Part shown: positions 1-64,000 of the stretch, in pieces
Numbering within the stretch: position 1 is the stretch's first letter
Layout of the letters: each line of letters begins with the position of its first letter
Virus record (IMG/VR): IMGVR_UViG_3300028603_000027
Location: 1-64,000 of that record
DNA from: a virus
Lineage: Duplodnaviria > Heunggongvirae > Uroviricota > Caudoviricetes
Length of the DNA stretch: 64,000 bases
Direction: 5' to 3' (one strand)
Notes under the pieces: generated by a model
What the model was told of the DNA's origin: nothing
Database searches by the model: none
What the model saw: only the letters and a program-made list of their open reading frames with translations
Position numbers and translations under genes: made by a program

Positions 1-221
1 TTCCCCCACAAGGAAATTACACTTCGGGCAATCCGGCTCAAACTTCTATTGCTTTGTTTAAAGAAGGTGCAGCAGAGGCTTTTCAGGCTAACTGGTATTG
101 GTCTTCAACAGAATATAATTCGTCGCATGGTTGGCTTCAGGGCTTCCACTTTGGTTATCAGAGCACCCGCTACAAGTCTGGTGCGCTCTGTGTTCGGGCC
201 GTTCGGCGTGTTCCAATCTAA
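1..221 (+). CDS. DGR target protein, 3' part (5' end outside window); C-type lectin/DUF1566-like C-terminus containing VR1
   Basis: Frame 3 is open from the window start to TAA 219-221. Translation ends ...NWYWSSTEYNSSHGWLQGFHFGYQSTRYKSGALCVRAVRRVPI, paralogous to the C-termini of ORFs 28997-29383 and 35736-36131. The last 84 nt match TR 903-986 except at TR adenines. Confidence 0.75.
   Translation, partial: PPQGNYTSGNPAQTSIALFKEGAAEAFQANWYWSSTEYNSSHGWLQGFHFGYQSTRYKSGALCVRAVRRVPI
118..201 (+). repeat. DGR variable repeat VR1
   Basis: 84-nt alignment to TR 903-986 with about 20 substitutions, all at positions where the TR has A. Ends with the shared GC-rich tgttcgggccg. Confidence 0.85.
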
Positions 222-225
222 TTGC

Positions 226-256
226 TTTAGCAATTGATTGCAAATGTTTGTTATGT
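226..256 (+). other. Inverted repeat (hairpin/cruciform) just downstream of VR1
   Basis: caatctaattgc-ttta-gcaattgattg forms an 11-12 bp stem with one bulge, 5 nt after the target-gene stop codon. Confidence 0.4.
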
Positions 257-376
257 TCGGGCATTCTCTGTTTATTTGAGAGGTTCGGGCCTTAGAGGGG
301 AGAGGAGCTTTGTGCTCCTCTCGTTATTTTATTCACATATTTTGTATGTTTTTTAGCTAGGCAATTTATTGCCTTT

Positions 377-721
377 ATGTTGGAAATGTTGAAAAGTAAT
401 TTTGTTAAGTATTCTGTAGGTAAAGATAAGTGCTTGGATAAGTACAAGAGTGCTGTTGACTTTATAAGTTCTATTACACATATTGTTAAACGCACATCAT
501 TTCCACTAAAGATAGTGGTAGGAGAACCAATTATTCAGATGGGTTATGACATTTCTGTAGCTTTACAGGAGTATTATAACAAGGAAGATGAGTTTTTCTA
601 CATACCTTCTAAAGTGGATTTAAATGCGCGTTTACGTGTTGCGAAAGATTTGGGCATCCTGAAGGACAAGGATTATGCTCGAATTATATTGCTAGTTGAC
701 AATATTTACAAAGATTTGTAA
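377..721 (+). CDS. avd: Accessory variability determinant (Avd)-like small protein
   Basis: 114-aa ORF lying between the VR-bearing target gene and the TR/RT, the canonical target-avd-TR-RT order. Basic, helical-looking sequence; no direct motif evidence. Confidence 0.5.
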   Translation: MLEMLKSNFVKYSVGKDKCLDKYKSAVDFISSITHIVKRTSFPLKIVVGEPIIQMGYDISVALQEYYNKEDEFFYIPSKVDLNARLRVAKDLGILKDKDYARIILLVDNIYKDL

Positions 722-902
722 AATACGACGCTAGCAAAATCGGGAGCAAAACATAACTGAATATTTTGGTATTCTCCCTGTCGAAAGACACGGATAAGTT
801 GTTTAAAGCTTTAATTAGATGTTTCATTTAATTGCGGCCTTAAATGACAACTGATCGGAACTTCTAAATGTTGTTCTGATTGGTGTGTAATAGGATACAA
901 AC

Positions 903-986
903 ATTCGTCGAATGGTTGGAATCAGAACTTCAACAATGGTAATCAGAACAACAACAACAAGACTAATGCGAACTATGTTCGGGCCG
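903..986 (+). repeat. DGR template repeat (TR)
   Basis: attcgtcgaatggttggaatcagaac...ttcgggccg, about 31 adenines, AAC-rich in the target reading frame (codes SSNGWNQNFNNGNQNNNNKTNANYVRA). Three cognate VRs differ from it only at A positions. Confidence 0.85.
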
Positions 987-996
987 CAAAATATGG

Positions 997-2079
997 TTGT
1001 GTTTTATTTGTTGCGCCCTTGAGGGTGTATTTAAAGGGTTGATTTTGCAGCACGTACCTTGCGATATTGAATTTGAAGAGTTGGTGGAAGCTTACTTCGA
1101 TTGTCGGCGTAATAAAAGAACCACACACTCTGCTTTAGATTTTGAAATGAACTTAGAAGAAAATCTTCTACAACTCTATCATGAATTGAGAACAGGAACC
1201 TATGAGATTGGAAAATCTATATGTTTCGTCGTTAAAATTCCTAGAGTGAGGGAGATTTGGGCAGCAAACTTTAGAGATAGAATTGTACATCATTTGATAT
1301 ACAACAGGATGTCTCCGAAGTGGAATAGAAGATTTAGTGCTGATAGCTGTGCCTGTATTCCAGGCAGAGGAACGCTATACGGTGCGACAAGATTGGAAAA
1401 GCATATACGATCTTTCACAAATAATTGGGAAAAGGATTATTGGTATTTGAAGTGCGACTTGTCAAACTTCTTCGTATCAATAAAGAAGGATGTTTTGTGG
1501 TCTTTAATGGAGCCTTCCATTGAGGATGGTTGGTTAAAAGACATCACTAAGTTGGTGTTGTATAGTGACCCCACTAAAAACTTCACTCTCAATTCAAGAG
1601 ATTGGGAAGCAGAACTCGTTCCCGAGAGAAAGAGATTATGTCTAGCAGGAGAAAATACAGGCTTGCCTATTGGCAATTTAACGAGCCAATTCTTCGCTAA
1701 CATCTTGTTGAATGAGCTAGATAAATTTGCTAAACATACTTTGAAAGCTAAGAAGTATATCCGTTATGTTGATGATTGTATCATCTTAGCGGAAGACAAA
1801 GAAACGCTCATTGAAATGAAGGCGAAAATGGATGAATTTGTGAAGACGATTGGACTTTCGTTCAATCCGAAGAAATGTTTCATTCATAAGATAAACAGAG
1901 GAGTCAGCTTTGTGGGCCAAACTGTCTATCCTCATCGTCGTGTGCCTTTAAAGAACACTGTAGACAAATGCATTGAGAAAGCGATCACCTCTCCAGATTC
2001 TATTCCCTGCTTTATAGCTTATTTTGAACAAGCAGAAAAATCTTATAATTTAGTACAAAGGTTTTTGATAAACACGTAA
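997..2079 (+). CDS. DGR reverse transcriptase
   Basis: RT motifs are present: LPIGNLTSQFFANILLNELD (the DGR-specific IGxxxSQ signature) and YIRYVDDCIIL (YxDD catalytic box). It lies immediately 3' of the TR. Confidence 0.9.
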   Translation: MCFICCALEGVFKGLILQHVPCDIEFEELVEAYFDCRRNKRTTHSALDFEMNLEENLLQLYHELRTGTYEIGKSICFVVKIPRVREIWAANFRDRIVHHLIYNRMSPKWNRRFSADSCACIPGRGTLYGATRLEKHIRSFTNNWEKDYWYLKCDLSNFFVSIKKDVLWSLMEPSIEDGWLKDITKLVLYSDPTKNFTLNSRDWEAELVPERKRLCLAGENTGLPIGNLTSQFFANILLNELDKFAKHTLKAKKYIRYVDDCIILAEDKETLIEMKAKMDEFVKTIGLSFNPKKCFIHKINRGVSFVGQTVYPHRRVPLKNTVDKCIEKAITSPDSIPCFIAYFEQAEKSYNLVQRFLINT

Positions 2080-2104
2080 CTTTAATACTTGACAGAGAAA
2101 ATTT

Positions 2105-2749
2105 ATGAAATATGTACAATTCACTTATGTAGATGTGCAGACAGGGGTTCCTGTCTCTGAAACCCCCGCAGCGAACGGGCCTACTATTCCAGAGGGAATT
2201 ATCCCTACTTTTGATCTTCAAAACACTCGTTCCCAACAGGCACCTATTGTGTTTGGATTTATTCCCGACGAAGCAGAAGAGCTTTTTGACACTCTCCCTG
2301 AGTTTATCAGAGAAGTAGACGAAGATTCCTTCTTCTCCGCTTTTAAGGAAGAACTTAAAGAAAGAGCAAGAACAAAAAGAATTCAAATGGAACAAGGTGG
2401 GGTCATGGTAAATGATTCTGTCATTGGTACTACGATTGAAGATCAAAACCGTGTTACAGGTATGGCTACCACTTTAATGATTGACCCGGATATGGAGAGT
2501 ATTGACTTTGAATACTCTCCAGGGCAATGGATTAACATTTCCCGCGAAGTAGGGTTAGCTATTGGTGTAGCTGTTGCTCGACACGTGCAACACTGCTTCT
2601 CGTGGTGTCGTAATGTTCACGAACAAATTGATTCAATGGAAATTGATATTAACTCCTTAGAAAACGCTATGCCTATTTTGGAAGCTATCAATTCTTTTGG
2701 ACTCACTGACTCTACTCCCGAGGGCGAAGAGCCTACGGACGAAGAGTAA
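2105..2749 (+). CDS. Hypothetical acidic protein
   Basis: 214-aa ORF with an acidic C-terminus (EGEEPTDEE); no recognisable motif. Confidence 0.45.
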   Translation: MKYVQFTYVDVQTGVPVSETPAANGPTIPEGIIPTFDLQNTRSQQAPIVFGFIPDEAEELFDTLPEFIREVDEDSFFSAFKEELKERARTKRIQMEQGGVMVNDSVIGTTIEDQNRVTGMATTLMIDPDMESIDFEYSPGQWINISREVGLAIGVAVARHVQHCFSWCRNVHEQIDSMEIDINSLENAMPILEAINSFGLTDSTPEGEEPTDEE

Positions 2750-2784
2750 TTTACAAATAAATAATTAAATTTAGGAGAATATAA

Positions 2785-2963
2785 TGGCTACTTTTGTAGA
2801 CCCACGAGTGTTGAAGCCTATCACTGACCGACTCACAGGCGAAGCTCTTGAAGCAATTAATGCTGCACTTGATGCTGTAGCAGCTATCCCTTCTGCACCA
2901 GAGACAGGAACTTTCCATCTAGTCTCAACAGATGGCGTTCTTTCTTGGGAAGCGGTTGAGTAA
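2785..2963 (+). CDS. Small hypothetical protein
   Basis: 59-codon ORF (MATFVDPRVLKPITDRLTGEALEAINAALDAVAAIPSAPETGTFHLVSTDGVLSWEAVE) preceded by AGGAG. Confidence 0.4.
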
Positions 2964-3004
2964 TTAAGGGGCTTTGGCCCCTTCCCTCTTCTAGGGGAAC
3001 GTAA

Positions 3005-3589
3005 ATGAAAAGATTCATCACAAAAAAGCTCGTTGCTTTAGGTCTTTCCGCTTCTGCGGCCTTGTCAGCAGGATATTTGATTGTGCCTTGGGAAGGTTCC
3101 GTTAAAAATAAGAAAGGTGAACACGTAGCATATATTGACGCCGTAGGTGTCCCTACTGCTTGTTATGGACAAACAGGAAGAGATTTATACGGAAAGACAA
3201 TACGGAAAGGTATGATTTATTCAGAGCAAGAATGTTTAATCATGTTAGAAAAAAGTGTTAAACATTTTGAAAGTGTTGTAGACAGAAATGTTCGTGTGCC
3301 TTATGCATCTCCCTACCAAAAATCAGCACTAATTTCCTTCACCTATAATCTGGGAGAGGGGAATCTCCGTAGCAGTACACTCCTAAGACAATTAAACGCT
3401 GGACAGCACGAAGCAGCTTGTGAACAGCTTATACGTTGGGTGTATGCAAAGAAAAAGAAATTGAAAGGCTTGGTTGATAGGCGTTCCGAAGAAATGCTAT
3501 GGTGCATGGGGGATGTTCCTTATGAAGTTGAAATCACTTTCTCTGAAATCACGGAGATGGTAAGAGATTTGAATAAGGAGCCACTATGA
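3005..3589 (+). CDS. SAR endolysin, GH24 (T4/lambda-type) lysozyme
   Basis: The N-terminus LVALGLSASAALSAGYLIV is a weakly hydrophobic Gly/Ala/Ser-rich signal-anchor-release type segment. The lysozyme motifs YIDAVGVPTACYGQTG and ISFTYNLGEGNL follow. Confidence 0.8.
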   Translation: MKRFITKKLVALGLSASAALSAGYLIVPWEGSVKNKKGEHVAYIDAVGVPTACYGQTGRDLYGKTIRKGMIYSEQECLIMLEKSVKHFESVVDRNVRVPYASPYQKSALISFTYNLGEGNLRSSTLLRQLNAGQHEAACEQLIRWVYAKKKKLKGLVDRRSEEMLWCMGDVPYEVEITFSEITEMVRDLNKEPL

Positions 3590-3993
3590 AGTTTTTTTCT
3601 AATATAAAAGATAAGATTGCTGTTTCACTAATAGCTGTACTTTCAGTGATTTGTATATTCCTCTACGTTGGTTCTCTCAATCAATCTCACACTATCAACA
3701 AACAAGAGATTGAACTTTCTGCCCTAAGTGAACAGTTAAAAGAAGAAAGAATTCGTGTTAAAAATCTAGTGGCTCTCGCTCAAGAATACGATGAGATAGT
3801 AACTTCTCAAAAAGAAGACACGAAATCTTTACAGAAGGCGACACAAGATGTTATTCAAGGATTAAATAAAAGTAGAGGAAAATTAAATGAAGAAGGAAAA
3901 GATAGTGGGAGCGTTCCTCTTGATGATAATGTTATCGGGATGCTTTCCGACTTATGTGAAAGAGTACGTGGAAGTCCCTGCCCCAATCCCTAG
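3586..3993 (+). CDS. i-spanin (Rz-like)
   Basis: N-terminal transmembrane segment (IAVSLIAVLSVICIFLYVG) followed by a charged coiled-coil region. Sits directly after the endolysin, and its 3' end overlaps the next lipoprotein gene. Confidence 0.5.
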   Translation: MKFFSNIKDKIAVSLIAVLSVICIFLYVGSLNQSHTINKQEIELSALSEQLKEERIRVKNLVALAQEYDEIVTSQKEDTKSLQKATQDVIQGLNKSRGKLNEEGKDSGSVPLDDNVIGMLSDLCERVRGSPCPNP

Positions 3994-4159
3994 TTCCCTT
4001 GTTCAACATCCTTGTTCACCTGTTGGGCCGGGGGAAACAGTTGATGACCTCATGAGAGGATATGCCTTAAATACTTCCTGCGTTGGGGAGTATAAAATCA
4101 CAGTAGACGGAATTAAACAGTATAACGACAAACAGCGGGAGATGAGAGATGGACAGTAA
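3887..4159 (+). CDS. o-spanin (Rz1-like outer-membrane lipoprotein)
   Basis: Signal peptide with lipobox LLMIMLSGC, proline-rich mature part; overlaps the 3' end of the i-spanin in another frame. Confidence 0.5.
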   Translation: MKKEKIVGAFLLMIMLSGCFPTYVKEYVEVPAPIPSSLVQHPCSPVGPGETVDDLMRGYALNTSCVGEYKITVDGIKQYNDKQREMRDGQ

Positions 4160-4484
4160 TGTGAGTGCGAACAGCGTAAACTCCCGTATTAATAAATTTG
4201 TAGAGAAGTTTGCTGTGTGGATTATCGGTGCGTTATTTTCGCTAGGCGTAGCGGGATGGAATAAGATGGATTCTGATATTGACAGGCTTGAGGAAAGAGT
4301 AGCGTTCTTGTATCAAGATAAAGTAAGCCGTCAAGAGTTGAAGGATGAAATGTTTCTTTTACGCACTCAGATCGAAAGAGACAATCAGGATATGCGTAGA
4401 GGGCAAGAGCAACTACGTGGAGATATTCTCAGCAGACTGGAACTTATCTTGAAGTTAGGAACTCCCCAAAAGATAGTGCAGTAG
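4149..4484 (+). CDS. Membrane protein with coiled-coil (possible holin/antiholin or lysis regulator)
   Basis: One predicted TM segment (FAVWIIGALFSLGVAGW) plus a charged helical C-terminus; position at the end of the lysis cassette. Confidence 0.35.
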   Translation: MDSNVSANSVNSRINKFVEKFAVWIIGALFSLGVAGWNKMDSDIDRLEERVAFLYQDKVSRQELKDEMFLLRTQIERDNQDMRRGQEQLRGDILSRLELILKLGTPQKIVQ

Positions 4485-4595
4485 GTAGCTCTAATCTTAA
4501 TTAAACAAACCTGTAAGGCATTTAAATATTGTTTTAAGGGAAGTGTATCAAATAAACAAAAGAGGGCTTAAAAAGCCCCTAAGACTCTCCTAGTT

Positions 4596-4637
4596 TTTAT
4601 AGCCCCACGCCTTTTGGTGTTGGGGCTTTTTCTTTTT
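4596..4637. terminator. Bidirectional rho-independent terminator
   Basis: agcccca-cgccttttggtgt-tggggct stem followed by tttttcttttt, between convergent genes. A second hairpin, gggcttaaaaagccc, lies at about 4565-4579. Confidence 0.6.
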
Positions 4638-4830
4638 ATAAAGAAATAAAAACATGAGTCAACTGCCGTGACTCTCTTCGTAGACCACTGTTAAACATTT
4701 CTTCTGCTACAGCGTCCCGGACATTAACACCCTTACGAAGCAAATCCAATAGGACAACACGCATGTCTTCATCCTCTGCTGCAAGCTTAACAACCGTTTT
4801 CTTATTCTTATCAAAACAATAAATTCTCAT
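4636..4830 (-). CDS. Hypothetical protein
   Basis: ORF only. Confidence 0.3.
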   Translation of the reverse strand: MRIYCFDKNKKTVVKLAAEDEDMRVVLLDLLRKGVNVRDAVAEEMFNSGLRRESRQLTHVFISL

Positions 4831-5114
4831 CAGTAAAATCCTCCTTCTCCATCGTATTGGCCGGGATGTCCGTTATACCCTAAGTCGTGCCATTCATCCA
4901 TGTCCATCGAATGTTCAGATCGTCTTTTCCTGTAGGTTAAAGTGTCTGCCATTTTAAATAAAACTAATAATTGTTTATCAGAAATTCTGTTTTGTTTCAA
5001 AACATTTTTTACAAACTCAAGATCACTAGAGCGTCCACCCAATAGGGTTATTCTTTCACAAAGTAATTTGGGAGTTGTTGCCCTAATATTGTCGTCCAAG
5101 CTGAACCATTTCAT
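4830..5114 (-). CDS. Hypothetical protein
   Basis: ORF only. Confidence 0.35.
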   Translation of the reverse strand: MKWFSLDDNIRATTPKLLCERITLLGGRSSDLEFVKNVLKQNRISDKQLLVLFKMADTLTYRKRRSEHSMDMDEWHDLGYNGHPGQYDGEGGFY

Positions 5115-5528
5115 TTTATTTTCCTAAATAGAAGATTTTCCTATAGAAAATAAACTTCACGTTTAGAAATTTCGATGACAGGAATATTTGCTACATCACA
5201 AGCAAATATCCAACGGTGAAGCTCTCTGTTGCTGAACAAATGTTTTTCGTAGAGTTTCCCGTTAGGAAGAAGAATGGTGAGCACCATTGACGTATAGATC
5301 ATATAAATTCCTTTAAAGTGAATGTAGAAGAATTGTAGAAGTGAAAACGAAAGTTTGCAAGTTGTACTTTTGCAACAACTATTGTTTTTTAAACAAGAAT
5401 TAGCTTGACAAAGAAAAATAAGTATGATATACTATTTAAAATTTTCCGACAGGGAAATTTACTAATATTCCTCCATTCTGTCTCATTTCTATTTTGATAT
5501 GTACAAATACAACATATCCCCAAAAGGA

Positions 5529-5558
5529 GTTGACAAGAAGATCATCAAAGACTATGAT
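5529..5558 (+). promoter_or_regulatory. Sigma70-like promoter upstream of the Prs-like/NAMPT-like operon
   Basis: TTGACA, a 17-nt spacer, then TATGAT, 30 nt upstream of the 5589 start. A second consensus-like promoter (TTGACA-17-TATACT) lies at 5406-5434. Confidence 0.45.
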
Positions 5559-5588
5559 GGCCTCCTATCCAACTTCTAAGGAAAAGGA

Positions 5589-6380
5589 ATGAGTAACGTC
5601 TACGTTTACAAAACTGATTGTAAAGTCTTTAACTTCCCTGCGGGAGAAGTATCTGTTCGTCTGAATGAAGATACTCTTCGGGATGTCTCAACTATTGTTG
5701 CCCATATTCAAAATAGCGATAATATCATGCAAATGCTACTTTTGAATGACGCCCTTCGTCGTGCGGGTCAACAAAAAATCAACCTACTCATTCCTTATGT
5801 TCCTTATTCTAGACAAGACCGTGTATGTAATTCAGGTGAAGCCTTGAGCATCAAAGTGTTTTGTGATCTTGTAAATAGTTGCAATTTCAATTCTGTGTTC
5901 GTCATGGATTGTCACAGTGATGTCACGTTGGCTCTCCTTAATAATGTCCAACATGCTCATCAAAGTGTTGTATTTAGCCAGATTGAAAAAGATTGGGCTA
6001 ATACAATAATTATTTCCCCTGATGCAGGTGCTTTGAAAAAGGCAGAACAATTTGCTAAAGATCGGGGAGCCAAGGGTGTAGTGGTAGCTAATAAGAAACG
6101 TAATGTCTCTACAGGAGACATAGAATATGTAAGACTAACAGAGTCCGTAGCTAATGAAGATGTGTTTGTCGTAGATGATATTTGTGAGGGAGGAGGGACA
6201 TTTCTTCTCCTTGCAGAGCAACTACAAGAAGCCAAGAGTAAAGAAATTGCTGTAAGTCATGGAATTTTTTCTCGTGGAACGGAAGTTTTGACAAGTGTGT
6301 ACGATAGGGTGTACACTACAAACAGTTATCACCCTGAGTTGGAATCCAAAGACAACCTTGTAGTGTTTAAGATTATTTAA
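5589..6380 (+). CDS. PRPP-synthetase-family pyrophosphokinase (Prs-like; candidate ADPR-PP synthetase Adps of NARP1)
   Basis: PRPP-binding motif VFVVDDICEGGGTFLLL and a Prs-type N-terminal domain. At 263 aa it is shorter than housekeeping Prs and is translationally coupled to a NAMPT homologue. Confidence 0.7.
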   Translation: MSNVYVYKTDCKVFNFPAGEVSVRLNEDTLRDVSTIVAHIQNSDNIMQMLLLNDALRRAGQQKINLLIPYVPYSRQDRVCNSGEALSIKVFCDLVNSCNFNSVFVMDCHSDVTLALLNNVQHAHQSVVFSQIEKDWANTIIISPDAGALKKAEQFAKDRGAKGVVVANKKRNVSTGDIEYVRLTESVANEDVFVVDDICEGGGTFLLLAEQLQEAKSKEIAVSHGIFSRGTEVLTSVYDRVYTTNSYHPELESKDNLVVFKII

Positions 6381-6393
6381 AGGAGAAATAAAT

Positions 6394-8106
6394 ATGTTCA
6401 ACCCACTTCTGATGGTAGACGGCTACAAGCTTGGACACCACAACCAATATCCTGAAGGGATGACTTACCTGTTTAGCAATTTTACAGCGCGAAGCAATAA
6501 AAACTTCAAGAAGATCGCGGCAGCGGAATTCTTAGATGATTTTGTAGTGGTATTTGGCACACAAGCTACAGTGTCCTATCTGAATGAGGTGTGGGAGAAG
6601 GAATTCTTTTCTAAGAAGAAAGAAGCTGTTGTAGATGAGTTTGCAAACATCGTTCGTATGTTTTTGAACGACAATTCTTTTACGGTGGAACATGCAGAAG
6701 CCTTGCACGATCTAGGCTATCTTCCAATTAAATTTCACTCTTTGAAAGAAGGGACTCTGTGTAAAGTGAATGTACCGTTCTTTACTTTGGAAAACACTCA
6801 CCCTGATTTCGCTTGGCTTGTCAACTACATTGAAACACAATTGTCTGCGATGCTTTGGAAGCCGATTACTTCAGCAACTATCGCACGGCATTATAAAAAG
6901 ATTTTGAACCGATATTACGAAAAGACATGCGACAATAAAATGGGCATGGAATTTATGGTGCATGATTTTTCGATGCGTGGCTTGTCTAATGTTTTTGATG
7001 CACATTTTTCTGGAATGGGCCATTTGACTTCTTTCAGCGGGAGCGATAACATTCCTGCTTTGGTTGGGGTGCGTAAATACTATGGATGGGACATTGAAAA
7101 AGAATTTTTAGCGGGTGGTGTTCCCGCAACAGAGCATTCAGTTACTTCCAGCAACATTCAATCCTTTGTTGTGACAGAAGGATGTGATGAACTTGAGGCT
7201 GAAAAGAAAACAATTGAATATTTGATTTCAAAATATCCCTCTGGTTTTCTTTCGTATGTTTCAGATACGTATGATTATTACGGAGTAATTTCAGAGGTGT
7301 TGCCATCTTTAAAAGACAAATTGATGGCTCGGGAAGGGAAATTTGTTGTTCGCCCTGACAGCGGTAATCCTATAGATATCATTTGCGGTTTGGATATTCC
7401 TACTGTAGGCGATTCCACAGCCGCTGCTTGGAATTTGTACGATCAAGTGTCGTGTGATACGCCGCACGGTGAACGTGGAGAGGATATTGTCTCAGGTGTA
7501 TTTCTAATCAACGGAGAATATCGTAACATCAAAATTGTAATTGATTGGAATCGTTACGACAAACAGTATTATTACACAGACGGTTATGAAATTATTTCAG
7601 ATGAAGTGGTTTCTCTGACACCGGAGATGAAGGGGTCGCTGCGTTGTTTGTGGGATGCCTTTGGCGGTACACTGAATGAAAAGGGTTATATGGTATTGGA
7701 TTCCCATATTGGAATTATCTATGGAGACAGTATCACCCCTCAGAGAATGCACGAGATTCTTGAGCGTATGAAGCAAATGGGTTTTGCTGCATCTAATGTT
7801 GTGTTCGGGGCAGGAAGTTTCACATATCAATATACGACACGAGATACCTTTGGCATGGCAATGAAGGCCACATATTGCGAAGTAAATGATGTTCCTGTCA
7901 AGTTGTTTAAAGACCCCAAAACAGGAGACGGCAGTAAGAAGTCTGCTAAGGGGATGTTGGTTGTTCAAGACGGTGTATTGGTGGACGACATGGTGTATGG
8001 AGAGTATTTGGGTCAAAAGAACAACTTGGAAGAAATCAATTCTACTCCTAAAGACACATTCGACGTAATTCGTCAACGGATTAACGAGGGATTAAATGCA
8101 AGTTGA
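6394..8106 (+). CDS. Nicotinamide phosphoribosyltransferase family protein (NadV/NAMPT-like; candidate Namat of NARP1)
   Basis: N-terminus MFNPLLMVDGYKLGHHNQYPEGMTYLFSNFTARS is the typical NAMPT start; 570 aa; the start codon is 14 nt after the Prs-like gene. Confidence 0.8.
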   Translation: MFNPLLMVDGYKLGHHNQYPEGMTYLFSNFTARSNKNFKKIAAAEFLDDFVVVFGTQATVSYLNEVWEKEFFSKKKEAVVDEFANIVRMFLNDNSFTVEHAEALHDLGYLPIKFHSLKEGTLCKVNVPFFTLENTHPDFAWLVNYIETQLSAMLWKPITSATIARHYKKILNRYYEKTCDNKMGMEFMVHDFSMRGLSNVFDAHFSGMGHLTSFSGSDNIPALVGVRKYYGWDIEKEFLAGGVPATEHSVTSSNIQSFVVTEGCDELEAEKKTIEYLISKYPSGFLSYVSDTYDYYGVISEVLPSLKDKLMAREGKFVVRPDSGNPIDIICGLDIPTVGDSTAAAWNLYDQVSCDTPHGERGEDIVSGVFLINGEYRNIKIVIDWNRYDKQYYYTDGYEIISDEVVSLTPEMKGSLRCLWDAFGGTLNEKGYMVLDSHIGIIYGDSITPQRMHEILERMKQMGFAASNVVFGAGSFTYQYTTRDTFGMAMKATYCEVNDVPVKLFKDPKTGDGSKKSAKGMLVVQDGVLVDDMVYGEYLGQKNNLEEINSTPKDTFDVIRQRINEGLNAS

Positions 8107-8319
8107 TAATCGACAATATTTTTCTTGGCCTTATGGGAAAGAAAAAGAAGAGAAGGGAGGGTTCTTTGATTTGCCCGGAAGGGCTTATCCTTGCTATTCT
8201 CCTTACCACAATTTTCCTTCTCATCTCTATATCCCGCCAGGGAAGGGGTATAGGCATGTATGCCCCGACTGCGGAGCAGTGACAGAAGTACACAACAATG
8301 CAGTATTTTAGGAAGATAC

Positions 8320-8781
8320 ATGATTGATTTTAATAAGCCAGTTCAAACTATTAAAGGGAAGCCTGTTATTGTAATCACAACAAATGGGCCAGATCAAAAT
8401 TTTCCAATTGTGGGGCATATCAAAAACAGTGAAGTTATTCGATCTTGGAATCTGTATGGTAAGTTGCGTAAAGGGAGCGAATCGTTTAACATACAAAATG
8501 CTCCACCACTAGACGACTTTGTTGTAGATATAGTGGATGGAAATGGAAGATTGATGGCTAATGTCAAAGTTATGCCAGAAGAGAATAGAATTTCTGTTGA
8601 AACGAAAGAAGGAATTTCTTTGTACAAGAACGGGAAGAGTGTAAATGAAGTTGCAATTAAACGAGAATCCGCCCCAGCACCTGTCCCTGAGGGAGATTTA
8701 GCGTCAGCGTTTTTTAAGCAGTTTAGCTCCAACGGAAGAATATTAGATGATGGTTTGGAGGAAACGGATGGTCAAGATTAA
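8320..8781 (+). CDS. Hypothetical protein
   Basis: ORF starting MIDFNKPVQ with AGGAAG upstream; the longer 8260 start seems less likely. Confidence 0.4.
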   Translation: MIDFNKPVQTIKGKPVIVITTNGPDQNFPIVGHIKNSEVIRSWNLYGKLRKGSESFNIQNAPPLDDFVVDIVDGNGRLMANVKVMPEENRISVETKEGISLYKNGKSVNEVAIKRESAPAPVPEGDLASAFFKQFSSNGRILDDGLEETDGQD

Positions 8782-8819
8782 ACAAATGTTATTTCACGTT
8801 ATACCTCAAGAGGTGTGAC

Positions 8820-18190: not shown

Positions 18191-19205
18191 AATAAAGAAT
18201 CCTGTTCTTGTATATGACTTAGATTATATTCTCTATGCAGCAGGGTTTGCAGGAGAAAAAAGGTCTATTGAGGCTACGCACAAGCCAACAGGAGATGTCT
18301 TTTCTTTTTCTAATCGTACAGAAATGTATGGTAAGGGTAAAGAAATAGGGGGATGGCTAAAAGAAACTAACGAAGCTAGAGTAAAGTCTAATCTCTCTCC
18401 TTTTAACATTGAAGATTTTGAAATCGTAGACATACAAGCGGCAGAACCCCTAGCTAATGTTCTCCATACCGTGAAGGCTATGGTGGAAACTCCGATTGAA
18501 GCTTTGGAAGCATCAAAAATGGTGGGGTTTATAGGGGGGAAGGGAAAACCGTTATGGCGGTGGGAACGAGCTACCTTGTGGGAATATAAGGGTAATCGGA
18601 AAGATGCTTTGGCTCCAATTTATAAACAAGATATTGTCGATTACTTGATTAAAAAATATAATGTCACAATAGTCAATGACGGAAAAGAAGCCGATGATCG
18701 AGTGATTATGGAATCCTATCAGAAATCTTCACATATTGTTGTAGGGGTTGATAAAGATGTACGAGGCAACCCTGTACTATCCTACAATCCTAATTATCCC
18801 GAGGAAGGGATTTTGGATGGAAGAGGATTTGGAAATATCTATTGGGACGATAAAAAGAAAGATGTTAAGGGAGCAGGCCGCATTTTCTTTTATTGGCAAT
18901 GGCTCTACGGAGATGATGTAGACAATTATAGGGCCAATTGCGCTTCATCAAAGAAGTGGGGCAAAAAGAGTGCATTCAATGTGTTGGCAAACTGCCGTAC
19001 CGATGTAGAGGCTTTTGAAGTAATCCGAGATGCCTACAAAACACTCTATCCAGAAGAAATTGAAGTGGAAGGATGGAGAGGAGACAAGATTAAAATTGAT
19101 TGGCTGTATGTAGCTAATGAGATTTGGGATATGGCAAGAATGTGGCGGTATGAGAATGATTATGTCACAGCCTCAGAAGTGTTAAGCAAATATAAACTTA
19201 TTTGA
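18177..19205 (+). CDS. 5'-3' exonuclease / flap endonuclease (FEN, T4 RNase H-like)
   Basis: Motif IVNDGKEADDRVI resembles the GxEADD box of 5' nucleases. Confidence 0.5.
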   Translation: MSNSEIKNPVLVYDLDYILYAAGFAGEKRSIEATHKPTGDVFSFSNRTEMYGKGKEIGGWLKETNEARVKSNLSPFNIEDFEIVDIQAAEPLANVLHTVKAMVETPIEALEASKMVGFIGGKGKPLWRWERATLWEYKGNRKDALAPIYKQDIVDYLIKKYNVTIVNDGKEADDRVIMESYQKSSHIVVGVDKDVRGNPVLSYNPNYPEEGILDGRGFGNIYWDDKKKDVKGAGRIFFYWQWLYGDDVDNYRANCASSKKWGKKSAFNVLANCRTDVEAFEVIRDAYKTLYPEEIEVEGWRGDKIKIDWLYVANEIWDMARMWRYENDYVTASEVLSKYKLI

Positions 19206-19357
19206 GGGAGATATGGCAGAGCAAGATAAGTATTATGTTATCACCAGCAAGGTTGGTGAGATTACTGAAGAAGTTCGCACTAATGATGTTTCTTTTGCTA
19301 TGTGGGCTATGGCACGAGGAGACGCAGATGAACAAGAAATTGCGGAGGAAATAAACT

Positions 19358-19804
19358 ATGGCTGAGAAAATTGATTGGGAAGATGCAGGGAAGTATTTTG
19401 AAGAGAATGTTTGTTTGTATGGTGCAACCTTGTTCGATGCATTCGCTCTTGGTGTTTCCTATGTAGAAGAAATGCAAAAGGTGAGGGAGACTTGGGGGCA
19501 GGAAAACTCTTCCCCTGAGGCAGAATATATCATACCAGGGGGTAAACATTATCTCTTTTCCTATAATGTTCCCGGCACTAACAACACAGTGAAGTCTTAT
19601 TTTTCTACTCTTGAGAATGCCCAAAAAGGTGTGGAACTTTCTGTTTTTCTTTGGGATGTAGTGGGCGCTTCTCTAAATCTCTCTGAAGACCTTATCGAAG
19701 AAAGAGAAGGTTCTCTCACAGTTGAGAGTATGTCTGTGATGTCAGATGGTACTGTAATCACCAATGAAAATGCATTGGAAGTGATGAAAGGATGTCTAGA
19801 TTAA
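19358..19804 (+). CDS. Hypothetical protein
   Basis: ORF only. Confidence 0.4.
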   Translation: MAEKIDWEDAGKYFEENVCLYGATLFDAFALGVSYVEEMQKVRETWGQENSSPEAEYIIPGGKHYLFSYNVPGTNNTVKSYFSTLENAQKGVELSVFLWDVVGASLNLSEDLIEEREGSLTVESMSVMSDGTVITNENALEVMKGCLD

Positions 19805-20307
19805 AGGGAAGGGATTTATTTTACGCTTGGTATCATAAAGAGACAGGGGAACGCCTAAGTTGGGTGTTCCCCACTCGTCGTAAAGCTCAAGAGTGGATGG
19901 ATAGTACATATTTCCGTTACAAGAAATATCCACGAATAGACGATTATTATCGAACGTTGCGGTCTGTGTCTGTCAGGAATTTCTCTAAGAAATATTGGTA
20001 CAGAGACAAAGAGGTAACAGAAAACTGTGAGCTTCGACCGGGGAATCTTGATGTTTTTGAATTAGATTTTAGGGGTAGAGACAAAAATCTAAAACAATGG
20101 AAAAAGGATAATTGGGAAAAATGGAATGACACTCCTCGCCCTGTAAGAGAATATCCTAGTGCAATCCAACCAAGCGGTAAAAGATGGACAGTTGAATTTG
20201 AATGGAAAGGTGGGGTATTTAATTTGGGATACTTTAGGAAGAAGGAAAATGCAGAGCAAGCTTTAGATAAGAAGTTGCGGGAAATTGGAGCGTGGGCAGA
20301 TGAGTAA
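19792..20307 (+). CDS. Hypothetical protein
   Basis: ORF only. Confidence 0.4.
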   Translation: MSRLKGRDLFYAWYHKETGERLSWVFPTRRKAQEWMDSTYFRYKKYPRIDDYYRTLRSVSVRNFSKKYWYRDKEVTENCELRPGNLDVFELDFRGRDKNLKQWKKDNWEKWNDTPRPVREYPSAIQPSGKRWTVEFEWKGGVFNLGYFRKKENAEQALDKKLREIGAWADE

Positions 20308-20860
20308 AGTAGAAAAGGTACTCAAGCAGTACCCGCATGTGTGGAAAACCGAGTCAGCTTTAATGAGTTATATACGAGGCGGGATTCGTAGGAGCCTGTG
20401 GAACAGGTCGCCCATTAAACTAGAATTCATTAAAAAGAATAGGGTTAAAATTCCTAACCCCAACCCTAGAGGTAAGGTGGTCGAGGTATGGGGTGGTGTT
20501 TGTTCTTTGACAGGGGCTACACTCCCCTTAAAAGATTTAGAAGTAGATCACCTAGAGGGAAACCACTCTTTAAGAAGTATGGATGATATACGTTCCTTCA
20601 TAGAAGCAATTGTTCTAGTAACAGAAGACGATTTAGCTTTTGTCTCTAAAGACGCTCATAGAGTGAAGACGTATGCGCAAAAGGAGAATATCTCTTTTGA
20701 AGAGGCTTTAGCAATTAAAAAAGCTATAGCAATTTGCAAAGCTAAGAAAGACAAGGAGTGGCTAGAGGAGAAAGGAATTATTCCAGCAAGTAATCAGGCC
20801 AAGCGGAGAAAGCAGATAGAGGAGGCTTTGCAAAGTGAAGCAGTAAAATTGTCTCTATGA
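20285..20860 (+). CDS. Possible HNH-type nuclease
   Basis: GVCSLTGATLPLKDLEVDHLEGNHSL resembles an HNH core (C..C/G ... DH ... N). Confidence 0.3.
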   Translation: MERGQMSKVEKVLKQYPHVWKTESALMSYIRGGIRRSLWNRSPIKLEFIKKNRVKIPNPNPRGKVVEVWGGVCSLTGATLPLKDLEVDHLEGNHSLRSMDDIRSFIEAIVLVTEDDLAFVSKDAHRVKTYAQKENISFEEALAIKKAIAICKAKKDKEWLEEKGIIPASNQAKRRKQIEEALQSEAVKLSL

Positions 20861-20874
20861 AAATTTGAGGAGAA

Positions 20875-21120
20875 ATGGTAGTGGAAGATGTAAGAACTAT
20901 TGATATTAAGATACCTGAGCAGTGGTTAGAAGCTGTAAGCAGAGAAATGGAGAGGGTGTTTAATATCCCGAAAAGACAAACAAAGCAATATTTACAAGAA
21001 CACATGCAAGCTCAATATAACGCCTTAGAGAATAAAGAGGGTAGGGTGAGTATTGAAGTCCCTACAGTAGAAAATTTTAAAGAATATATTCACGGCAGAA
21101 TGGTAGGGACAACAGCATGA
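20875..21120 (+). CDS. Hypothetical protein
   Basis: ORF only. Confidence 0.35.
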   Translation: MVVEDVRTIDIKIPEQWLEAVSREMERVFNIPKRQTKQYLQEHMQAQYNALENKEGRVSIEVPTVENFKEYIHGRMVGTTA

Positions 21121-22088
21121 GAGAGCAAGCATGGCATAAAGAAGCAGACACATTGTACTTGCAAGGGTATTCGGGAAGAAAGATTGCTGACACACTTGGA
21201 ATGTCTAAAACTCAAGTGAATGATTATCTCCGGTATGCTTTCCGGGGCCAGGAGAGGTCTACCACGGCGTTAAACAGAGAGGGGCAAGGTCAACACTCAT
21301 TCCAAACAAATAAAAGCTCTAGCGGCCCTAAAATCCTTGTTTATGACATTGAAACTGCACCTTTGAAAGCACATATTTGGAGTATGTGGCAACATGGTGT
21401 AGGGCTAAACCAGATTGAAGACGATTGGTTTATTATGAGTTTTGCTGCAAAGTGGCTAAATGAAGACGAAGTGTTTTACTTCGATCAGTCACAAGCTGTA
21501 GATATGGAAGATGATTATTTACTTTTACACAAGTTGTGGAATCTATTAAATGAGGCTGATATTGTTATTGGACAAAACGTTAAGAAATTTGACACTCGTA
21601 AAGTTAATGCCCGGTTTATTTTAAATGGACTTCCTAAGCCCTCGACATATAGGCAGATTGACACTGTAGAGATTGCCAAGCAACAGTTTGGCTTCACTTC
21701 AAATAAACTGGAATATATGACTGACAATCTTTGTTCACAAACAAAGAAGAGTAAACATCAGAAATTTCCGGGCCACGTTCTTTGGAGTGAATGTCTGAAG
21801 GGAAATCCTGAGGCTTGGGAAGAAATGAAGAGCTACAATATTGATGATATTCTAGCCACTGAAGAACTTTACAACATTCTTTCTTCCTGGGACAATAAAC
21901 TCCCCAACTTTGACGTTTACGTTGAAGAAATTCTAGATATGGATGAATGGGAAAAGGACGGATATCATTATACTAACCTTGGGAAATATCAAAGATATAG
22001 AAACAAGGTTACGGGAATCCAGAGACGGAGTAGAGTAAATCTTCTCTCGAAAGAAAAGAGACAATCGTTACTAGCAAACATTGTATGA
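21117..22088 (+). CDS. N-terminal HTH plus DEDD-type 3'-5' exonuclease-like domain
   Basis: LGMSKTQVNDYLRYAF is HTH-like. ILVYDIETAPLKAHIW looks like an Exo I motif. Confidence 0.35.
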   Translation: MREQAWHKEADTLYLQGYSGRKIADTLGMSKTQVNDYLRYAFRGQERSTTALNREGQGQHSFQTNKSSSGPKILVYDIETAPLKAHIWSMWQHGVGLNQIEDDWFIMSFAAKWLNEDEVFYFDQSQAVDMEDDYLLLHKLWNLLNEADIVIGQNVKKFDTRKVNARFILNGLPKPSTYRQIDTVEIAKQQFGFTSNKLEYMTDNLCSQTKKSKHQKFPGHVLWSECLKGNPEAWEEMKSYNIDDILATEELYNILSSWDNKLPNFDVYVEEILDMDEWEKDGYHYTNLGKYQRYRNKVTGIQRRSRVNLLSKEKRQSLLANIV

Positions 22089-22263
22089 GGAATTGAAATG
22101 GAAGAAATTACAGCAAAAGACACATTGGAAACCTTTGTAGAGTACATGGCTATTGTTCGGGATGTACTCGCAGTGAGTTTGGAGAGACAAGACATGGAAG
22201 CGGTTGTAGAAATTACAGACGGATTGACAAATGTTCTTGATACCTTCCTAGAAGGAGACGATA

Positions 22264-22782
22264 TTGCCTAATAAGAGTAGTATCATCAAGTTTAATTGTA
22301 TTAAAGGCGATTCTCCGGTAGGTATTGACGGAGATAGGGAAAGATTTTGGCAACAAATTGAGCATCAGGCCAAGCTTGTATTAGAAGAAGCACAAGAACA
22401 GTATGATGCGGCAGTTGCTAGAGATATTGTAGAAGTTGTAGATGGGGCTTGTGATGTTGACTATCTACAAACTTATTTAGATGTTCTGTTGGAAGCGGTA
22501 GGCGTGGACTTACCTCAAGCCCGAGAATTAGTAGCTGACAATAATAATCAAAAATACACTACTAATGAACACCTTGCTCTACGGAGTGCTAAGAAGCACA
22601 GCGACAATGGAGTTCCAGCTTACGCTGAAGAAGTGGCATACGAAGGTGAGTATTATTTTGTTGTAAAAAGAAAGGAAGATGGGAAGGTATTAAAATTGAT
22701 TGGACATCAAAGCCCAAAGATTGCAGATGCCATTCCAGAGAAGACATTCAAAATGGTGGGAGAGAAAGATGTGGCAGGCTAA
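22264..22782 (+). CDS. Hypothetical protein
   Basis: ORF only. Confidence 0.4.
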   Translation: MPNKSSIIKFNCIKGDSPVGIDGDRERFWQQIEHQAKLVLEEAQEQYDAAVARDIVEVVDGACDVDYLQTYLDVLLEAVGVDLPQARELVADNNNQKYTTNEHLALRSAKKHSDNGVPAYAEEVAYEGEYYFVVKRKEDGKVLKLIGHQSPKIADAIPEKTFKMVGEKDVAG

Positions 22783-23683
22783 GATTATTGCTTGGAGTAG
22801 GTCTGAAGTTACAGGGAAAGACATTATTACATGGGAATTAACCTACCCCCGTTTCATTCATAGTGAAGTGATGACTCATCGTGTCCTTTCTCGTAATGCT
22901 GCATCTTCAAGAGCAATTCCAATTCAGAAAGTGATTGACCTAGTAAGGTCTTCTCCTGCAATGCCTGTTCATTGGGGTAAGAATCAAGCAGGAATGCAGG
23001 CAAAAGAAGAGTTAGATGTTCACGCTAAACATTATGTTATGGACGAATGGCGTAGAGCTTGTTTTCATGCTGTTGACGTAGCAGATTCAATGAATCAAGC
23101 GGGAGCACACAAACAAATAGTTAATCGAATTCTTGAGCCTTTTCAATGGATGAAAACTGTTATTACAGGAACAGAATGGGAGAATTTTTATTGGCTCCGT
23201 AACCACGAAGACGCTCAACCAGAGTTTAAGTATCTCTGCGAACTCATGCTAGAAGCCAAAGAACAGTTTAATGGTATGGCTGTTTTACAGCCCGGAGAGT
23301 GGCATACACCTTATTACGGTGCTGGGTACTGGATTGAAGGGCTAGACGATTCTTTAGAAGATGCTCTAGCAATTAGTATGAGTTGTTGTGCTCAAGTTTC
23401 TTACAGGCTATTGGACGATAGTTTAGAAAAAGCAAAGCGTGTTGTGGAAAGATTAAATCTAGACGGTGCAGATGGAAATCCTGTACACAGTAGTCCTAGT
23501 GAACATCAAGCTACACCTATGAAAAGCCCTTGGGGAGATTTATATGGAATTAACAATTATATGAATGTCCTAACGTGGGAAGATGGAATTACAGCTCAAC
23601 ACAAGGATTTAGGCTTAATGAGTGGAAACTTCGCGGGATGGATTCAAAACAGACAGTTAATTCCCAACAATACTAAGTGGTAG
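22769..23683 (+). CDS. thyX: Flavin-dependent thymidylate synthase ThyX
   Basis: Signature HRVLSRNAASSRAIP is close to the ThyX RHRxxxxxSxR motif. Start set at MWQAKI after GGGAGAGA. Confidence 0.7.
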   Translation: MWQAKIIAWSRSEVTGKDIITWELTYPRFIHSEVMTHRVLSRNAASSRAIPIQKVIDLVRSSPAMPVHWGKNQAGMQAKEELDVHAKHYVMDEWRRACFHAVDVADSMNQAGAHKQIVNRILEPFQWMKTVITGTEWENFYWLRNHEDAQPEFKYLCELMLEAKEQFNGMAVLQPGEWHTPYYGAGYWIEGLDDSLEDALAISMSCCAQVSYRLLDDSLEKAKRVVERLNLDGADGNPVHSSPSEHQATPMKSPWGDLYGINNYMNVLTWEDGITAQHKDLGLMSGNFAGWIQNRQLIPNNTKW

Positions 23684-23693
23684 GAGACAAATA

Positions 23694-24095
23694 ATGAAAT
23701 GGATGTCCGTGTGGGATATGTGTCGTATCCCTGAAGTAAAAGACATCCTTCTCGCTGACGATTTGACAGAAACTTATAATCTGTTGTATGATGTTGGATT
23801 CGATATTAACAAAGAAATTTACGTTGAGTCTTGCTATCATAGAACAATATACAAAGAAGTGGTATATGCCCCTCGTTTTGTAGGGGAAGAAAGATTAGAT
23901 GATAGCTGGATAAATAGTGGCTACGCTTCAGAAGAAGCGTGGAAAATTTTAGTCGGAAAGAAGGATGTATCGTTGTTACGATTATTGGAAGAGATGAGTA
24001 AGGAGTCTAACTTCACTGGAGAGATTACAGAACATCTCTCAAACTATTGGGGAAGTGGTAGTGAAATGACAAGGTGTATTGAAGTGAGTTTGTGA
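23694..24095 (+). CDS. Hypothetical protein
   Basis: ORF only. Confidence 0.4.
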   Translation: MKWMSVWDMCRIPEVKDILLADDLTETYNLLYDVGFDINKEIYVESCYHRTIYKEVVYAPRFVGEERLDDSWINSGYASEEAWKILVGKKDVSLLRLLEEMSKESNFTGEITEHLSNYWGSGSEMTRCIEVSL

Positions 24096-24149
24096 CATGC
24101 AGGGCGTTACAAATATAGGTTTAAACAATAATTGGGAGGTAATTTCATT

Positions 24150-25163
24150 GTGAGCGGTACGGTTAGAATTTTGACTCCAAAGGAAACATATACTACTGAC
24201 TATCCTCAAGCAGTTGCTGCTGCTGAAGAACAAGCTAAAATCATTTGGTTTGCTAAAGAGTTGGGTGTAGAGAAAGATGAAGATGACATCAGAACAAAAT
24301 GTACAGAAGGTGAGCGGCATGGTATTACAACTGTCCTGCGTTTGTTCACACAATATGAATTGATGTTAGGAGGAGATGAGTTTTGGGGAGGAAAAGTATA
24401 CAAAATGTTTCCTCGTCCTGAAATTCAACGGATGGCTTCTACCTTCTCTTTTATTGAGTTGGGTGTTCATGCGCCATTTTATGATCTTATAAATAAAACA
24501 TTAAATATTGCCACAGATGAATTTTATTCTTCGTGGAAAGAAGACGCAGTATTAAAGGAGAGAATGGCCTTTGTTTCCAAGTATGCAGATGAAGACGACC
24601 CTTTAATTTCTACGGCAGCGTTTGCTTTCATGGAAGGTGCGGTATTGTTTAGCAGTTTTGCATTTCTGAAAAGTTTTAACAGTGGAGGTCATGGCTTGAT
24701 TCCGCACATTACTGCTGGAATTGACGCTTCAGCTAAAGATGAAAACTTTCACAGCATGGGCAGTGCATGGCTGTTTAATCAATGTTTTGAAGAAATGAAA
24801 GAAGCTAAATTGTTCCCTAAGGGTAGACAGAAGGAAATTCGGGAAACAATTTATGCTATTGCTCGTACTGTCTACGACCATGAATACAGAATCATTGATA
24901 TGATTTTCGAGAAAGGCGGTATTCGTACAGTAACAAAGGCAGAAATGCTTCACTTTGTTCGCAATAGGATTGACGTTGTTTTGTCTTATCTAAAGATGAA
25001 GCCTTTGTTTGGAGATGAAAAAGGTGTTGTTAGTGAGTGGTTTTATAATCAATTATCCTCTTATAAGTATTCTGATTTCTTCCATGCACAACAAATTCAG
25101 TATGTACGTTCATGGGAAAAGCATAAATTGACTTTCAGACCTTATATGGAGGAGCAGGTGTAA
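24150..25163 (+). CDS. Ribonucleotide reductase small (beta) subunit, class I
   Basis: Ferritin-like motifs FAFMEGAVLFSSFAFL and IDASAKDENFHS; immediately upstream of the large subunit. Confidence 0.7.
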   Translation: MSGTVRILTPKETYTTDYPQAVAAAEEQAKIIWFAKELGVEKDEDDIRTKCTEGERHGITTVLRLFTQYELMLGGDEFWGGKVYKMFPRPEIQRMASTFSFIELGVHAPFYDLINKTLNIATDEFYSSWKEDAVLKERMAFVSKYADEDDPLISTAAFAFMEGAVLFSSFAFLKSFNSGGHGLIPHITAGIDASAKDENFHSMGSAWLFNQCFEEMKEAKLFPKGRQKEIRETIYAIARTVYDHEYRIIDMIFEKGGIRTVTKAEMLHFVRNRIDVVLSYLKMKPLFGDEKGVVSEWFYNQLSSYKYSDFFHAQQIQYVRSWEKHKLTFRPYMEEQV

Positions 25164-26857
25164 TGGCAAAGAGTTTTGAACAATTAAGCGATGAACGGAA
25201 AAAGCTACAAGCAGAAGGGCTAGTACCTGAGTGGTATACAACACAATCTTATCAGATGTTTACTTCCAAGTATGCGTTTCCAGGCGAAAATAGTGTACGG
25301 GGAAGGTTTGAAACAATTGCAAGAACGTTGGCGAAGCACATGATAGGTCAAGAAAAAGAATGGGAAGAGAAATTCTTTAATCTTATGTGGAAAGGATGGC
25401 TCTCTCCTGCTACGCCCGTTCTTGCAAACACAGGTACAGATCGTGGTATGCCAATTTCTTGCAGTGGCGGTGTGATTGGGGATAGTGTCGATAGTTTTTA
25501 TAAAGCTCTCCATGAACAAGCAATGCTATCCAAGTATGGCTTCGGGTGTTCGGGGTATTTTGGAGATATTCGCCCACGAGGGAGCAATATTAGTCGAGGA
25601 GGAAAAGCCAGCGGCGCTGTCCCTGTCATTGAAGATTTTGCTTTGATGGCATCCAAGATTTCTCAAGGGTCTAGTCGTCGGGGTGCTACAGCATCTTATC
25701 TACCTCTAGATCATGGAGACTTTGATGAGCTTATTGACTTGCTTGAGCATGAAACAGACGGCCTTCACATTGGGTGGGTGGTGAGTGATGGTTTTATTGC
25801 CAAACTCAAGACAGGAGATAAGGAAGCTAATCGGCGTTTTCAACGTGCTTTGTATGTCAAGCTTGTTACAGGGAAAGGGTATTTCTTTTTTGTAGATAAG
25901 GCGAACAGGCAACGTCCACTTATGTATAAAGATTTGGGGCTTGATATTAAAGCTACTAATCTGTGCAGTGAAATCATGCTTCATTCATCAGAAGCACTTT
26001 CTTTTTCTTGTGTCCTTTCAAGCATGAACCTTTATCGGTATGATGAATGGAAAGACACGGATGCTATCTATGAATCAACTGTGTTTCTGGATTGCGTGGT
26101 CAGCGAGTTTATTAATCAATCTGAAGGTGTACCCGGTCTAGAGAAAGTAAGGGACTTCACTATTCGCGGTAGAGCTATTGGCTTGGGAGTGTTGGGGTTC
26201 TCTAGCTATCTACAAAAAAATAGGATTGCTTTTGAAGACCTAGAAGCTCATTTTCTTAATAATGAGATTTTCAAGGCATTGCACGATGAGTCTCTAAGGG
26301 CTTCAGAGTGGCTTGCACAAGCTTATGGAGAACCAGAGTGGTGTAAGGGTTATGGGGTGCGTAATACGCATAGAACGGCTTTAGCTCCTACAAAGTCCAC
26401 TAGCCTGCTTCAGGGCGGGATGAGTGAATCTGTTTTTCCTGACCCAGGTATGGTGTTTGAGCAATCAAGTGCAGCAGGTGGTATGAGTCGTATCACTCCT
26501 GAGTTTTATAAGCTCATGGTGGAACGAGGGAAGTACACGCAAGACACAATTGACAGTATTATTAAAAATGTGGGAAGTGTACAACATTTAGACTGGCTTA
26601 CAGAGCAAGAAAAAATGGTGTTCCGTACTGCGTTTGAAGTGAGCCAAGATACGATTCTTCGTTATGCTTCTGTAAGGCAGAAGTGGATTTGTCAAGGACA
26701 GTCTTTAAACTTCTTCTTCTCGGAAGACGGCGATGAAGATCGGATTGCAGAGATTCTCACTAAAGCATTTTTGGATGAAAACATTCTTTCTGTGTATTAC
26801 TTTTATTCTCGGAGTGGAGTGATTGTTAGTGCAGATTGTGAGGCATGTTCTGCGTAA
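25163..26857 (+). CDS. Ribonucleotide reductase large (alpha) subunit
   Basis: Active-site motif KATNLCSEI and C-terminal ...CEACSA. Confidence 0.7.
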   Translation: MAKSFEQLSDERKKLQAEGLVPEWYTTQSYQMFTSKYAFPGENSVRGRFETIARTLAKHMIGQEKEWEEKFFNLMWKGWLSPATPVLANTGTDRGMPISCSGGVIGDSVDSFYKALHEQAMLSKYGFGCSGYFGDIRPRGSNISRGGKASGAVPVIEDFALMASKISQGSSRRGATASYLPLDHGDFDELIDLLEHETDGLHIGWVVSDGFIAKLKTGDKEANRRFQRALYVKLVTGKGYFFFVDKANRQRPLMYKDLGLDIKATNLCSEIMLHSSEALSFSCVLSSMNLYRYDEWKDTDAIYESTVFLDCVVSEFINQSEGVPGLEKVRDFTIRGRAIGLGVLGFSSYLQKNRIAFEDLEAHFLNNEIFKALHDESLRASEWLAQAYGEPEWCKGYGVRNTHRTALAPTKSTSLLQGGMSESVFPDPGMVFEQSSAAGGMSRITPEFYKLMVERGKYTQDTIDSIIKNVGSVQHLDWLTEQEKMVFRTAFEVSQDTILRYASVRQKWICQGQSLNFFFSEDGDEDRIAEILTKAFLDENILSVYYFYSRSGVIVSADCEACSA

Positions 26858-26945
26858 TTACAACATTGAAAATTAGTTGTTGACATTGAGGGCGATGGGA
26901 ACTATAGTTGTTCCTGTCGCCTTTTCTTTTATCTAGAGGAATTAA

Positions 26946-27281
26946 ATGCAACCTACTGAAGAACAAGTTGTTAACAAGTGGATTTCACTAAAGAACAGTG
27001 CAGCTAGTCGAAAATTGAAATTTGATTTGACCGTTCTTTCGGTTAGAAATCTTCTACGAGCAGAAAAATGTTTTTATACAGGCGTTAGCTTTAATTCTAA
27101 GATGAGGGGTTTAGGTAAAACAATAGATCGGATAGACCCTAATAAGGGGTATGTCAGAGGGAATGTGGTAGCGTGTACAGATGGGTACAATCAAGCTAAA
27201 GCCCAATGGGAGAAGCTAGATAAGAAAGGTGTAAGAGCCATGATTAGACAGTTGAAAATTATTGAGGAGAGAATGAAATAA
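26946..27281 (+). CDS. Hypothetical protein
   Basis: ORF preceded by the promoter TTGACA-17-TATAGT at about 26876-26905. Confidence 0.4.
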   Translation: MQPTEEQVVNKWISLKNSAASRKLKFDLTVLSVRNLLRAEKCFYTGVSFNSKMRGLGKTIDRIDPNKGYVRGNVVACTDGYNQAKAQWEKLDKKGVRAMIRQLKIIEERMK

Positions 27282-27595
27282 TGTACAAGCTTTTTATAGA
27301 TGATGAGAGATTTCCAATCGACCCTCATTGGTTTGTAGCCAGGAATTCTTTTGAAGCAATCAAAGCCATAGACCTTTACGGCATCCCTCAAGAAATAGCT
27401 TTTGACCATGATTTAGGTGGACAGGATACGGCTATCATCTTTATAAATTGGTTGGAAGACAAGTTGGTAGAAGGGGTGTATAATCTTCCTCAAGGCTTCA
27501 TTTGGAGTGTACACAGTCAGAATCCAATTGGGGCTAAAAACATACAGGCACGAATGGAAGACCTAGCTGATTATTTTGGAGAAAAGCATGTCTAG
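27281..27595 (+). CDS. Hypothetical protein
   Basis: ORF only. Confidence 0.4.
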   Translation: MYKLFIDDERFPIDPHWFVARNSFEAIKAIDLYGIPQEIAFDHDLGGQDTAIIFINWLEDKLVEGVYNLPQGFIWSVHSQNPIGAKNIQARMEDLADYFGEKHV

Positions 27596-27932
27596 CTACT
27601 ACCCTGATGGATGGCAGTTTATTAAAATTGAACACAGCGGTAATGTTTTAATTAAGGTGTTTGGAAGTTGGATGGGCAGTTTCACAGAAGGGGAGCATTG
27701 GCGTCTGAACAGCGGTTGTATGAAAATTGAGACAGAAGAGGATACGCTACTTGCTCACGGATACTCAGGTAGTGTATACTTCTTAGATAAAATTACAGAA
27801 GGAAAGCTAGGAAGCTGGAATGGGAGTCAATTGCAGTCAATTATTGATAGTTATCAAGGTGTGCATAAGATTGAACGAATTTCAGCAGAAGAGGCAATTC
27901 TTTTAATTTCAGGAGAGGAAAATGGCAGCTAA
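27576..27932 (+). CDS. Hypothetical protein
   Basis: ORF only. Confidence 0.4.
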   Translation: MEKSMSSYYPDGWQFIKIEHSGNVLIKVFGSWMGSFTEGEHWRLNSGCMKIETEEDTLLAHGYSGSVYFLDKITEGKLGSWNGSQLQSIIDSYQGVHKIERISAEEAILLISGEENGS

Positions 27933-28323
27933 CCGTATGCTGGCACAAATGCGTGGCATTTCGGCTGAAAACGTTGAAGCAATCGACTTAATTCACGAAG
28001 AATTGGAGAAAATGATTGAGAACCACGTTTCTCTAGGCACAGAAGAATCTCTAGTGCTAGAGAAAATTGAGCGGTTGGAGTATCGTCTTCAAGAGTTGTG
28101 GAAGTTTCCTCGTGACCCCGAGAAACATACGTGGAAAACTAGGTATTTATTTAAAAATAATTGGGCTAACACCACATGGAGATGTGAGGAAACAGGAGAC
28201 GTTGTAACAATTCCGTTTGAAGTGGAGGAGACGGATTTCTTTTTAATTGGAAACGGATACATTGATGTGGGAAGGTGGGGAAGCTATTCTCGCCGCGCTG
28301 GTAACTTAACTAAAATCGCTTAG
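27922..28323 (+). CDS. Hypothetical protein
   Basis: ORF only. Confidence 0.4.
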   Translation: MAANRMLAQMRGISAENVEAIDLIHEELEKMIENHVSLGTEESLVLEKIERLEYRLQELWKFPRDPEKHTWKTRYLFKNNWANTTWRCEETGDVVTIPFEVEETDFFLIGNGYIDVGRWGSYSRRAGNLTKIA

Positions 28324-28334
28324 GAGAAACATAA

Positions 28335-28562
28335 ATGCATTATTACAAAGATTCTTACCTGTTTTCTAGCCTTCCCGAAAAATACCATGTAGAGCTTCTT
28401 GAAGTGGTGGACATTCTAGGGGAATACTCTGAAGACAACCCCAACGGAGTGGCATTAGGGCAAGATTTACTTGGTGCTTTCTTTTGGGAGTTAGCTCCAC
28501 AAGGTATTTTATATTGGGCAGATGTGTTTGAAGAAACTTCAGAGGGACAGGAGAATGACTAA
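28335..28562 (+). CDS. Hypothetical acidic protein
   Basis: ORF only. Confidence 0.4.
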   Translation: MHYYKDSYLFSSLPEKYHVELLEVVDILGEYSEDNPNGVALGQDLLGAFFWELAPQGILYWADVFEETSEGQEND

Positions 28563-28860
28563 GAAGTATTATCTCATTGAAGGAGATTTTTTAGAAACAT
28601 TAAAAAATTACTTTCATACCCGAGGGATGGAACACACGGAACAACTCTTGAGCGACATTCTGATGGACGTAGATGTTTCTGTTTTGAAAGAAGAAGCAGA
28701 GATGTTTCGTTATATCGAAAACATTTCCTTTCCCTATGAAGAAGAGGGTGAGTTTTATTGGGTGGTAAACGATTTACCCGACATGGCAGGCAAGACAATG
28801 GATTTTCGTAGTTATTTAAAATTTATTATGGAAAAACGTAATACAGAAACAATCCATTAA
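28522..28860 (+). CDS. Hypothetical protein
   Basis: ORF only. Confidence 0.4.
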   Translation: MCLKKLQRDRRMTKKYYLIEGDFLETLKNYFHTRGMEHTEQLLSDILMDVDVSVLKEEAEMFRYIENISFPYEEEGEFYWVVNDLPDMAGKTMDFRSYLKFIMEKRNTETIH

Positions 28861-28996
28861 CAAACCATTGTTTTAAAAAGATTGTGGAAAAATAGATACA
28901 CTGTCATATAAGTTGTTGCCAACAAGAAAAATGATGGTATAATTCTAGACATTGGTGGTGAGATTTATGTTTATGAAATTTTTAAGGAGAAAGAAA

Positions 28997-29383
28997 ATGT
29001 CCAATATCGAACTCGTGAAGGATGACGTAGCGTATGTGAATGGCAAGGCTTACAAGCTGGTTCCTATTCCTACAGAGAAGATTTTTATTGGCGAAGTAGA
29101 CGGTAAAAAGTATTACCTTGGCCCTGAGGCTGATCGTCAAATGAATTGGGAGCAGGCTAAGAAGTGGGTCGCGTCGGCTGGCGGTCAACTGATGCCACGA
29201 GAAGTAGGCGTTCTTGCATTCAAAAAGGCTGAAATCCGCAAACAATTTCGTACCGATGATTGGTACTGGCTTGAAGATGAGTACAGTTCGTCGCATGGTT
29301 GGATTCAGTACTTCTACAATGGTAGTCAGGGCTACAGCACCAAGCCTGATGCGTTCTATGTTCGGGCCGTCTTCGTTGAATAA
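28997..29383 (+). CDS. Remote DGR target 2: small C-type-lectin/DUF1566-like protein with C-terminal VR2
   Basis: MSNIELVKDD... start after AAGGAGAAAG. The motif WEQAKKWVASAGGQLMPREVGVLAF is DUF1566-like. The C-terminus SSSHGWIQYFYNGSQGYSTKPDAFYVRAVFVE is encoded by VR2. Confidence 0.75.
   Translation: MSNIELVKDDVAYVNGKAYKLVPIPTEKIFIGEVDGKKYYLGPEADRQMNWEQAKKWVASAGGQLMPREVGVLAFKKAEIRKQFRTDDWYWLEDEYSSSHGWIQYFYNGSQGYSTKPDAFYVRAVFVE
29286..29369 (+). repeat. DGR variable repeat VR2
   Basis: 84 nt aligned to TR 903-986; all mismatches are at TR adenines. Confidence 0.85.
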
Positions 29384-29401
29384 TTTTCTGAAGGAAAATC
29401 C

Positions 29402-29518
29402 ATGAGTGTAGTGTTTACGCTTACAGGCGCAACAATTTTTGTGGCCCTAGTGATTTATGGGGTTAAACAATTGGTTTCTAACGTCAAGTTTAAAGGAGAT
29501 GACGATAATGCAAATTAA
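29402..29518 (+). CDS. Small single-TM peptide upstream of SPFH gene
   Basis: MSVVFTLTGATIFVALVIYGVKQLVSNVKFKGDDDNAN, about 38 aa. Short and speculative. Confidence 0.25.
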   Translation: MSVVFTLTGATIFVALVIYGVKQLVSNVKFKGDDDNAN

Positions 29519-30368
29519 AAATATCATTGCAAGTGTTGTTCTGGCAATTGTAGCCATCATTGGTCTTACTATTGGTTTGGGCAGTTGGTATACCGTGGAT
29601 GAAGGGGAACGTGCTGTTACGCTTTCATACGGTAAGGTGTCAGGCTCGGCAGAGCCAGGGTTTCACTTCAAGATGCCTTTCGTGGAAACTATCGAACGTG
29701 TAAGTGTACGAGCACATACGGTAAGGTTCGATACAGTAGAAGCATACAGCCGTGACCAACAACCTGCCACGCTTGCAATCAGTGTTACATATCGCATTCC
29801 AGCAGATAGCGTAGAATCCCTGTACACCATGTACGGTAATCGTCAGAATATGCAAGGCCGTGTAATTGACCGAAAGCTTCCAGATGAAGTGAAGAATGTG
29901 TTTGGACAATACACAGCTATCCGGGCCATCCAAGAACGTGCTTCTCTTGTTATTGGTATTAATGAGGCTCTACGAAAGAGTGTAGAGGGACAGCCCGTTA
30001 TTATTGATAGTGTTCAAGTAGAAGAGATTGCTTTTTCAGATGCTTATGAACAATCTGTTGAACAGCGTATGAAGGCAGAGGTGGAAGTGTTTACACGAGA
30101 ACAAAACCTGAAAACAGAGAAAATCAACGCAGACATTGCTGTTACGCAGGCTAAGGGTCGTGCCGATAGTGCGCTTGCTGAGGCAGAAGCTCAAGCAAAA
30201 GCTATTAAGCTGAAGGGTGAAGCTGAAGCTCAAGCAATTCGTGAACGAGGTGATGCTCTTCGCCAGAATAGCCAGCTTGTTGATCTGATTGCAGCAGAAC
30301 GTTGGGATGGTTCACTCCCTGCCACTATGGTTCCTAACGGTGCTCTTCCTTTTGTGAATGTTCGTTAA
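29508..30368 (+). CDS. SPFH/Band-7 (HflK/flotillin-like) membrane protein
   Basis: N-terminal TM (IIASVVLAIVAIIGLTIGL), an SPFH core starting YTVDEGERAVTLSYGKV, and a C-terminal Ala/Glu coiled-coil AEAEAQAKAIKLKGEAEAQAIRERG. Confidence 0.65.
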   Translation: MQIKNIIASVVLAIVAIIGLTIGLGSWYTVDEGERAVTLSYGKVSGSAEPGFHFKMPFVETIERVSVRAHTVRFDTVEAYSRDQQPATLAISVTYRIPADSVESLYTMYGNRQNMQGRVIDRKLPDEVKNVFGQYTAIRAIQERASLVIGINEALRKSVEGQPVIIDSVQVEEIAFSDAYEQSVEQRMKAEVEVFTREQNLKTEKINADIAVTQAKGRADSALAEAEAQAKAIKLKGEAEAQAIRERGDALRQNSQLVDLIAAERWDGSLPATMVPNGALPFVNVR

Positions 30369-30371
30369 GTG

Positions 30372-30404
30372 GTAATCGGAAGCCCTTCGGGGCTTCTTTT
30401 TCGA
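30372..30404 (+). terminator. Rho-independent terminator
   Basis: gaagcccttcggggcttc followed by ttttt. Confidence 0.55.
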
Positions 30405-30593
30405 TAAAGGAAAAACAATGACAACATTCATATTGGTGTTATACATATTCGGATATAAATCCGCAGCAGCGGAGATGCAAGAATTTAATTCTAAAGCTGC
30501 GTGTGAACATGCAATTATGGAGATAAAGAAAGCCACTGGAAAGATAGCTCCTGTACTGGTTTGTGTTCCTAAGTCCTTGGAGGAAATATAGAA

Positions 30594-30893
30594 ATGACAT
30601 ACGATGAGATTTTGGATTATGAATGGGAGTTTGAAGATGCAGATGCCAACTCCATTCGGGAATACTTGCAAGAGCTATTGTTAAAGCTATGGCAAGAAGG
30701 GGAAGGCTTTTCAGGAAAGCGTCCCTTTGGTAACAGCGGGTGGGAATATGATTTACTCTATCCCCTCGTAGCTATGGGAGAAATTCCAGGGAAGTTAGAT
30801 GACGATGGGTGTCTAGAGAGCGTTAATGGAGAGGCAGGCTATGAGATGGTAGAAAGTCTTATTTACTACGTATTTTCTAGCACAGAAAAATAA
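30594..30893 (+). CDS. Hypothetical acidic protein
   Basis: ORF only. Confidence 0.4.
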   Translation: MTYDEILDYEWEFEDADANSIREYLQELLLKLWQEGEGFSGKRPFGNSGWEYDLLYPLVAMGEIPGKLDDDGCLESVNGEAGYEMVESLIYYVFSSTEK

Positions 30894-30914
30894 CGATTTA
30901 ATCAGGGACGGCTT

Positions 30915-31829
30915 ATGCAAAGTGTTGACATCAACGGGAAGAAATATATTCTCGCAGAACAGGAAGGGATGATTAACATCACCTCTCAAAGCAAGAAAGA
31001 AATAGAAAGGCTTGAAGCTTCTTTTTGTACGGATATTGTGCCGTGCCTCGCAGAAGCCAATGCTGTATTGGCAGGCGGCGCTCTCACAAGTCTTTTTACT
31101 AACAAAGAAGTAAATGATTACGACATTTATTTTAAAAACGTAGAAGGCTTTCAAAGTATTATTAATGATATTTATGACACTCCTGAAAGCGGAAGCGTCT
31201 TGAGCAGTTATGATGTCATAGTAAATTTTGCCACTGATCGGAGTATCCTCTGCAAAGAGAAGTGGAGCGAAAATGCGATTCAATTCATCGTTTATAAAAT
31301 GTTCCCCGACATTCAAGACATTTTTAATGCTTTTGATTTTACTGTTAATATGTGTGCTTACGATTTTGCAACACAACAGATGTGGGCGCATCCAGATTTC
31401 TTGAAACACTGTTCACAGCGTTACCTCTCCTTTAATGGGAGAACAGATTATCCTGTTGTGTCAGCACTTCGGGTAATGAAATATACAGAACGAGGCTATA
31501 CAATATCTAAAGCAGAAATGCTTAGAATTCTCTTCACTATTGCAGCTAAGGAATATAAAGATTGGCAGAGTGTGAAAGAAGAAGTAGGTAGTATGTACGG
31601 AATCCCTGTTGACAAGCTATTTGACGAAACAAAAGAATTTAATCTGGAAGAAGTAGTGCTGCAACTGAACAATTGCGTAGCGTTAGACAAACCTAGGGTT
31701 ATGGCAGAAGCTTACGACACTAAAGATTTGGCGACGAAGTTCCCGCATCTTTTAGATCAAAAGTGGGCAGAAAATAATAACTTTTGGTGGGCGAAAGAGG
31801 CGTATGGGCAAGAACAAGTTCACCTCTAA
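30915..31829 (+). CDS. Pol-beta-superfamily nucleotidyltransferase domain protein
   Basis: The hG[GS]x9-13Dh[DE]h pattern is matched by AGGALTSLFTNKEVNDYDIYF. Confidence 0.4.
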   Translation: MQSVDINGKKYILAEQEGMINITSQSKKEIERLEASFCTDIVPCLAEANAVLAGGALTSLFTNKEVNDYDIYFKNVEGFQSIINDIYDTPESGSVLSSYDVIVNFATDRSILCKEKWSENAIQFIVYKMFPDIQDIFNAFDFTVNMCAYDFATQQMWAHPDFLKHCSQRYLSFNGRTDYPVVSALRVMKYTERGYTISKAEMLRILFTIAAKEYKDWQSVKEEVGSMYGIPVDKLFDETKEFNLEEVVLQLNNCVALDKPRVMAEAYDTKDLATKFPHLLDQKWAENNNFWWAKEAYGQEQVHL

Positions 31830-32217
31830 CCTGAAGATACAATACCTTCAAAATAAAGGACGCAGAGCATTGTTTTCTTTGTTAGAGGGGTTCACATTCT
31901 ATTCAGACGATATGCTAGCGGGACAGCGGGTTTGGGTGGATGTTCCCGCAGGGTTTGTATCTGATGGCGCTTCGACACCTCGTTGGACATGGATATTGTT
32001 CCCGCCTTGGGCAGATTATGGTCAAGCGTGTGTTTTACATGATTTCTTACTAGAAAAGAAAACATACACAGACGGCATAAATACTTTTAAAGCAACAGCC
32101 AAGCAAACAGATATTGTTTTTAAAGAAGCTTTAAATGTGTTGAAAGTTGCCCCTTGGAAAGTATTTTTGATGTATAATGGTGTACGTGTTTGGAACATCT
32201 TTAAAGGAAGGTATTGA
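31804..32217 (+). CDS. DUF1353-like protein
   Basis: VDVPAGFVSDGASTPRWTWILFPPWADYGQACVLHDFL resembles the DUF1353 core. Confidence 0.35.
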   Translation: MGKNKFTSNLKIQYLQNKGRRALFSLLEGFTFYSDDMLAGQRVWVDVPAGFVSDGASTPRWTWILFPPWADYGQACVLHDFLLEKKTYTDGINTFKATAKQTDIVFKEALNVLKVAPWKVFLMYNGVRVWNIFKGRY

Positions 32218-32534
32218 AAATGGAAGATCAAAAGCATTGGTGGAACACGCCAGAAGGAGTCGAATGGTTGTCTAACCAACCGGAAATTGAACAAATGTTT
32301 CTTGAGAGTCAACAAGAGAATTGGTATTGCCGGGGGCAACGTTTTTATATCTGTGAAGAAGGAACACAGGAGTATATCTTAGCTTCTATTACCCGGTATG
32401 GAATGTCTTTAATCTGTTTAGTTGACGGTAACAGGTGGTCGGAGCCTGTAGAAGTAGAAAACAGCTTACGTGTGACAAAAGATGAAATGTCTCGTATAAC
32501 TTGTGGCAGTTCCTACATTCTTTTGGAGAAATAA
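32214..32534 (+). CDS. Hypothetical protein
   Basis: ORF only. Confidence 0.4.
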   Translation: MKMEDQKHWWNTPEGVEWLSNQPEIEQMFLESQQENWYCRGQRFYICEEGTQEYILASITRYGMSLICLVDGNRWSEPVEVENSLRVTKDEMSRITCGSSYILLEK

Positions 32535-32897
32535 ATGACTCTTGCTTTTATTGTTTATTTTATCGGTATGCTCACTCCGTTGAAGATTGCTCTAGTAGCT
32601 TCGTTGATAGGGCTAATAATCTTTGGAATTTTCTATTCTCTTTATTGGATGGATGAGTTGTCTAACTACGAAGATCAGCCATACAACAAGAAGTGGTTGA
32701 AGATTTTGATTGGAATAGTAGCTGCACTGGTGATTACACCTTCTGAACGTACAGCTTACACAATGGCAGGGGCGTATGCAGCGCAACAGATCGCTACACA
32801 CCCTAACACTGCTGAAGTGGGTAGTAAAGTGATGGGTATTCTTAATCAGAAATTGGATGGATACATTAAAGACACTGCTGAAAAGAAAGAGGATTGA
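32535..32897 (+). CDS. Membrane protein (2 TM)
   Basis: Two hydrophobic helices. Confidence 0.4.
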   Translation: MTLAFIVYFIGMLTPLKIALVASLIGLIIFGIFYSLYWMDELSNYEDQPYNKKWLKILIGIVAALVITPSERTAYTMAGAYAAQQIATHPNTAEVGSKVMGILNQKLDGYIKDTAEKKED

Positions 32898-32902
32898 TAT
32901 TT

Positions 32903-32991
32903 AGGATTATGGGTGGCCCTTCTAATTAGAGAATCGCATAGATATTTCAGATTATGGAGGGCTGTCCTTATTAAGAAAACGCATATACATG
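32903..32991. repeat. Two tandem ~45-bp imperfect direct repeats
   Basis: ttaggattatgggtggcccttctaattagagaatcgcatagata versus ttcagattatggagggctgtccttattaagaaaacgcatataca, about 75% identical. Confidence 0.5.
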
Positions 32992-33636
32992 ATGATTTCG
33001 TAGAAGTGTTTACAGAGCTTCAAAGACGTTTTTAACAGAACACGTATGTTTCCTCAAGTAAGGATATTCAACTTGTTGTAGCCCCTATAACGGCGTCCTA
33101 CAGGTATTGTAGAGACGGTTACTGCTCTCTTGTCAAGGCGTGGCAGTAAATGTGTATGTAAGTAAGGGGTCAGGTGTGTTGTAAGGAAGGTACACAGCTT
33201 GTTGCAATGTAGTCTTTTGTAGTATGCTTCACGTTTCCTTTCCTAGCCTTACAGCTTAGGCTGTTTTCTTCTCTCTGCTTGTTGCACGATAGGAGGCTTG
33301 AGAACAGGCTACAGCATTTTTAGGAACGGGCTGAAGCATTAAAGAACGGGCCAGGACATTATAAAGTTCTAGCTAGAGCATTATGTCCTAGCCAGAACAT
33401 TAGCTGGCGGGAAAGATATCGGCAGCACAAGGGCCAGAAGTCGGAGGAGACAAGAAAATTTTCACTGTTACAAATTTGTGTCTAAAATACAACAGTGGTA
33501 TAAAAACAACACTTGTAACAGATAGAGAAAATCTATCAGAAGTGGAGAGTGATAGAAAAATTCAATTAGAAAATGTTTATCGGTTCGGCAATAATTCTAA
33601 CGTCTTTTAACAGTAGCAACAAAAGGAAACGTAGCA

Positions 33637-33930
33637 ATGCAGCAACAGCAACATAACATAGCTTCTAATATGTCCCATGAGGAAATTTTACGCTATACTA
33701 ATGTTTCAGATGAAGTGCGTAAGATCATAGACGACATGCTAGACACTATTGTTAGCTATGAAAAAGAGATAGAAGCCTTGAACAGGAGTGAAGAGCGGCT
33801 ATCGGAGCAACTAGATTTTGCGCGTGATCTGGTGGAGACGCTAGACTACACAGTAAACCGTTATTCTCGTATGGCTGATTTTAAGAAGGAATACAGCCGG
33901 GTTAGACAAGATACCTATTTTGAAATTTAA
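33637..33930 (+). CDS. Hypothetical protein
   Basis: ORF only. Confidence 0.4.
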   Translation: MQQQQHNIASNMSHEEILRYTNVSDEVRKIIDDMLDTIVSYEKEIEALNRSEERLSEQLDFARDLVETLDYTVNRYSRMADFKKEYSRVRQDTYFEI

Positions 33931-33941
33931 GAGGTGATGCC

Positions 33942-34220
33942 ATGCCAAGGGACGTAAGACTAATTAAAGAGTTCATAAAAAGCCAAGGGAACAAGTTTTT
34001 TACTGTCGAGTTTGAGAAGAAAGACGGAACGCTACGGAAGATAAACGGGCATATAAGAGCAGTACCAGGGCATGACGGAATCAACCCTACAGCACACATA
34101 GACAAATATTTAACGGTAGTATTGGCAGAGAAGGACAAAAACGGTAATGAGCAATGGAGAAATGTTAATATAGCTACCATAAAATCATTAGCTATTGCTG
34201 GTAAAGTGTTTAAGTTTTGA
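33942..34220 (+). CDS. Hypothetical protein
   Basis: ORF followed by a terminator hairpin gccgccac...gtggcggc-ttttt at 34240-34275. Confidence 0.4.
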   Translation: MPRDVRLIKEFIKSQGNKFFTVEFEKKDGTLRKINGHIRAVPGHDGINPTAHIDKYLTVVLAEKDKNGNEQWRNVNIATIKSLAIAGKVFKF

Positions 34221-34496
34221 ACCACAAACGAGAAACCGCACAACATAGCCGCCACACCTAACAAGCGTGGCGGTTTTTCTTTGTCTGTTTGGTTTGTGTC
34301 TGTAATGTTTGATTGGTTGCTATATGTTCCACGTGAAACAGCAGCCCATAGGGGAAAGCCCTTACGCCTTTTGCATTAGGGAATAATTCGGAACGAAATA
34401 ATACGTTTTCCCTATATGCACCGTATTTGCAAATCTTCATAATGGGAACCGTAGACACCTACAACACACCACGAAACAACACAAGGAGATTTCACC

Positions 34497-35015
34497 ATGA
34501 ACAACACTATTACCCGCCAGCAAGCCCTAGAACGTTTGATTTCTCTTGAGTCAGAGGCCGCCCAACTCAGGAAAGTGTTAGATGAAAAATCCTACCCCGT
34601 TTCCCTCTTACCTTACCCCGATAAAACAGACAACCAACAAGCATACTACATAAAGGATGGCGAAAACGGACAATTTGAAGTAGGGGAGATGAGCAGCAAG
34701 AAAACAACAGAAGACCATGCTAACGTGTTTTCTAGTAGAGAAGATGCAGAAGCATACAAGGACGCTATAAATACTTTCTTGATGCTTCGCAAGTGTGAAG
34801 GCAGCACGACAACGAAAGAACGGGTAGCACAATGGTTAATCGAATATGACGTAGAAGCAGAAAAGGTAATTACTACAAGGCGTTATGTACTGAGTAGCAA
34901 GATTTCCCGCCTTAGCCCTGCATTCGATACGGAAGCAAACGCGCAAAAAGCAATTAAAACGATAGGCAAAGACAAGTTAACAGCCTTGTTCAAAACTTCA
35001 CACCACGTAGAATAA
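34497..35015 (+). CDS. Hypothetical protein
   Basis: ORF followed by the terminator gccctgttg...caacagggc-tttt at about 35025-35058. Confidence 0.4.
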   Translation: MNNTITRQQALERLISLESEAAQLRKVLDEKSYPVSLLPYPDKTDNQQAYYIKDGENGQFEVGEMSSKKTTEDHANVFSSREDAEAYKDAINTFLMLRKCEGSTTTKERVAQWLIEYDVEAEKVITTRRYVLSSKISRLSPAFDTEANAQKAIKTIGKDKLTALFKTSHHVE

Positions 35016-35062
35016 AGAAAGACAAGGACACGCCCTGTTGTATAAAAGCAACAGGGCTTTTA

Positions 35063-35263
35063 TTGGACGCTTGCAAAATGAAATTATTTGATGCTAAAAT
35101 ACTAATAAATAACGATGTATTTCATTTTTATATTGAGCCTGGAAAGGATTGTTTTGTAGCTTGTTTGGACGTTAACGGTAAACCTTACGCTGTTTTAGGT
35201 TGCATCGAACAGAAAGACGCTATACAATTACTAACAGAATGGCTTAATGCTTGTCTTAAATGA
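35063..35263 (+). CDS. Hypothetical protein
   Basis: ORF only. Confidence 0.35.
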   Translation: MDACKMKLFDAKILINNDVFHFYIEPGKDCFVACLDVNGKPYAVLGCIEQKDAIQLLTEWLNACLK

Positions 35264-35344
35264 GGGAAACAATGGGCAAGAAAATAGAGTTAATCACTTG
35301 TGCAGCTTTAATGTTTTGTGTTATGATGTTAGTAACATACACAG

Positions 35345-35554
35345 TTGAAAGGATGTAAGGACATGGAAAGCCGGTACAATTGCGTTATTCGTTTTGCTGA
35401 TGGCAGCTACTACACAGGTAGAGCAGGAGAACACGCAACAGGAAATAAAAGCGAAGCCCTGCCATACTCTGAGGTAGAAGCAAAAGCAAAAATTGCAAGA
35501 CTCCAACATACCCCACTATTCAGTAAAGCAAGCATCGAAAAAGTTACAAATTAA
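35345..35554 (+). CDS. Hypothetical protein
   Basis: ORF only. Confidence 0.35.
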   Translation: MKGCKDMESRYNCVIRFADGSYYTGRAGEHATGNKSEALPYSEVEAKAKIARLQHTPLFSKASIEKVTN

Positions 35555-35735
35555 GGGGTTGACAAGTTAAATTTAACACTCTACAATAGCTTTACATTGA
35601 ACGAAACACAAAAGGGTAGGACATGCGGAAGATCACACAAGAAGCAATAAACGCCTTTATGAGCGGGAATGCTTATAATAACGGGAATACAAGGGTTGTT
35701 GGATTGATAAACACACTTTCAAAAAAGGAAACATC

Positions 35736-36131
35736 ATGCAAGCAAAAACAATCATTATTGACGGCGTAGAATACAGCCTTACCCCTGTTAACCAAAACGG
35801 ATTTATCGGAGAGGTGAACGGCAAGCGTTATTATTTGGGGCCGGAAGCAGACGAACAGATGACACAGGAAGAAGCCCGCGATTGGTGCGCTTCCCTGGGT
35901 GATAATTTCGAGCTTCCCTCACGTGTTGTAATGCTTTTGTGTTATAATAATAAGGAATTGCGTAAACAGTTTCAGACTGATGATTATTACTGGACAAATG
36001 ACGAATACGAGAATGATTCGTCGCGTGGTTGGTATCAGACCTTCACCAGTGGTCATCAGGGCTACCACAACAAGACTACTGCGAACTATGTTCGGGCCGT
36101 GCGTGTCGAGGAGGCGAAGCCCCAAAATTAA
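35736..36131 (+). CDS. Remote DGR target 3: small C-type-lectin/DUF1566-like protein with C-terminal VR3 (paralogue of target 2)
   Basis: Paralogous to 28997-29383 (GEVNGKRYYLGPEADEQM..., ELRKQFQTDDYYW). C-terminus SSRGWYQTFTSGHQGYHNKTTANYVRAV is encoded by VR3. Promoter TTGACA-17-TACAAT at about 35566-35595. Confidence 0.75.
   Translation: MQAKTIIIDGVEYSLTPVNQNGFIGEVNGKRYYLGPEADEQMTQEEARDWCASLGDNFELPSRVVMLLCYNNKELRKQFQTDDYYWTNDEYENDSSRGWYQTFTSGHQGYHNKTTANYVRAVRVEEAKPQN
36016..36099 (+). repeat. DGR variable repeat VR3
   Basis: 84 nt aligned to TR 903-986; all mismatches are at TR adenines. Confidence 0.85.
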
Positions 36132-36234
36132 AATGTTTTGCTTTTGAACGTTTTAATACATAGCATCTTGCAAATTAAAAAGTAGGGTGCTATAATTAAA
36201 ACATTGAAACGAAGTTGTTTTATCTTTAGGAGAT

Positions 36235-36585
36235 TTGAACATGCAACAGGCTATTTTGGAATCGGTTATCGGTAGTTTCGCAAAGAAAAACAAAATCAGT
36301 AAGGCAAAGCTTGCGGAGTTTGCAGCAGAAGTACAACAGATCAAACCGGAGCGTAAACCCGCTATTACGGCAATTTCTAAGGGTATCCGCGAAACTATCA
36401 TGAGTAAGGCGCAGGGTTTCACATCGGCAGAGATTGCAGCAGAAACCGGAGCCACTACAGTACAGGTTAATAATAATTTGTTCGCTTTGCAGCGTCAAAA
36501 TATTGTAATACCGACAGGTGAAAAGCAAGCAACAGGCGGCAGGGGCAAGCCTGCTACAGTTTGGGCAGTAGCGAAGAAACATTAA
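36235..36585 (+). CDS. Small winged-HTH DNA-binding protein
   Basis: FTSAEIAAETGATTVQVNNNLFALQRQNIVIPTGEKQATGGRGKPATVW; paralogue of 38216-38464. Promoter TTGCAA-17-TATAAT upstream. Confidence 0.45.
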   Translation: MNMQQAILESVIGSFAKKNKISKAKLAEFAAEVQQIKPERKPAITAISKGIRETIMSKAQGFTSAEIAAETGATTVQVNNNLFALQRQNIVIPTGEKQATGGRGKPATVWAVAKKH

Positions 36586-36844
36586 AAACGTGGGGTTATA
36601 CCTAGCACACTCTAACGGGAGTGTGCTATAATAAACCTACTGAAACAACATTAGCCAACATTTTCGGAGCATGACGCTATGAAATGGGTAATCATTTACT
36701 TTCTAACCCTCATAATCTTCCCTTTAGGTTTGCCGCTTGTTATTATTGCCCACATTCTAAGCAATGCAGAAAAGAACAGAAGCAAGAAACGAGAGAAAGA
36801 AATTGAAAACGCGGTAACACGTGCTTTAAGCAAAAAGGCGTAAC

Positions 36845-37033
36845 ATGAAACACTGGATATTAACACCAGATAGGGCGCAAAGCATCATTACATCACTAGA
36901 TTTAGGAAAGATGACGCTAAAGGCCGCTAAACTTTATTATTCAGCCTATGGGGTGGAAATAAAGGGAAGGACAAAGCAACAATTTATTAAAAACCTTACT
37001 GAAAAAGTGTACGGAGAAGGAAACGCGGTATGA
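36845..37033 (+). CDS. Hypothetical protein
   Basis: ORF only. Confidence 0.35.
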   Translation: MKHWILTPDRAQSIITSLDLGKMTLKAAKLYYSAYGVEIKGRTKQQFIKNLTEKVYGEGNAV

Positions 37034-37361
37034 ATTGGGCAGACGACGAACACGGTATTTTTGTTCCACGTGAAACGCTAAAGCGTAAAGGAGGGAAAAA
37101 GCCAGCAGAGACAAAACGGGAGAAAATAAAGCCCTGGAAACGCCAACAGAAGGAGAAACGGAGTAGCCGTTATGTGTCCCTATCTTCTGCGGAATAGTTG
37201 AATGTCTAAAATAGTATGGTTTTTTGTAGTATTCTTTGTTGTAATGTTAGTGTGTCCTGTTTTGTTGCCTGCCTTGTTCCTAGACAAGCATTAAAACATT
37301 AGACAAATACAACAAAGTGCAGTAGAATTAAATTGTTCTCTACCCTTACTAAGGATATGTA

Positions 37362-37694
37362 ATGCCAATTGTACAAACCTTGACAGAATCCGCTTTTATT
37401 GATGCTTTCCAAAAGGTACGGCCTGATAATTTCTCATCGCGTGGTTTATCTTTGTTGTTTGAACACTACGAAAGTTATTCAGACGACACAGGCGAAAACG
37501 TAGAATTTGACCCGATAGCTATTTGTTGTGAATGGTCAGAATATAACAACATCGAAGAAGTGCGGGAAGAGTACGACTTGACAGAGGAAGATTATCCCGA
37601 ATTTTCCGATATGCTAGACCATTTGGAAGGAGAAACAACAGTATTGTACGATGACGACGAAGACCCGGAAATAATCATTATTCAAAACTTTTAA
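37362..37694 (+). CDS. Hypothetical highly acidic protein
   Basis: Asp/Glu-rich. Promoter TTAGACA-17-TAGAAT upstream, terminator at about 37715-37748. Confidence 0.4.
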   Translation: MPIVQTLTESAFIDAFQKVRPDNFSSRGLSLLFEHYESYSDDTGENVEFDPIAICCEWSEYNNIEEVREEYDLTEEDYPEFSDMLDHLEGETTVLYDDDEDPEIIIIQNF

Positions 37695-37785
37695 TTACAA
37701 TCTTTTACACATATAAGCCCGTTAACAGTTGACGGGCTTTTTCTTTATTGTTATACTGTCTTCACAATGTTTAGGAGATAGAAAA

Positions 37786-37977
37786 ATGAATATCGTTTAT
37801 GCTCTGGTGTTTGTAGCTTGTTTTAACGGAGAGTGTGAAGAATACGTTTTAGACACTTTGCCAAGTATGGCCGACTGCGGAGCATCGCTAATGCTTCATG
37901 CTCCAGAAATATCTAATTATGATGAAACGGGCATGTACGCTCTTTCGTGTGAAAAAACTATTGTTGAAAAGGTGTAA
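37786..37977 (+). CDS. Small Cys-rich secreted/membrane protein
   Basis: MNIVYALVFVACFNGECEEY... hydrophobic N-terminus. Confidence 0.35.
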   Translation: MNIVYALVFVACFNGECEEYVLDTLPSMADCGASLMLHAPEISNYDETGMYALSCEKTIVEKV

Positions 37978-37979
37978 AA

Positions 37980-38183
37980 ATGTTATTCTTTGTTGACGAT
38001 ATAGCCGGATGCTACTTAAAAGGGTATAGGCTAGAAGACGATCACGTTATGATTGAACAATACAGTATGAAAGGAGGCAATGATTGCATTACGTATTTTC
38101 TTTCAACAGAAGTTTTCAAAAAGACATATAAAACAAGTGTTGACAATCTACCCCTAAAGCCTTATAATTACCCCATAAATTGA
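37980..38183 (+). CDS. Hypothetical protein
   Basis: ORF only. Confidence 0.35.
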   Translation: MLFFVDDIAGCYLKGYRLEDDHVMIEQYSMKGGNDCITYFLSTEVFKKTYKTSVDNLPLKPYNYPIN

Positions 38184-38215
38184 ATTACTGATTAAATCAC
38201 TCAGGAGATATTGAC

Positions 38216-38464
38216 ATGGAAGCGAAGAAAGGAAAGCCCGTAAGCATGGAAGCCGCACGACTCCGTTTTGCTGTTTCTTCATGGGCTAAGGAAAAGAAGC
38301 CAGGGACAATAACATCTAAGAGCCTAGCGGAGCGTTTCGGGGCTACTGTGACAAACACTAATAACGCTTTAGCCTGGGCAGAGAAACAAGGGATTGTAAG
38401 ACGCGCAGGACATGCAGATAAAGAGGGTAAAGGCCGGAAGCCTGTTGTATGGCAGCCCCATTAA
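38216..38464 (+). CDS. Small winged-HTH DNA-binding protein (paralogue of 36235-36585)
   Basis: ITSKSLAERFGATVTNTNNALAWAEKQGIVRRAGHADKEGKGRKPVVW parallels the 36235 protein motif-for-motif. Terminator at about 38493-38525. Confidence 0.45.
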   Translation: MEAKKGKPVSMEAARLRFAVSSWAKEKKPGTITSKSLAERFGATVTNTNNALAWAEKQGIVRRAGHADKEGKGRKPVVWQPH

Positions 38465-38564
38465 AACACAAAGATTTGTTACAAAATAATTGACGCTAGG
38501 GGCTTGCCTTTAGCGTCTTTTTCTTTTATAATGGTTTTAATGTTAGTCAAATAAGAGATTAAAA

Positions 38565-38837
38565 ATGATTGAGTTCGGCAAGAAGAAAACTAAACTGTTT
38601 AGCTCAGGCAAACAGCCCACAATCGAAGTTATACAAGGGTATTACCTTGTCAGAGAGTCAGACGGACATAGGTTTTTCATATCAGAAGAAATAAACGGTT
38701 TTGCATTGGAAGATGTAGCGGAGCGTGTATTAAACGATAAAACAGGATATGATTACTGGATTGATTATTGCATGGGATACGATATAAACGGTGTACTAGC
38801 TTGGAGCAATCTAGATTTTATAAACGATTTTATCTAG
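38565..38837 (+). CDS. Hypothetical protein
   Basis: ORF only. Confidence 0.35.
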   Translation: MIEFGKKKTKLFSSGKQPTIEVIQGYYLVRESDGHRFFISEEINGFALEDVAERVLNDKTGYDYWIDYCMGYDINGVLAWSNLDFINDFI

Positions 38838-38913
38838 CAGGACGCGGCCAAAATAAGGCCGCATAGTTTGCCAAGTAGAAAGAATTGTTTTATAATGAAC
38901 ATGCATTAATGGA

Positions 38914-39180
38914 GTGTTTGAAATGTCACAATACAAAACGGTAGAATGTTACAAAACTTTTGACGGTAAACTGTTTGAGAATGAAGAGCAAGCAAAAGCC
39001 CATGCTGATGACATATTAGGCGAAGAGTTAGACGGCTTGCTAAAGCTTGCTAACCTTGACATCACACGTACACAAGAATATAAAGCTTTGTTAGCCTGGA
39101 TGAAAGACAGAGAAAACTTGACAAAAACAATAAATCAATTGTACAATATATTAAACTTTGAAGATGATAGCCAAGGGTAA
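38914..39180 (+). CDS. Hypothetical protein
   Basis: ORF with TTGCCA-17-TATAAT promoter at about 38861-38890. Confidence 0.4.
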   Translation: MFEMSQYKTVECYKTFDGKLFENEEQAKAHADDILGEELDGLLKLANLDITRTQEYKALLAWMKDRENLTKTINQLYNILNFEDDSQG

Positions 39181-39183
39181 GAT

Positions 39184-39402
39184 ATGCACCACGTACAAAC
39201 CAAAGTAGCAGACATTATGCACGAAAACGGCAATTATTGGGTGTGCCGTGATAAGAAACAAGAAATGTACATTGTTTTCAAAAGCGGTATTACACATTCT
39301 GTTAGTGATAGTGCATACCCGTTAACAGAAGATGGATTATCAATTGCTATTGCTAGGTGCGATTATTTGGCAAAAAGGAATAGCAAAGCATGCGTACAAT
39401 AA
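39184..39402 (+). CDS. Hypothetical protein
   Basis: ORF only. Confidence 0.35.
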   Translation: MHHVQTKVADIMHENGNYWVCRDKKQEMYIVFKSGITHSVSDSAYPLTEDGLSIAIARCDYLAKRNSKACVQ

Positions 39403-40052
39403 ACTTGTATAGTAAACGGTGGAGCGTAGCCAGGGGCTTACACTGGCAGCTAGAAAGAGAATGTTCTAAAGAAAATGCGCAAGCATGGTTAGCAGTGTTT
39501 CAAAAAGATGAACCGGAAATTGAATTTAAGCTTTCAAAGAAAAAGCCTAAACTGTGAGAAAGAGCATGAACAAAGAAAGGTTATACCATATTGTAGCCAT
39601 AAACGAAAAGACAGGAAATAAAACCTATCTTACAGCCTATCCCATGAATCACAAGAAATGCTGTGTAATGCTTAGTAAGCAATCCCATTACCCGACAATA
39701 CGTAAACAATTGGAAGAGGTGCAATAATGTCTGATGCTTTTGCCATGTATAATATCACTGAGGAAATAGGGAAATGAATAAACGTCAGTATTTAGGCTTA
39801 TTGCTGAAACAATCCCCTGAATGGATAAGACAATCAATGAATAACCCTACTGAATATATGCGGCCCATTCATATAAAATTACATGCTCTAGCTTTACGTA
39901 ATTGGGGTAAATAGATGAAATGAGCAAAAAGCCTGCATTAGCAGGCTTTATTTTTCTTCATAAATCACACATACATTTACAATTGAAAGCTTGTATTGTT
40001 TTAATTATTTGCTTATAATGTAATCACTGAAACACACAACAAGGAAAACATC

Positions 40053-40256
40053 ATGCAGCATACAGAAAAACGTATTGTAAAAGTAGGACTAGGACAGCTA
40101 GAAAAGAAGATGACAAAGGAACAAGCCAAACGCTACGGAAATAAAAACATACCGTTAGACGTAAAGAAGGCAGGGTTTGAAACTGTTATTTTTGTTTCGG
40201 ATGCAGAGATAAACGGAAATACATTTTACCGTATCAACTACGGTAAGAAATGCTAA
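40053..40256 (+). CDS. Hypothetical protein
   Basis: ORF with TTGTAT-17-TATAAT promoter upstream. Confidence 0.35.
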   Translation: MQHTEKRIVKVGLGQLEKKMTKEQAKRYGNKNIPLDVKKAGFETVIFVSDAEINGNTFYRINYGKKC

Positions 40257-40265
40257 GGAGCGAAC

Positions 40266-40451
40266 ATGCCAATATCAGACAACCCGTTAATGGAAGCATA
40301 TAAAACAATCAGACGGTACGGTACAATTGTATATGACAATTCTATAACAACAGCAACAGGGCATATAAGAACATTAAGCATCATATACAAAGAACAAGAA
40401 TATATGATAAGATTAAAGAACGGAGAAATTAAATCTATTCGTATGTTGTAA
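40266..40451 (+). CDS. Hypothetical protein
   Basis: ORF followed by the terminator aagcccctgataggggcttt-cttttg. Confidence 0.35.
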   Translation: MPISDNPLMEAYKTIRRYGTIVYDNSITTATGHIRTLSIIYKEQEYMIRLKNGEIKSIRML

Positions 40452-41233
40452 TACTAAGCCCCTGATAGGGGCTTTCTTTTGTTTGTTTCATACAACAAGC
40501 TAACACACAATAAATAATACGTTAACAGGGCCAGGGAAGGCCATTAGAAGCCCTACAATCAATTAAAACAATCAGGGCTAACACTTCATACAAGAAAGAC
40601 AATAGAAGGGCTTAGAACGCCTGTAATCACTCATGAGGTAATACCCTTATGTTACATAGGGTAGTATTAAACAATGTTTGTCGTTTTTCCACTACAAATA
40701 CAAACGACATTAAAATTGATATACAAGACATATAAATAACAATAATTACTCTCAGTGCGAGGCCAAAACGTCAGGTTTGGTCAAGCCCCTATTAATATTA
40801 TTCATTACTAAAAGTAATAATAAAACAACAAATAATGAATTTAATACATAATTATATGTTCCTCTTAATATTAAAAGATGAGGAACATTAATATTCTTTC
40901 TATGATTATTTATTATTCTGTAATGAACATTTAATGTTTCACGTGAAACTTAGTTGAACGTATCCCCTAAGAGTAGGGAACATTAAAATTATGTTCATCT
41001 TAATGTTAAATCTTAGTAGGGTAATGGGTATAGATATTTTAATATTATGGGTGAGGGAATATTAATTGGTGTGGGGCGCGTTAAGCCCCGCTTTTATCAA
41101 TCGGGTCATAAAGCGTCCTACTAAGAGATATTTATATATGTTGGGGCTTCCCCTTCGGGGATATTTCAATGAGAAATTTTAGAGGGAACATTAGAATAGC
41201 CCCAATTGATTTTAGAGGGTGTATAATATATTA

Positions 41234-41390
41234 CGTCCAAAACTGACACACCCATCTAAGTGTTTGATATTATTAACAAAAAGAGTGTTAGTGTATATGT
41301 CAAAGTGACACACTTCAGAGAGAAAAATGACACATATTTATTGTTTTTCTTGACTTGCTCACCTTTATGTGGCATAATGACACAGTTATA
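41234..41390 (+). promoter_or_regulatory. Promoter with four TGACACA operator-like repeats
   Basis: TGACACACC, GTGACACAC, ATGACACAT and ATGACACAG copies about 35-45 bp apart. The last overlaps the -10 of TTGACT-18-CATAAT just upstream of the HTH gene. Confidence 0.45.
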
Positions 41391-41974
41391 TGGGCTATAT
41401 TTTAAAGGAGTGTATGAAAGAACAAAGAAACATATCCATACACTTGGATAGAGAGGAAGGGTTTTCGATTAGGGAGATTGCCCGTAGGAATAATTGTTCC
41501 ACTACAACAGTACAGAAGGTATTGAAACAAACTCCTCCTGAAGATATTTCTATGTCCGAGGCTGTTGATTCTATTTATACTCTTGCTTCGAGAAAAGAAG
41601 GGGTGTTGTTTTCTGAAGAGTATTCTTGTCTAAAAGAAATCTTCGGGGATGAGATAGAGAAGGGTGTTGTAGGGCAGGTAAGACGGAAAGTGAAGGCAAA
41701 AGCTTCCAAGAAAGGAACATCAGTTTTGTTTATCCCTAGCTGGTTAGGCAGAGAAGATGTTATGGAAAAGAGAGATAGTATTATGTCTCTTGCAAATGAA
41801 CTTCATGAGCGAATGTATGAATACATAGAACAAGCAGTGGATGAAACAGGCGCTTCTTGGAATGAATGTAGAGATATTTTGTTGTCACTAGCTATTCCTT
41901 CTTATAGTAATATCCCTGTTTCCGTTCAGTGTGAAAGGATAGATGAAATTATCCACAAACTACAGATAAAATAA
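41390..41974 (+). CDS. HTH transcriptional regulator
   Basis: N-terminal HTH FSIREIARRNNCSTTTVQKVLKQ. Last + strand gene before the strand switch, followed by the bidirectional terminator tagcccctaaaggggcta-tttgtttt. Confidence 0.5.
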   Translation: MGYILKECMKEQRNISIHLDREEGFSIREIARRNNCSTTTVQKVLKQTPPEDISMSEAVDSIYTLASRKEGVLFSEEYSCLKEIFGDEIEKGVVGQVRRKVKAKASKKGTSVLFIPSWLGREDVMEKRDSIMSLANELHERMYEYIEQAVDETGASWNECRDILLSLAIPSYSNIPVSVQCERIDEIIHKLQIK

Positions 41975-41998
41975 TAGCCCCTAAAGGGGCTATTTGTT

Positions 41999-42238
41999 TT
42001 AGCAATACTTTCTATATTGCTCACGATGTTCTTTACTGTCATACCTTGCTACCATACCACAATCCAGACATTTAACAACAACCCAATAAAAATCTTGATA
42101 ATCCCAATTATCTGTATTGGCCCCTCTTTTTGTTTCCACGTTTTCATGTGGACATTGAGTTTGTAATACCCTGATCTGTTCTTTGTACCAATCTTCTCTT
42201 TCCTTTAGATAGGTGAACACTTGTTTTATTTCATTCAT
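41999..42238 (-). CDS. Small zinc-ribbon protein
   Basis: CPHEN...C(x2)C pairs. Confidence 0.35.
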   Translation of the reverse strand: MNEIKQVFTYLKEREDWYKEQIRVLQTQCPHENVETKRGANTDNWDYQDFYWVVVKCLDCGMVARYDSKEHREQYRKYC

Positions 42239-42705
42239 TGTTTTTCTATCCTGTGTGTATTAGTTCTTACAACGGCTGTCAAGAAACCTTGATTAAAAGC
42301 ATTCCACAACCACTTAACATCTACGGGATGTCCCTCCCGTTCCACCCGACCGATGTATTCCCCGTAATCATCCTTGTCAAATGATTCAGGATAGTGTGTA
42401 TAAAGAATCTTCACGTAAGATTCAAAGTTTTCTTCTAAAGAAGATTTCTCTCTCAAACTCTTCACCTTCTCAGCCAGTGCAAGAGGATAGGGAATATATT
42501 CAATCTCCTTTATCCTGTTCTGCTGAATGTATCTGTCGATAGTGGTTTTAGCATAAGACTCGCTATACTTTCTTTCTGTGTGGAACATCCCTTCTACAAA
42601 GATTTCTTTCCACTTTTCCCCGTTAAACACTTCAGGAATGTAGTCTTCCCATCCAGCAAAATGTACTTTCTTTTTAATCCTTGTGACAATATTGTCTAAA
42701 TACAT
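42235..42705 (-). CDS. Hypothetical protein
   Basis: ORF only. Confidence 0.4.
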   Translation of the reverse strand: MYLDNIVTRIKKKVHFAGWEDYIPEVFNGEKWKEIFVEGMFHTERKYSESYAKTTIDRYIQQNRIKEIEYIPYPLALAEKVKSLREKSSLEENFESYVKILYTHYPESFDKDDYGEYIGRVEREGHPVDVKWLWNAFNQGFLTAVVRTNTHRIEKQ

Positions 42706-42707
42706 GT

Positions 42708-43055
42708 CTACCCCTTCTTCCCTATTTTAACGGCTACACGAACAATAGCTAATCGTGTTGCTTTCACGTTATCCCGTTCTTCTTCCGTGGAAATATAAGA
42801 AAATGAAATAGGTTTACAAAGCTCTGGTTCATAGGGGTGCTCTATGATTGCTTGTCTTCCGCTTACTTTCATTCCGAGGAATATCGCAAGCTTGAAAGCA
42901 TCTTCGTCATTTTCTAAAGGATTCCAATACACTGAACAATCATCTTGGTTGGTATATAATAAAGCACAATAAAAGTCTTCATCGCCTTCTACAAATCCTG
43001 TTTGAACTATCCCTGCTGCTTTTGCAGCAAGTTCTAGTAATTCTCGATCTTTCAT
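42708..43055 (-). CDS. Hypothetical protein
   Basis: ORF only. Confidence 0.4.
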   Translation of the reverse strand: MKDRELLELAAKAAGIVQTGFVEGDEDFYCALLYTNQDDCSVYWNPLENDEDAFKLAIFLGMKVSGRQAIIEHPYEPELCKPISFSYISTEEERDNVKATRLAIVRVAVKIGKKG

Positions 43056-43085
43056 TAATTGTTCCTTACAAATTCCTCAACTTGT

Positions 43086-43394
43086 TCATGATGTCAATAG
43101 CCACTGCTTCCTCTTTGCATCAATTATCTCTTTCATCCGTGCAGAAAGCCATTTCATTTCTTTATATGAGAGATTGTACATGATATAACCACAAGATGCG
43201 CTGGCTGTCCGGTATTGGAGTTCTGGGTAGTATTTCAATCTCACCTCCCCATTCTCCCAACACCAAAGTCCAATTATATTGGATGGCTCCACTACATCCA
43301 GCACTTTCTCTTTAAGAATCTTCACCCTTTCTGTAGGAGGGGAAGACGTTCTAGATTTAAATCTCTTAATCCATTTAAACACTACATCTCCCAT
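43086..43394 (-). CDS. Hypothetical protein
   Basis: ORF only. Confidence 0.35.
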   Translation of the reverse strand: MGDVVFKWIKRFKSRTSSPPTERVKILKEKVLDVVEPSNIIGLWCWENGEVRLKYYPELQYRTASASCGYIMYNLSYKEMKWLSARMKEIIDAKRKQWLLTS

Positions 43395-43687
43395 CCAACA
43401 ATCTCATATCTAGGCTTCACTTCCACTAACTTGAAATTTCCATTAGGCTTTACCCACCAAGGATGTCCCTTCCACTTCTTAGCAAAAGCGATAGCTTCTT
43501 CTTGTGTGCGAAATGTTTTTATTTCTCGTGGAACGCCTTCTGTAGAGAAAGTTAACGATTTCCCCGTAGCCTCCACCCACCCTTCTGGCTCTTTACAAAC
43601 GTAGTATTCCTCTCCCTCCCTAGATAGTGGATTGCCGTAACTACTTATCACCTCTTTGCCTTCTACAATAAGAATATACATTGTCAT
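43382..43687 (-). CDS. Hypothetical protein
   Basis: ORF only. Confidence 0.35.
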   Translation of the reverse strand: MTMYILIVEGKEVISSYGNPLSREGEEYYVCKEPEGWVEATGKSLTFSTEGVPREIKTFRTQEEAIAFAKKWKGHPWWVKPNGNFKLVEVKPRYEIVGWEM

Positions 43688-43690
43688 TCC

Positions 43691-43993
43691 TCAAGGATAT
43701 TTGATATAACTCACTTCTACAACAGTGCGTTTCTTAGATTCAGCCTTCATACGCTTCTGACTCTCTAGAAACCAATCAATCTCTTGTTGTGCGGACTCTA
43801 ATGTAAAGAATGGGCCACGTTCACTAAACACATCAGTGACAACCCAACAAGGCCAATCCGTCCAGTGTTGTCTCTGTGGAATGTATTCTGCAGAAACATT
43901 ACCATAGAAATCTGTCTTCTCCACCACCTTAATTCTTGTCCTCATAACACCCCTCAATCCTTTTGTTGTGCAGGGACAAATTGTAGCACACAA
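43691..43993 (-). CDS. Hypothetical protein
   Basis: ORF only. Confidence 0.35.
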   Translation of the reverse strand: MCATICPCTTKGLRGVMRTRIKVVEKTDFYGNVSAEYIPQRQHWTDWPCWVVTDVFSERGPFFTLESAQQEIDWFLESQKRMKAESKKRTVVEVSYIKYP

Positions 43994-44164
43994 TACTCTG
44001 TTCGTGGCAATGCCATCTCACATTCTCGCTTCATCTCCCTTGCTTGGTGCAAGAATTCTTTTTGTTGATCTGTCACTAGATTCCCAGAGGAATCTAATAC
44101 CACCCAAACGGAGAAAATTATGCCTCCAATAACTATGAATAGGAACCATATTACATCTCTCATT

Positions 44165-44413
44165 CTAATTCCTTTCTAATCTCTTGCCACAGTCTTCACA
44201 CCACACTTCATACCATGTTTCTCTTTTGTGGTAATCGAAGTCTTCTTTTTCTTTTTTGTTTATATGTGGGCATGTTTCTTGTAGGGCTGCAATCTGATTG
44301 TTACACTCTTTCCATACCTTTGCTTTTCGCGCAGAAGCTTCTTCCTCAATAGCTTTAATTTCTTTTTGTCTGAACTCATCTAATTCTAGTCGAAGTTTTT
44401 TATAAATATTCAC
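44165..44413 (-). CDS. Small zinc-ribbon protein
   Basis: CPH...CEDCG motifs. Confidence 0.35.
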   Translation of the reverse strand: MNIYKKLRLELDEFRQKEIKAIEEEASARKAKVWKECNNQIAALQETCPHINKKEKEDFDYHKRETWYEVWCEDCGKRLERN

Positions 44414-44414
44414 A

Positions 44415-44645
44415 TTACACCTTTACACAAGAAAGCTGATAACCTCCAACCCCATCACGAGAATAACACACTACTTTGTACTGAGGCGTAATGTCTTCGT
44501 ATTTATATATTGTGTGGCCCCCTTTTTGAATCCTATAGCTTCCAGCACCAGCATGTTGTGGGAACATAGTGACCAGAGACAGTACAGCCAAAATCATTGC
44601 TACAAACAGAAGAATTAAACTTCGATTTTCTTTAATTACTTTCAT
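44415..44645 (-). CDS. Small secreted/membrane protein
   Basis: N-terminal hydrophobic segment LILLFVAMILAVLSLVTMF. Confidence 0.35.
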   Translation of the reverse strand: MKVIKENRSLILLFVAMILAVLSLVTMFPQHAGAGSYRIQKGGHTIYKYEDITPQYKVVCYSRDGVGGYQLSCVKV

Positions 44646-45145
44646 GCTGCTTCCTTTCTAAAGAAACTTTGGAATTCTTGAGGGATGAGTCCTTGCCTAT
44701 ACACCACCATATATTCATTTTCATTCTCCACCCTACCTGCTATGGAATCTGCAAAATCCATCCTCTCTTGGTCATTATCTCTAGAAAAGGATTTCTTAAT
44801 ACACTTTACTACTTTTCTTGCATCTACAACAATATCGCTTTCTGTCAATAAAACAGGAAAAAGGAAACTTCCTTCCGAGAAATTATCTGAAAAATAAGAG
44901 ACACCACGAACATCAGAACAAGACAAGATACCAGAATGGGTGATCTTTTTCTTTTTGTTCACTAGATTTATTCTGCGAGAATGAAACAATTGAAGTTTTT
45001 TCGCTTTCTGCCAAGGAACAAAACATTCTTTAGGTAAATTTTTAATATTCCAAAGCTTTGTATACCTACTCCTCGCCATAGAAGAATAGGGGTCATCGGA
45101 AAACAAATATTCGTAAGTGAGATGTAAGGCTTGCTCTTCAGTCAT
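44642..45145 (-). CDS. Hypothetical protein
   Basis: ORF; start set at MTEEQ. Confidence 0.4.
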   Translation of the reverse strand: MTEEQALHLTYEYLFSDDPYSSMARSRYTKLWNIKNLPKECFVPWQKAKKLQLFHSRRINLVNKKKKITHSGILSCSDVRGVSYFSDNFSEGSFLFPVLLTESDIVVDARKVVKCIKKSFSRDNDQERMDFADSIAGRVENENEYMVVYRQGLIPQEFQSFFRKEAA

Positions 45146-45289
45146 AACAATTCTCAGCCATAAACATGCACAGGAAGGCACCAGACGCCCTGTATGCGAT
45201 TTAAAAGTGTAAGGATAGGGGAAGCCTTAGGCGTTGTGTTAAAACGCCTTAAAAGGCTTCTAATTAGCTTTGTCGTATTTATACTTGTT

Positions 45290-46000
45290 TCATAAATTTA
45301 AAACCTCTCTGTCCTTCTCCGTGTAAGGAGGCCATTCTCCAAAAACTTCATAGTAATATTTGTAAACAACTTTAGCGGCATCCTCTTCTGTCTCAAAGGT
45401 TCCTAAATGGATAGGCTTACCTTCCACCGTTAAAGAACAAATCCATTTCTTGTGTTGCTTGTGGAAATAGACATATTTGAATTGGCTAGTGCCTCGCAAT
45501 TTCCGTTGATTTTTGTTTTGCTCTTCTCTGAGGCTCCATTTTACATTCCCTTCTTCATAATTTCCATTACTGTTAATTCTATCCAAGGAATGTTTTTCAG
45601 AAGGCGCTTGCCCTACATGAGAGAGGAAATCCTCGAAACTACTAATCCAATTTTCTTGGACAGAAATCCCTCGTTTTCCATAGTATTTATATCCTATAAA
45701 ATTAGGATTCAAACAACGACGTTTCATTTCTATCCAAGCGTCATATTCTTTTGTACCCACCTTGCCGTGATCTGTTGCTCTCTCTTTAGACAACTCTCTC
45801 GACAAACAACCGCAAGACTTAGAAGTGCCTCTTAACAAGTATTGTTTGCGAACAACTTGTATTTTACCGCAACTGCATTGACAGAGTAATTGTTTGTGCC
45901 TCTGAGATTTTAAACTATCTTTACTAACCCAAACATAGGAAGGGGCAGTATCTATTACCTGCCACCTCCCAAACTCTTTTCCTTTGTAATCTTCACTCAT
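45290..46000 (-). CDS. HNH homing endonuclease with AP2 DNA-binding domain
   Basis: HNH core HSLDRINSNGNYEEGNVKW. AP2-type domain YVYFHKQHKKWICSLTVEGKPIHLGTFETEEDAAKV. Confidence 0.6.
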   Translation of the reverse strand: MSEDYKGKEFGRWQVIDTAPSYVWVSKDSLKSQRHKQLLCQCSCGKIQVVRKQYLLRGTSKSCGCLSRELSKERATDHGKVGTKEYDAWIEMKRRCLNPNFIGYKYYGKRGISVQENWISSFEDFLSHVGQAPSEKHSLDRINSNGNYEEGNVKWSLREEQNKNQRKLRGTSQFKYVYFHKQHKKWICSLTVEGKPIHLGTFETEEDAAKVVYKYYYEVFGEWPPYTEKDREVLNL

Positions 46001-47129
46001 AAACCGTAATCAATTTCTCCTGAGGGGAAACTTCCTTTACCGTTGCATATTCAACACAAAATCCGTGATGGGAATAATAATTGTAAAACACTTTATAGAA
46101 AACACTATCCACCTTAATCACTGAATAACAATCTTCTGACCCACCTTCACCACCGCCTTCCTGTTCAATAAACTCCACGCGATTGTTTTCAGGGAAGTCT
46201 CCCATAAGAATGTCAACATCGTCCCATTCATCGTCCCAACGAGGGGTTTCGCCCTCAGCTAGCAGGGCTTCATTAACCAGGGAAGTGAAGTCGTCCAAAG
46301 TAATAGTCTTGCTCATATAAATCTCCTTTAAATTTAAACGGGATAAAACATACAACATTTCTTTTTCAAGAGGAAAGAGAAATTCTTCAATATTCTCGAC
46401 TATGAAATCACAAAAGATTCCTTTAGTCAAGCGTGTAACGGTTTTGTGTAGACTTTTGTTCCAAGCTTGTTGGATAGTGAACACATTTTTTTGTTTTGAA
46501 AGAGTAGGGATGAGCCAACGCTCTAAAGCAATCACTGCAATCTCTTCCTTCATCATCCTGATCTTTCGGGTAGAAGGTAGAGCATTCCATTTTTCTTTAT
46601 CAATAAAAACATCGTGACCTTCTTTTAGACAAGAAGCGTACACCGGAGAGTCAGGAAATGCTACTAATTCATGCAGATAATCATGTTCATGCAACTTAGG
46701 TACAAAATCATCAAAGAATTTATCTTTTGTTCTGTAAAGAGACAAGAAATCTTTATTCCCAAACTCTTCTACCCAATGTTTTTTTAACACCCCGCACAAT
46801 TCCTTATTGTACTTCCCTTTTGTAAGCTTTTTCAATAAAAGGACATCTTGTTTGTGTTTATGCCAGAAAATGTCATAAGCGAAGTGAGACAGCTTAATTG
46901 CCAGCAAATCCTCTAGTGTTGCTGCACCTTCAAATTTAGACTGTTCTTGAAATGCATTCATTACTTCTTGAGACATTACAATACGGTCTAGACGAAGCAT
47001 GATCTTGTTTGAAGGTTTCCATTTATCTTCTAGAGTCCACACATCAGTATCTGTACTTTTAGAAGAAATAGATATACCTAACTCTTTTAGTCTTCGGTTC
47101 AAAGCTGTTCGGCCTACGACTATCCACAC
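45993..47129 (-). CDS. Hypothetical protein
   Basis: 378-aa ORF with no recognisable motif. Confidence 0.45.
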   Translation of the reverse strand: MWIVVGRTALNRRLKELGISISSKSTDTDVWTLEDKWKPSNKIMLRLDRIVMSQEVMNAFQEQSKFEGAATLEDLLAIKLSHFAYDIFWHKHKQDVLLLKKLTKGKYNKELCGVLKKHWVEEFGNKDFLSLYRTKDKFFDDFVPKLHEHDYLHELVAFPDSPVYASCLKEGHDVFIDKEKWNALPSTRKIRMMKEEIAVIALERWLIPTLSKQKNVFTIQQAWNKSLHKTVTRLTKGIFCDFIVENIEEFLFPLEKEMLYVLSRLNLKEIYMSKTITLDDFTSLVNEALLAEGETPRWDDEWDDVDILMGDFPENNRVEFIEQEGGGEGGSEDCYSVIKVDSVFYKVFYNYYSHHGFCVEYATVKEVSPQEKLITVYE

Positions 47130-47141
47130 TTCTGTCTCTCC

Positions 47142-47339
47142 TTATCTGTATTCCCAATCCGAAGGAATGTCGAAATCCTCATCCCTTTCACGTGGTTCTA
47201 GGGGAGCTTCACAACAGTCACTAACATATTGTTTATCTACATGATTGATTACACTGCCCCAAAACTCATCAAGACCAAGACCATAATCTATCCACATCCC
47301 CGTACAAGGTTTCTCACAAAATTCACAAATTTCTTCCAC
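47142..47339 (-). CDS. Hypothetical Cys-rich small protein
   Basis: CEFCEKPC...C motifs. Confidence 0.35.
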   Translation of the reverse strand: MEEICEFCEKPCTGMWIDYGLGLDEFWGSVINHVDKQYVSDCCEAPLEPRERDEDFDIPSDWEYR

Positions 47340-47340
47340 T

Positions 47341-47586
47341 CTACATCTCCAACTTTTCCTTGATAATTTTCACTAAGTCTAGATCAACCTTATCTAGCTT
47401 ATCCTGTTCTGCCTTTTTAATAATTAAACTTAGCTCTTCAATCATTTCTTGTATTTTATTGCAGTCTGCTATCCATCGCTCTTTTATTTCAACGAATAGT
47501 CTTTCTTTGGCTCGATAATATGCGTCCCTTTTCTTAGGGTCGGCAAGAATTCTTTCTTTTCTCTTGTTCATTCTCCTACGCTCCAC
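47341..47586 (-). CDS. Hypothetical coiled-coil protein
   Basis: ORF only. Confidence 0.35.
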   Translation of the reverse strand: MERRRMNKRKERILADPKKRDAYYRAKERLFVEIKERWIADCNKIQEMIEELSLIIKKAEQDKLDKVDLDLVKIIKEKLEM

Positions 47587-47888
47587 TCTACAACTTTAAT
47601 ACCGCTTTCTTTAATCATCAACTCGCAGGCGGGACAGGGTTTAGCTAAAAGAAAATCTCCTCTCTTATTTGTCCTAGAAACAAAAATTCTATGAGCTTTG
47701 GACAAATCCCTACACTTCAGGATAGCTGCGGCCTCGGCATGGAGATAGATTTTATGGGGCGTTCCTGCACGTTCAGCATATTCCGCTTGCACACGATGAG
47801 TTTTGGTGTAAGAATTTTCTCCTACAGACAACACCCTTCCCCTTTTATCGTATATCACCGCTTTCAAGGCATGTTTCACAGACGACAC
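47568..47888 (-). CDS. Compact CDA-fold (cytidine/tRNA-adenosine deaminase-like) zinc deaminase
   Basis: LHAEAAAIL (H[AC]E) and AKPCPACELMI (PCxxC) zinc-binding signatures in only 106 aa. Confidence 0.5.
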   Translation of the reverse strand: MSSVKHALKAVIYDKRGRVLSVGENSYTKTHRVQAEYAERAGTPHKIYLHAEAAAILKCRDLSKAHRIFVSRTNKRGDFLLAKPCPACELMIKESGIKVVEWSVGE

Positions 47889-47894
47889 TTCTAT

Positions 47895-48485
47895 TTATTC
47901 CTCTTTAACCACCATTTCATCGCCCCAAGGGTCTACAGGAAATCCAAGTGACTCAAGAACATCGTTTTTGATTTTAACAACGTATCCTTCGTCATTTACA
48001 GACACGAGAACAGTTTGTGTCTTTTCTCGCTCTTTCTTTGGTTTTGCATTTTTCTTTAATGTTACGTGGGGGTACTCCCATCCAACAGCGTGGTAAATGT
48101 CCAAAAGTTGTTGGTAGAGAGGATTATCGGAAGATACATAAGTTGCAGTGAGCCTCCCTTCCAAACCAATATCACGAGCTACACGTTTGAATTCTCCTCC
48201 ATGTTTCTGGTCAATACCTACGGCAATGTGAATACATTCGTGAAGCAATACTTGTAGGAGTTGCACCTTATCGTGATTACCCAATTCAGGAGAAATAAAA
48301 ATATGGTGTGTTTTGCCGTCTTCACATGCTTCTTTGTCCCAAGCTTGGCCTATGGCCGACGCCGAAGAAGGAAACCCTACACTCACTTTCCAAAGTTCTG
48401 GAAGACACGTTTTGTATTTAGAAAGAATATCCTCGTTCAAAAGGATAGCTGCCTCTCGTAGCCAATCTTCTCTTGTTCTGTTCAT
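47895..48485 (-). CDS. SprT-like zinc metalloprotease domain protein
   Basis: HExxH in VLLHECIHIAVGIDQKHGGEFKRVARDIGLEG; start set at MNRTRED. Confidence 0.5.
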   Translation of the reverse strand: MNRTREDWLREAAILLNEDILSKYKTCLPELWKVSVGFPSSASAIGQAWDKEACEDGKTHHIFISPELGNHDKVQLLQVLLHECIHIAVGIDQKHGGEFKRVARDIGLEGRLTATYVSSDNPLYQQLLDIYHAVGWEYPHVTLKKNAKPKKEREKTQTVLVSVNDEGYVVKIKNDVLESLGFPVDPWGDEMVVKEE

Positions 48486-48495
48486 TCGATTTCCT

Positions 48496-48846
48496 TTAAT
48501 ATAGATTTTCTGAAAAGAGACGACCACCATTCATAGTATCTCCTCCTACCCTACGTACAATTTGGTTAGTCTTTTCAGCAATTTTCCATGCTTCTTCTCT
48601 TGTAAGGAAATCTCCCTTGTTGCAAATAAACCCTTGCTCAGATTGACTCCAATCGGTTGTAGATGTCTCTGCCCCTTCATACCCTTGAAGGGAATTATCG
48701 GCCAAAATATGTCGATGGATTGCATTACGCATGTGCATGCAAAAGTGCCTCACCCCTAAAACAATTTCTCCGTTCTTGCGTCTATTTGCTGCACATACAA
48801 TTCTTCGTTCCATTTTATTCTCCGTGATATTGCCACAAGACAGCAT
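48496..48846 (-). CDS. Hypothetical protein
   Basis: ORF only. Confidence 0.4.
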   Translation of the reverse strand: MLSCGNITENKMERRIVCAANRRKNGEIVLGVRHFCMHMRNAIHRHILADNSLQGYEGAETSTTDWSQSEQGFICNKGDFLTREEAWKIAEKTNQIVRRVGGDTMNGGRLFSENLY

Positions 48847-49090
48847 TACAATACGAGTGGACTGCCCCTATAGTCAATCCTGTAGTGTGACAGTGGTGTA
48901 GATGAATAGGATACCGGAGAAATTCTTCCCTGCCAGGAAAGAGGCTCCAATTTATTTCCTTATCATGTATAGGGCTAGCTTTCAAGTTTCGTTGGCAATA
49001 ATAGCACAAACCTTGTTGATGTTCAACGTATTGTTCTCTTACAGTCCTTTTCTCTTGCCAAGTTAGGTCTTTATAAATCTTTGGTAGCAT
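48815..49090 (-). CDS. Endonuclease VII-like / HNH nuclease
   Basis: CYYCQ...HLHHCHTTGLTIGAVHSYCN matches the phage recombination endonuclease VII zinc/HNH pattern. Confidence 0.5.
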   Translation of the reverse strand: MLPKIYKDLTWQEKRTVREQYVEHQQGLCYYCQRNLKASPIHDKEINWSLFPGREEFLRYPIHLHHCHTTGLTIGAVHSYCNAVLWQYHGE

Positions 49091-49092
49091 AT

Positions 49093-50112
49093 TTAACTAT
49101 AAGAAGAAAATAAAATTTGTGCCAAAGCTTCAGAAGCTAGCCCTTGCTTGAAACATTCTTCCAAATCAAACACTTCTTTGAATCGTTTCATAAACATTCC
49201 CAACTCCTTACCCTCTAGCCCTGTTACAGTTCGAGCTATATCTCCGTTCCACCACAACTTCATTTTAAGTTGTTCTAAATGTGCAGTAACTTCCTCAACA
49301 TATATCTCTCCCCATCTAGGAAAGACACGAAACGACTGTTGAAGAGCCAAAGTTTTAACCATTTCTTTCAGTTCAACATCATCAGGCCAAGGGTAGTAGA
49401 AATCTTCGCTTTTTGTCTCCTCACACCACCTCAAAAATTCATTATAAGTTTTTCTCTTAGAATCGCGTGTCCTAGCTTTATAGTTTCTATTATGTAGTAA
49501 GTAAATTTCAGGATTGAAATATTTACCGCTAGCTACAAACTTAAAAATATCTTCAAGATCGTTAAATCCCTTATTCCATTCTTCAAAAGAATAACCCATA
49601 AAAGGAAGGATTTCTGTCCAATCTGTGCTTATGATTTTCTCTGCATAAACATTATCGCCGTCTCGAAAAACATACTTCAATCCGTCGTGTCCAAACTTAA
49701 AGCCCATCTTATGTGCAATTCTACCCAAAAGATTTCCTAGATCATTAAAATCAAAATAATTGGCTGCTACATTTATGTTGTCAACAAATATAAAATCCAA
49801 TTGTACAATTTTAGAAGAATCTATAAAATTAACTTGATATGCAATGGAAACGACATCAGTGTTTCTTACAATCTTGCTCACTCTGGAATGTTTTTCTGCC
49901 AAGAAAAGGAAGTCTTCTATTGTAATACAAGACTTAGCTATTACAATGTCCAAATCTCCGAAATCTTCTTTATTTCTGTATGCCCTTACAATCTTAAAGT
50001 GATCGCCCTGTTTCAACCACATCCCTTCAATGAAGGATACAGTCTCAGCTTGAACTGAAGCATATTCTTCGTTAGAAAATCTTTCACTAAACGGAATTGC
50101 GTTTCCACCCAT
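49093..50112 (-). CDS. Hypothetical protein
   Basis: 339-aa ORF. A NKEDFGDLD stretch is faintly reminiscent of a ligase/NTase motif but is unconvincing. Confidence 0.4.
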   Translation of the reverse strand: MGGNAIPFSERFSNEEYASVQAETVSFIEGMWLKQGDHFKIVRAYRNKEDFGDLDIVIAKSCITIEDFLFLAEKHSRVSKIVRNTDVVSIAYQVNFIDSSKIVQLDFIFVDNINVAANYFDFNDLGNLLGRIAHKMGFKFGHDGLKYVFRDGDNVYAEKIISTDWTEILPFMGYSFEEWNKGFNDLEDIFKFVASGKYFNPEIYLLHNRNYKARTRDSKRKTYNEFLRWCEETKSEDFYYPWPDDVELKEMVKTLALQQSFRVFPRWGEIYVEEVTAHLEQLKMKLWWNGDIARTVTGLEGKELGMFMKRFKEVFDLEECFKQGLASEALAQILFSSYS

Positions 50113-50125
50113 ATTTACTCCTTGC

Positions 50126-51262
50126 TTATTCTAAAGGTTCCCACGTATTAGGGTCAACTTCTCGGATACGTAGACCGACAGGCTTGGTTGGGACTCCCGC
50201 ATCAGAGATGTCTTCGTATTCCACTTCAATCCATTTACCTACCACCAACTCCCGATTACCATACAGACGAAGGTTTACATTTGGGTCTGCATCTTTGCGC
50301 ATTTTAACCTTAAATTTAATTCCTTCTTTTAATGAGCAATGTAACACTGCTTCATTGTTTTTATCTTCTTCAGCTCGTTCAACATACGCTTCTACTGTGT
50401 CTCGATTTTTCAACTTCTGAGCATCATACGATCTTTTACCAAATTCGTAAAGCCCTTGTTGATTTCTCACTACAATACCTTCTTCTTTGTCAATCCCACT
50501 ACGAACGAAATGTTTCTGAACATCGCTCTCACTGAAAGCAAAGCTGCAAGGCAAAGCCACGAGACTGTTCAACGAAAACTGTCTGATAATGTCTGCGATA
50601 TAGCCTAGACGTTCGTTACGTGTAGAGAAGAATTCATTAGCCTTAGGAATATCATAAATCCAATACTGTAGGCGAGGAGTGTTTTCATTTTCCTTACGAA
50701 AGGCAGAAACAATTTCTTGGAGAGAAAGACCGCCTTTGTTCCTATTTCCTGCAAAAACTTCGCCATCCAATCCATACCAACTATCGCCTAGAATATCTTT
50801 CAGCTTTGCAATATCCTTTAAGATATGTTCCGGGATAGTGTAATCTTCTCCTGCTTTACTTTGGGCTTTTAAATCTGTATCCACCAAAAGTCGAAGACCA
50901 TCCAACTTCAGAGAGAAATAGCACGGATATGCAATTTTATGCCCTTGCTCATTGAAGTTTTGAAGCTTCATGGGCGTCATTTTTACTGAGGAGCGGGCTT
51001 CCTCTTCTGTTTTGAAATAACCCCGTTTGAGTTGTTTATCAAACTTGGCCTGCGCCTCTCGAACGGCCTGTTCTTCAGGGCTAGTTTCATTTGCCCTGCC
51101 TACGTTCTTCCCTTCTACTTTGATCGTCTTGGAAGTGATTTTTCCTCCTTTCATTCCATGACTCATGATGTAGGAATTTCCCTCTGCCTCAATTTCCCAA
51201 GTGCGAATTTCTCCTTTGCTTCCCTTAGAGTATAGAGTAGGCCATTGATTTGTCTCACTCAT
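50126..51262 (-). CDS. ATP-dependent DNA ligase
   Basis: Adenylation motif KLDGLR (KxDG); start set at MSETNQ after GGAGGTGAAA. Confidence 0.55.
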   Translation of the reverse strand: MSETNQWPTLYSKGSKGEIRTWEIEAEGNSYIMSHGMKGGKITSKTIKVEGKNVGRANETSPEEQAVREAQAKFDKQLKRGYFKTEEEARSSVKMTPMKLQNFNEQGHKIAYPCYFSLKLDGLRLLVDTDLKAQSKAGEDYTIPEHILKDIAKLKDILGDSWYGLDGEVFAGNRNKGGLSLQEIVSAFRKENENTPRLQYWIYDIPKANEFFSTRNERLGYIADIIRQFSLNSLVALPCSFAFSESDVQKHFVRSGIDKEEGIVVRNQQGLYEFGKRSYDAQKLKNRDTVEAYVERAEEDKNNEAVLHCSLKEGIKFKVKMRKDADPNVNLRLYGNRELVVGKWIEVEYEDISDAGVPTKPVGLRIREVDPNTWEPLE

Positions 51263-51572
51263 TTTCACCTCCGCCCACCAGTTCGTACTTTTCCAAGAAA
51301 TCTTCTTGATTCCATACAATAGCGTTATCGTTTTCATCAAAAACTAACATATCCCCAAGGAACAATACTTGCAGCACTCCGTTCTGGATAAAAGTAATTG
51401 TTATTGTATGCGTAGTATCTGCCAATTGCGGATTGTTTGCTACAACAGTTAAATAAACGCTAGTAGCCTTACTGTCGTATAGATTTTGAACGATGTCTCC
51501 AATAGCATCTGTATCTTCAAACAGTGCAGCTTCGACTACAGCATCTTTAGTTGTATAAGTTTGATAGTACAT
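51255..51572 (-). CDS. Hypothetical protein
   Basis: ORF only. Confidence 0.4.
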   Translation of the reverse strand: MYYQTYTTKDAVVEAALFEDTDAIGDIVQNLYDSKATSVYLTVVANNPQLADTTHTITITFIQNGVLQVLFLGDMLVFDENDNAIVWNQEDFLEKYELVGGGENE

Positions 51573-51833
51573 TTAATCCTCCATCCTAAAAGTGGGAATG
51601 AAATCCAACTCGTTAATTACATCATCAGGATTATGGTAAAGATCGAATTCATCCTGCTCTTCAATAGCCTTCAACACTCGCATATCTTCTTCGCTAGTCT
51701 TCACAACACCACTCTTATTAAACGTAATCATAACCACCTGATTTAGATTTCGTAGAACAAATAACCCACCACCAAACAGGAATGCAAATCCCTAAGAAGG
51801 TGATCGCCACCACACTAGACATTGGAATCACCA

Positions 51834-52235
51834 TTATTCTGCCTTCATCTTTCGCGTAGCGTTTAGAAATGTTTGCCGAACAAATTCATAACAGTATTCG
51901 TGAATGTCGTCTGTCTGGATACAATGATTTTCTTTTTCTTGGTCTTTCAAAAGATTGTGAAACAGAGAAACAGTTAGGCTTGTATCCCCATCCAAGGGAT
52001 AGATATATTCCTTCGCCTGCCGTGCAATAGTTTTGCCAAGTTTCCTCTCAAAATTATCTTGATTACAAACACTCCACTGTGCCTTTACTGTACGTGCTGC
52101 ATAATCTACTGTAAAAATAATAGTAATACCGTGCAGGTTATCGTGTAGACACAAAGGAAATGAATCGTAAACATCTGGTCGAATATAACGCACCACTTCA
52201 ATAATTTCAGGCTTCTTCATAGTTTTCTCCATCAA
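51834..52235 (-). CDS. Hypothetical protein
   Basis: ORF only. Confidence 0.4.
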   Translation of the reverse strand: MMEKTMKKPEIIEVVRYIRPDVYDSFPLCLHDNLHGITIIFTVDYAARTVKAQWSVCNQDNFERKLGKTIARQAKEYIYPLDGDTSLTVSLFHNLLKDQEKENHCIQTDDIHEYCYEFVRQTFLNATRKMKAE

Positions 52236-52473
52236 TAAATTTCACATAAATGTTGTTTTCAATCAAAATCTGTTCTAGGGAAGTTAGAGTGATTGTATAA
52301 GCCAAATCTCTATCTGTCAACAGCCCTTCGTCTTCTAATACAGCAATAAAACAAGCTCTCTCAGAGTACATGGGTTGTCTGTGACAAACAGATATGTCTT
52401 TTGAGAAATATTCATATTCATCCCACTCTGGAGAAAGTCCTGAAGAATAAAGTTCAAACGTATATGTTTTCAA
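52207..52473 (-). CDS. Hypothetical protein
   Basis: ORF only. Confidence 0.4.
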   Translation of the reverse strand: MKTYTFELYSSGLSPEWDEYEYFSKDISVCHRQPMYSERACFIAVLEDEGLLTDRDLAYTITLTSLEQILIENNIYVKFIDGENYEEA

Positions 52474-52477
52474 AATA

Positions 52478-52915
52478 CTACCCTTTATTTAAATTTTCAA
52501 ATTGTTGGAGGATTACTGTTTCTCCCACAGAACGATTATCTCTCAGTGCATCTCTTTTAATACACGTTTCCAAAGAAGTGTCCATTCTGAAAAATTCCAC
52601 TTCATATCCAAGCGTCTCCAAAAGGAATTTTACTTTATCCCGTTCTTTCTTTTTACAAAGCGTGTCAGAAATAATTATATTCCGACACAGTTCTTGTGCT
52701 CTATAAATCTCAGAGTGCCAATAAAAAGTTACTACGTCTTCCCAAGGAGAGAAAGGCTTGTAGCCATTCCATCCGTTTTCATGAAAGCCTGGAATAACTT
52801 CTGCTCGAATAACATCCCGTTCAATCCGTACAGCATATTCCGCACCATCCAGCACAGATTCTGCTAGAGTAGATTTACCAGACCCCGAAGGGCCGTAAAT
52901 AATCAATGCTTCCAT
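52478..52915 (-). CDS. Polynucleotide 5'-kinase (T4 Pnk kinase-domain-like)
   Basis: LIIYGPSGSGKSTLAE, RDVIRAEV and IIISDTL parallel the T4 Pnk motifs GCPGSGKST, RDDYR and IISDTNL. Start set at MEALIIYG. Confidence 0.6.
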   Translation of the reverse strand: MEALIIYGPSGSGKSTLAESVLDGAEYAVRIERDVIRAEVIPGFHENGWNGYKPFSPWEDVVTFYWHSEIYRAQELCRNIIISDTLCKKKERDKVKFLLETLGYEVEFFRMDTSLETCIKRDALRDNRSVGETVILQQFENLNKG

Positions 52916-52923
52916 TATATCTC

Positions 52924-54204
52924 CTAAGACACTGTTTCCATGTCTACAACATCTGCAAGCCCTTCCATTACCCGGAAGGGGTAACTTTTGCATTTGAAAA
53001 ACTTGGGGTTTGTTTTATTAGTGTCTACTCTGACAATAATACCTTCTCCGATCATTCCTGAAAACTGATGGTCTTCTCCAAGATGTTCAGGACGCTCCGT
53101 GAGCTTTTCCACCAACTCACGCAAGGCTTCTTCGTCTCCGTTGTAGATCATCTGAGGGTGAACTTCAAATGTGGATTCAATTCCTCTATTCTCACACCAT
53201 TGTTCCATTTCCTTTTGAGACAAATCAATGTTTTTACCATCAACAGTTTGCCGGGTTATCCGGTAAATGTGCCACTTGTATTCACCTTCTGTGCAACCGT
53301 AGTGAAACACATTGGTATTACCATATTTCTCTGTGTACCGCTTGTCTTTCAAAGCTTTTATGTCTCCATTAGGCATAATAGCCTTACCGTTGACAAAACC
53401 AACAATTTCTCCATACACGGTCATTCCATCTTCTAACAGAGGATAGATTTCTCTACCTACCTCGAAACGGAAAGATTCACTTCCATGAAAACCTTCTTTG
53501 TATTCTTGTTGTAGCGTGACATTTCTACTTCCAACCACCATTTCATAATCCCCTGTAAGAGGAAAGATAGGCGCAATCTTGTTAATCAGTTTCTTCCAAC
53601 GAGGAAGTTCTACTGTTCTTCGCATTTTGGCTACTCGCATGGAAGTGCCATGCCGCTTGTTATGAAAAGAAAGAAGAGCACCCACAGGAATGTTGGCCGC
53701 AAAGTGTCGGAAGTTATCGGTGTCAGAATGTTTTTCAAACAAAGGAAAAGCGTTAGCCTTTACTGTCTTGGTTCTTTGGTTTCCTATTGCCTTTCGAGCC
53801 TGTTCAGTGATGTATTTTTGACAAATTTTAACACCATTGAGTTCATCAAATTCTGTTCCAAGTTGAGTAGGCACTTCTCCGCAGAATGCCAAGCTCTCCA
53901 GAGAAGAGAAATACCCGCTACTACGAACTTTCAAAAAGGGTTGTGCTCGTACTTTACGATTATCATCAAAGAAACCTTTCTTATCAGAATCAGCATTCTT
54001 TTCAGAATTACGGAAAAGATTATTTTCTCGGCAATATTGTTCTGAAAGTTGAACATCTACAGGAAAGAATACACCTATAAACCCTACAGGCAAATCCTTT
54101 GAGACAACGACAGGTTCACCAAGTACGTAGGCAATTTGAATTCGATCTGCACCGGGGATAGTCTCTACTTTATCAATCTTAGCGATAATTGCTTTGTGTG
54201 CCAT
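52924..54204 (-). CDS. Putative RNA ligase (Rnl2-like nucleotidyltransferase)
   Basis: FHNKRHGTSMRV fits the KxHGT[NS] motif I of Rnl2-type ligases. Lies between the Pnk-like kinase and a metallophosphoesterase. Confidence 0.4.
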   Translation of the reverse strand: MAHKAIIAKIDKVETIPGADRIQIAYVLGEPVVVSKDLPVGFIGVFFPVDVQLSEQYCRENNLFRNSEKNADSDKKGFFDDNRKVRAQPFLKVRSSGYFSSLESLAFCGEVPTQLGTEFDELNGVKICQKYITEQARKAIGNQRTKTVKANAFPLFEKHSDTDNFRHFAANIPVGALLSFHNKRHGTSMRVAKMRRTVELPRWKKLINKIAPIFPLTGDYEMVVGSRNVTLQQEYKEGFHGSESFRFEVGREIYPLLEDGMTVYGEIVGFVNGKAIMPNGDIKALKDKRYTEKYGNTNVFHYGCTEGEYKWHIYRITRQTVDGKNIDLSQKEMEQWCENRGIESTFEVHPQMIYNGDEEALRELVEKLTERPEHLGEDHQFSGMIGEGIIVRVDTNKTNPKFFKCKSYPFRVMEGLADVVDMETVS

Positions 54205-54219
54205 ACTCTACCTCTTAAA

Positions 54220-54444
54220 TTAGCTCAGAAGAGCGGAAATCTTCGCAGCAATATTTTCCGCACGATTAGCCTCTTCCTTGCTCTTCTTTTGTTCAATCTG
54301 AAGACTATTAATCTCTGTTTCAATACGTGAGACGTTATCTTGTTGCTTCTGTACAATTCCTTCAAGGCGGTCAAGTACAGAAGTAAAATCTGAAATCACA
54401 TTATCAACAGTATCAGTCTTCTTAAAGATATTTTTAATTTCCAT
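54220..54444 (-). CDS. Small coiled-coil protein
   Basis: ORF only. Confidence 0.35.
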   Translation of the reverse strand: MEIKNIFKKTDTVDNVISDFTSVLDRLEGIVQKQQDNVSRIETEINSLQIEQKKSKEEANRAENIAAKISALLS

Positions 54445-54633
54445 TTAATTCTCCTTTATTGCGATTTTTAAAAGTTTTTCCAAGTGTTGAATTTGGTTTC
54501 TGCCTTCTCGAAGAGCATAAGATAAAATTTTATAATCTCTTTCTTCAATGGGCTTGCTACTTAGCGATATTGCTTCAAGCAGTGTAATCGCTTCTTCTAG
54601 TGTTGTCAACGATTCCTTAGATGTTTTCTGCAT
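54445..54633 (-). CDS. Small coiled-coil protein
   Basis: ORF only. Confidence 0.35.
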   Translation of the reverse strand: MQKTSKESLTTLEEAITLLEAISLSSKPIEERDYKILSYALREGRNQIQHLEKLLKIAIKEN

Positions 54634-55114
54634 TTTTACTTCTCAACTCTTTTACTACGTCTTCAAAAAGAATTGGCTTATATTCTGTGTGTTCCAGACA
54701 AACGTTTCTGTATCGCCCATCAGGAATAACATTGGAATGCATGTGTCCGTGTACACAAAACTTTCCTCTAAGCTCTACAGGATGGATAGGAGCATGAGAT
54801 AGCCAACATCCTTTCTTGTTATGCAAACTATACACTTTGTTATACGTTTGTGTCAACAGTGAAAAGTTTAGGCGCTCTACATCGTGATTACCAAGAATTA
54901 AAACTTTATATCCAGGCCACTTAGCAATTTCCTCTAAAGCTTCAGACGTAAACGCCACATCTCCAAGAAACATAACAGTATCACGTTTAGTGACAACTGA
55001 ATGATATTGTTCTTTTACAAATTCATCGTGCTCTTCCGCAGAAGCAAAAGGTCGATATTTATGGATATTCCTATGCCCTCTGTGCAAGTCACTTGTTACA
55101 AAAACTCTACTCAT
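54617..55114 (-). CDS. Calcineurin-like metallophosphoesterase
   Basis: Motifs SDLHRGH, FLGDVA and LILGNHDVE. Confidence 0.7.
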   Translation of the reverse strand: MSRVFVTSDLHRGHRNIHKYRPFASAEEHDEFVKEQYHSVVTKRDTVMFLGDVAFTSEALEEIAKWPGYKVLILGNHDVERLNFSLLTQTYNKVYSLHNKKGCWLSHAPIHPVELRGKFCVHGHMHSNVIPDGRYRNVCLEHTEYKPILFEDVVKELRSKNAENI

Positions 55115-55343
55115 CTACTTTTCTCCCCAAAGCCAAAGCCACCTTATCTTGCGTTGAATAATAACAATAATCACTCTCGTAGGGAAGATCGTCAAGCTGC
55201 TGAAGAATATTTTCTACTTCCTGTGCATCTTCTTCCATAATCAAAATATAGTCGCTACCGCAATTCATCCCTCCGTCTAACATATAACTAATTTTTCGCA
55301 CCAATTCTAGTAAATTGTTAATGACTGTATCTTGGTCAACCAT
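55107..55343 (-). CDS. Hypothetical acidic protein
   Basis: ORF only. Confidence 0.35.
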   Translation of the reverse strand: MVDQDTVINNLLELVRKISYMLDGGMNCGSDYILIMEEDAQEVENILQQLDDLPYESDYCYYSTQDKVALALGRKVDE

Positions 55344-55578
55344 TTAATATATTCCCCATAGCGTCGGTTTCGACTTCTTTTAATCCTTTGTACTCTGCTA
55401 CGATATAATAATCAGGAGCAACATCAGGAAGGTCTTTATTGCAGTCTACTACTGCTTCTTTAGCTTCTTGTTCTGAGTCAAAATAGCGAATCCAAAAATC
55501 GCTACCCCATCCACGTTCACTTTCTCGATAAAGAACAGCGTATTTCTTTGTGAAATGTTTCGTAATAACATTAACCAT
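55336..55578 (-). CDS. Hypothetical protein
   Basis: ORF only. Confidence 0.35.
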   Translation of the reverse strand: MVNVITKHFTKKYAVLYRESERGWGSDFWIRYFDSEQEAKEAVVDCNKDLPDVAPDYYIVAEYKGLKEVETDAMGNILNG

Positions 55579-55861
55579 CTGTAGACTCCTTTATTGGATA
55601 GTAATATGGCATTCCGTCCCAAGAGTGCCATCTCTTCACTCTCGTAAGCCAACGAATATTAGAAGTTTTCACTCCGCTACGGGCCTCCAGCACTACTGGA
55701 TGCCACGCAAACCAAAGTTCTTCTGCATCTATCGTACTTTCCTTCTTACAAAACGGGAATACTAGGAAGAAACAAAGTATTTGTAACCAAAACAACACAA
55801 AGAAAATAATGAATTCTTTTGACCCACTAAGAAATGCTTTTAAAAAATAAACTATATTCAT
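55571..55861 (-). CDS. Small membrane protein
   Basis: Hydrophobic N-terminus FIIFFVLFWLQILCFFLVFPF. Confidence 0.35.
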   Translation of the reverse strand: MNIVYFLKAFLSGSKEFIIFFVLFWLQILCFFLVFPFCKKESTIDAEELWFAWHPVVLEARSGVKTSNIRWLTRVKRWHSWDGMPYYYPIKESTDG

Positions 55862-57078
55862 TTCTCCTCCCTTTCTCTGTATGCTTCATTTACTTCCTTA
55901 ATCAATTTTACGGCTAGTTCTTTTAATACGGGCGAATCAACTGTTTGATTACACTCTCTATACATTTGCTGACAGACCCAAACGTTGTTGTTCACCAACT
56001 GCAAACCTAGCGTAGCTTCTTCCTTTCCGTCTGAGAGGTGGTAAACAAGATATTGCCCACTTGCCACGTGATACGCATATCCTGCAACACAATGATGCAT
56101 GATTTTACCTTCTTTGTCTAGCTGCTCTGTTGTTAAAATAGCAACAGCATTAGCATCTTCATAAGAAGATTCCTTAGGAATCCAAGAATTAGTTAGATCA
56201 AACATTCTATCTTGATCTTGTTTAACCCTCCATAAGTCTCTTTCTCTTTGGGCGAGGTTGTCGTGAAAATCCAACAAAATGTTTAAATCATTTAGAATAT
56301 TATTGGGAACTCTTTCTTGCAGTCTTTGAGCCATTACTAAAGAGTCTCCTAAAATCGTAACAGTCCTTTCAATAGGGCCGAGTCGTTTTATATGAGCTAC
56401 AGGCCATTGCTTCATATATTTAAGAATATTCTTCACTTCTTCTCTGCGTCTACGCCGCACCACAGTTGCGAATATTTCAAAGAAATTAGAATTATAAGAT
56501 TTAATTTCTTCGGCAAAATCGGGTAAAGGTACTTTATCTACGATTCTAGAAATTTGCTTGTTTCTATGGTGGGAATTTTTAGCAAGATTCTTCCACAAAC
56601 CCTTACCATATAAATCTTTCATCTCTTGAGGTGATAAGCCTGTAGTAAGGATAAGAGGAAGAATGTTAGTTTGATTATCTTCTAGGGCTTGCGTCAGCAC
56701 ATCTCTGTGTTTATAGATTTTAGCTACAGCAGGGAAATGTACAGATTGTTTTTTACGTCTTCCGTACATACTGACTAAACGTTCATTCGGCCTCACTACT
56801 TTCTCAAAGAAGGTTGCCCAAGCAAATTTATACAGGAGACGAGGGGGTCTTCCCATATTATTATTCACTGCTTGATTCATTTCTTTAGAATAATAGAAGG
56901 TTGGAGAATCAAAACTAAATCGTGCGGAGTTCAACCACTCTTTCACCCTGCCTAGCCTAACAAAACAGCCTTCAATCCAATGTGTTCCGTTGGAGACTTT
57001 GGCCTTAAAACCATTAGGGTAAACAGAAATAATTTCTACAGTAATTTTAACATCGTTTTTGACACTTGTAGAACACAT
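55858..57078 (-). CDS. Hypothetical protein
   Basis: 406-aa ORF with no recognisable motif. Confidence 0.45.
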   Translation of the reverse strand: MCSTSVKNDVKITVEIISVYPNGFKAKVSNGTHWIEGCFVRLGRVKEWLNSARFSFDSPTFYYSKEMNQAVNNNMGRPPRLLYKFAWATFFEKVVRPNERLVSMYGRRKKQSVHFPAVAKIYKHRDVLTQALEDNQTNILPLILTTGLSPQEMKDLYGKGLWKNLAKNSHHRNKQISRIVDKVPLPDFAEEIKSYNSNFFEIFATVVRRRRREEVKNILKYMKQWPVAHIKRLGPIERTVTILGDSLVMAQRLQERVPNNILNDLNILLDFHDNLAQRERDLWRVKQDQDRMFDLTNSWIPKESSYEDANAVAILTTEQLDKEGKIMHHCVAGYAYHVASGQYLVYHLSDGKEEATLGLQLVNNNVWVCQQMYRECNQTVDSPVLKELAVKLIKEVNEAYREREEK

Positions 57079-57595
57079 GATCGTCTAACTCTCCTACTTT
57101 TGTAAATATCCTAGACCAGTACGGCTTTACTTGTTTAGTATGGTAGTGTGTTACTTTTTTGGTGTCAACCCCTAAATCTGCTTTAGCGTTGCCAGTTAAC
57201 AACCTATAAGCCAATTTATAACTCCTCTGCCATTCTTTTAAGTTAGCTTTACGACGACCTATACTACCATCACAAGTATAACTAAATTGGCACCCATCAT
57301 AGACAACATCTTTAATTGTATTCGGCCATCTCGGGTGGGCAACCCTGTTAAGAACAGTCTGCATCACTGCTAACTGTCCCTCATCGCTCTGATTTCTTGA
57401 CTCGTAATACCCGATTTCAGATAGTAATCTACATTCCTCACTTTGTAAACAAAGGGATTCCGCATTGATGTATTTTTTATACAAAGGGATATGACTGTTG
57501 TGTAACAATGGAATTGTTTCTTCTAATGAAATTACATTATGAAGCATAACCCCAAAGGAAAACAAAAATGAACATAGAAATTGTTTAAATATCAT
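57047..57595 (-). CDS. SleB/CwlJ-like cell-wall hydrolase (Hydrolase_2 family) with signal peptide
   Basis: EGQLAVMQTVLNRVAHPRWPNTIKDVVYDGCQFSY resembles the Hydrolase_2 core; N-terminal hydrophobic signal. Confidence 0.5.
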   Translation of the reverse strand: MIFKQFLCSFLFSFGVMLHNVISLEETIPLLHNSHIPLYKKYINAESLCLQSEECRLLSEIGYYESRNQSDEGQLAVMQTVLNRVAHPRWPNTIKDVVYDGCQFSYTCDGSIGRRKANLKEWQRSYKLAYRLLTGNAKADLGVDTKKVTHYHTKQVKPYWSRIFTKVGELDDHVFYKCQKRC

Positions 57596-58010
57596 TCTCT
57601 TTAAACTTCTCCACGGCTACACCATATTTTCTCAAGTAGTCCAATCCCTCTGAGCATCTATATTCATGTTTAAAAATAAATTTTACTATCCCTGAATCTA
57701 CAATATCAATAGCACAAAATTTGCAGCAAGCATGCGTACAAAACAAGGTGGCTCCAACAGCAGTTTCATTAGATTTAATCAAACCCATCAACGCATTCTT
57801 TTCGCTATGCCTCACTTCAGGTCGTGTAACGTTGTTCTCATCTTCCAGCGGGCCATCAATGTGCTCTGGCAGCGCATTGTAGCCACAAGAAATTATCCTA
57901 TTGTTTTTAACTATCACGCTTCCCACTTGAAGTCTCTCCCCAACGGAGCATTGGGCAAAAGCTTCTGCACACTCCATGTATGCTTTTTTATGCTTTGTTT
58001 TCATACTCAT
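57585..58010 (-). CDS. dCMP deaminase
   Basis: HSEKNAL (H[AS]E) and a cysteine-rich stretch CTHACCKFCA (the expected second zinc-ligand region); 141 aa. Confidence 0.55.
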   Translation of the reverse strand: MSMKTKHKKAYMECAEAFAQCSVGERLQVGSVIVKNNRIISCGYNALPEHIDGPLEDENNVTRPEVRHSEKNALMGLIKSNETAVGATLFCTHACCKFCAIDIVDSGIVKFIFKHEYRCSEGLDYLRKYGVAVEKFKENDI

Positions 58011-58546
58011 CCTTCTAAATATCTTTGAAACCTGGATTGAACTTCATCATACCATAAGTTGTAAATTGGTATATTATTTTGTTGAGCTAATACAACGGCT
58101 GTCCTAGTCCCACCACTGATTTCTCCACTCTTTGTCTCCTTCGCCCAACATATTAAAAACTTGCTTGGAGTTTCTAAATCCTTTCCTAATACTTGATAAC
58201 AATTGCGTGTATGTAAAGCCTTGGCCCCATCTGAGAGTTTATCCCAAGCAGGGTGGACTTCACTTGCTAAAGCCTCTGCTTCGTGCCAGTTATCCCAAAA
58301 CTTAGGGAACAGTAAACTTTCCGTAGAATAAAGGTTATTAAAACCGTACCAAGGGAGATATATTTCAGGGGTAATATCTTCTGTTGTGCCTCCTTGAAAA
58401 GCTAAGTCAGCCCCATCAGCACCGCCTGACCTAAGAATCCAATTATCTTCGGATAGTTTTAAGGATATTTGTTTTACTATTCCGCATATATGTTCAGGTG
58501 TTTCTCTGCTTCCTACTCCGGTAAAATATTTCATTTGTTTCTCCAA
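58007..58546 (-). CDS. DprA/Smf-like SLOG-clan Rossmann-fold protein
   Basis: YFTGVGSRETPEHI...ILRSGGADGADLAFQGG matches the DprA/SLOG pattern tGSR...SGgAxGiD. Confidence 0.4.
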   Translation of the reverse strand: MEKQMKYFTGVGSRETPEHICGIVKQISLKLSEDNWILRSGGADGADLAFQGGTTEDITPEIYLPWYGFNNLYSTESLLFPKFWDNWHEAEALASEVHPAWDKLSDGAKALHTRNCYQVLGKDLETPSKFLICWAKETKSGEISGGTRTAVVLAQQNNIPIYNLWYDEVQSRFQRYLEG

Positions 58547-58602
58547 AAGAAAAAGGCACTAACAACCTAAGTTGAAAGTGCCTTATGATACTTCAATCTT
58601 TA

Positions 58603-58899
58603 CTAACGGGCAATAGCCTTTACAACTTGTTTCACCGTAAAAAACCCATTACCATAGATTTTGTCAGATAGGGCCGAAGCTGTCAGCCTACTTCTAGTTT
58701 TAAAATAAACGCCATTACCAAAAGCATCAATTATGTAATACTTACAAGGCGCTTTAAATTCATCCGAAAGTCTATCTTCTTCCGAAACAACCACCACCTT
58801 TTTCTTCAGGTCTTTGGGCGTTCCTTCTGGCAGATATTGCTCCATGTCTTCAAGCACTCTTTTTCCTTTGTCGTGTTGACAGTTGTTTCTCAGGAACAA
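58603..58899 (-). CDS. Hypothetical protein
   Basis: ORF only. Confidence 0.35.
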   Translation of the reverse strand: MFLRNNCQHDKGKRVLEDMEQYLPEGTPKDLKKKVVVVSEEDRLSDEFKAPCKYYIIDAFGNGVYFKTRSRLTASALSDKIYGNGFFTVKQVVKAIAR

Positions 58900-59503
58900 T
58901 AATTTCTTGGGACTCTTGTTTCTGTATGTACTCTTGACGCCGTTGTAGTCGTTCTACAATTTCATCGTCAAACATCCAGTATTCCATACTGTTTTCGATC
59001 ATGTCTTCAATTTCTTCTTCCGACATGAAACCTTCATACACTTCACCAATCAGTTTTCTTGCCCATTGGAATTTAAAATTACTTTGGTCACGTAAAGATT
59101 TTAAATCTCCCCAAGCTCCCCACGTTGCCGAATGGCACATCATTAGAGAATTCTTCATTACAATAACATCATCACAAGCAAGCGGAATAAATGTTCCTGC
59201 ACTGATTGCTGTTCCGTCAATAATTGCACGTGTACGAGCACTTGCACTCAAAATTCCATTATAGATTGGGAGCGTTGAAAACAAGTTGCCACCAATGGTA
59301 TTGATTCTGAATTCTACAACATCGTTTTCAGTTGCACGTTCTAACGTGTTAACTACATTTCGATACTTAGAAGGCTCTGTGATTTCTTCATCTAGAAAGA
59401 TGCGATAAATCTTTTGAACATTATTTTCACAATACACTTCCAAAGTATCTTTAATGCCGAAGTCTAACTCACATCCCTCATCAAACATTTTATTATTTGT
59501 CAT
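58850..59503 (-). CDS. ClpP-family serine protease (candidate prohead protease)
   Basis: IDGTAISAGTFIPLACDDVIVMKNSLMMCHSATWG resembles the ClpP/S14 active-site region. Confidence 0.55.
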   Translation of the reverse strand: MTNNKMFDEGCELDFGIKDTLEVYCENNVQKIYRIFLDEEITEPSKYRNVVNTLERATENDVVEFRINTIGGNLFSTLPIYNGILSASARTRAIIDGTAISAGTFIPLACDDVIVMKNSLMMCHSATWGAWGDLKSLRDQSNFKFQWARKLIGEVYEGFMSEEEIEDMIENSMEYWMFDDEIVERLQRRQEYIQKQESQEIIVPEKQLSTRQRKKSA

Positions 59504-60285
59504 TAAATCCCCTTATACTTCTTTTCAACTTGAGATACTGCACCTTCTGTTTCAAATATCTCTACGAATTTTCTTGTTAGTCCTGATCGTACAATATCCT
59601 CAAAGGAAAACTCTACTACCCCACAGCTAGGAATATCGTTGTTTTTAATTAGATCAGCTAAATAAACAATTCCACTTACGCCGGGGATGTCTTTCTGTTT
59701 ATCATCTCCGCAAAAAGCTAAATAAGCACCTTCTTCGGTTCTAGTAACTACACTTCTGATTTCCTCAGGCGTCATGTTTTGCGCTTCATCTACGAGTAAA
59801 TAAGTTTTAGGTTCAAAACTCATTCCACGAATAGATTCCATTGGTTGAATAACAATGGACTTCCCGAATTCAGATTCAAAACGCTGATTCCCAATTCGTT
59901 TCTTGATAGTATTAAGAATCGGTTGAACGTAAGGTTGAATCTTCTGCTCCATCGTTCCAGGCCAAAAGCCTGTTGATCTACCCATACCTACAATAGGGCG
60001 GGTGACAACAATTGTATCAACCTCACCACGCAGATATTTGTTTGCTGCCACTGATGCCGCCAAATAGGACTTACCAGTTCCTGCGCTACCCTTCCCCACT
60101 GTGAGGGTGTTTTTCTGCAAAGAATCTAGATATTTTTTTTGATTTTCATTCTTTGCTGTAATTGGTTTGATAAGACCTTCACGCTCTTCTATAAATTTCT
60201 CCTTTACTACCTTCACTGTTTTATTTGACCGTTTTTTACGTCCACGACGACCTACACCGTAATCTTCACAATCTTCGTACACCAT
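59503..60285 (-). CDS. phoH: PhoH-like ATPase
   Basis: Walker A VGKGSAGTGKSYLAASVA and a PhoH-type C-terminal region. Confidence 0.7.
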   Translation of the reverse strand: MVYEDCEDYGVGRRGRKKRSNKTVKVVKEKFIEEREGLIKPITAKNENQKKYLDSLQKNTLTVGKGSAGTGKSYLAASVAANKYLRGEVDTIVVTRPIVGMGRSTGFWPGTMEQKIQPYVQPILNTIKKRIGNQRFESEFGKSIVIQPMESIRGMSFEPKTYLLVDEAQNMTPEEIRSVVTRTEEGAYLAFCGDDKQKDIPGVSGIVYLADLIKNNDIPSCGVVEFSFEDIVRSGLTRKFVEIFETEGAVSQVEKKYKGI

Positions 60286-60829
60286 GCCTCCTTTAACAAC
60301 AAAAGAAAATAATCCCTTTCAAAATGTACTTTAGTCCATCCTTGTATAAATGTCAAGAGTTATGTGGCTAAACAACATATTGTTGCAAGTACGCCACGTT
60401 TGACAACATTGGATGTACATTAGTTGACATCCTAGCACAATTGTTGTAGAGTGGATGGTTCTGAGGGTTTTTGTTGTACCAATTGTTCTTGACTCAGAAG
60501 AATGAAAATTCTAGCGCAAAAGAAAAGCAAGGCGCAAACAGGGAAGTTGCCGAATGTACGCTGTACACGGTAGGAGCACTGTGCCAAGACTCTATCACGA
60601 GAGGAAGGCTCCTAGGAGATTGTGTGATAAATCAATCTCTGTCTCATATCTTAGGATATTTTGCCATGTGCGGCAAGCAGGATAGCTTCGGGGAGAATGC
60701 TTACTGTGAAGACTCAACTTGAGGGAGATTAGGGATATTAATATCAACCTAGCCCTCAAGGGGAAGTTATGTTCACAGAATTCAATCAAAGAGAATAGAC
60801 AATATAATATACTAATAAAGGAGTAGAGA

Positions 60830-61324
60830 ATGGAAGATATTCTCCCTGTTAAGGGATTTGAGGGATATTTCGTTTCAAAGGAAGGAAGAGTATTTTCTAA
60901 TAAGAAAGGTAAGTTAGAAGAAATGAAATACTATTTTGTTCCATCTTCTTCTGGTTTAACTTTCAAGTCTGTGATGTTATCTCGTAATTCTGTTGTCATG
61001 AGAAAATATGTCCATAGGCTTGTATATGAAACATTTTCAGGCAGAAACATAAAAGGAAAAAGACTTTTCTTTAAAAACTTTGATTGTTTAGATTGTTCAT
61101 TTTCAAATATTACAGAAGAGTTTCCTCCTTATGTTTTAGAAGAAGGTGAAGAGTGGGTGAAAGGTTTTGAAGGAAGGTATACGGTGTATAAAGGAGACGT
61201 ATATTCTGTATGGCAGAAAGATTTTCCGAAACGTCTAAAACCCTCATCTTATTTTAAGAATAAAAAATATACTCTGTATAATAAAGAGGGTGTCCCGTTT
61301 TCTTTTTATTTAAAAATCAAATAG
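60830..61324 (+). CDS. NUMOD4-motif homing-endonuclease-like protein
   Basis: ILPVKGFEGYFVSKEGRVFS and a second copy WVKGFEGRYTVYKGDVYSV match the NUMOD4 pattern. Confidence 0.45.
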   Translation: MEDILPVKGFEGYFVSKEGRVFSNKKGKLEEMKYYFVPSSSGLTFKSVMLSRNSVVMRKYVHRLVYETFSGRNIKGKRLFFKNFDCLDCSFSNITEEFPPYVLEEGEEWVKGFEGRYTVYKGDVYSVWQKDFPKRLKPSSYFKNKKYTLYNKEGVPFSFYLKIK

Positions 61325-61786
61325 GGTTGTAACTTATTTATAGTTAAAATATAATAACACTTATATTGAGGTGAAAGATGAAAGCTTTGATGAGTGATTT
61401 AACTAGAAAGATTTTGAATGACAAGGAAGCTTCAAAGCAACTTCAAGAGGCTTTTGAAAATAACTTTCAAGGGACAGTGTTCTTTGAAGGAAAAGAATAT
61501 AAAGTGGTGGTTGTTCCTAAAGCCTTATAAGGAAGGAAGGATAGATATGTATTACGAACAAGATTTCGGGTATGGCAAGGATAAACGTCCTAGCCCTTAA
61601 ACAAGTCTACGAAGCGTTTGCTTGCGTCTTGAGTCTTCTTCCGTGTAAACGTTGAAGAAGCAATTTACAGAAAGGAGAAGACGTTTTCCTGAAGACCTCG
61701 GATATGTGAAAGCTTAGTTAGATAGCCTCTTTATAGACGCTTCTAAAGTGCTCAAACGTCACAAACGGGGCAGAGATAATTTTATT

Positions 61787-61862
61787 GTTGGTATAGATTA
61801 ACGGATAGATCACAACCCTTTCAAGGTTGCGGCGTAGGGTTCAACTCCCACTACCAACTCCA
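61787..61862 (+). tRNA. tRNA-Glu (anticodon TTC) candidate with weak T-stem
   Basis: Acceptor gttggta/taccaac, D-stem gatt/gatc, anticodon stem caacc/ggttg with loop ctttcaa, T-loop ttcaact, encoded CCA. The T-stem has only 3 clean base pairs. Confidence 0.35.
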
Positions 61863-61909
61863 AACATTGCTTATGTTAGGCATAAGCTGAAGTCAACTTA
61901 GGCTTCTTT

Positions 61910-61983
61910 CTTTCTGTAGCGTAATGGTAGCGTACTTCGTTTGGGGCGAAGTGGTCGAGGTTCGAGTCCTCGTGGAAAGACCA
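61910..61983 (+). tRNA. tRNA-Pro (anticodon TGG)
   Basis: Anticodon stem cttcg/cgaag with loop tttgggg, T-arm cgagg-ttcgagt-cctcg, acceptor ctttctg/tggaaag (two G-U pairs), encoded CCA. Confidence 0.55.
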
Positions 61984-62055
61984 ATTTAGACCCGTAGAGC
62001 ATTGCAACTTTCCTCCTTTAATGTGGTGCTCCGGGCATATACTTGTATTCCGAAA

Positions 62056-62436
62056 GGAGAGAAAATGTCAGAAGAAAAAGAACTTCCCAAGACAGCTTGG
62101 AAAGCTGGTCAGACAGGGAATCCAAAAGGAAGACCCAAAGGCACTTCAAGGCCCATTAGTCGTCTACGTTCTACGCTGAATAAATTAAAAGAATTAGAAC
62201 CAGATGCGGTAGATATTATTGCTAGAGCCATAGAAGGAGACGGCACTTTAGATAAGTCTCAACTGGATACAGCTAAATGGGTGATTCAGAATATCAACAC
62301 ACTAACACGTGGGGCGATTGCTGAAGAAAGCTACAAACTGGATGTCAAAGATAGACAAGAAGAAGAAAGAGCTAATGGCACAACGGGTGTTAGACCAAAG
62401 CCACGTTTAAGCTTAAAGATTATTGACGAAGATTAA
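62056..62436 (+). CDS. Terminase small subunit-like protein
   Basis: AGQTGNPKGRPKGTS motif typical of phage small terminase/DUF5681 N-termini. Start MSEEKE after AAAGGAGAGAAA. Confidence 0.55.
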   Translation, partial: GEKMSEEKELPKTAWKAGQTGNPKGRPKGTSRPISRLRSTLNKLKELEPDAVDIIARAIEGDGTLDKSQLDTAKWVIQNINTLTRGAIAEESYKLDVKDRQEEERANGTTGVRPKPRLSLKIIDED

Positions 62437-62652
62437 GAATTTTCCTGGGCCGTTATAGTTACGGGAAAGAAACAAGGGGGCTGCTACCCTTTCTTGTTTC
62501 CGTATCATACGACGATATAGTATGTGTGGAGAGGGGGCAAATTCTTGTGTCCTATTTCTAACAGCAGGTAGGGTGGCTGTTAGTCAGATTAAAATTTATA
62601 AACGGGAGCTTAGGCTCCCTTTATTTTTCTTATAAGTATTAAAGGAGAAAAC

Positions 62653-62988
62653 ATGGAATTTAAAAAGGTAATTGTGTCTACTGTTAGCACTCGTAAGTTT
62701 GTTGAGGGTCTTCTATACCTTGGAAGCATTGGGGGTGTTCTTGAAGATAACTGTACAGTAATTAAGGGCTTGTATCTTAGAGCAGAAGTTATGGTTCCAG
62801 CAGATACACCAGTAGATGAGACACCAGAAATTAAAGTTGCTGCGGGTGTTCCTGTAAAGAAAGAAGAAAAGCCTGTTGCTAAAAAGACAACTGCAAGAAA
62901 AACTACAAACAAAAAGAAAGAAGACGCTGAAAAACAAACCGAAGAACAAGATGCTCCTGAGGCAGAGGGAGAAGTTAAGGAGGCTTAA
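62653..62988 (+). CDS. Hypothetical Lys/Glu-rich protein
   Basis: ORF only. Confidence 0.4.
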   Translation: MEFKKVIVSTVSTRKFVEGLLYLGSIGGVLEDNCTVIKGLYLRAEVMVPADTPVDETPEIKVAAGVPVKKEEKPVAKKTTARKTTNKKKEDAEKQTEEQDAPEAEGEVKEA

Positions 62989-64000
62989 TGTCTAAAAACC
63001 TTCCTGGCCCTTGCTCGGTACGCCAGTTAATGTATGTAGAGAGCGAGGCTGATGTCACGCTCTACGGGGGCGCAGCAGGTAGTGGTAAGTCGGAAATTGG
63101 AGTTATCGACTTTTTAAAATATACAGATATTCCAAACTTTATTGGAGTAATCACTAGAAGAACAACTCCACAATTGACTGGCCCTGGCGGGATGCTAACT
63201 AAATGTAAACGTGTGTTTGGTCAAGCGTATACTCCTGATGAGTATACGTGGAGAGCAAAAGACGGAAAGTTTGTGTTCCATAAATCAGGTGCTGAAATAT
63301 ATCTCAAACACTTCGAGAACGACCAAGCAGACGTTAATTGGCAAGGTTCCGAAGCTAACCTATTCTACGTAGACGAAGGCACTCAATTCACGCAACACAT
63401 GATTCAATACATCATGTCTCGTATGCGTAATCCTTCTTGCCCTGACGTAAAACCCCACCTAAAAATCACCTGTAACCCGGATGCCGACCATTTTCTCAGG
63501 AAGTGGGTGGAGCCTTATTTAAACGAAGACGGCACACCAAACAGGGAAAAGGATGGCTTGATACGTTACTTCACTTTCCAAGACGGTGATTTTATTTGGG
63601 GAGACAGTACAGAAGAGTTAGTTCAGAAGTATGGAGTAGATGCTGAAGACTGCTTGAGTTTCACTTTTATTTCTGCAACTGTCAAAGATAACCCTGTTAT
63701 GTCCAAAGTTAACCCCAAATATGTTAGTTGGTTGAGAGGGTTGAAGGGTGTTGAACGTGCAAGACTTCTCGAAGGTAACTGGTTTATTAGGGAAGAAGCT
63801 AGCAGCTATTTCAACAGAAATTGGGTTACAGAGATACACCATGTAGACGAAGAAGATGTCTGGTATACAGTGAGAGCATTTGACTTCGCTGGAACGTTAG
63901 TTTCAGATTTAAATCCATCCCCCGACTATACCACTTCAGTACGTATGCGGAAAATGAAGAATGGTGATTATGTTATTGATGATATAAGACGATGCCGTAT
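62988..64000 (+). CDS. Terminase large subunit (partial; continues beyond window)
   Basis: Walker A LYGGAAGSGKSE near the N-terminus. SD GGAGG upstream. ORF open to the window end. Confidence 0.75.
   Translation, partial: MSKNLPGPCSVRQLMYVESEADVTLYGGAAGSGKSEIGVIDFLKYTDIPNFIGVITRRTTPQLTGPGGMLTKCKRVFGQAYTPDEYTWRAKDGKFVFHKSGAEIYLKHFENDQADVNWQGSEANLFYVDEGTQFTQHMIQYIMSRMRNPSCPDVKPHLKITCNPDADHFLRKWVEPYLNEDGTPNREKDGLIRYFTFQDGDFIWGDSTEELVQKYGVDAEDCLSFTFISATVKDNPVMSKVNPKYVSWLRGLKGVERARLLEGNWFIREEASSYFNRNWVTEIHHVDEEDVWYTVRAFDFAGTLVSDLNPSPDYTTSVRMRKMKNGDYVIDDIRRCR

Follow-up and report, generated by a model that had tools for sequence, protein, structure and literature searches.

Genes and repeats of the locus

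The window is a stretch of 64,000 nt from a tailed-phage genome (Caudoviricetes; positions 1 to 64,000 of IMG/VR record IMGVR_UViG_3300028603_000027). At its start lies what is, with very high probability, a diversity-generating retroelement (DGR) with the gene order target–avd–TR–RT. Two more target genes are located further downstream. The genes and repeats are as follows.

1–221, + strand: 3' end of target gene 1 (T1), whose start lies 1293 nt upstream of the window and whose complete product has 504 aa
118–201, + strand: VR1, variable repeat of target 1, with 20 mismatches to the TR
377–721, + strand: divergent Avd-like accessory protein of 114 aa (pI 8.6), assigned through profiles of syntenic ORFs
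903–986, + strand: TR, template repeat, 84 nt with 31 adenines
997–2079, + strand: DGR-type reverse transcriptase (RT), 360 aa from TTG 997, matching RVT_1, bRT and phrog_1423
28997–29383, + strand: target gene 2 (T2), a 128-aa stand-alone lectin-like protein
29286–29369, + strand: VR2, with 15 mismatches to the TR
35736–36131, + strand: target gene 3 (T3), a 131-aa stand-alone protein with a predicted C-type-lectin fold
36016–36099, + strand: VR3, with 12 mismatches to the TR

The phage has a genome of about 87 kb with a contractile-tail-type baseplate module, and it carries RNR, NAD-salvage and tRNA genes. Megablast of window positions 1–6000 against 50,697 phage records gave no match. Pseudomonas phages ventosus and UAVern encode DNA polymerases about 57% identical to the one of this phage, and a gammaproteobacterium is the probable host. 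Among isolated phages, those with the nearest DGR RTs have genomes of 42–57 kb, and the RT identity is only about 49%. The order target–avd–TR–RT–DUF4376 is kept in three relatives (L006, L010 and L091); for a fourth (L008), no DUF4376 match is on record for the ORF after the RT. Another Pseudomonas phage of 87 kb, PMBT3, encodes a small DUF1566-like protein downstream of the tail genes in a different genome layout, and no annotated RT was present within the 12.5 kb examined.

One TR matches three VRs through adenine-only substitutions

The TR and VR1 aligned without gaps over 84 nt, and 20 of 20 mismatches were at TR adenines (A>T 7, A>G 7, A>C 6). With 31 adenines in 84 nt, the probability of this by chance is about 2e-9. 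A preliminary description made from the sequence had counted about 20 such differences, all on TR adenines; the exact number is 20. It had also taken VR1 to be the final 84 nt of the target gene. The 84-nt alignment was correct, but the terminal position was not, as the stop codon is at 219–221, 17 nt past VR1. The distance from VR end to stop codon is 11–29 nt in the three targets.

VR2 and VR3 are additional targets of the same TR, located in the window beyond the region that the preliminary description had treated. Their mismatches to the TR were also confined to TR adenines (15/15 and 12/12, respectively). When the TR was aligned to all VRs and the spectrum was tabulated, as had been proposed, 47 of 47 pooled mismatches were on adenine.

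Translation of the TR in the frame of the target gives SSNGWNQNFNNGNQNNNNKTNANYVRA. The TR contains 12 AAY codons (7 AAC and 5 AAT), in agreement with the AAC-rich codon run noted before. Together with the ACT and TAT codons, these allow up to about 2e15 stop-free protein variants per target; the figure of 4e17 for all codons includes the invariant Q, Q and K codons. Two Gln codons and one Lys codon contain adenine and showed no variation, which suggests selection on scaffold residues. The last mutable adenine is TR position 73.

The VRs differ between samples

The same phage genome was recovered in assemblies of other metagenomes, and 38.4 kb of these were compared with the window, each assembly being one consensus per sample. 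There were 52 substitutions, and 52/52 were within VR1–3 at TR-adenine positions. Compared with L001, the window had 17 differences in 10,721 nt, all in VR1. Compared with L003, it had 17 differences in 16,915 nt, all in VR2, and compared with L004, 18 differences in 10,793 nt, all in VR3. In each case the differences were at TR-adenine positions and the rest was identical. The VR that differed varied with the sample, indicating that the targets diversify independently. In addition, a 90% cluster of VR1 proteins contained six full-length alleles of this element, one partial allele and one divergent member. Polymorphism at TR adenines had been suggested as a check, and these assemblies contained it. 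The 52/52 between-sample substitutions at TR-adenine positions indicated that the DGR is active in nature on all three targets.

A relic DGR, in which the TR/VR pattern records past activity of an element that is now dead, might be suspected from the truncated and highly diverged Avd-like ORF and from the weak hairpins after the VRs. It is very improbable. Each VR carried 17–18 TR-adenine substitutions between genomes otherwise identical over 10–17 kb, which requires very recent and repeated retrohoming, and the RT has an uninterrupted ORF in which the catalytic motifs are present. The VR-confined differences between assemblies contradict a dead element, and it was rejected.

The RT is closest to bRT

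The RT matched RVT_1 (E 3e-21) and phrog_1423 (E 2.5e-94). The preliminary description had placed next to the TR an RT with a DGR motif and a YVDD box, and LPIGNLTSQFFAN and YIRYVDDC are indeed present in the ORF at 997–2079. BLASTP with BPP-1 Brt gave 28% identity (E 6e-39), and the IGxLTSQ and Y[VM]DD motifs aligned between the two. The proposed comparison with bRT pointed in the same direction: the closest solved structure was the 328-aa bRT chain 8ub7 (E 5.7e-33), whereas retron and group II RTs were far behind at about 1e-10. A scan of viral contigs with the single RT sequence found no match; an RT alignment used as the query did. Among 165 loci fetched via RT relatives, 132 had an A-biased TR/VR pair in which the TR lies shortly upstream of the RT. 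These similarity scores support an RT of the DGR clade, closer to bRT than to other RT classes.

The actual start of the RT may be TTG 1039 or TTG 1045, since similarity to bRT starts only at residue 26. The TR and the RT ORF are separated by 10–58 nt. With a spacer this short, an Sp-like priming element would need to overlap the RT coding sequence.

NCBIfam models of group II and retron RTs also matched the RT, weakly, partially and far under their cut-offs. Such matches would fit a different explanation of the locus, namely ordinary paralogous C-terminal domains that diverge by point mutation or recombination, with a retron or group II RT nearby by chance. We regard its probability as close to nil. 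All 47 TR/VR mismatches and all 52 between-sample differences were on TR adenines, T1 had no detectable similarity to T2 or T3 beyond the 84-nt VR, and the RT is much nearer to bRT than to RTs of other classes. The adenine-only substitution spectrum led us to reject this explanation.

A candidate Avd lies between T1 and the TR

Avd proteins are small, basic accessory proteins, four-helix-bundle pentamers, encoded next to the TR. The ORF at 377–721 stands where Avd had been expected and is of fitting size, and it was searched directly against Pfam, NCBIfam, PHROGs and PDB sequences without a match. No homologue was present among 1.84 billion representative proteins; two large searches returned only the ORF itself. 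BLASTP against BPP-1 Avd (Bbp7) found nothing. Direct comparison with Avd, which had been proposed as a check, thus failed: hhalign of a 4-sequence accessory profile against BPP-1 Avd gave a probability of 0.3%, and there was no PDB sequence match. A single-sequence AF2 model of the ORF had a pLDDT of 44.

Profiles of syntenic ORFs gave a different result. An HMM built from 4 close syntenic ORFs matched the 114-aa ORF with E 5e-6, and an independent HMM from 113 more distant syntenic accessory ORFs matched it with E 8.5e-6. With both HMMs, the ORF was the top and sole significant match among 310 six-frame ORFs of the window, with about 90 residues aligned. Pfam bAvd matches were found in 53 of 55 aligned sequences (the window ORF and 54 syntenic ORFs). 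A profile of 55 accessory proteins had only a marginal match in the PDB (2gsc, E 0.04). The position, length and orientation of the accessory ORF are kept in all close relatives. The ORF lacks the basic C-terminal 15–20 aa or so present in relatives. At 8.6, its pI falls about one SD short of the published Avd mean (9.5 ± 0.7).

The failed direct searches, the hhalign result and the low pLDDT are what one would see if the ORF were an unrelated or non-functional small gene and the RT worked with a different accessory protein or with none; avd is missing from 26% of DGRs in published surveys (PMC5758913). We consider this unlikely, though with some weight left to it, in view of the selection of the ORF by two independent syntenic profiles, the bAvd matches across the family and the conserved placement. 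The transitive profile matches and the 53/55 bAvd matches support the ORF as a divergent, C-terminally short Avd. The preliminary assignment is therefore probable, by way of syntenic profiles and not through a direct match.

Target proteins

Extension of the contig upstream, another of the proposed checks, gave the complete T1 of 504 aa, located at 8331–9845 of L001/L002. The genes preceding it are TMP, Dit_like, Sheath_initiator, Baseplate_J and Phage_Wedge1. T1 matched phrog_4245 (E 4e-34). The location of its gene after the baseplate genes makes T1 a putative receptor-binding protein or tail fibre, with a C-terminal domain of the Lcl_C/DUF1566 type. The N-terminal part, unseen in the window, had been guessed to be of this kind, and its recovery after the baseplate and wedge genes agrees with the guess.

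Pfam Lcl_C matched T1 (E 1.1e-5), T2 (E 0.015) and T3 (E 1.9e-6), each under the gathering score of 34.9 bits, and the matches span the VR in all three. T2 and T3 are paralogous (53% identity). The AF2 model of T3 had a pLDDT of 84; its best fold match in the PDB was 8q4e, the C-terminal domain of Legionella Lcl (TM 0.66), with C-type lectin-like domains next. DGR targets carry the VR at the C-terminus, in a variable domain of C-type-lectin or Ig-like fold. By sequence, T1–T3 are DUF1566/Lcl_C-type DGR targets, a known target kind. In CLec2 category d targets, the VR overlaps the DUF1566/Lcl_C motif, with the consensus ...GW.Q.F..G.Q....K....VR.V, and about half of these targets are short proteins that consist of DUF1566 only (Wu et al. 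2018, PMC5758913).

T2 and T3 are encoded 28 and 35 kb downstream, outside the tail module. Their neighbourhood contains RNR, Band_7, a Gad2-family nucleotidyltransferase and DUF1353, and in one relative Lar_restr_allev. The two best sigma-70-like promoter sites of the region are directly 5' of the two genes (28916–28943 upstream of T2 and 35559–35587 upstream of T3). No signal peptide or lipobox was found in either protein. These features, the metabolism-gene neighbours and the diversification in nature raise a speculative reading, to which we give a small probability: T2 and T3 might be small, cytoplasmic, early-expressed binders that the DGR diversifies against intracellular host factors, e.g. 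defence proteins, and not virion receptor-binding proteins. In the ordinary alternative, they are assembled onto the virion as accessory adhesins or as adaptors at the fibre tip.

Non-coding elements

The non-coding features around the DGR genes are as follows.

191–202, + strand: IMH-like 3' boundary, TGTTCGGGCCG then T, GC-rich, common to the TR and all VRs
214–240, + strand: AT-rich hairpin, 12 nt past VR1, of 5+6 bp with the loop TTTA
300–330, + strand: intrinsic-terminator-like hairpin and T-run after target 1 (GC hairpin at 300–322; z = -5.65)
696–724, + strand: sigma-70-like promoter candidate TTGACA-17-TAAAAT at the end of avd, 11/12 consensus
765–798, + strand: conserved non-coding motif TTTGGTATTCTCCC...CGGATAAG between avd and the TR

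In DGRs, the IMH at the VR end and the IMH* at the TR end begin with a GC-rich stretch that bounds mutagenesis. Here, GTTCGGGCCG is common to the TR and VR1–3 after the last variable adenine; conservation extends over only about 12 nt. All VRs have T directly after the IMH-like stretch, where the TR (IMH*) has C, and the sequences diverge beyond this base.

A hairpin after VR1 had been described at 226–256. There is a hairpin, but it is located at 214–240, about 12 nt away, and it is weak. Its DNA fold has an energy of -7.1 kcal/mol (z = -1.8), and 11 of 200 shuffled sequences folded equally well. Small hairpins, AT-rich or short, also begin 10–13 nt past VR2 and VR3. The post-VR hairpins of VR1–3 have z values of -1.2 to -1.8, none individually significant, and relatives have hairpins of different sequence after their VRs. 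The hairpin at 214–240 is a possible counterpart of the DGR target-site hairpin or cruciform; a GC-rich inverted repeat downstream of the IMH is present in only 34% of DGRs (PMC5758913).

The promoter candidate at 696–724 could drive a TR–RT transcript, and it was not conserved in relatives. The motif at 765–798 is kept at the same position only in L006/7, L008/9, L010 and L091, and it may be part of the DGR RNA. The region 722–1080 folds as RNA with z = -5.3. A consensus fold of the avd–TR spacer from 5 relatives gave no supported structure, and a search of Rfam with positions 1–2200 (E <= 1) found nothing. Within the window, the TTTGGT...GATAAG motif did not behave as a repeated phage promoter.

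Proposed mechanism

We are highly confident that the locus is a complete, currently active DGR of an approximately 87-kb tailed phage, in which one TR serves three targets. The adenine-only spectrum, the DGR-clade RT and the target–avd–TR–RT order agree with the DGR reading of the preliminary description. By analogy with BPP-1, the avd–TR–RT region would be transcribed, and the RT with the small Avd-like protein would reverse-transcribe the 84-nt TR RNA, putting in random nucleotides opposite template adenines. In each target gene, the mutagenized cDNA would then take the place of the homologous 84 nt at the 3' end, with the GC-rich TGTTCGGGCCG(T) end as the probable 3' boundary of replacement. 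The priming, cDNA synthesis and integration steps are all modelled on BPP-1.

Comparison with known DGRs

The element resembles the DGR of Bordetella phage BPP-1 (mtd–avd–TR–brt) in several respects. The order is the same, with the VR at the target C-terminus followed by avd, TR and RT. Both show adenine-specific mutagenesis and a GC-rich, IMH-like VR end, and both have a phage target of receptor-binding type with a variable domain of C-type-lectin fold. The IGxLTSQ and YxDD motifs are conserved between the two RTs at the 28% identity given above. There are also differences. The TR is 84 nt here and 134 nt in BPP-1, and the TR–RT spacer is 10–58 nt compared with 144 nt. The Avd-like protein has no detectable similarity to Bbp7. 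The target domain is of the Lcl_C/DUF1566 type, whereas that of BPP-1 is of the Mtd type. Three targets are present here, two of them non-adjacent. Finally, BPP-1 is a 42-kb temperate podovirus, whereas this phage is about 87 kb with a contractile-tail-type module.

The targets resemble that of the Legionella pneumophila DGR (LdtA), with matches to Lcl_C (formerly DUF1566) and a T3 fold nearest to the Legionella Lcl C-terminal domain. LdtA is a bacterial surface lipoprotein; in contrast, T2 and T3 are phage-encoded, lack a signal peptide or lipobox, and have Pfam matches under the gathering score. As short DUF1566-only proteins served by an element of architecture B (avd–TR–RT), they resemble the CLec2 category d targets (PMC5758913).

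As in phage-associated DGRs whose non-adjacent targets lie within 50 kb (Wu et al. 2018), the TR acts in trans. The multi-target DGR of Treponema denticola is similar in that one TR serves several VRs in trans, some of them tens of kb away on the same replicon. It differs in having an HRDC accessory gene and FGE-type targets across the chromosome, whereas all targets here are in one phage genome. A further difference is that activity at each target is documented here by between-sample variation.

Implications

Although clear-cut, the element is an ordinary representative of a known system, with an avd–TR–RT arrangement and DUF1566/Lcl_C-type targets, and it leaves the general picture of DGR biology unchanged. 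It adds a lineage of large tailed phages to those with DGRs. Because several independent metagenome assemblies of one phage differ only at template adenines of three VRs, the element can conveniently serve as a reference for phage DGRs that act in trans on multiple targets. Two points are worth experiment: homing with a very divergent, C-terminally short Avd, and the ligands of the two small lectin-fold targets. If T2 and T3 did bind intracellular host factors, they would be a phage-encoded hypervariable repertoire.

Reverse transcriptase, template repeat and first target

The window opens within the gene of target 1 (T1, 504 aa), of which it holds the final 221 nt. The diversity-generating retroelement (DGR) cassette and its surroundings contained the following features.

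118-201, variable repeat VR1
214-240, hairpin after VR1, AT-rich and weak (z = -1.8)
219-221, T1 stop codon
255-262 and 283-290, two extra copies of GTTCGGGC, between VR1 and the T1 terminator-like hairpin
300-322, strong hairpin with a T-run, which looks like the terminator of the T1 gene
377-721, accessory ORF of 114 aa
696-724, sigma-70 promoter-like site, near-consensus TTGACA-17-TAAAAT, within the end of the avd-like ORF and directed into the TR-RT region
765-798, non-coding motif TTTGGT.TTC.CCC...CGGATAAG, also written TTTGGTATTCTCCC..GAAAG..CGGATAAG, between avd and TR
903-986, template repeat (TR)
997-2079, reverse transcriptase (RT) ORF, containing LPIGNLTSQFFAN and YIRYVDDC
2105-2749, DUF4376 protein (phrog_10508 'tail fiber protein'), directly 3' of RT

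The RT matched Pfam RVT_1 (E 3e-21). Its top solved structure was the 328-aa reverse transcriptase of 8ub7-8ube (E 5.7e-33), which corresponds by length and alignment to Brt of the Bordetella phage BPP-1. Retron and group II RT structures were next in rank at ~1e-10, supporting the claimed DGR type. BLASTP against BPP-1 Brt gave E 6e-39 at 28% identity, with IGNLTSQ paired with IGSLTSQ and YVDD with YMDD. The RT had thousands of homologues. The closest ones in isolated phages, ~49% identical, were from 42-57-kb Burkholderia, Pseudomonas and Shewanella phages. An A-biased repeat pair, with the A-rich copy just upstream of RT, was found in 132 of 165 loci fetched through RT relatives; the loci without one were mostly short contigs. 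At L091, a locus of one of the closest relatives, the TR was continuous and in frame with the RT ORF (3393-4547, MTQNSASNAWNQNFNNGNQNTNTKTNSNYVRK...), so that gene callers take the TR for the N-terminus of the RT.

Ungapped alignment of 118-201 with 903-986 gave 64 matches and 20 mismatches. As the preliminary description had claimed, all 20 fell on an A of the TR (A>T 7, A>G 7, A>C 6); with 31 A in 84 nt, the chance of this is ~2e-9. The likeness ended abruptly at either side. Translated in the target frame, the TR reads SSNGWNQNFNNGNQNNNNKTNANYVRA, with 12 AAY codons. Beyond the last variable A, TR and VRs share the GC-rich TGTTCGGGCCG as a 3' boundary; the base after it is C in the TR but T in each VR. 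Two details of the description were revised: VR1 is not the very end of the target gene but stops 17 nt upstream of the stop codon, and the hairpin after VR1 exists at 214-240 rather than at 226-256. The 114-aa ORF and the RT motifs were found where described.

Six copies of the 8-mer GTTCGGGC were counted in the window, where 0.56 would be expected. Four of them were the ends of TR and VRs. Of the extra two, that at 255-262 lies within TATGTTCGGGC, as in the TR before mutation. The relatives did not have the extra copies, which may be remnants of VR ends or further IMH-like sites. The promoter-like site at 696-724 was not conserved in relatives. The motif at 765-798, ~105-140 nt upstream of the TR, was kept at the same position solely in the close RT subclade (L006/7, L008/9, L010 and L091); no consensus structure for it and no repeat elsewhere in the window were found.

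Two additional targets

The whole window was scanned for the TR with adenines wild-carded. Exactly four sites were found: TR, VR1 and the following two.

28997-29383, target 2 (T2, 128 aa), with VR2 (29286-29369; 15 mismatches to TR, all at A) at its 3' end
35736-36131, target 3 (T3, 131 aa), with VR3 (36016-36099; 12 mismatches to TR, all at A) at its 3' end
28916-28943 and 35559-35587, sigma-70-like sites just upstream of T2 and T3, respectively, each with 11/12 matches

T2 and T3 were paralogs (53% identical), and T1 shared with them the VR-encoded stretch only. The T1 VR region matched Pfam Lcl_C, below the gathering score, and the C-terminal ~190 residues of T1 matched phrog_4245. T3 was modeled with AF2 from a 9-sequence alignment (pLDDT 84). 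The top PDB match of the model was the Legionella Lcl C-terminal domain 8q4e (TM 0.66, E 2.5e-5), followed by many C-type lectin-like domains. The modeled fold is that of the DUF1566/Lcl_C class of DGR targets. The two sigma-70-like sites were the top two of the 8.7-kb T2/T3 region, suggesting that T2 and T3 are independently transcribed units. No signal peptide was detected in T2 or T3.

Activity in natural populations

The same phage was located in other assemblies by exact-protein look-up, and three stretches were compared with the window.

Differences between the window and other assemblies of the phage
L001 (ERZ27247346): 10,721 bases, 17 differences, all in VR1
L003 (ERZ27247346): 16,915 bases, 17 differences, all in VR2
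L004 (ERZ27247376): 10,793 bases, 18 differences, all in VR3

All 52 differences lay at TR-adenine positions, and none was found elsewhere in the compared stretches. This turnover excluded a relic DGR. ERZ27247346 had the same VR3 as the window and different VR1 and VR2, whereas ERZ27247376 had the same VR2 and a different VR3. The samples differed from the window at different VR subsets, indicating that the three targets are rewritten independently; turnover at each VR was recent.

The T1 90% cluster contained six full-length VR1 protein alleles of the element, besides a partial allele and a divergent member. The alleles varied solely at residues from A-containing TR codons. The NCBI T1 copy (MCK9530513.1, 480 aa, partial) ended inside VR1, at about window position 146, and carried another allele (NSSLGWLQNF...) than the window, and one ENA contig began 249 nt upstream of VR2 (window 29037). 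Within-sample heterogeneity may lead assemblers to split the circular genome at its hypervariable regions. When six alleles were compared as DNA, 27 of the 31 adenines in the TR had been substituted at least once. Two Gln codons (CAG) and a Lys codon (AAG) contain the four that never changed, which would fit with selection acting on scaffold residues.

A probable divergent Avd-family protein

Alone, the 114-aa ORF had no match in Pfam, NCBIfam, PHROG or PDB, two very large protein searches returned nothing but the ORF itself, and BLASTP and hhalign found nothing against BPP-1 Avd. Its single-sequence AF2 model was unusable (pLDDT 44). The closest RT relatives (L006, L008, L010 and L091; RT 58-60% identity) had a 125-127-aa ORF at the same place, and the three of these ORFs that were scanned (L006, L008 and L010) showed weak Pfam bAvd matches (E 1e-6 to 6e-3). 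An HMM of all four ORFs found the window ORF at E 5e-6, ranking it first of the 310 ORFs in a six-frame translation of the window. A second HMM, from 113 syntenic ORFs at greater distance and with close relatives left out, found it at E 8.5e-6 over ~90 residues; the runner-up window ORF scored 0.25. When the window ORF was aligned with 54 syntenic ORFs, 53 of the 55 sequences matched Pfam bAvd (best E 1e-22). From synteny and profile matches, we conclude that the ORF probably encodes a divergent Avd-family protein, as the preliminary description had it. The basic, Trp-containing stretch of ~15-20 residues with which its relatives end is missing from this protein, which has a pI of 8.6 (published mean for Avd, 9.5 +/- 0.7; PMC5758913).

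Phage genome and gene neighbourhood

Two contigs from the look-up, both 87,318 bp long and from different ENA samples, began at different points; the others were a Logan contig of 58,775 bp and one from NCBI of 87,321 bp, whose bin is labelled 'Gammaproteobacteria bacterium'. The same length in different permutations points to a genome of ~87 kb that is circular or has terminal redundancy. Upstream of the window lay tape-measure, Dit-like, sheath-initiator, Baseplate_J and wedge genes, three more ORFs and full T1, which thus lies where a gene for a tail fibre or receptor-binding protein would be expected. The DUF4376 tail-fibre-like gene directly after RT, also present in L006, L010 and L091, puts the cassette inside a tail-fibre module, flanked by two fibre-related genes. 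Endolysin and lysis genes followed, and beyond them NAD-salvage, DnaB, PolA, tRNA, Thy1 and RNR genes. The nearest PolA sequences, from Pseudomonas phages ventosus and UAVern and from rV5-like phages, reached 57% identity at most. The host replicon is an uncultivated tailed phage with a contractile-tail-type baseplate module.

RNR, Band_7, Gad2-family and DUF1353 genes surrounded T2 and T3. Other genes of the window and of a related contig were as follows.

5589-8106, adjacent ribose-phosphate pyrophosphokinase-like and NAMPT/NAPRTase-like genes, a phage-encoded NAD+ salvage pair
13507-15215 and 61787-61983, five tRNA genes (Arg-tct, Gly-tcc, Leu-caa cluster; Glu-ttc, Pro-tgg)
27281-27595, cREC_REC cyclic-phosphate receiver-domain protein
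29508-30368, Band_7/SPFH protein, adjoining T2
30915-31829, protein of 304 aa near T2, with PHROG nucleotidyltransferase matches and, in precomputed annotation, a match to Pfam Gad2 (Gabija anti-defence)
31870-32217, DUF1353 protein, near T2
50126-51340, DNA ligase
52924-54204, RNA ligase
L171 594-794, Lar_restr_allev (Lar restriction-alleviation) gene, same region in a related phage contig

The T2 neighbourhood may be an accessory or counter-defence gene region. The first tRNA cluster is immediately 3' of a 461-aa phrog_850 'RNA-binding protein'; the tRNAs, this protein, the ligases and cREC_REC hint at an RNA-repair module.

Relation to known systems

By analogy with BPP-1 (mtd-avd-TR-brt), the TR would be transcribed, Avd-RT-dependent cDNA synthesis would misincorporate opposite A, and the cDNA would replace the VR. 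The TR-RT spacer is 144 nt in BPP-1, whereas here it is 10-58 nt, so an Sp-like priming element, if there is one, must extend into the RT coding sequence. Region 722-1080 was strongly structured as RNA (z = -5.3); covariation support for this structure was looked for and none was found.

Each structural feature of the element has precedent in the survey of Wu et al. 2018 (PMC5758913): avd-TR-RT is the commonest DGR architecture, non-adjacent targets within 50 kb are common in phage-associated DGRs, and the DUF1566/Lcl_C class accounts for 14% of DGRs, with short, domain-only proteins forming about half of its targets. The ordinary reading of T2 and T3 is that they are accessory adhesins. A more novel but unlikely reading is that they are intracellular hypervariable binders.

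The DGR interpretation of the preliminary description was borne out: the element is real, complete and active, with a known architecture and a known target class. Beyond that description, two non-adjacent targets were added and diversification was seen directly in nature. One template serves three recipients, with adenine-specific change and a fixed 3' boundary.

Follow-up and report, generated by a model that had tools for sequence, protein, structure and literature searches.

A probable minimal NARP1 cassette, adps and namat, at the head of a replication operon in an uncultured contractile-tailed phage

Adps and Namat are the paired enzymes of NARP1 (NAD+ reconstitution pathway 1), a system that roughly 4.3% of sequenced phages encode (bioRxiv 10.1101/2024.02.11.579819), and the PAK_P5-like and Felix O1-like myovirus groups commonly carry it. 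In Bas63 (Escherichia phage JohannRWettstein), NARP1 is encoded by genes 79-80 (Osterman et al., bioRxiv 10.1101/2024.02.11.579819). The Adps and Namat of Bacillus phage SPbetaL1 have been characterised biochemically, and crystal structures of this Namat are available (9w5w/9w5x; PMC12774641). Extended operons have also been described: NARP1-AP adds the phosphatase Adpp, a Macro-domain protein (bioRxiv 10.64898/2026.01.28.702374), and another type adds the glycosidase RyDEP, which has a RyR domain (bioRxiv 10.64898/2026.05.28.727677), the extra gene lying no more than two genes from the pair. NARP2, consisting of a KVP40-type Nampt and Nmnat, likewise restores NAD+ in infected cells; 94% of phages with a KVP40-type Nampt also have Nmnat, and no phage has been found with both NARP1 and NARP2.

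We analysed a 64-kb stretch of DNA, referred to as the window, from an uncultured, contractile-tailed phage of about 87 kb (an 87.3-kb contig), which is a distant relative of the PAK_P5-like and Felix O1-like myoviruses. Within it, a two-gene cassette heads a rightward replication operon (DnaB-like helicase, PolA) whose replication and nucleotide-metabolism module comprises helicase, PolA, an NT5C-like nucleotidase, Thy1 and RNR. The contig, filed as a Gammaproteobacteria MAG, is a complete phage genome, and the two products are deposited in GenBank under that MAG as 'ribose-phosphate diphosphokinase' (MCK9530391.1) and 'nicotinate phosphoribosyltransferase' (MCK9530392.1). The features of the locus, in window positions, are as follows.

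5405-5433, + strand: promoter-like site P1, TTGACA-17-TATACT with an extended -10 TG, 11/12 consensus match only
5530-5558, + strand: promoter-like site P2, TTGACA-17-TATGAT, 11/12 consensus match, 30 nt 5' of the adps start codon
5578-5582, + strand: adps ribosome-binding site AAGGA, read from the sequence, 6 nt before the adps ATG
5589-6380, + strand: adps, 263 aa, Prs superfamily, predicted ADP-ribose pyrophosphokinase (ADPR-PP synthetase)
6168-6203, + strand: ribose-5-phosphate/PRPP-type loop VVDDICEGGGTF, aa 194-205 of the 263-aa protein, predicted from the alignment
6381-6385, + strand: namat ribosome-binding site AGGAG, read from the sequence, 8 nt before the namat ATG
6394-8106, + strand: namat, 570 aa, Nampt superfamily, long form, predicted nicotinamide ADP-ribose transferase
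6478-6546, + strand: selectivity-clamp loop (SCL) region FTARSNKNFKKIAAAEFLDDFVV, about aa 29-51
7390-7626, + strand: Namat insertion, about 79 aa long (aa 333-411), that the short-form SPbetaL1 and FADO Namats lack
7813-7845, + strand: selectivity-clamp helix (SCH) motif GSFTYQYTTRD, aa 474-484
8096-8311, + strand: 71-aa ORF with weak zinc-ribbon similarity, its ATG overlapping the namat end by 11 nt
8320-8781, + strand: 153-aa ORFan, next in the transcription unit of the cassette

Both reading frames proposed in the initial annotation are intact, and the PRPP-binding loop it had assigned to the shorter protein is present at aa 194-205. The adps stop codon (TAA, 6378-6380) is followed by a 13-nt spacer that contains namat's own AGGAG. 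No + strand terminator-like site was found in this spacer or in the 900 nt 3' of namat, and the sole such match within the gene pair is weak and lies inside the namat coding sequence (6650-6671). The sequence shows that adps and namat are closely spaced and co-transcribed; their earlier description as translationally coupled was overstated, since the genes do not overlap and namat has its own ribosome-binding site, and coupling would be only possible. Similarly, the 'consensus sigma70 promoter' noted earlier corresponds to P2, which is an 11/12 rather than a perfect match, and a second 11/12 site, P1, lies in the divergent intergenic region 5' of the cassette. The cassette is probably expressed early because it stands behind these sigma-70-like promoters at the head of the replication operon.

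The 263-aa protein matches Pfam PF13793 (1e-20), PF00156 and phrog_619 (7e-82). Like PRPP synthetases, it belongs to the two-domain phosphoribosyltransferase fold family defined by the two Pfam domains, and it has the FxxGE, RQDR, DxH, PDxG, K-x-R and DD...G-T motifs in common with them. It resembles archaeal class III Prs (S. solfataricus 4twb, T. volcanium 3lpn) in length and flexible loop, whereas the N-terminal strand-helix and C-terminal helix of class I Prs (bacterial, human) are missing. Against the Prs model TIGR01251 it scored 166.5 bits, compared with 96.5-138.5 for validated Adps and 422.7 for E. coli Prs. This score passes the broad subfamily cut-off of 113, as does that of Bas63 Adps; every NCBIfam Prs equivalog cut-off was failed (best score 136 bits vs a cut-off of 296). 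With phrog_619 the values were 275.7 bits for the 263-aa protein, 246-333 for validated Adps and 193 for E. coli Prs.

Osterman et al. found the Adps clade to be separate from prokaryotic PRPP synthetases (Fig. 3C; bioRxiv 10.1101/2024.02.11.579819). We built a distance-based neighbour-joining (NJ) tree of 52 sequences and 268 columns with 300 bootstraps, in which the Prs outgroup was limited to 12 sequences (9 gammaproteobacterial, 1 human and 2 archaeal class III, the human and archaeal entries being partial sequences transcribed from PDB alignments). Prs were split from non-Prs in 297/300 bootstraps, with the 263-aa protein outside the Prs group; it fell into one clade with Bas63 Adps, and no Prs, in 300/300 bootstraps, and the same held for SPbetaL1 Adps in 297/300. 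In the topology it branches between the Adps of Bas63 and those of SPbetaL1/FADO, and every Prs lies outside; it is bracketed by two lineages for which direct evidence exists, in vivo for Bas63 and in vitro for SPbetaL1. Archaeal class III Prs form the sister group of the Adps clade.

Nine alignment columns are conserved within the Adps clade and within Prs, but with different residues in the two groups. The 263-aa protein carries the Adps-clade residue or a conservative variant at all nine and the Prs residue at none. In the ribose-5-phosphate loop, which reads DDICEGGGTF in the window Adps and DDLSSFGGTF in SPbetaL1 Adps, Gly201 takes the place of a Thr found in all 12 Prs; this column (272) is T in 100% of Prs, G in 95% of the Adps clade and F/Y in SPbetaL1/FADO. 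The active-site K162 of SPbetaL1 Adps aligns with K169. Identity to characterised Adps is 28-33% (31-33% to SPbetaL1), and the closest validated relative is Bas63 Adps (33%, 132 bits), from which the window protein differs in being 30 aa shorter, without the N-terminal extension. Its best 120 homologues among 5.8 billion proteins are all short (248-308 aa) and mostly from metagenome contigs, among which contigs of 85-100 kb, similar in size to this phage, recur; E. coli Prs is far more distant, at about 1e-26 to 1e-28. We considered a housekeeping Prs and rejected it, given the failed equivalog cut-offs, the replacement of the DT(G/A)GT loop Thr by Gly201 and the differences at eight further Prs-conserved columns. 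By these comparisons we place the 263-aa protein in the Adps clade and not among the PRPP synthetases. It is also the most Prs-like of the Adps compared (100 bits to E. coli Prs vs 50-66), for which reason some residual PRPP synthetase activity may be retained.

The 570-aa protein matches PF04095 (2e-31), PF18127 and phrog_448 (1e-176). Its top PDB match is SPbetaL1 Namat (9w5x/9w5w; 415.7 bits, E=3e-123), compared with 208 bits (2e-60) for mammalian NAMPT; the 9w5x/9w5w entries hold the SPbetaL1 Namat sequence, with residue numbering that agrees with PMC12774641. With phrog_15800 it scored 305 bits, Namats 312-480 and NARP2-type Nampts 85-114. It is 39-48% identical to Namats (39-46% to characterised enzymes), vs 31% to the NARP2-type Nampts of Vibrio phage D483, Klebsiella phage P-KP2 and Aeromonas phage 50AhydR13PP, and an NJ tree separated the two groups in 500/500 bootstraps with the 570-aa protein on the Namat side.

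The SCH motif and the catalytic residues point the same way. The published SCH consensus is GS-X-Phi-X-Phi-X-Phi-TRD (PMC12774641), to which GSFTYQYTTRD conforms with F at position 3 and Y at position 7, Phi1 being T and Phi2 Q; Phi3 is Thr rather than the Asn or Val that predominate in PMC12774641, and is still small and polar. F476 and Y480 are the predicted adenine-stacking residues from alignment with this motif and are identical to their SPbetaL1 equivalents F392 and Y396. In contrast, the three NARP2-type phage Nampts, which belong to the PRPP-preferring clade without adenine-clamp aromatics, carry GGGLLQxxxRD at this position; KVP40 Nampt prefers PRPP to ADPR-PP. The 570-aa protein keeps the catalytic and NMN-binding residues of SPbetaL1 Namat as well as the NAD contacts; equivalents of D13, Y15, F189, R192, D215, R306, D308, R399 and D400 are conserved, the catalytic F189, D215 and R306 among them, and the catalytic histidine of ATEHS is invariant. 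In the Namat SCL (beta1-beta2), Arg, Lys or Tyr occupies the third position, and when this is Lys or Tyr, adenine stacking falls to the residue that follows. Here Lys34 aligns with SPbetaL1 Arg40 in a loop that exceeds those of the reference Namats by 3-7 residues, and is followed by Asn and then Phe, where Bas63 and FADO have an aromatic residue (Trp and Tyr, respectively). SPbetaL1 Namat is a short form of 491 aa with a shorter SCL and without the 79-aa insertion; an insertion of comparable length occurs at this site in Bas63 Namat. Taken together, sequence matches, tree and SCH motif assign the 570-aa protein to Namat.

Among known systems, the Bas63 cassette is similar in many respects. 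In both phages, which are myoviruses of about 87 kb, adps is followed on its own strand by namat after a short spacer, Namat is of the long form (593 aa in Bas63), an SCL Lys aligns with Arg40 of SPbetaL1, and the SCH motifs are nearly alike (GSYTYQYMTRD in Bas63). They differ in that Namat identity is only 39-40%, the SCL Lys is followed by Asn-Phe here and Trp-Phe in Bas63 with the window loop 3 residues longer, and the neighbours are helicase and PolA here vs NrdG and rIIA in Bas63. For SPbetaL1, Namat identity is 39-46%. Genes for adps and namat occur within 10 genes of each other for 97% of the Adps clade, while bacterial prs almost never adjoins namat; in the window the two are adjacent on the same strand. 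This adjacency is kept in two relatives (L010, 97% identity; L011, 60%) and in Bas63, SPbetaL1 and FADO, and in the crAss-like Kolpuevirus 'frurule' the two genes likewise adjoin, with namat first and adps second.

The initial annotation had seen no NMNAT gene nearby, and this absence now extends to about 90% of the phage genome: none was found in the 64-kb window plus 14.7 kb of flanks, which cover the contig apart from positions 1-8644, between the capsid and tape-measure genes. With E. coli NadR and NadD as tblastn queries, the best hit in the window had E=0.78 and the flanks yielded nothing at E<=1; Pfam scans covering 67 ORFs (each >=100 aa) gave no CTP_transf_like (PF01467) match, and the precomputed Pfam tables of the contig list no NMNAT. 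Both pathways use a Nampt-superfamily enzyme, but NARP2 lacks Adps and depends on an Nmnat gene. We rejected NARP2 membership, as the window and its 14.7-kb flanks yielded no Nmnat and the Nampt homologue carries the F and Y clamp residues and groups with Namat.

The locus shares with extended NARP1 operons the Adps and Namat core and small extra genes packed right after namat. Unlike in those operons, neither a Macro-domain nor a RyR-domain gene turned up in the window or the 14.7-kb flanks, and the five genes nearest the pair (three upstream, two downstream) had no match to PF01661, PF14519, PF20016 or PF02026 by hmmscan at E<=1, a method less sensitive than the HHpred used in the papers on extended NARP1. 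On present evidence the cassette would be of the minimal two-gene form and not of the NARP1-AP/RyDEP type. The 71-aa ORF is probably co-transcribed with namat. The 153-aa ORFan had no Pfam or PHROG match, retrieved only itself among 5.8 billion proteins, gave an AF2 model with a pLDDT of 45.8, and weakly matches a 182-aa protein upstream of adps in L011. There is a slim chance that these two small genes form a new NARP1 accessory module, Adpp/RyDEP-like, which would feed in another NAD+ breakdown product or immune signal, or that the long SCL and the 79-aa insertion alter the donor specificity of Namat.

In the window, the cassette was observed as an intact gene structure, with the family and clade placement of both products, conserved motifs and the lack of an NMNAT gene. 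The 263-aa protein groups with the validated Adps of Bas63, SPbetaL1 and FADO and away from 12/12 Prs, the 570-aa protein groups with validated Namat, away from NARP2-type Nampts, and carries the SCH motif, and no NMNAT was found in about 90% of the contig. Therefore, the gene pair is very probably a minimal NARP1 cassette of Adps and Namat, and the initial annotation's preference for NARP1 over Prs/NadV salvage holds, every comparison that it had made decisive having favoured NARP1.

The substrate specificity of both enzymes is predicted from homology at 28-33% (Adps) and 39-46% (Namat) identity. Given its clade membership, Adps would move the pyrophosphate of ATP onto the terminal ribose of ADP-ribose to form ADPR-pyrophosphate (ADPR-PP). 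Namat, expected to favour ADPR-PP over PRPP, would then exchange the pyrophosphate of ADPR-PP for nicotinamide and yield NAD+ directly, a step suggested by its clade membership, conserved catalytic core and adenine-clamp helix. Neither an NMN intermediate nor an NMN adenylyltransferase would be necessary in this route. ADP-ribose and nicotinamide are the products of NADase defence effectors of the SIR2, TIR and SEFIR types. Because the substrates are exactly these products, the cassette should restore NAD+ after type I Thoeris, DSR1/2, SIR2-HerA or similar systems fire. We infer enzyme activity, timing of expression and anti-defence effect from the sequence.

The pair could instead serve conventional salvage, in which a short class III-like Prs acts with an NMN-making Nampt and host NadR, NadD or NadM finishes NAD+ in a NARP2-like manner. 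We consider this unlikely. Both proteins do fall within the Prs and Nampt superfamilies with every shared catalytic residue in place, the window Adps exceeds the broad TIGR01251 cut-off and resembles E. coli Prs more closely than other Adps do, archaeal class III Prs are just as short, have the same K-x-R...TGE flexible loop and are sister to the Adps clade, and SPbetaL1 Namat makes NMN from PRPP in vitro without ADPR-PP. Yet the 263-aa protein joined validated Adps in 297-300 of 300 bootstraps, apart from both archaeal and bacterial Prs, has the Prs residue at 0/9 discriminating columns and adjoins namat, as Adps-clade genes do and bacterial prs almost never does, and its partner has the adenine-clamp aromatics absent from NARP2-type Nampts. 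Moreover, Bas63 still beat defence in a host without pncC and nadR (bioRxiv 10.1101/2024.02.11.579819).

NARP1 chemistry might also serve a general NAD+ top-up for replication and not counter-defence, which fits the position of the cassette at the head of a replication and nucleotide-metabolism module and the finding that NARP2 raises NAD+ even without a defence system. This role appears improbable: ADPR-PP was detected only under active NADase defence, because free ADPR and nicotinamide are the products of such defence, and deletion of NARP1 in Bas63 or FADO had a phenotype on defence-carrying cells. The same phage has a precomputed match to Gad2, an anti-Gabija family, and it encodes an ATP-dependent DNA ligase domain (PF01068) with no NAD-dependent ligase listed. 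That either gene, or the pair, is a relic, decayed or repurposed and without NAD-related activity, is scarcely credible. Nothing specific favours it beyond the high divergence from characterised enzymes, the 79-aa Namat insertion and the longer SCL, whereas neither ORF is truncated and the shared catalytic residues are all intact, the pair is conserved at 97% and about 60% identity in independent metagenomic phages, and functional Bas63 Namat has the insertion too.

The minimal NARP1 reading makes this cassette an ordinary further member of an already published system; it raises no new question about NAD+ warfare and adds one divergent example, from an uncultured phage, to a known anti-defence pathway. 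Its two-gene form would be expected to fail against aRES-type defence. For annotation, the public names of MCK9530391.1 and MCK9530392.1 hide a probable Adps and Namat, and the locus illustrates that NARP1 can be separated from ordinary Prs/NadV salvage by sequence alone, through the clamp-helix motif of Namat, the signature columns of Adps and the lack of an Nmnat gene.

Two intact open reading frames on the same strand occupy the place where the initial annotation had put a Prs-like and a NAMPT-like gene, here named adps and namat. These genes and their neighbouring features are, in the order of the window:

5405-5433, + strand: promoter-like site TTGACA-17-TATACT, 11/12 match, in the intergenic region upstream of adps
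5530-5558, + strand: promoter-like site TTGACA-17-TATGAT, 11/12 match, in the same intergenic region
5589-6380, + strand: adps, 263 aa, Prs superfamily
6394-8106, + strand: namat, 570 aa, Nampt superfamily
8096-8311, + strand: 71-aa ORF whose start overlaps the namat end by 11 nt, with weak zinc-ribbon matches (E about 0.005-0.009)
8320-8781, + strand: 153-aa ORFan directly behind the 71-aa ORF

The 263-aa protein matches Pribosyltran_N PF13793 (1e-20), Pribosyltran PF00156 (6e-8) and the phage family phrog_619 (7e-82), and the PRPP-type loop VVDDICEGGGTF noticed earlier was located at aa 194-205. The 570-aa protein matches NAPRTase PF04095 (2e-31), NAMPT_N PF18127 (9e-6), phrog_448 (1e-176) and NF006629 (460 bits). 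A sigma70-like promoter is present as proposed, but at 11/12 it is not a perfect consensus. The spacer between the genes is 13 nt long and holds AGGAG 8 nt ahead of the namat ATG. No + strand terminator-like site was found in this spacer or within 900 nt 3' of namat; the pair itself gave a single + strand terminator-like match, which is weak and falls in the coding region of namat (6650-6671). Co-transcription of adps and namat is well supported by the sequence; the translational coupling that had also been claimed is possible, but the genes do not overlap.

NARP1 consists of Adps and Namat, which rebuild NAD+ from ADP-ribose (ADPR) and nicotinamide, and NARP2 of Nampt and Nmnat. As references we used the adps and namat genes of phages with experimentally supported NARP1, namely SPbetaL1 (enzymes purified), FADO and Bas63 (both deletions; Bas63 is Escherichia phage JohannRWettstein), together with E. 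coli prs as the Prs reference. In pairwise comparison the 263-aa protein scored 132 bits with Bas63 Adps, 100 with E. coli Prs and 99-108 with SPbetaL1 Adps. Because this comparison was ambiguous, three more tests were applied: profile scores, phylogeny and signature columns. Against the broad Prs profile TIGR01251 the window protein reached 166.5 bits, compared with 106, 96.5 and 138.5 for the Adps of SPbetaL1, FADO and Bas63 and 422.7 for E. coli Prs; against phrog_619 the values were, in the same order, 275.7, 247.9, 246, 333 and 193.3 bits. None of the Prs equivalog cut-offs was approached by the 263-aa protein, whose profile behaviour points to an Adps-like protein.

For the phylogeny, a neighbour-joining tree with Kimura distances over 268 columns combined the window protein with the three validated Adps, with 36 of its 120 best metagenomic homologues and with 12 Prs. 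A GTDB genome scan with E. coli Prs returned solely gammaproteobacterial Prs, 80-99% identical, so the nine gammaproteobacterial members were supplemented with three sequences taken from PDB alignments: human PRPS2 and two archaeal class III Prs, from S. solfataricus and T. volcanium. One clade holds every non-Prs sequence, with the archaeal class III Prs as its sister group, and the window protein lies between Bas63 Adps and the SPbetaL1/FADO pair. A gene upstream of namat in a Kolpuevirus proved not to be Prs-like (BLAST gave no match; the real adps of that phage lies downstream of namat). With this rogue sequence in the tree, support for the split between Prs and non-Prs fell to 156/200 bootstraps; after its removal the split was recovered in 297/300. 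The window protein shared a Prs-free clade with Bas63 Adps in 300/300 bootstraps and with SPbetaL1 Adps in 297/300, so the phylogenetic check places it with the validated Adps and apart from Prs. In a search of 5.8 billion proteins, the 120 best homologues were without exception short (248-308 aa). The majority lie on metagenome contigs, with contigs of 85-100 kb recurring among them.

The signature columns gave the same assignment. At nine columns conserved within the Adps clade and within Prs but differing between them, the window protein carries the Prs residue at none. The difference is clearest in the ribose-5-phosphate loop (DT[G/A]GT in Prs): where Prs have an invariant Thr, the window protein has Gly201, and the Adps clade as a whole has Gly, Phe or Tyr. 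The superfamily-wide residues are intact, and K169 is aligned with the active-site K162 of SPbetaL1. The loop K-x-R-N-x-x-T-G-E/D-I was also considered as an Adps signature and dropped, since S. solfataricus Prs has KERDRTTGEV.

The top PDB matches of the 570-aa protein are 9w5x and 9w5w (E=3e-123, 415.7 bits), compared with about 208 bits for mammalian NAMPT. These entries match the SPbetaL1 gene at 100% identity and are numbered as in the Namat structure paper (PMC12774641). In that structure the selectivity-clamp helix (SCH) has the motif GS-X-Phi-X-Phi-X-Phi-TRD, whose aromatic residues 3 and 7 stack on the adenine of ADPR-PP/NAD+ (PMC12774641). In the window protein this helix reads GSFTYQYTTRD (aa 474-484), similar to GSFTYQYNTRD in SPbetaL1 and FADO and GSYTYQYMTRD in Bas63, whereas the NARP2-type Nampts of Vibrio phage D483, Klebsiella phage P-KP2 and Aeromonas phage 50AhydR13PP have GGGLLQxxxRD at the SCH place. 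The catalytic His and all nicotinamide-, ribose- and phosphate-contacting residues are conserved. The window protein is 39-48% identical to Namats and 31% identical to NARP2-type Nampts, and the split between these two groups was recovered in 500/500 bootstraps with the window protein among the Namats, in agreement with the placement that had been proposed. The family phrog_15800 separates the types as well (window 305 bits, Namats 312-480, NARP2-type 85-114); phrog_448 and NF006629 were set aside as discriminators because both types score high. In comparison with the crystallised SPbetaL1 Namat, the window Namat has a 79-aa insertion at aa 333-411. Since the functional Bas63 Namat has an insertion of matching position and length, this represents a common long form of Namat. 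The selectivity-clamp loop of the window Namat is 3-7 residues longer than in the reference Namats, with Lys34 aligned with SPbetaL1 Arg40, then Asn, then Phe; Lys34, Phe36 or another residue of this loop may supply the stacking contact with adenine.

A search for an NMNAT gene covered the window and most of the surrounding contig. By tblastn with E. coli NadR and NadD, the best match in the window had E=0.78 and the flanks gave none at E<=1. A Pfam scan of 67 ORFs of at least 100 aa, the two cassette genes left out, yielded no cytidylyltransferase-like family, and no such family is listed in the precomputed Pfam tables, which cover contig positions 8645-87318. A single HxGH-like regex match at 36027 was discarded, as it falls in a small target protein of a diversity-generating retroelement (DGR). 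The reported absence of an NMNAT gene is therefore upheld in the window and over contig positions 8645-87318; positions 1-8644, which separate the capsid genes from the tape-measure gene, probably encode head-tail and tail proteins.

The main rival reading combines a short PRPP synthetase with a Nampt dependent on a host NMNAT. It is disfavoured: the neighbour-joining tree, the Adps signature columns and the Namat clamp motif all speak against it. The same three lines of evidence, together with the lack of an NMNAT gene, support the original preference for NARP1 over a Prs plus NadV salvage route. The direct basis of the NARP1 reading is the anatomy of the cassette, the clade placement, the motifs and the absent NMNAT. 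The published NARP1 chemistry is the best-supported one for the cassette, from which we infer both reactions, early expression and an anti-defence effect: Adps would pyrophosphorylate ADP-ribose with ATP as donor, Namat would swap the pyrophosphate for nicotinamide to yield NAD+, and defences that split NAD+ into ADPR and nicotinamide would be neutralised.

In its DNA sequence the phage is new: a nucleotide search with the cassette against 50,697 phage records gave no match, and relatives were therefore sought with the proteins. The window corresponds to positions 18269-82268 of the 87,318-bp contig ena:ERZ27247346:k141_2051786. Terminase, portal, protease and major capsid protein genes lie on one side of the window, and tape measure, baseplate and tail fibre genes on the other. 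With structural genes in both flanks, the contig represents the whole, or nearly the whole, genome of a phage with a contractile tail and not a bacterial chromosome. Its large terminase shows 49% identity to PAK_P5-like Pseudomonas myoviruses (~88 kb) and also matched Felix O1-like coliphages. A Namat homologue is present in PAK_P1-like Pseudomonas phages and in Felix O1-like phages, Bas63 (Felixounavirus) has the full adps and namat pair, and Adps homologues are widespread among Pseudomonas, Escherichia and Salmonella phages. In GenBank, identical proteins are filed under a 'Gammaproteobacteria bacterium' MAG, MCK9530391.1 with the name 'ribose-phosphate diphosphokinase' and MCK9530392.1 with the name 'nicotinate phosphoribosyltransferase'. 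An 87-kb phage genome within this MAG is probably a binning artefact, which makes a host assignment from it unsafe; the record also gives NARP1 proteins housekeeping-enzyme names.

The Nampt-like gene is kept beside the Prs-like gene in both relatives examined, the metagenomic phages L010 and L011 (cassette identity 97% and ~60%). In L011 (region 10001-13141), whose Adps and Namat are 60% and 63% identical to the window proteins, adps and namat are separated by an insertion of two DUF8296 paralogues of 105 and 118 aa. Both paralogues share a CCLGVLCD motif, and the insertion is absent from the window; the two DUF8296 genes could be an uncharacterised NARP1 accessory or else a simple mobile insertion. 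The closest window-Namat homologue in the phage collection (48% identity) is found at 4001-6547 of Kolpuevirus 'frurule', a crAss-like phage with a Bacteroides host, in which namat precedes adps, the opposite of the window order, and each of the two carries the annotation 'hypothetical protein'. The 547-position profile phrog_12872 matches window Adps at positions 14-221 and window Namat at 221-503, which suggests that fusions of Adps and Namat underlie this family.

Macro and RyR domains mark the extended operons NARP1-AP (bioRxiv 10.64898/2026.01.28.702374) and NARP1+RyDEP (bioRxiv 10.64898/2026.05.28.727677), respectively; neither was detected at E<=1 in the three genes upstream and two downstream of the cassette. 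The 153-aa ORFan had no family match, found nothing but itself among 5.8 billion proteins and showed no similarity to the same-position gene of L011. It weakly matches a protein upstream of adps in L011 (30% over 72 aa), and its single-sequence AF2 model (pLDDT 45.8) was too poor for a fold search.

Several other genes of the phage were recorded. A 304-aa protein (30915-31829, + strand) has a precomputed Pfam match to PF26128 (Gad2, anti-Gabija family); direct hmmscan of this ORF against a Pfam copy probably lacking the Gad2 model gave no match. If true, the match would represent a second anti-defence gene in the phage. A stand-alone 104-aa cREC_REC protein (27281-27595, + strand; PF20274, cyclic-phosphate processing receiver domain, E=3.6e-18) is encoded just 3' of the RNR genes, and a 461-aa DUF2828/DUF7788 protein (13507-14892, + strand), downstream of helicase and PolA genes, is kept in the window phage, L010 and L011. 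Five tRNA genes lie on the + strand, Arg-TCT, Gly-TCC and Leu-CAA at 14968-15215 and Glu-TTC and Pro-TGG at 61787-61983. An RNA-repair-like cluster on the - strand (52478-55114) comprises an AAA_33/Zeta_toxin-type kinase (52478-52993), an RNA ligase (52924-54204) and a Metallophos phosphoesterase (54617-55114), with genes for a PhoH-like protein and for a protein with an ATP-dependent DNA ligase domain nearby. The DGR combines a single template repeat with three variable repeats for three targets, with parts at 1-2079, 28997-29383 and 35736-36131:

377-721: Avd-sized ORF, 114 aa
903-986: template repeat, 84 nt
997-2079: reverse transcriptase, RVT_1 3e-21
118-201, 29286-29369 and 36016-36099: variable repeats, at the 3' ends of Lcl_C-like genes

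Of the genes that carry the variable repeats, one is a 504-aa tail-fibre gene extending beyond the window start, and the other two are small ORFs. The repeats differ from the template at 20, 15 and 12 positions, all on template adenines. When the window was compared with the ENA assembly of the same phage over 1-10721, 11117-32088 and 31390-64000, only 34 positions differed, all inside two of the variable repeats (VR1 and VR2), and on this ground the DGR appears to be active.

NARP1 was reported in 859 of ~20,000 phage genomes (4.3%) (bioRxiv 10.1101/2024.02.11.579819) and has since been extended by structure (PMC12774641) and by accessory enzymes (bioRxiv 10.64898/2026.01.28.702374, 10.64898/2026.05.28.727677). 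The window cassette is a divergent, otherwise ordinary NARP1, in a phage lineage related to the usual carriers.

What the first reader, a model, noticed from the sequence alone, without database searches (positions are those of the whole stretch)
28997..29383. Remote DGR target 2: a small stand-alone DUF1566/C-type-lectin-like protein about 28 kb from the TR
VR2 (29286-29369) matches the TR with about 16 mismatches, all at TR adenines, and the 3' anchor tgttcgggccg is conserved. The protein is only 129 aa, far smaller than typical DGR targets, which are usually tail fibres or large surface proteins. It has its own TTGCCA/TATAAT promoter and sits next to an SPFH membrane protein. One DGR diversifying three genes is uncommon, and a trans target at this distance more so. 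It may be a diffusible or cell-surface binding module.
Basis: seen in the sequence. Interest (0 to 1): 0.8.

Follow-up and report, generated by a model that had tools for sequence, protein, structure and literature searches.

The report
Small remote phage DGR target gene
A 128-residue stand-alone lectin-fold protein in the non-structural half of an ~87-kb phage genome is rewritten at chosen codons by the phage's own mutagenic reverse-transcriptase system 28 kb away; this kind of target is already documented, and what the protein binds is unknown.

Summary
VR2 (29287-29369) matches the template repeat (TR, 904-986) over 83 bp with 14 mismatches, not about 16. All 14 lie at TR adenines (P = 5.5e-8). 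The window has one TR, a DGR-type reverse transcriptase (997-2079) and three variable repeats: VR1 in a 504-aa tail-fibre-like protein, VR2, and VR3 in a paralogous 131-aa protein (35736-36131).

The strongest evidence is natural variation. A contig from another sample matches the window over 16.9 kb except at 17 positions, all inside VR2 and all at TR adenines. VR1 and VR3 each do the same in other contigs. All three targets are therefore being diversified independently.

An AlphaFold2 model (pLDDT 87) has a C-type lectin fold, closest to the Legionella Lcl C-terminal domain (DUF1566). There is no signal peptide, membrane segment or virion-anchoring domain. The gene lies among replication and accessory genes behind a near-consensus sigma-70-type promoter.

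The SPFH neighbour is not conserved in relatives. The rarity claims are overstated: surveys already record non-adjacent phage targets within 50 kb and short DUF1566-only targets.

Verdict: a real, active, new member of a known kind. The protein's ligand and role are unknown.

The parts
1..221 (+). 3' end of target gene 1, a 504-aa tail-fibre-like protein that follows the baseplate genes. The window start cuts it.
   Evidence: The full gene is seen in L003 8331-9845, after Sheath_initiator, Baseplate_J and Phage_Wedge1 genes. Pfam Lcl_C E = 9.1e-11.
119..201 (+). VR1
   Evidence: 20 mismatches to the TR, all at adenines. It differs at 17 positions from an otherwise identical 10.7-kb stretch of L003.
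377..721 (+). Accessory ORF (114 aa) in the position where DGRs carry avd
   Evidence: It lies between target 1 and the TR. It has no Pfam, NCBIfam, PHROG or PDB match, and the single-sequence AF2 model has pLDDT 44. Its identity as Avd is not established.
696..724 (+). Sigma-70-like promoter site upstream of the TR and RT
   Evidence: TTGACA-17-TAAAAT, 11 of 12 matches. This is a consensus match only.
904..986 (+). Template repeat (TR). In frame it reads SSNGWNQNFNNGNQNNNNKTNANYVRA, with 12 AAY codons.
   Evidence: It has 30 adenines. The theoretical repertoire is about 10^17.6 peptides.
997..2079 (+). DGR-type reverse transcriptase
   Evidence: Pfam RVT_1 E = 3e-21. It is 30-50% identical to RTs of DGR-bearing phages, including Bordetella, Bacteroides F1/F2/F4 and Shewanella vB_Sb_QDWS. 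IGNLTSQ and YVDD are visible in the translation.
28916..28943 (+). Sigma-70-like promoter site for the target 2 operon
   Evidence: TTGCCA-16-TATAAT, 11 of 12 matches with a TG extension. It is one of 16 such strong sites in the window, against 2.4 +/- 1.6 in shuffles.
28997..29383 (+). Target gene 2: a 128-aa stand-alone C-type-lectin-fold protein
29287..29369 (+). VR2 (residues 98-124; beta-strands 100-105, 111-115 and 123-127 of the model)
   Evidence: 14 mismatches to the TR, all at adenines. There are four natural alleles, and every difference is at a TR adenine.
29359..29369 (+). G+C-rich 3' anchor shared by the TR and all VRs. Homology to the TR ends here.
29383..29399 (+). Small hairpin ATTTTC-TGAAG-GAAAAT, 14 nt after VR2
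   Evidence: z = -1.9; VR1 and VR3 have comparable hairpins, the TR has none. It is not conserved in L005 or L006. Its role in target recognition is unproven.
29402..29518 (+). 38-aa hydrophobic peptide gene
   Evidence: Translation MSVVFTLTGATIFVALVIYGVKQLVSNVKFKGDDDNAN. It is called as a gene in L002, L007 and L008.
29508..30368 (+). SPFH/Band_7 protein gene, apparently in the same transcription unit
   Evidence: Pfam E = 5.8e-35. A terminator-like hairpin follows at 30378-30397.
35559..35587 (+). Sigma-70-like promoter site upstream of target 3
   Evidence: TTGACA-17-TACAAT, 11 of 12 matches.
35736..36131 (+). Target gene 3: a 131-aa paralogue of target 2
   Evidence: 53% identity, E = 2e-41. 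It has its own orthologues.
36017..36099 (+). VR3
   Evidence: 12 mismatches to the TR, all at adenines. It differs at 18 positions from an otherwise identical 9.3-kb stretch of L008.

Best explanation
The gene at 28997-29383 is a working, non-adjacent target of the phage's single diversity-generating retroelement (DGR).

Inferred from the established DGR mechanism (Bordetella phage BPP-1): a transcript carrying the TR (904-986) is reverse-transcribed by the RT (997-2079), with random incorporation opposite template adenines. The resulting cDNA replaces VR2. The shared G+C-rich 3' end (TGTTCGGGCCG) and the shared 5' end (TTCGTCG) direct it there. The same cDNA pool serves VR1 in the tail-fibre-like protein and VR3 in a paralogue.

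Shown here: rewriting affects about 13 codons (12 AAY codons plus ACT) on the C-terminal beta-hairpin of a minimal C-type lectin fold, while the scaffold stays under purifying selection.

Inferred with lower confidence (about 0.5): the product is a soluble, non-virion binding protein made from a host-type promoter in the non-structural part of the genome. It would not be a tail-fibre component, and its ligand is unknown.
For: 1. A-only mismatch pattern. All 14 VR2 mismatches are at TR adenines (P = 5.5e-8). VR1 has 20 of 20 and VR3 has 12 of 12.

2. Isogenic natural variants.
- L007 (sample ERZ27247346) equals the window over 16,861 bp except at 17 positions, all in 29294-29355.
- L003 differs only in VR1, and L008 differs only in VR3.
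- Every difference is at a TR adenine.

3. Relatives at 95.6% and 97.3% nucleotide identity carry two further VR2 alleles. Their differences from the window inside VR2 are 12 of 12 and 14 of 14 at TR adenines.

4. Selection. Against L002, 15 synonymous and 2 non-synonymous codon changes lie outside the VR. Inside it there are 0 synonymous and 10 non-synonymous changes.

5. A DGR-type RT sits next to the TR.

6. The fold is C-type lectin.

7. For the non-virion reading:
- The gene lies after the thymidylate synthase and ribonucleotide reductase genes, amid small accessory genes. This position is conserved in L005 and L006.
- Strong sigma-70-like sites lie just upstream of both small targets.
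- There is no signal peptide or membrane segment (maximum 19-residue hydropathy 0.75) and no cysteine.
- The only addition to the lectin core is about 28 N-terminal residues.
Against: - No expression, proteomic or read-level data were available, so the timing and location of the protein are inference.
- The accessory ORF could not be shown to be Avd.
- The hairpin after VR2 is not statistically significant and is not conserved in more distant relatives.
- Every experimentally characterised phage DGR target is a receptor-binding virion protein, which favours the virion rival.
- Because all three VRs share one TR, they also share one design of binding surface.
- Target 2 scores below Pfam's Lcl_C gathering threshold (16.5 against 34.9 bits).
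Confidence: 0.9

Rival explanations
1. The protein is a virion-associated accessory adhesin. It would be a small lectin module that docks on the tail fibre, baseplate or capsid and adds a second and third diversified receptor-binding specificity. Known precedents are adhesins that cap tail fibres and decoration proteins.
For: Characterised phage DGR targets are receptor-binding proteins (PMC8144416; PMC10743442). The fold's closest solved relatives are adhesin tips: Lcl and the Bdellovibrio Bd2740 fibre C-terminal domain. All three VRs share one TR, and so one design of binding hairpin. The conserved N-terminal beta segment of about 28 residues could be a docking element.
Against: The gene lies 28 kb from the structural module, among replication and accessory genes, behind a host-type promoter. 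No virion-anchoring domain is detectable. Copy number varies among relatives: no target-3-type gene in the 10 kb downstream in L005, and no target-2-type gene in 10 kb upstream in L009.
Confidence: 0.3
2. The protein is an intracellular diversified binder used in counter-defence or host takeover. It would be made early from the infecting genome, and its variable surface would let some members of the phage population neutralise a variable host protein.
For: Neighbouring genes include a Gad2-like gene (precomputed PF26128), a cREC_REC domain protein and, in relative L009, a Lar restriction-alleviation gene. Strong sigma-70-like promoter sites lie upstream of both small targets. The protein has no export signal and no cysteines.
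Against: The case rests on genomic context alone. No such DGR target has been described (one search found none). The Gad2 assignment was not reproduced with the local Pfam copy. C-type lectin DGR targets characterised so far act outside the cell.
Confidence: 0.12
3. VR2 is a fossil: a formerly targeted or duplicated lectin gene that keeps similarity to the TR but is no longer diversified.
For: None beyond the fact that a single sequence cannot show activity.
Against: Four VR2 alleles exist on isogenic or near-isogenic backgrounds, differing only at TR adenines. Non-adenine positions are 100% identical to the TR over 83 bp, even in relative L005, whose protein is about 68% identical.
Confidence: 0.02
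4. The similarity among the VRs reflects recombination or gene conversion between paralogous lectin genes plus diversifying selection, with no reverse transcription involved.
For: There are three paralogous C-terminal segments in one genome.
Against: Gene conversion does not produce differences confined to template adenines (46 of 46 mismatches across the three VRs). It also does not explain an untranslated, adenine-rich master copy lying next to an RT gene.
Confidence: 0.02

Closest known systems
Bordetella phage BPP-1 DGR (Mtd, Avd, TR, Brt)
   Same: The cassette order is the same: target, accessory ORF, TR, RT. Mutagenesis is adenine-specific, with AAY codons in the TR. The VR lies at the C-terminus of a C-type lectin fold, and the homology has a G+C-rich 3' end. 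The RT is homologous; Bordetella phages are among the tblastn hits.
   Different: This element has three targets, two of them 28 and 35 kb from the TR. The remote targets are 128-131-aa single-domain proteins, not a 381-aa trimeric fibre-tip protein. The accessory ORF has no detectable similarity to Avd.
DUF1566/DUF823/Fib_succ_major class of DGR targets ('category d', CLec2; prototype Legionella LdtA) in Wu et al. 2018, PMC5758913
   Same: The VR overlaps an Lcl_C/DUF1566-like domain. About half of that class are short DUF1566-only proteins, as this one is.
   Different: LdtA is a surface lipoprotein with an export signal. Target 2 has no signal peptide, lipobox or cysteine. It is encoded by a phage rather than a cell. 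It scores below Pfam's gathering threshold.
Non-adjacent and remote DGR targets (Treponema denticola TvpA paralogues; phage-associated DGRs with targets within 50 kb)
   Same: One TR/RT acts in trans on several VRs away from the cassette. For phage-associated DGRs, Wu et al. report that such targets nearly always lie within 50 kb, inside the same phage. That is the case here.
   Different: Here activity at each target is shown by isogenic natural variants rather than inferred from a single genome.
Two-target gut-phage DGRs with tentaclins (PMC10743442)
   Same: One TR serves functionally different lectin-fold targets whose hypermutated beta-hairpin is on the domain surface. The role of the extra target is unclear.
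   Different: Tentaclins have an N-terminal lectin domain followed by Ig-like domains and lie within the cassette. The targets here are lectin-only and far from the cassette.
Legionella pneumophila Lcl C-terminal domain (PDB 8q4e) and Bdellovibrio Bd2740 C-terminal domain (8oks)
   Different: Sequence identity is only 10-20%. Both are tips of large extracellular adhesins or fibres, not stand-alone proteins.

Membership tests
Diversity-generating retroelement (system) | TR/VR pair whose differences are confined to TR adenines | tested here: met
   VR2 14 of 14, VR1 20 of 20, VR3 12 of 12 at adenines over 83 bp. P = 5.5e-8 for VR2.
Diversity-generating retroelement (system) | DGR-clade reverse transcriptase next to the TR | tested here: met
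   RVT_1 E = 3e-21. 30-50% identity to RTs of known DGR phages. The IGNLTSQ and YVDD motifs are read directly in the translation; that these are DGR hallmarks comes from my own knowledge of the literature.
Diversity-generating retroelement (system) | Accessory protein (Avd or HRDC) | tested here: inconclusive
   A 114-aa ORF occupies the canonical position, but no family, PDB or homologue match was found and AF2 gave pLDDT 44.
Diversity-generating retroelement (system) | IMH-type target recognition: a G+C-rich 3' end of the VR followed by a DNA hairpin | tested here: inconclusive
   The G+C-rich anchor is present at all three VRs. Small hairpins start 11-14 nt downstream of each VR and none follows the TR, but z is only -0.8 to -1.9. 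They are absent in L005 and L006.
Diversity-generating retroelement (system) | Ongoing diversification of this particular VR | tested here: met
   Isogenic contig L007 differs from the window only at 17 VR2 positions over 16.9 kb. There are four alleles in all.
Diversity-generating retroelement (system) | RT-dependent, cDNA-mediated transfer from TR to VR | not testable with these tools
   Needs an RT-dead mutant or detection of the cDNA.
C-type lectin fold, Lcl_C / DUF1566 (PF07603) | C-type lectin fold | tested here: met
C-type lectin fold, Lcl_C / DUF1566 (PF07603) | Score above Pfam's gathering threshold (34.9 bits) | tested here: not met
   Target 2 scores 16.5 bits and target 3 scores 28.6 bits. 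Only target 1 passes, at 42.5 bits. Target 2 is therefore Lcl_C-like by fold and weak sequence similarity, and is not a curated member.
Phage receptor-binding or tail-fibre protein | Location in the structural module, or a virion-attachment domain | tested here: not met
   The gene lies among replication and accessory genes. Apart from the lectin core there are only about 28 residues.
Secreted or surface-anchored binding protein | Signal peptide, lipobox or transmembrane segment | tested here: not met
   Maximum 19-residue Kyte-Doolittle hydropathy is 0.75, the N-terminus is charged, and there are no cysteines. This is a simple hydropathy test, not a dedicated predictor.

The most novel reading that the evidence does not exclude
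Targets 2 and 3 are not virion parts. They would be an intracellular, antibody-like repertoire: small cytoplasmic lectin-fold binders made early from host-type promoters in a counter-defence gene neighbourhood. The DGR would diversify them so that some phage genomes in the population can neutralise variable host defence or host-factor proteins. That would extend DGR function in phages from entry to post-entry conflict.
Probability: 0.12. Interest if true: 0.85.

Novelty: new member of a known kind. Interest (0 to 1): 0.4.

Why it matters
This locus shows unusually cleanly that one phage DGR keeps three separate genes diversified in nature, because otherwise identical genomes differ only at the three VRs. 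It also gives a tractable case for an open question: what the extra, non-tail-fibre targets of phage DGRs do. The two small targets are minimal lectin modules of 128-131 aa with a theoretical repertoire of about 10^17 variants. They lie in the non-structural part of the genome, so expression timing, virion proteomics and pull-downs could decide between an accessory adhesin and an intracellular binder. As a class, however, non-adjacent short DUF1566-type targets are already catalogued.

Tried and rejected
- Megablast of the region against GenBank phages found no match. tblastn with targets 2 and 3 gave only weak C-terminal hits to EBPR siphovirus 1 and Shewanella phage vB_Sb_QDWS.
- Two IMG/VR scans, one with the single protein and one with alignment A1, found no relatives.
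- A profile search of PDB sequences gave spurious hits to designed beta-propellers and only a weak Lcl hit at E = 0.06. Fold comparison was needed.
- Identifying Avd failed by Pfam, NCBIfam, PHROGs, PDB, homologue search and single-sequence AF2.
- The hairpin after VR2 was rejected as strong evidence for a conserved recognition element. It is weak (z = -1.9) and absent in L005 and L006.
- The SPFH gene was rejected as a functional partner. L005 and L006 carry the target orthologue without SPFH, and L009 carries SPFH without an adjacent target.
- Target 2 is not a simple duplicate of the tail-fibre lectin domain. Only the VR and about 30 residues before it align, at 41% identity.
- The Gad2 assignment of the 30915-31829 gene comes from precomputed hits and was not reproduced with the local Pfam copy.
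- The contig break inside target 2 in L008 was rejected as evidence of heterogeneity. It lies 250 nt upstream of VR2 and fits an arbitrary start of a circular assembly.

Full report
**Observation**

The ORF at 28997-29383 is real. It has an ATG start, an AAGGAG ribosome-binding site 7 nt upstream, and encodes 128 aa.

A BLAST of its 3' part against the window finds exactly three other copies, ending at 201, 986 and 36099. The 11-mer TGTTCGGGCCG occurs four times, against 0.32 expected by chance.

Anchored on that motif, the copy at 904-986 is the adenine-rich master (30 A in 83 bases). In frame it reads SSNGWNQNFNNGNQNNNNKTNANYVRA. The other three copies differ from it as follows:

| Repeat | Coordinates | Mismatches to TR | At TR adenines |
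|---|---|---|---|
| VR1 | 119-201 | 20 | 20 |
| VR2 | 29287-29369 | 14 | 14 |
| VR3 | 36017-36099 | 12 | 12 |

For VR2 the chance of this is 5.5e-8. The mismatch count is 14 rather than about 16, and the protein has 128 residues rather than 129.

**The system**

The window opens with the end of a 504-aa protein. In the same genome this protein follows the sheath-initiator, Baseplate_J and wedge genes, and it carries an Lcl_C domain.

- After it come a 114-aa ORF in the position where DGRs carry avd, then the TR, then a 360-aa reverse transcriptase.
- The RT matches RVT_1 at 3e-21. The motifs IGNLTSQ and YVDD are visible in its translation. It is 30-50% identical to the RTs of DGR-bearing phages, including Bordetella and Bacteroides F1/F2/F4.
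- A tail-fibre-like gene and an endolysin gene follow.
- The 114-aa ORF could not be shown to be Avd by any method tried.
- A strong sigma-70-like site at 696-724 lies upstream of the TR.

**Genomic setting**

From about 5.5 kb onward, every gene that could be assigned a function is non-structural. These include Prs/NAMPT, primase-helicase, DNA polymerase A, exonucleases, thymidylate synthase, ribonucleotide reductase, ligases and PhoH.

- The genome is about 87.3 kb. NCBI deposited it as a Gammaproteobacteria MAG (MCK9530423.1).
- It is a novel myovirus-like phage. Its DNA polymerase is at most 57% identical to that of any GenBank phage.
- Targets 2 and 3 sit in the middle of the non-structural half.

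**Is VR2 being diversified?**

Yes. This is the strongest result.

- Contig L007, from a different sample, is identical to the window over 16,861 bp (window 21508-38368) except at 17 positions. All 17 lie within 29294-29355.
- L003 differs from the window over 10.7 kb only at 17 positions in VR1.
- L008 differs over 9.3 kb only at 18 positions in VR3.
- Every VR allele differs from the TR only at adenines.
- The three genotypes combine alleles differently. The window has VR2a with VR3a, L007 has VR2b with VR3a, and L008 has VR2a with VR3b. The targets are therefore hit independently.
- Two relatives at 95.6% and 97.3% nucleotide identity carry two further VR2 alleles. Their differences from the window inside VR2 are 12 of 12 and 14 of 14 at TR adenines.
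- Against L002, the scaffold shows 15 synonymous and 2 non-synonymous codon changes. The VR shows 0 synonymous and 10 non-synonymous.

**The protein**

22 homologues of 121-133 aa were found, all from metagenomes. Their scaffold is conserved and their variation is concentrated at the AAY-templated positions.

- The AlphaFold2 model built on that alignment has pLDDT 87.
- The best viral match is a 115-aa phage 'DUF1566 domain-containing protein'.
- By sequence, target 2 falls below Pfam's Lcl_C threshold, at 16.5 against 34.9 bits.
- VR residues 98-124 cover strands 100-105, 111-115 and 123-127 of the model.
- There is no hydrophobic segment, no signal peptide and no cysteine.
- Target 3 is a 53%-identical paralogue with its own orthologues.
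- Only the VR and about 30 preceding residues resemble target 1.
- A profile search of 1.84 billion cluster representatives finds 2311 relatives at E <= 0.001. Many of the best 150 are stand-alone proteins of 100-170 aa. Small size is therefore ordinary for this domain.

**Expression context**

TTGCCA-16-TATAAT, with a TG extension, lies at 28916-28943. A terminator-like hairpin at 30378-30397 follows the SPFH gene. The apparent transcription unit is therefore target 2, a 38-aa hydrophobic peptide (29402-29518) and SPFH.

- Sites matching at least 11 of 12 consensus positions number 16 in the window, against 2.4 +/- 1.6 in shuffles. They are mostly co-oriented with the genes. One lies directly upstream of each small target.
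- Relatives L005 and L006 also have 11-of-12 sites, 330 and 54 nt upstream of the orthologue.
- These are consensus matches. Early transcription by the host polymerase is an inference.

**Conservation of context**

- The orthologue keeps its place after the thymidylate synthase and ribonucleotide reductase genes and before a DUF1353 gene in L005 and L006. SPFH is absent there.
- L009 has SPFH, Gad2-like genes, a Lar-like gene and a target-3-type gene, but no target-2-type gene.
- The SPFH adjacency is therefore not a conserved partnership, and the number of small targets varies among relatives.

**Mechanism**

The DGR mechanism itself is adopted from established knowledge of BPP-1: adenine-mutagenic reverse transcription of TR RNA, then cDNA replacement of the VR. 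Here it is supported by the pattern of natural variation, not by experiment.

Candidate recognition elements are the shared 3' G+C-rich anchor and a small hairpin starting 11-14 nt after each VR and absent after the TR. The hairpins are weak (z = -0.8 to -1.9) and are not conserved in distant relatives.

**Function of the product**

The function is unknown. My estimates:

- About 0.5 for a soluble, non-virion binder. The counter-defence reading (0.12 on its own) is one version of this.
- About 0.3 for a virion-associated accessory adhesin.
- The remainder covers other roles, such as action after release at lysis.

**Comparison with what is known**

- Wu et al. 2018 (PMC5758913) record that about 15% of DGRs have several targets in the cassette and that 45 of 372 have non-adjacent targets.
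- They describe many examples among phage-associated DGRs, nearly all within 50 kb of the RT.
- Their target sizes run from 44 to 2697 aa, and about half of the DUF1566-class targets are DUF1566-only.
- Roux et al. 2021 (PMC8144416) already separate viral 'structural' from 'unknown/non-structural' targets.
- Baykov et al. 2023 (PMC10743442) discuss two-target phage DGRs whose second target has an unclear role.

The finding is therefore a well-documented new member of a known kind. It is not a new kind.

Noticed in passing
window 35736-36131 (VR3 36017-36099): A third DGR target, a 131-aa paralogue of target 2 (53% identity). It has its own near-consensus promoter site at 35559-35587. Its VR differs at 18 adenine-templated positions in an otherwise identical 9.3-kb contig (L008).
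   Followed up: yes
window 30915-31829: A 304-aa protein that precomputed annotation assigns to PF26128 (Gad2, anti-Gabija). PHROGs gives unknown-function families and a weak nucleotidyltransferase hit. The local Pfam copy gave no hit. Relative L009 carries two such genes plus a Lar restriction-alleviation gene.
   Followed up: partly
window 27281-27595: A 104-aa protein with a cREC_REC (cyclic-phosphate processing receiver) domain, Pfam E = 3.6e-18, just upstream of the target 2 region.
   Followed up: no
window 5589-8106: An adjacent pair of a PRPP-synthetase-like gene (5589-6380) and a nicotinamide phosphoribosyltransferase gene (6394-8106). This looks like an NAD-salvage pair of the sort reported to counter NAD-depleting defences; the link to those reports is from memory.
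   Followed up: no
window, whole (sites listed): Near-consensus sigma-70-type promoter sites (at least 11 of 12 matches) are strongly enriched: 16 against 2.4 +/- 1.6 in shuffles. They are mostly co-oriented with genes. One, at 696-724, lies just upstream of the TR and RT.
   Followed up: partly
window 377-721: The ORF in the avd position is an orphan. Its only database relative is itself at 99% identity. It has no family or structure match, and the single-sequence model has pLDDT 44 but is mostly helical.
   Followed up: partly
window 254-264 and 283-292: Two extra partial copies of the G+C-rich anchor (TGTTCGGGCAT and GGTTCGGGCC) lie downstream of VR1, just before a terminator-like hairpin at 300-322.
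   Followed up: no
window 14968-15215 and 61787-61983: Two tRNA clusters: Arg-TCT, Gly-TCC and Leu-CAA in the first, Glu-TTC and Pro-TGG in the second.
   Followed up: no
L008 (begins at window 29037); L004 (ends at window 952): The 87,318-bp contig from sample ERZ27247376 is circularly permuted relative to the one from ERZ27247346, with its ends inside the target 2 gene. This suggests a complete circular or terminally redundant assembly. A 58.8-kb contig from SRR8449813 ends inside the TR.
   Followed up: partly
window 29402-29518: A 38-aa hydrophobic peptide gene overlaps the start of the SPFH gene. A 34-aa ORF also precedes the SPFH gene in relative L009; its sequence was not examined.
   Followed up: no

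Follow-up and report, generated by a model that had tools for sequence, protein, structure and literature searches.

Phage DGRs are generally read as receptor-switching devices that mutate the tips of tail fibers. In phage BPP-1 (Mtd-Avd-TR-bRT), the target gene, a small accessory ORF, the TR, and the RT lie in that order where the structural module ends; adenine-specific mutagenesis acts through a TR rich in AAY codons with a G+C-rich repeat end, and the VR occupies the 3′ end of the gene for Mtd, a 381-aa protein with a C-type-lectin fold of the FGE-sulfatase type, which is made separately and docks onto the tail fibers. The DGR of Treponema denticola (TvpA) is cellular, and its one TR and RT serve in trans several paralogous targets, lipoproteins with an FGE-sulfatase-type lectin fold that are spread over the chromosome. 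The DUF1566/Lcl_C family includes the C-terminal domain (PDB 8q4e) of the Legionella pneumophila protein Lcl, a secreted collagen-like adhesin whose family is named “collagen-like adhesin Lcl” in NCBIfam. LdtA, an L. pneumophila DGR target of the same family, carries an export signal and is a lipoprotein exposed at the surface (Wu et al., 2018, PMC5758913). That survey also described the remote targets of the T. denticola DGR, found about half of DUF1566-class DGR targets to be short and to lack any other domain (“category d,” CLec2 VRs), and recorded frequent non-adjacent targets, within 50 kb, for phage-associated DGRs. In the largest DGR survey, viral targets were annotated mostly as tail proteins, and the authors stated that targets lying away from the RT escaped their approach (Roux et al., 2021, PMC8144416), so that targets of the latter class are likely under-counted. 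For bacteria, cytoplasmic DGR-diversified lectin-fold sensors have been proposed (PMC10907252); in the literature searched, we found no paper on phage DGR targets in early regions or on intracellular roles for them.

Here we analyze a 64,000-nucleotide stretch of a Caudoviricetes genome (“the window”; positions 1 to 64,000 of IMG/VR record IMGVR_UViG_3300028603_000027), in which a small gene on the + strand, target gene 3 (35736-36131), lies far from the DGR cassette. Target 3 is a functional and currently diversified target of the phage’s single DGR. Our preferred reading, to which we give a probability of about 0.6, is that it is an active non-adjacent target encoding a soluble, cytoplasmic, diversified binder, and probably not a built-in tail-fiber protein. 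The phage is a myovirus with a genome of ~87 kb, whose gene content we take to resemble that of FelixO1-type phages. Its PolA is 57% identical to that of Pseudomonas phage ventosus and about 56% identical to those of ~137-150-kb Escherichia and Klebsiella phages, and megablast of positions 34000-38000 against GenBank phages gave zero matches. Downstream of the DGR cassette are the lysis genes (phage lysozyme, 3005-3589, then small ORFs), followed by a + strand replication and nucleotide-metabolism block (NAMPT, primase-helicase, PolA, RNR, thymidylate synthase), a small-gene array at 27-42 kb that houses targets 2 and 3, and a minus-strand block encoding ligases, HNH, PhoH, and a ClpP-like protease. 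Neither IMG/VR nor the JGI metagenome contigs searched contained an exact match to a 39-nt flank, and a 12-sequence family alignment retrieved zero relatives from IMG/VR.

The cassette itself is of a familiar kind. The RT (997-2079, + strand; Pfam RVT_1, E 3e-21) contains YVDD and the sequence IGNLTSQ in its translation, the latter of which we take to be the [I/L/V]GxxxSQ signature of DGR RTs. Against NCBIfam, which has no dedicated DGR-RT model, it matched other RT classes only, all under their cut-offs; a second DGR, on a T4-like contig of 95.7 kb (L012), has an RT with 45% identity to it. A 114-aa ORF (377-721, + strand) is a candidate accessory protein (Avd) by its size and its position between target 1 and the TR; it had no Pfam, NCBIfam, or PHROG match and a weak BLASTP match to the bAvd of L012 (E 0.01). 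The window begins within target gene 1, of which the 3′ end (1-221, + strand), containing VR1, is present. Its full product, seen in an ENA contig described below, is a 504-aa Lcl_C protein (L002, 8331-9845), and there the gene closes a myovirus baseplate module with Dit-like, sheath-initiator, Baseplate_J, and wedge genes. Target 1, the accessory ORF, the TR, and the RT thus form a canonical tail-target DGR cassette, which matches BPP-1 in gene order, in its place at the end of the structural module, in adenine-specific mutagenesis of AAY-rich codons, in the G+C-rich repeat end, and in the VR position at the 3′ end of a gene for a C-type-lectin-fold protein. In contrast to the one adjacent target of BPP-1, with its FGE-sulfatase-type fold, there are three DUF1566/Lcl_C targets here, two of which encode proteins of 128-131 aa in non-structural arrays 28 and 35 kb from the cassette; further differences from BPP-1 are that the Avd candidate matches no family model and that the hairpin downstream does not rise above shuffled sequence. 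As in T. denticola, several paralogous targets share a single TR and RT that act in trans, whereas every target here lies within one phage genome.

A repeat search of the window recovered a ~110-nt element in four copies, starting at 93, 878, 29261, and 35991. The core of the copy at 878 is the TR (template repeat; 903-986, + strand), 84 nt with 31 adenines, whose 3′ end lies 10 nt upstream of the RT ORF; the remaining copies contain VR1 (118-201), VR2 (29286-29369), and VR3 (36016-36099), all likewise on the + strand. The initial annotation, made from the letters alone, had proposed VR3 at 36016-36099 as part of a third remote target about 35 kb from the TR, differing from it only at adenines and in a pattern of its own. 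The TR/VR alignment bears this out in each respect: the spacing is 35.1 kb, the substitution pattern differs from those of VR1 and VR2, and the 12 mismatches over 84 nt fall without exception on TR adenines (P = 1.2e-6 for 12 randomly placed mismatches all doing so). We looked for non-A substitutions and for a frameshift in VR3 and found none; there are zero indels, and the frame is intact to the stop codon at 36129-36131. VR1 and VR2 differ from the TR at 20 and 15 positions, respectively (20/20 and 15/15 at TR adenines), and among the five VR copies that we compared there was no non-A difference to the TR.

The coding layout of the repeat follows the same logic. All 31 TR adenines occupy codon positions 1 or 2, with 12 in-frame AAY codons, and every one of the 12 VR3 changes is at position 1 or 2 of such an AAY (Asn) codon. 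Twenty-seven of the 31 TR adenines vary in at least one of the five VR copies, and the four invariant ones belong to the codons of Q101, Q108, and K113, the last being the sole AAG codon of the TR and constant in all VR copies. With 12 Asn codons, one face of the protein could take at least 15^12 forms (about 1.3e14). At its 3′ end the repeat carries the sequence TGTTCGGGCCG (36089-36099 in VR3, + strand), 11 nt that are A-free, G+C-rich, and common to the TR and all three VRs; homology ends sharply after TGTTCGGGCCG in the alignment, the next base being T in the VRs and C in the TR. By analogy with the IMH of BPP-1 we consider this end a candidate IMH-like element. DNA hairpins 3′ of the VRs were no better than in shuffled sequence (z -0.5 to -2.0), and one known homing enhancer is therefore not evident.

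Target gene 3 is preceded by a good RBS, AAGGA (35725-35729, + strand), 6 nt before its ATG, and encodes a stand-alone DUF1566/Lcl_C protein with a C-type-lectin fold. The small DUF1566-like product foreseen in the initial annotation was confirmed at 131 aa, by fold and by a profile match to 8q4e. Pfam Lcl_C (PF07603) matched at E 1.9e-6 and 28.6 bits, under the gathering cut-off of 34.9 bits and over only the C-terminal part of the model; many family members bear a precomputed PF07603 assignment. An AlphaFold2 model built with the family alignment as input (pLDDT 90.2) comprises an N-terminal beta-hairpin (pLDDT 64-72), two helices, and a C-terminal sheet; VR3 encodes residues 94-122 of 131, corresponding in the model to the final three beta-strands with their loops. 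A conserved IDGxxY motif is situated in the N-terminal hairpin, outside the lectin domain. Foldseek ranked 8q4e, the C-terminal domain of Legionella Lcl, first among PDB entries (TM 0.63, E 1e-5), with numerous C-type lectin-like domains behind it, and the family profile found 8q4e among PDB sequences at E 5e-10. The top BFVD match, a DUF1566 protein of 115 aa, came from an uncultured phage, and the sole PHROG match was phrog_4245, annotated as of unknown function. A 48-aa ORF overlapping the start of the gene (35623-35769) was considered and taken as non-coding: the related contigs carry no gene call for it, the spacing of its RBS is poor, and nothing homologous to it lies upstream of the orthologs.

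The paralogy with target 2 that had been proposed in the initial annotation stands, at 53% identity over 119 aa (E 5e-35), whereas the segments quoted there as shared proved to be similar rather than identical (GEVNGKRYYLGPEAD vs. GEVDGKKYYLGPEAD, and ELRKQFQTDD vs. EIRKQFRTDD). Target gene 2 (28997-29383, + strand), whose start is supported by a gene call in contig L001, encodes a 128-aa protein containing VR2 and is represented at NCBI by a hypothetical protein from a Gammaproteobacteria MAG. We also considered whether the small paralogs might serve the tail target as silent donor cassettes in recombination, and discarded the idea: outside the VR the similarity is low, and each paralog has a promoter and an RBS of its own and a scaffold under selection. 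A further suggestion, that target 3 might be secreted, was not upheld: we found no signal peptide, lipobox, or hydrophobic segment in the protein (maximum Kyte-Doolittle 15-residue mean 0.70). Without a hydrophobic segment it has neither a signal peptide nor a membrane anchor, unlike LdtA, and lacking an export signal it would leave the cell only at lysis. Outside the VR, the scaffold has a dN/dS of 0.11 relative to a 75%-identical ortholog in contig L005, and it is under purifying selection.

Profile searching recovered at least 357 similar small proteins, and the best 120 of them are almost all 104-172 aa long with 69-100% query coverage. In an alignment of 121 proteins, the columns corresponding to TR AAY codons were the most variable (about 3.0-3.7 bits, with one at 2.4) and were interleaved with the near-invariant W99, Q101, F103, G106, Q108, K113, Y118, and VRAV. 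Such a column pattern is the signature expected if most family members are, or recently were, DGR-diversified. Target 3 fits both descriptions given by Wu et al. (2018, PMC5758913), being short and DUF1566-only as well as non-adjacent, and since both non-adjacent phage targets and short DUF1566-only targets had already been described, it is a target of known type. The genome module and promoters of short targets were not addressed in that survey, nor was diversification reported between otherwise identical genomes, and the present case differs in that a lytic-type large myovirus carries two short targets together with a tail target.

Target gene 3 lies outside the tail module, in surroundings that had been described beforehand as small promoter-driven genes rather than structural ones, and the promoter counts agree with that description. 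Sigma-70-type sites scoring at least 10/12 in 27000-42500 numbered 14 on the coding strand vs. one on the other strand, relative to a shuffle expectation of 3.15 ± 1.78 (maximum 8 in 200 shuffles). Sites of at least 11/12 on the + strand of this region numbered five vs. 0.27 expected from shuffles, and two of the five are directly upstream of targets 2 and 3. The first (28916-28943, + strand; TTGCCA-16-TATAAT, extended TG, 11/12) and the second (35559-35587, + strand; TTGACA-17-TACAAT, 11/12) both sit in intergenic gaps. Promoter density was 0.9 per kb in the small-gene array vs. 0.1 per kb in the structural module. With its own promoter, its AAGGA RBS, and the next promoter just after it (36168-36196), target gene 3 looks like a single transcription unit. 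These motifs support transcription by the host RNA polymerase as an early or middle class gene, “early” being the timing that the promoter type suggests. The 142-nt 5′ leader showed no significant structure (z -0.36), and an Rfam search returned five tRNAs only. Neighbors in the array include a Band_7 protein, a Gad2-like nucleotidyltransferase, a DUF1353 protein, and a cREC_REC protein.

Relatives of target 3 in other phages occur in similar settings. Orthologs with 57-76% identity are found in comparable small-gene arrays (L005 and L009), with a Lar restriction-alleviation gene near the L005 relative. Further family members lie beside RecT, beside thymidylate synthase, in a long array with a helicase and UDG, and in a T4-like nucleotide-metabolism region; there is no RT within 10 kb of these members. 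L012 has a family member of 118 aa ~9 kb from its DGR and in inverted orientation, and the adjacent target of that DGR is a 696-aa Lcl_C tail protein. Core mismatches between the small VR and the TR of L012 fall at TR adenines in 18 of 21 cases, and this arrangement indicates that the combination of a large tail target and a small stand-alone paralog is found again in a different type of phage. The L012 small target, on the opposite strand between neck and tail-fiber genes, is an insert between structural modules and the one exception among the contexts inspected, all the others being non-structural. The genes next to small targets are not conserved between relatives. A small gene on another contig from the same sample (L017) was considered as a remote target of the L012 DGR and set aside, as its mismatches were not cleanly at adenines (17/29).

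Among GenBank phages, tblastn with the 131-aa protein gave two weak matches, to one 47.9-kb sequence deposited twice. This is Shewanella phage vB_Sb_QDWS (OK094664.1), a cultured, temperate phage of 48 kb, in which an early operon encodes two small Lcl_C targets (118 and 156 aa), bAvd, the TR, and an RT annotated merely as “retron-type RNA-directed DNA polymerase.” The VR/TR differences of its two targets are at adenines in 15/16 and 11/11 cases, with about 37% similarity to target 3 across half the length of the latter. The QDWS cassette lies between RecT/exonuclease genes and genes for a DNA methylase and a host-nuclease inhibitor. It resembles the present locus in having small stand-alone Lcl_C targets with essentially A-only differences in an early, non-structural operon; it differs in that the phage is temperate, the targets adjoin bAvd-TR-RT rather than being remote, and no large tail target was seen in the scanned region near the cassette.

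The main rival to an intracellular role is that target 3 is a virion-associated accessory adhesin. Small lectin-fold proteins would then be made separately and dock, like Mtd, on the tail fibers, baseplate, or capsid, giving the virion extra diversified receptor-binding specificities, and the remote gene location would be an accident of genome organization. Mtd is a separate protein that nevertheless docks on fibers, so a virion role is conceivable for target 3 too, and the conserved IDGxxY motif of its modeled N-terminal hairpin could be the docking element by which a stand-alone lectin domain attaches to a fiber. The same DGR diversifies a true tail-module protein with the same VR scaffold, and the small target of L012 is located between neck and tail-fiber genes. 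Set against these points, every other context that we examined is a region of early, recombination, or nucleotide-metabolism genes, the small targets are preceded by sigma-70 promoters of their own, a type of site that is scarce in the structural module, and we found no structural PHROG annotation. That viral targets are mostly annotated as tail proteins (PMC8144416) speaks for the adhesin, as does the small size of all the targets near the QDWS DGR. On balance we judge the adhesin somewhat improbable, and we regard it as plausible, at roughly even odds, that target 3 acts in the infected cell, off the virion.

A more specific version of the preferred cytoplasmic-binder reading is that target 3 serves counter-defense or host takeover, as an antibody-like intracellular binder whose diversified face tracks variable host proteins, e.g., components of defense systems. 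The protein has no export signal and its array includes the Gad2-like nucleotidyltransferase, Band_7, and cREC_REC proteins; the Lar gene near the L005 relative and the DNA methylase and host-nuclease inhibitor adjoining the QDWS cassette point in the same direction, and the cytoplasmic sensors proposed in bacteria (PMC10907252) offer a parallel. These are arguments from guilt by association, however, the neighboring genes are not conserved between relatives, and in the literature searched we found no earlier example of such a phage DGR target. We therefore consider this specific function unlikely.

Comparison with other assemblies bears on whether diversification is under way at all. A contig from a separate sequencing run (Logan SRR6484323_2269, 87,207 bp) differs from window positions 25736-46131 by 18 mismatches in 20,396 bp, and all 18 lie within VR3 at TR-A sites, with none in the other 20,312 bp; VR2 is the same in both. 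An ENA contig (ERZ27247346:k141_2051786, 87,318 bp) has a TR identical to that of the window, and its 17 mismatches to window positions 1-10721 are confined to TR-A sites of VR1. Because the ENA contig carries the VR3 of the window together with another VR1, the two VRs vary independently. Two database proteins (P0009 and P0010) are natural variants of target 2 that differ mainly within the VR. We consider it nearly certain that VR3 is undergoing active mutagenic homing in nature. A third contig, SRR8449813_53493, terminates within the TR.

This confinement of differences to VR adenine sites excludes a decayed relic and makes an assembly artifact very unlikely. That VR3 is an inactive relic, an old duplicated target that the DGR no longer recognizes, might be suggested by its having fewer A substitutions (12/31) than VR1 (20) or VR2 (15) and by the lack of a significant hairpin downstream, and is scarcely credible given the 18 TR-A-site differences with zero elsewhere in 20.4 kb, the lack of any non-A change in five VR copies, and the purifying selection on the scaffold. 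That reads of VR1, VR2, or the TR were mis-joined into an apparent third repeat has equally little to recommend it: repeats do disturb assembly, as the contig ending in the TR indicates, whereas VR3 has unique flanks, lies in a complete ORF under purifying selection with orthologs 57-76% identical, is shared by the window and the independent ENA assembly, and is no mosaic of VR1, VR2, and the TR.

The mechanism that we propose for the active, non-adjacent target is modeled on BPP-1. The RT (997-2079) would copy TR RNA (903-986) into cDNA, misincorporating opposite adenines, and the mutagenized cDNA would replace VR3 in replicating phage DNA 35 kb away, with targeting probably through the G+C-rich 3′ end common to the TR and the VRs; VR2 and the VR1 of the tail-module protein would be rewritten likewise. 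A host sigma-70-type promoter would drive target gene 3 as a separate unit, and the infected cell would make the product in its cytoplasm, as a soluble ligand-binding protein, while the host RNA polymerase still reads phage promoters. Early timing, cytoplasmic action, and non-virion status are plausible readings, for which the gene position and the promoter type are circumstantial evidence.

Diversification in trans over tens of kilobases means that surveys requiring a VR beside the RT would miss targets such as these. In this phage, one DGR rewrites, in addition to its tail protein, two tiny stand-alone lectin-fold proteins encoded in a replication, host-takeover, and counter-defense region, and the consistent non-structural context of the small-protein family was not described in the literature that we searched. 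It is a speculative and rather doubtful extension that small, signal-less, single-domain DUF1566 lectin-fold proteins in early or accessory regions of many unrelated phages are widespread DGR-diversified intracellular binders, acting in antibody-like fashion against variable host factors, e.g., defense proteins. The cultured phage QDWS, with its analogous cassette, provides a route to testing the intracellular question. If the proteins do act intracellularly, DGRs would serve phages not only in switching receptors but also in intracellular arms races, mirroring the DGR-diversified sensors proposed for bacteria.

Directly after the reverse transcriptase (RT) of the window's diversity-generating retroelement (DGR), and before the lysis genes, lies a gene for a 214-aa DUF4376 protein (2105-2749). 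Adjacent genes for a PRPP-synthetase-like (263 aa) and a NAMPT-like (570 aa) protein follow at 5589-8106, a pair reminiscent of either phage NAD-salvage genes or the NAD-reconstitution counter-defence pathway. The cluster around target 2 (27281-32217) encodes a cREC_REC-like protein (27281-27595), a Band_7/SPFH protein (29457-30368), a Gad2-like nucleotidyltransferase (30915-31829), and a DUF1353 protein (31804-32217) whose PHROG name is "tail assembly chaperone"; its composition suggests a host-interaction or counter-defence region.

Two tRNA clusters were found in the window, one carrying Arg-TCT, Gly-TCC, and Leu-CAA (14968-15215) and preceded by a gene whose 461-aa product matches phrog_850 ("RNA-binding protein"), the other carrying Glu-TTC and Pro-TGG (61787-61983). 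Together with an RNA ligase (52924-54204), they raise the possibility of tRNA repair or supply. Target gene 3 has a 142-nt leader containing a 48-aa ORF (35623-35769) that extends over the start of the gene. The RBS spacing of this ORF is poor, related contigs have no gene call for it, and no homologue was found upstream of target gene 3 orthologues; it is probably non-coding. At 41973-41994, the exact junction between a plus-strand gene block and a minus-strand block, a hairpin with a perfect 9-bp stem is rated as a terminator on both strands.

A related DGR (RT identity 45%) was identified in L012, a T4-like contig of 95.7 kb, with DGR-related loci at 10001-10357 and 19414-20206. One of its targets is a tail protein of 696 aa; the second is a stand-alone protein of 118 aa, encoded ∼9 kb from the DGR in inverted orientation. 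An element of ∼100 nt occurs in two copies on this contig (9201-9300 and 9718-9817), each before a small gene upstream of the 118-aa target. The same sample yielded L017, a contig with another 118-aa family member (10001-10357) in a T4-like nucleotide-metabolism region. Compared with the L012 template repeat (TR), this gene has 29 differences, only 17 of which fall at adenines. It probably either belongs to a related phage that carries a TR of its own or represents an older copy that has since diverged.

A DGR that has apparently gone unrecognized so far is present in the cultured Shewanella phage vB_Sb_QDWS, where its RT is annotated as "retron-type" (loci L015, OK094664.1 1-6417, and L018, OK094664.1 30000-47902). 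The cassette, with its TR at 2975-3065, encodes two small Lcl_C targets of 118 and 156 aa, both stand-alone, as well as a bAvd. It is situated in the early operon, where its neighbors are RecT/exonuclease, a DNA methylase, and a host-nuclease inhibitor. The same 47.9-kb sequence has been deposited a second time, as "Hujiaoplasma phage zrk29-1" (OP650936.1). Phage vB_Sb_QDWS could serve as an experimental model.
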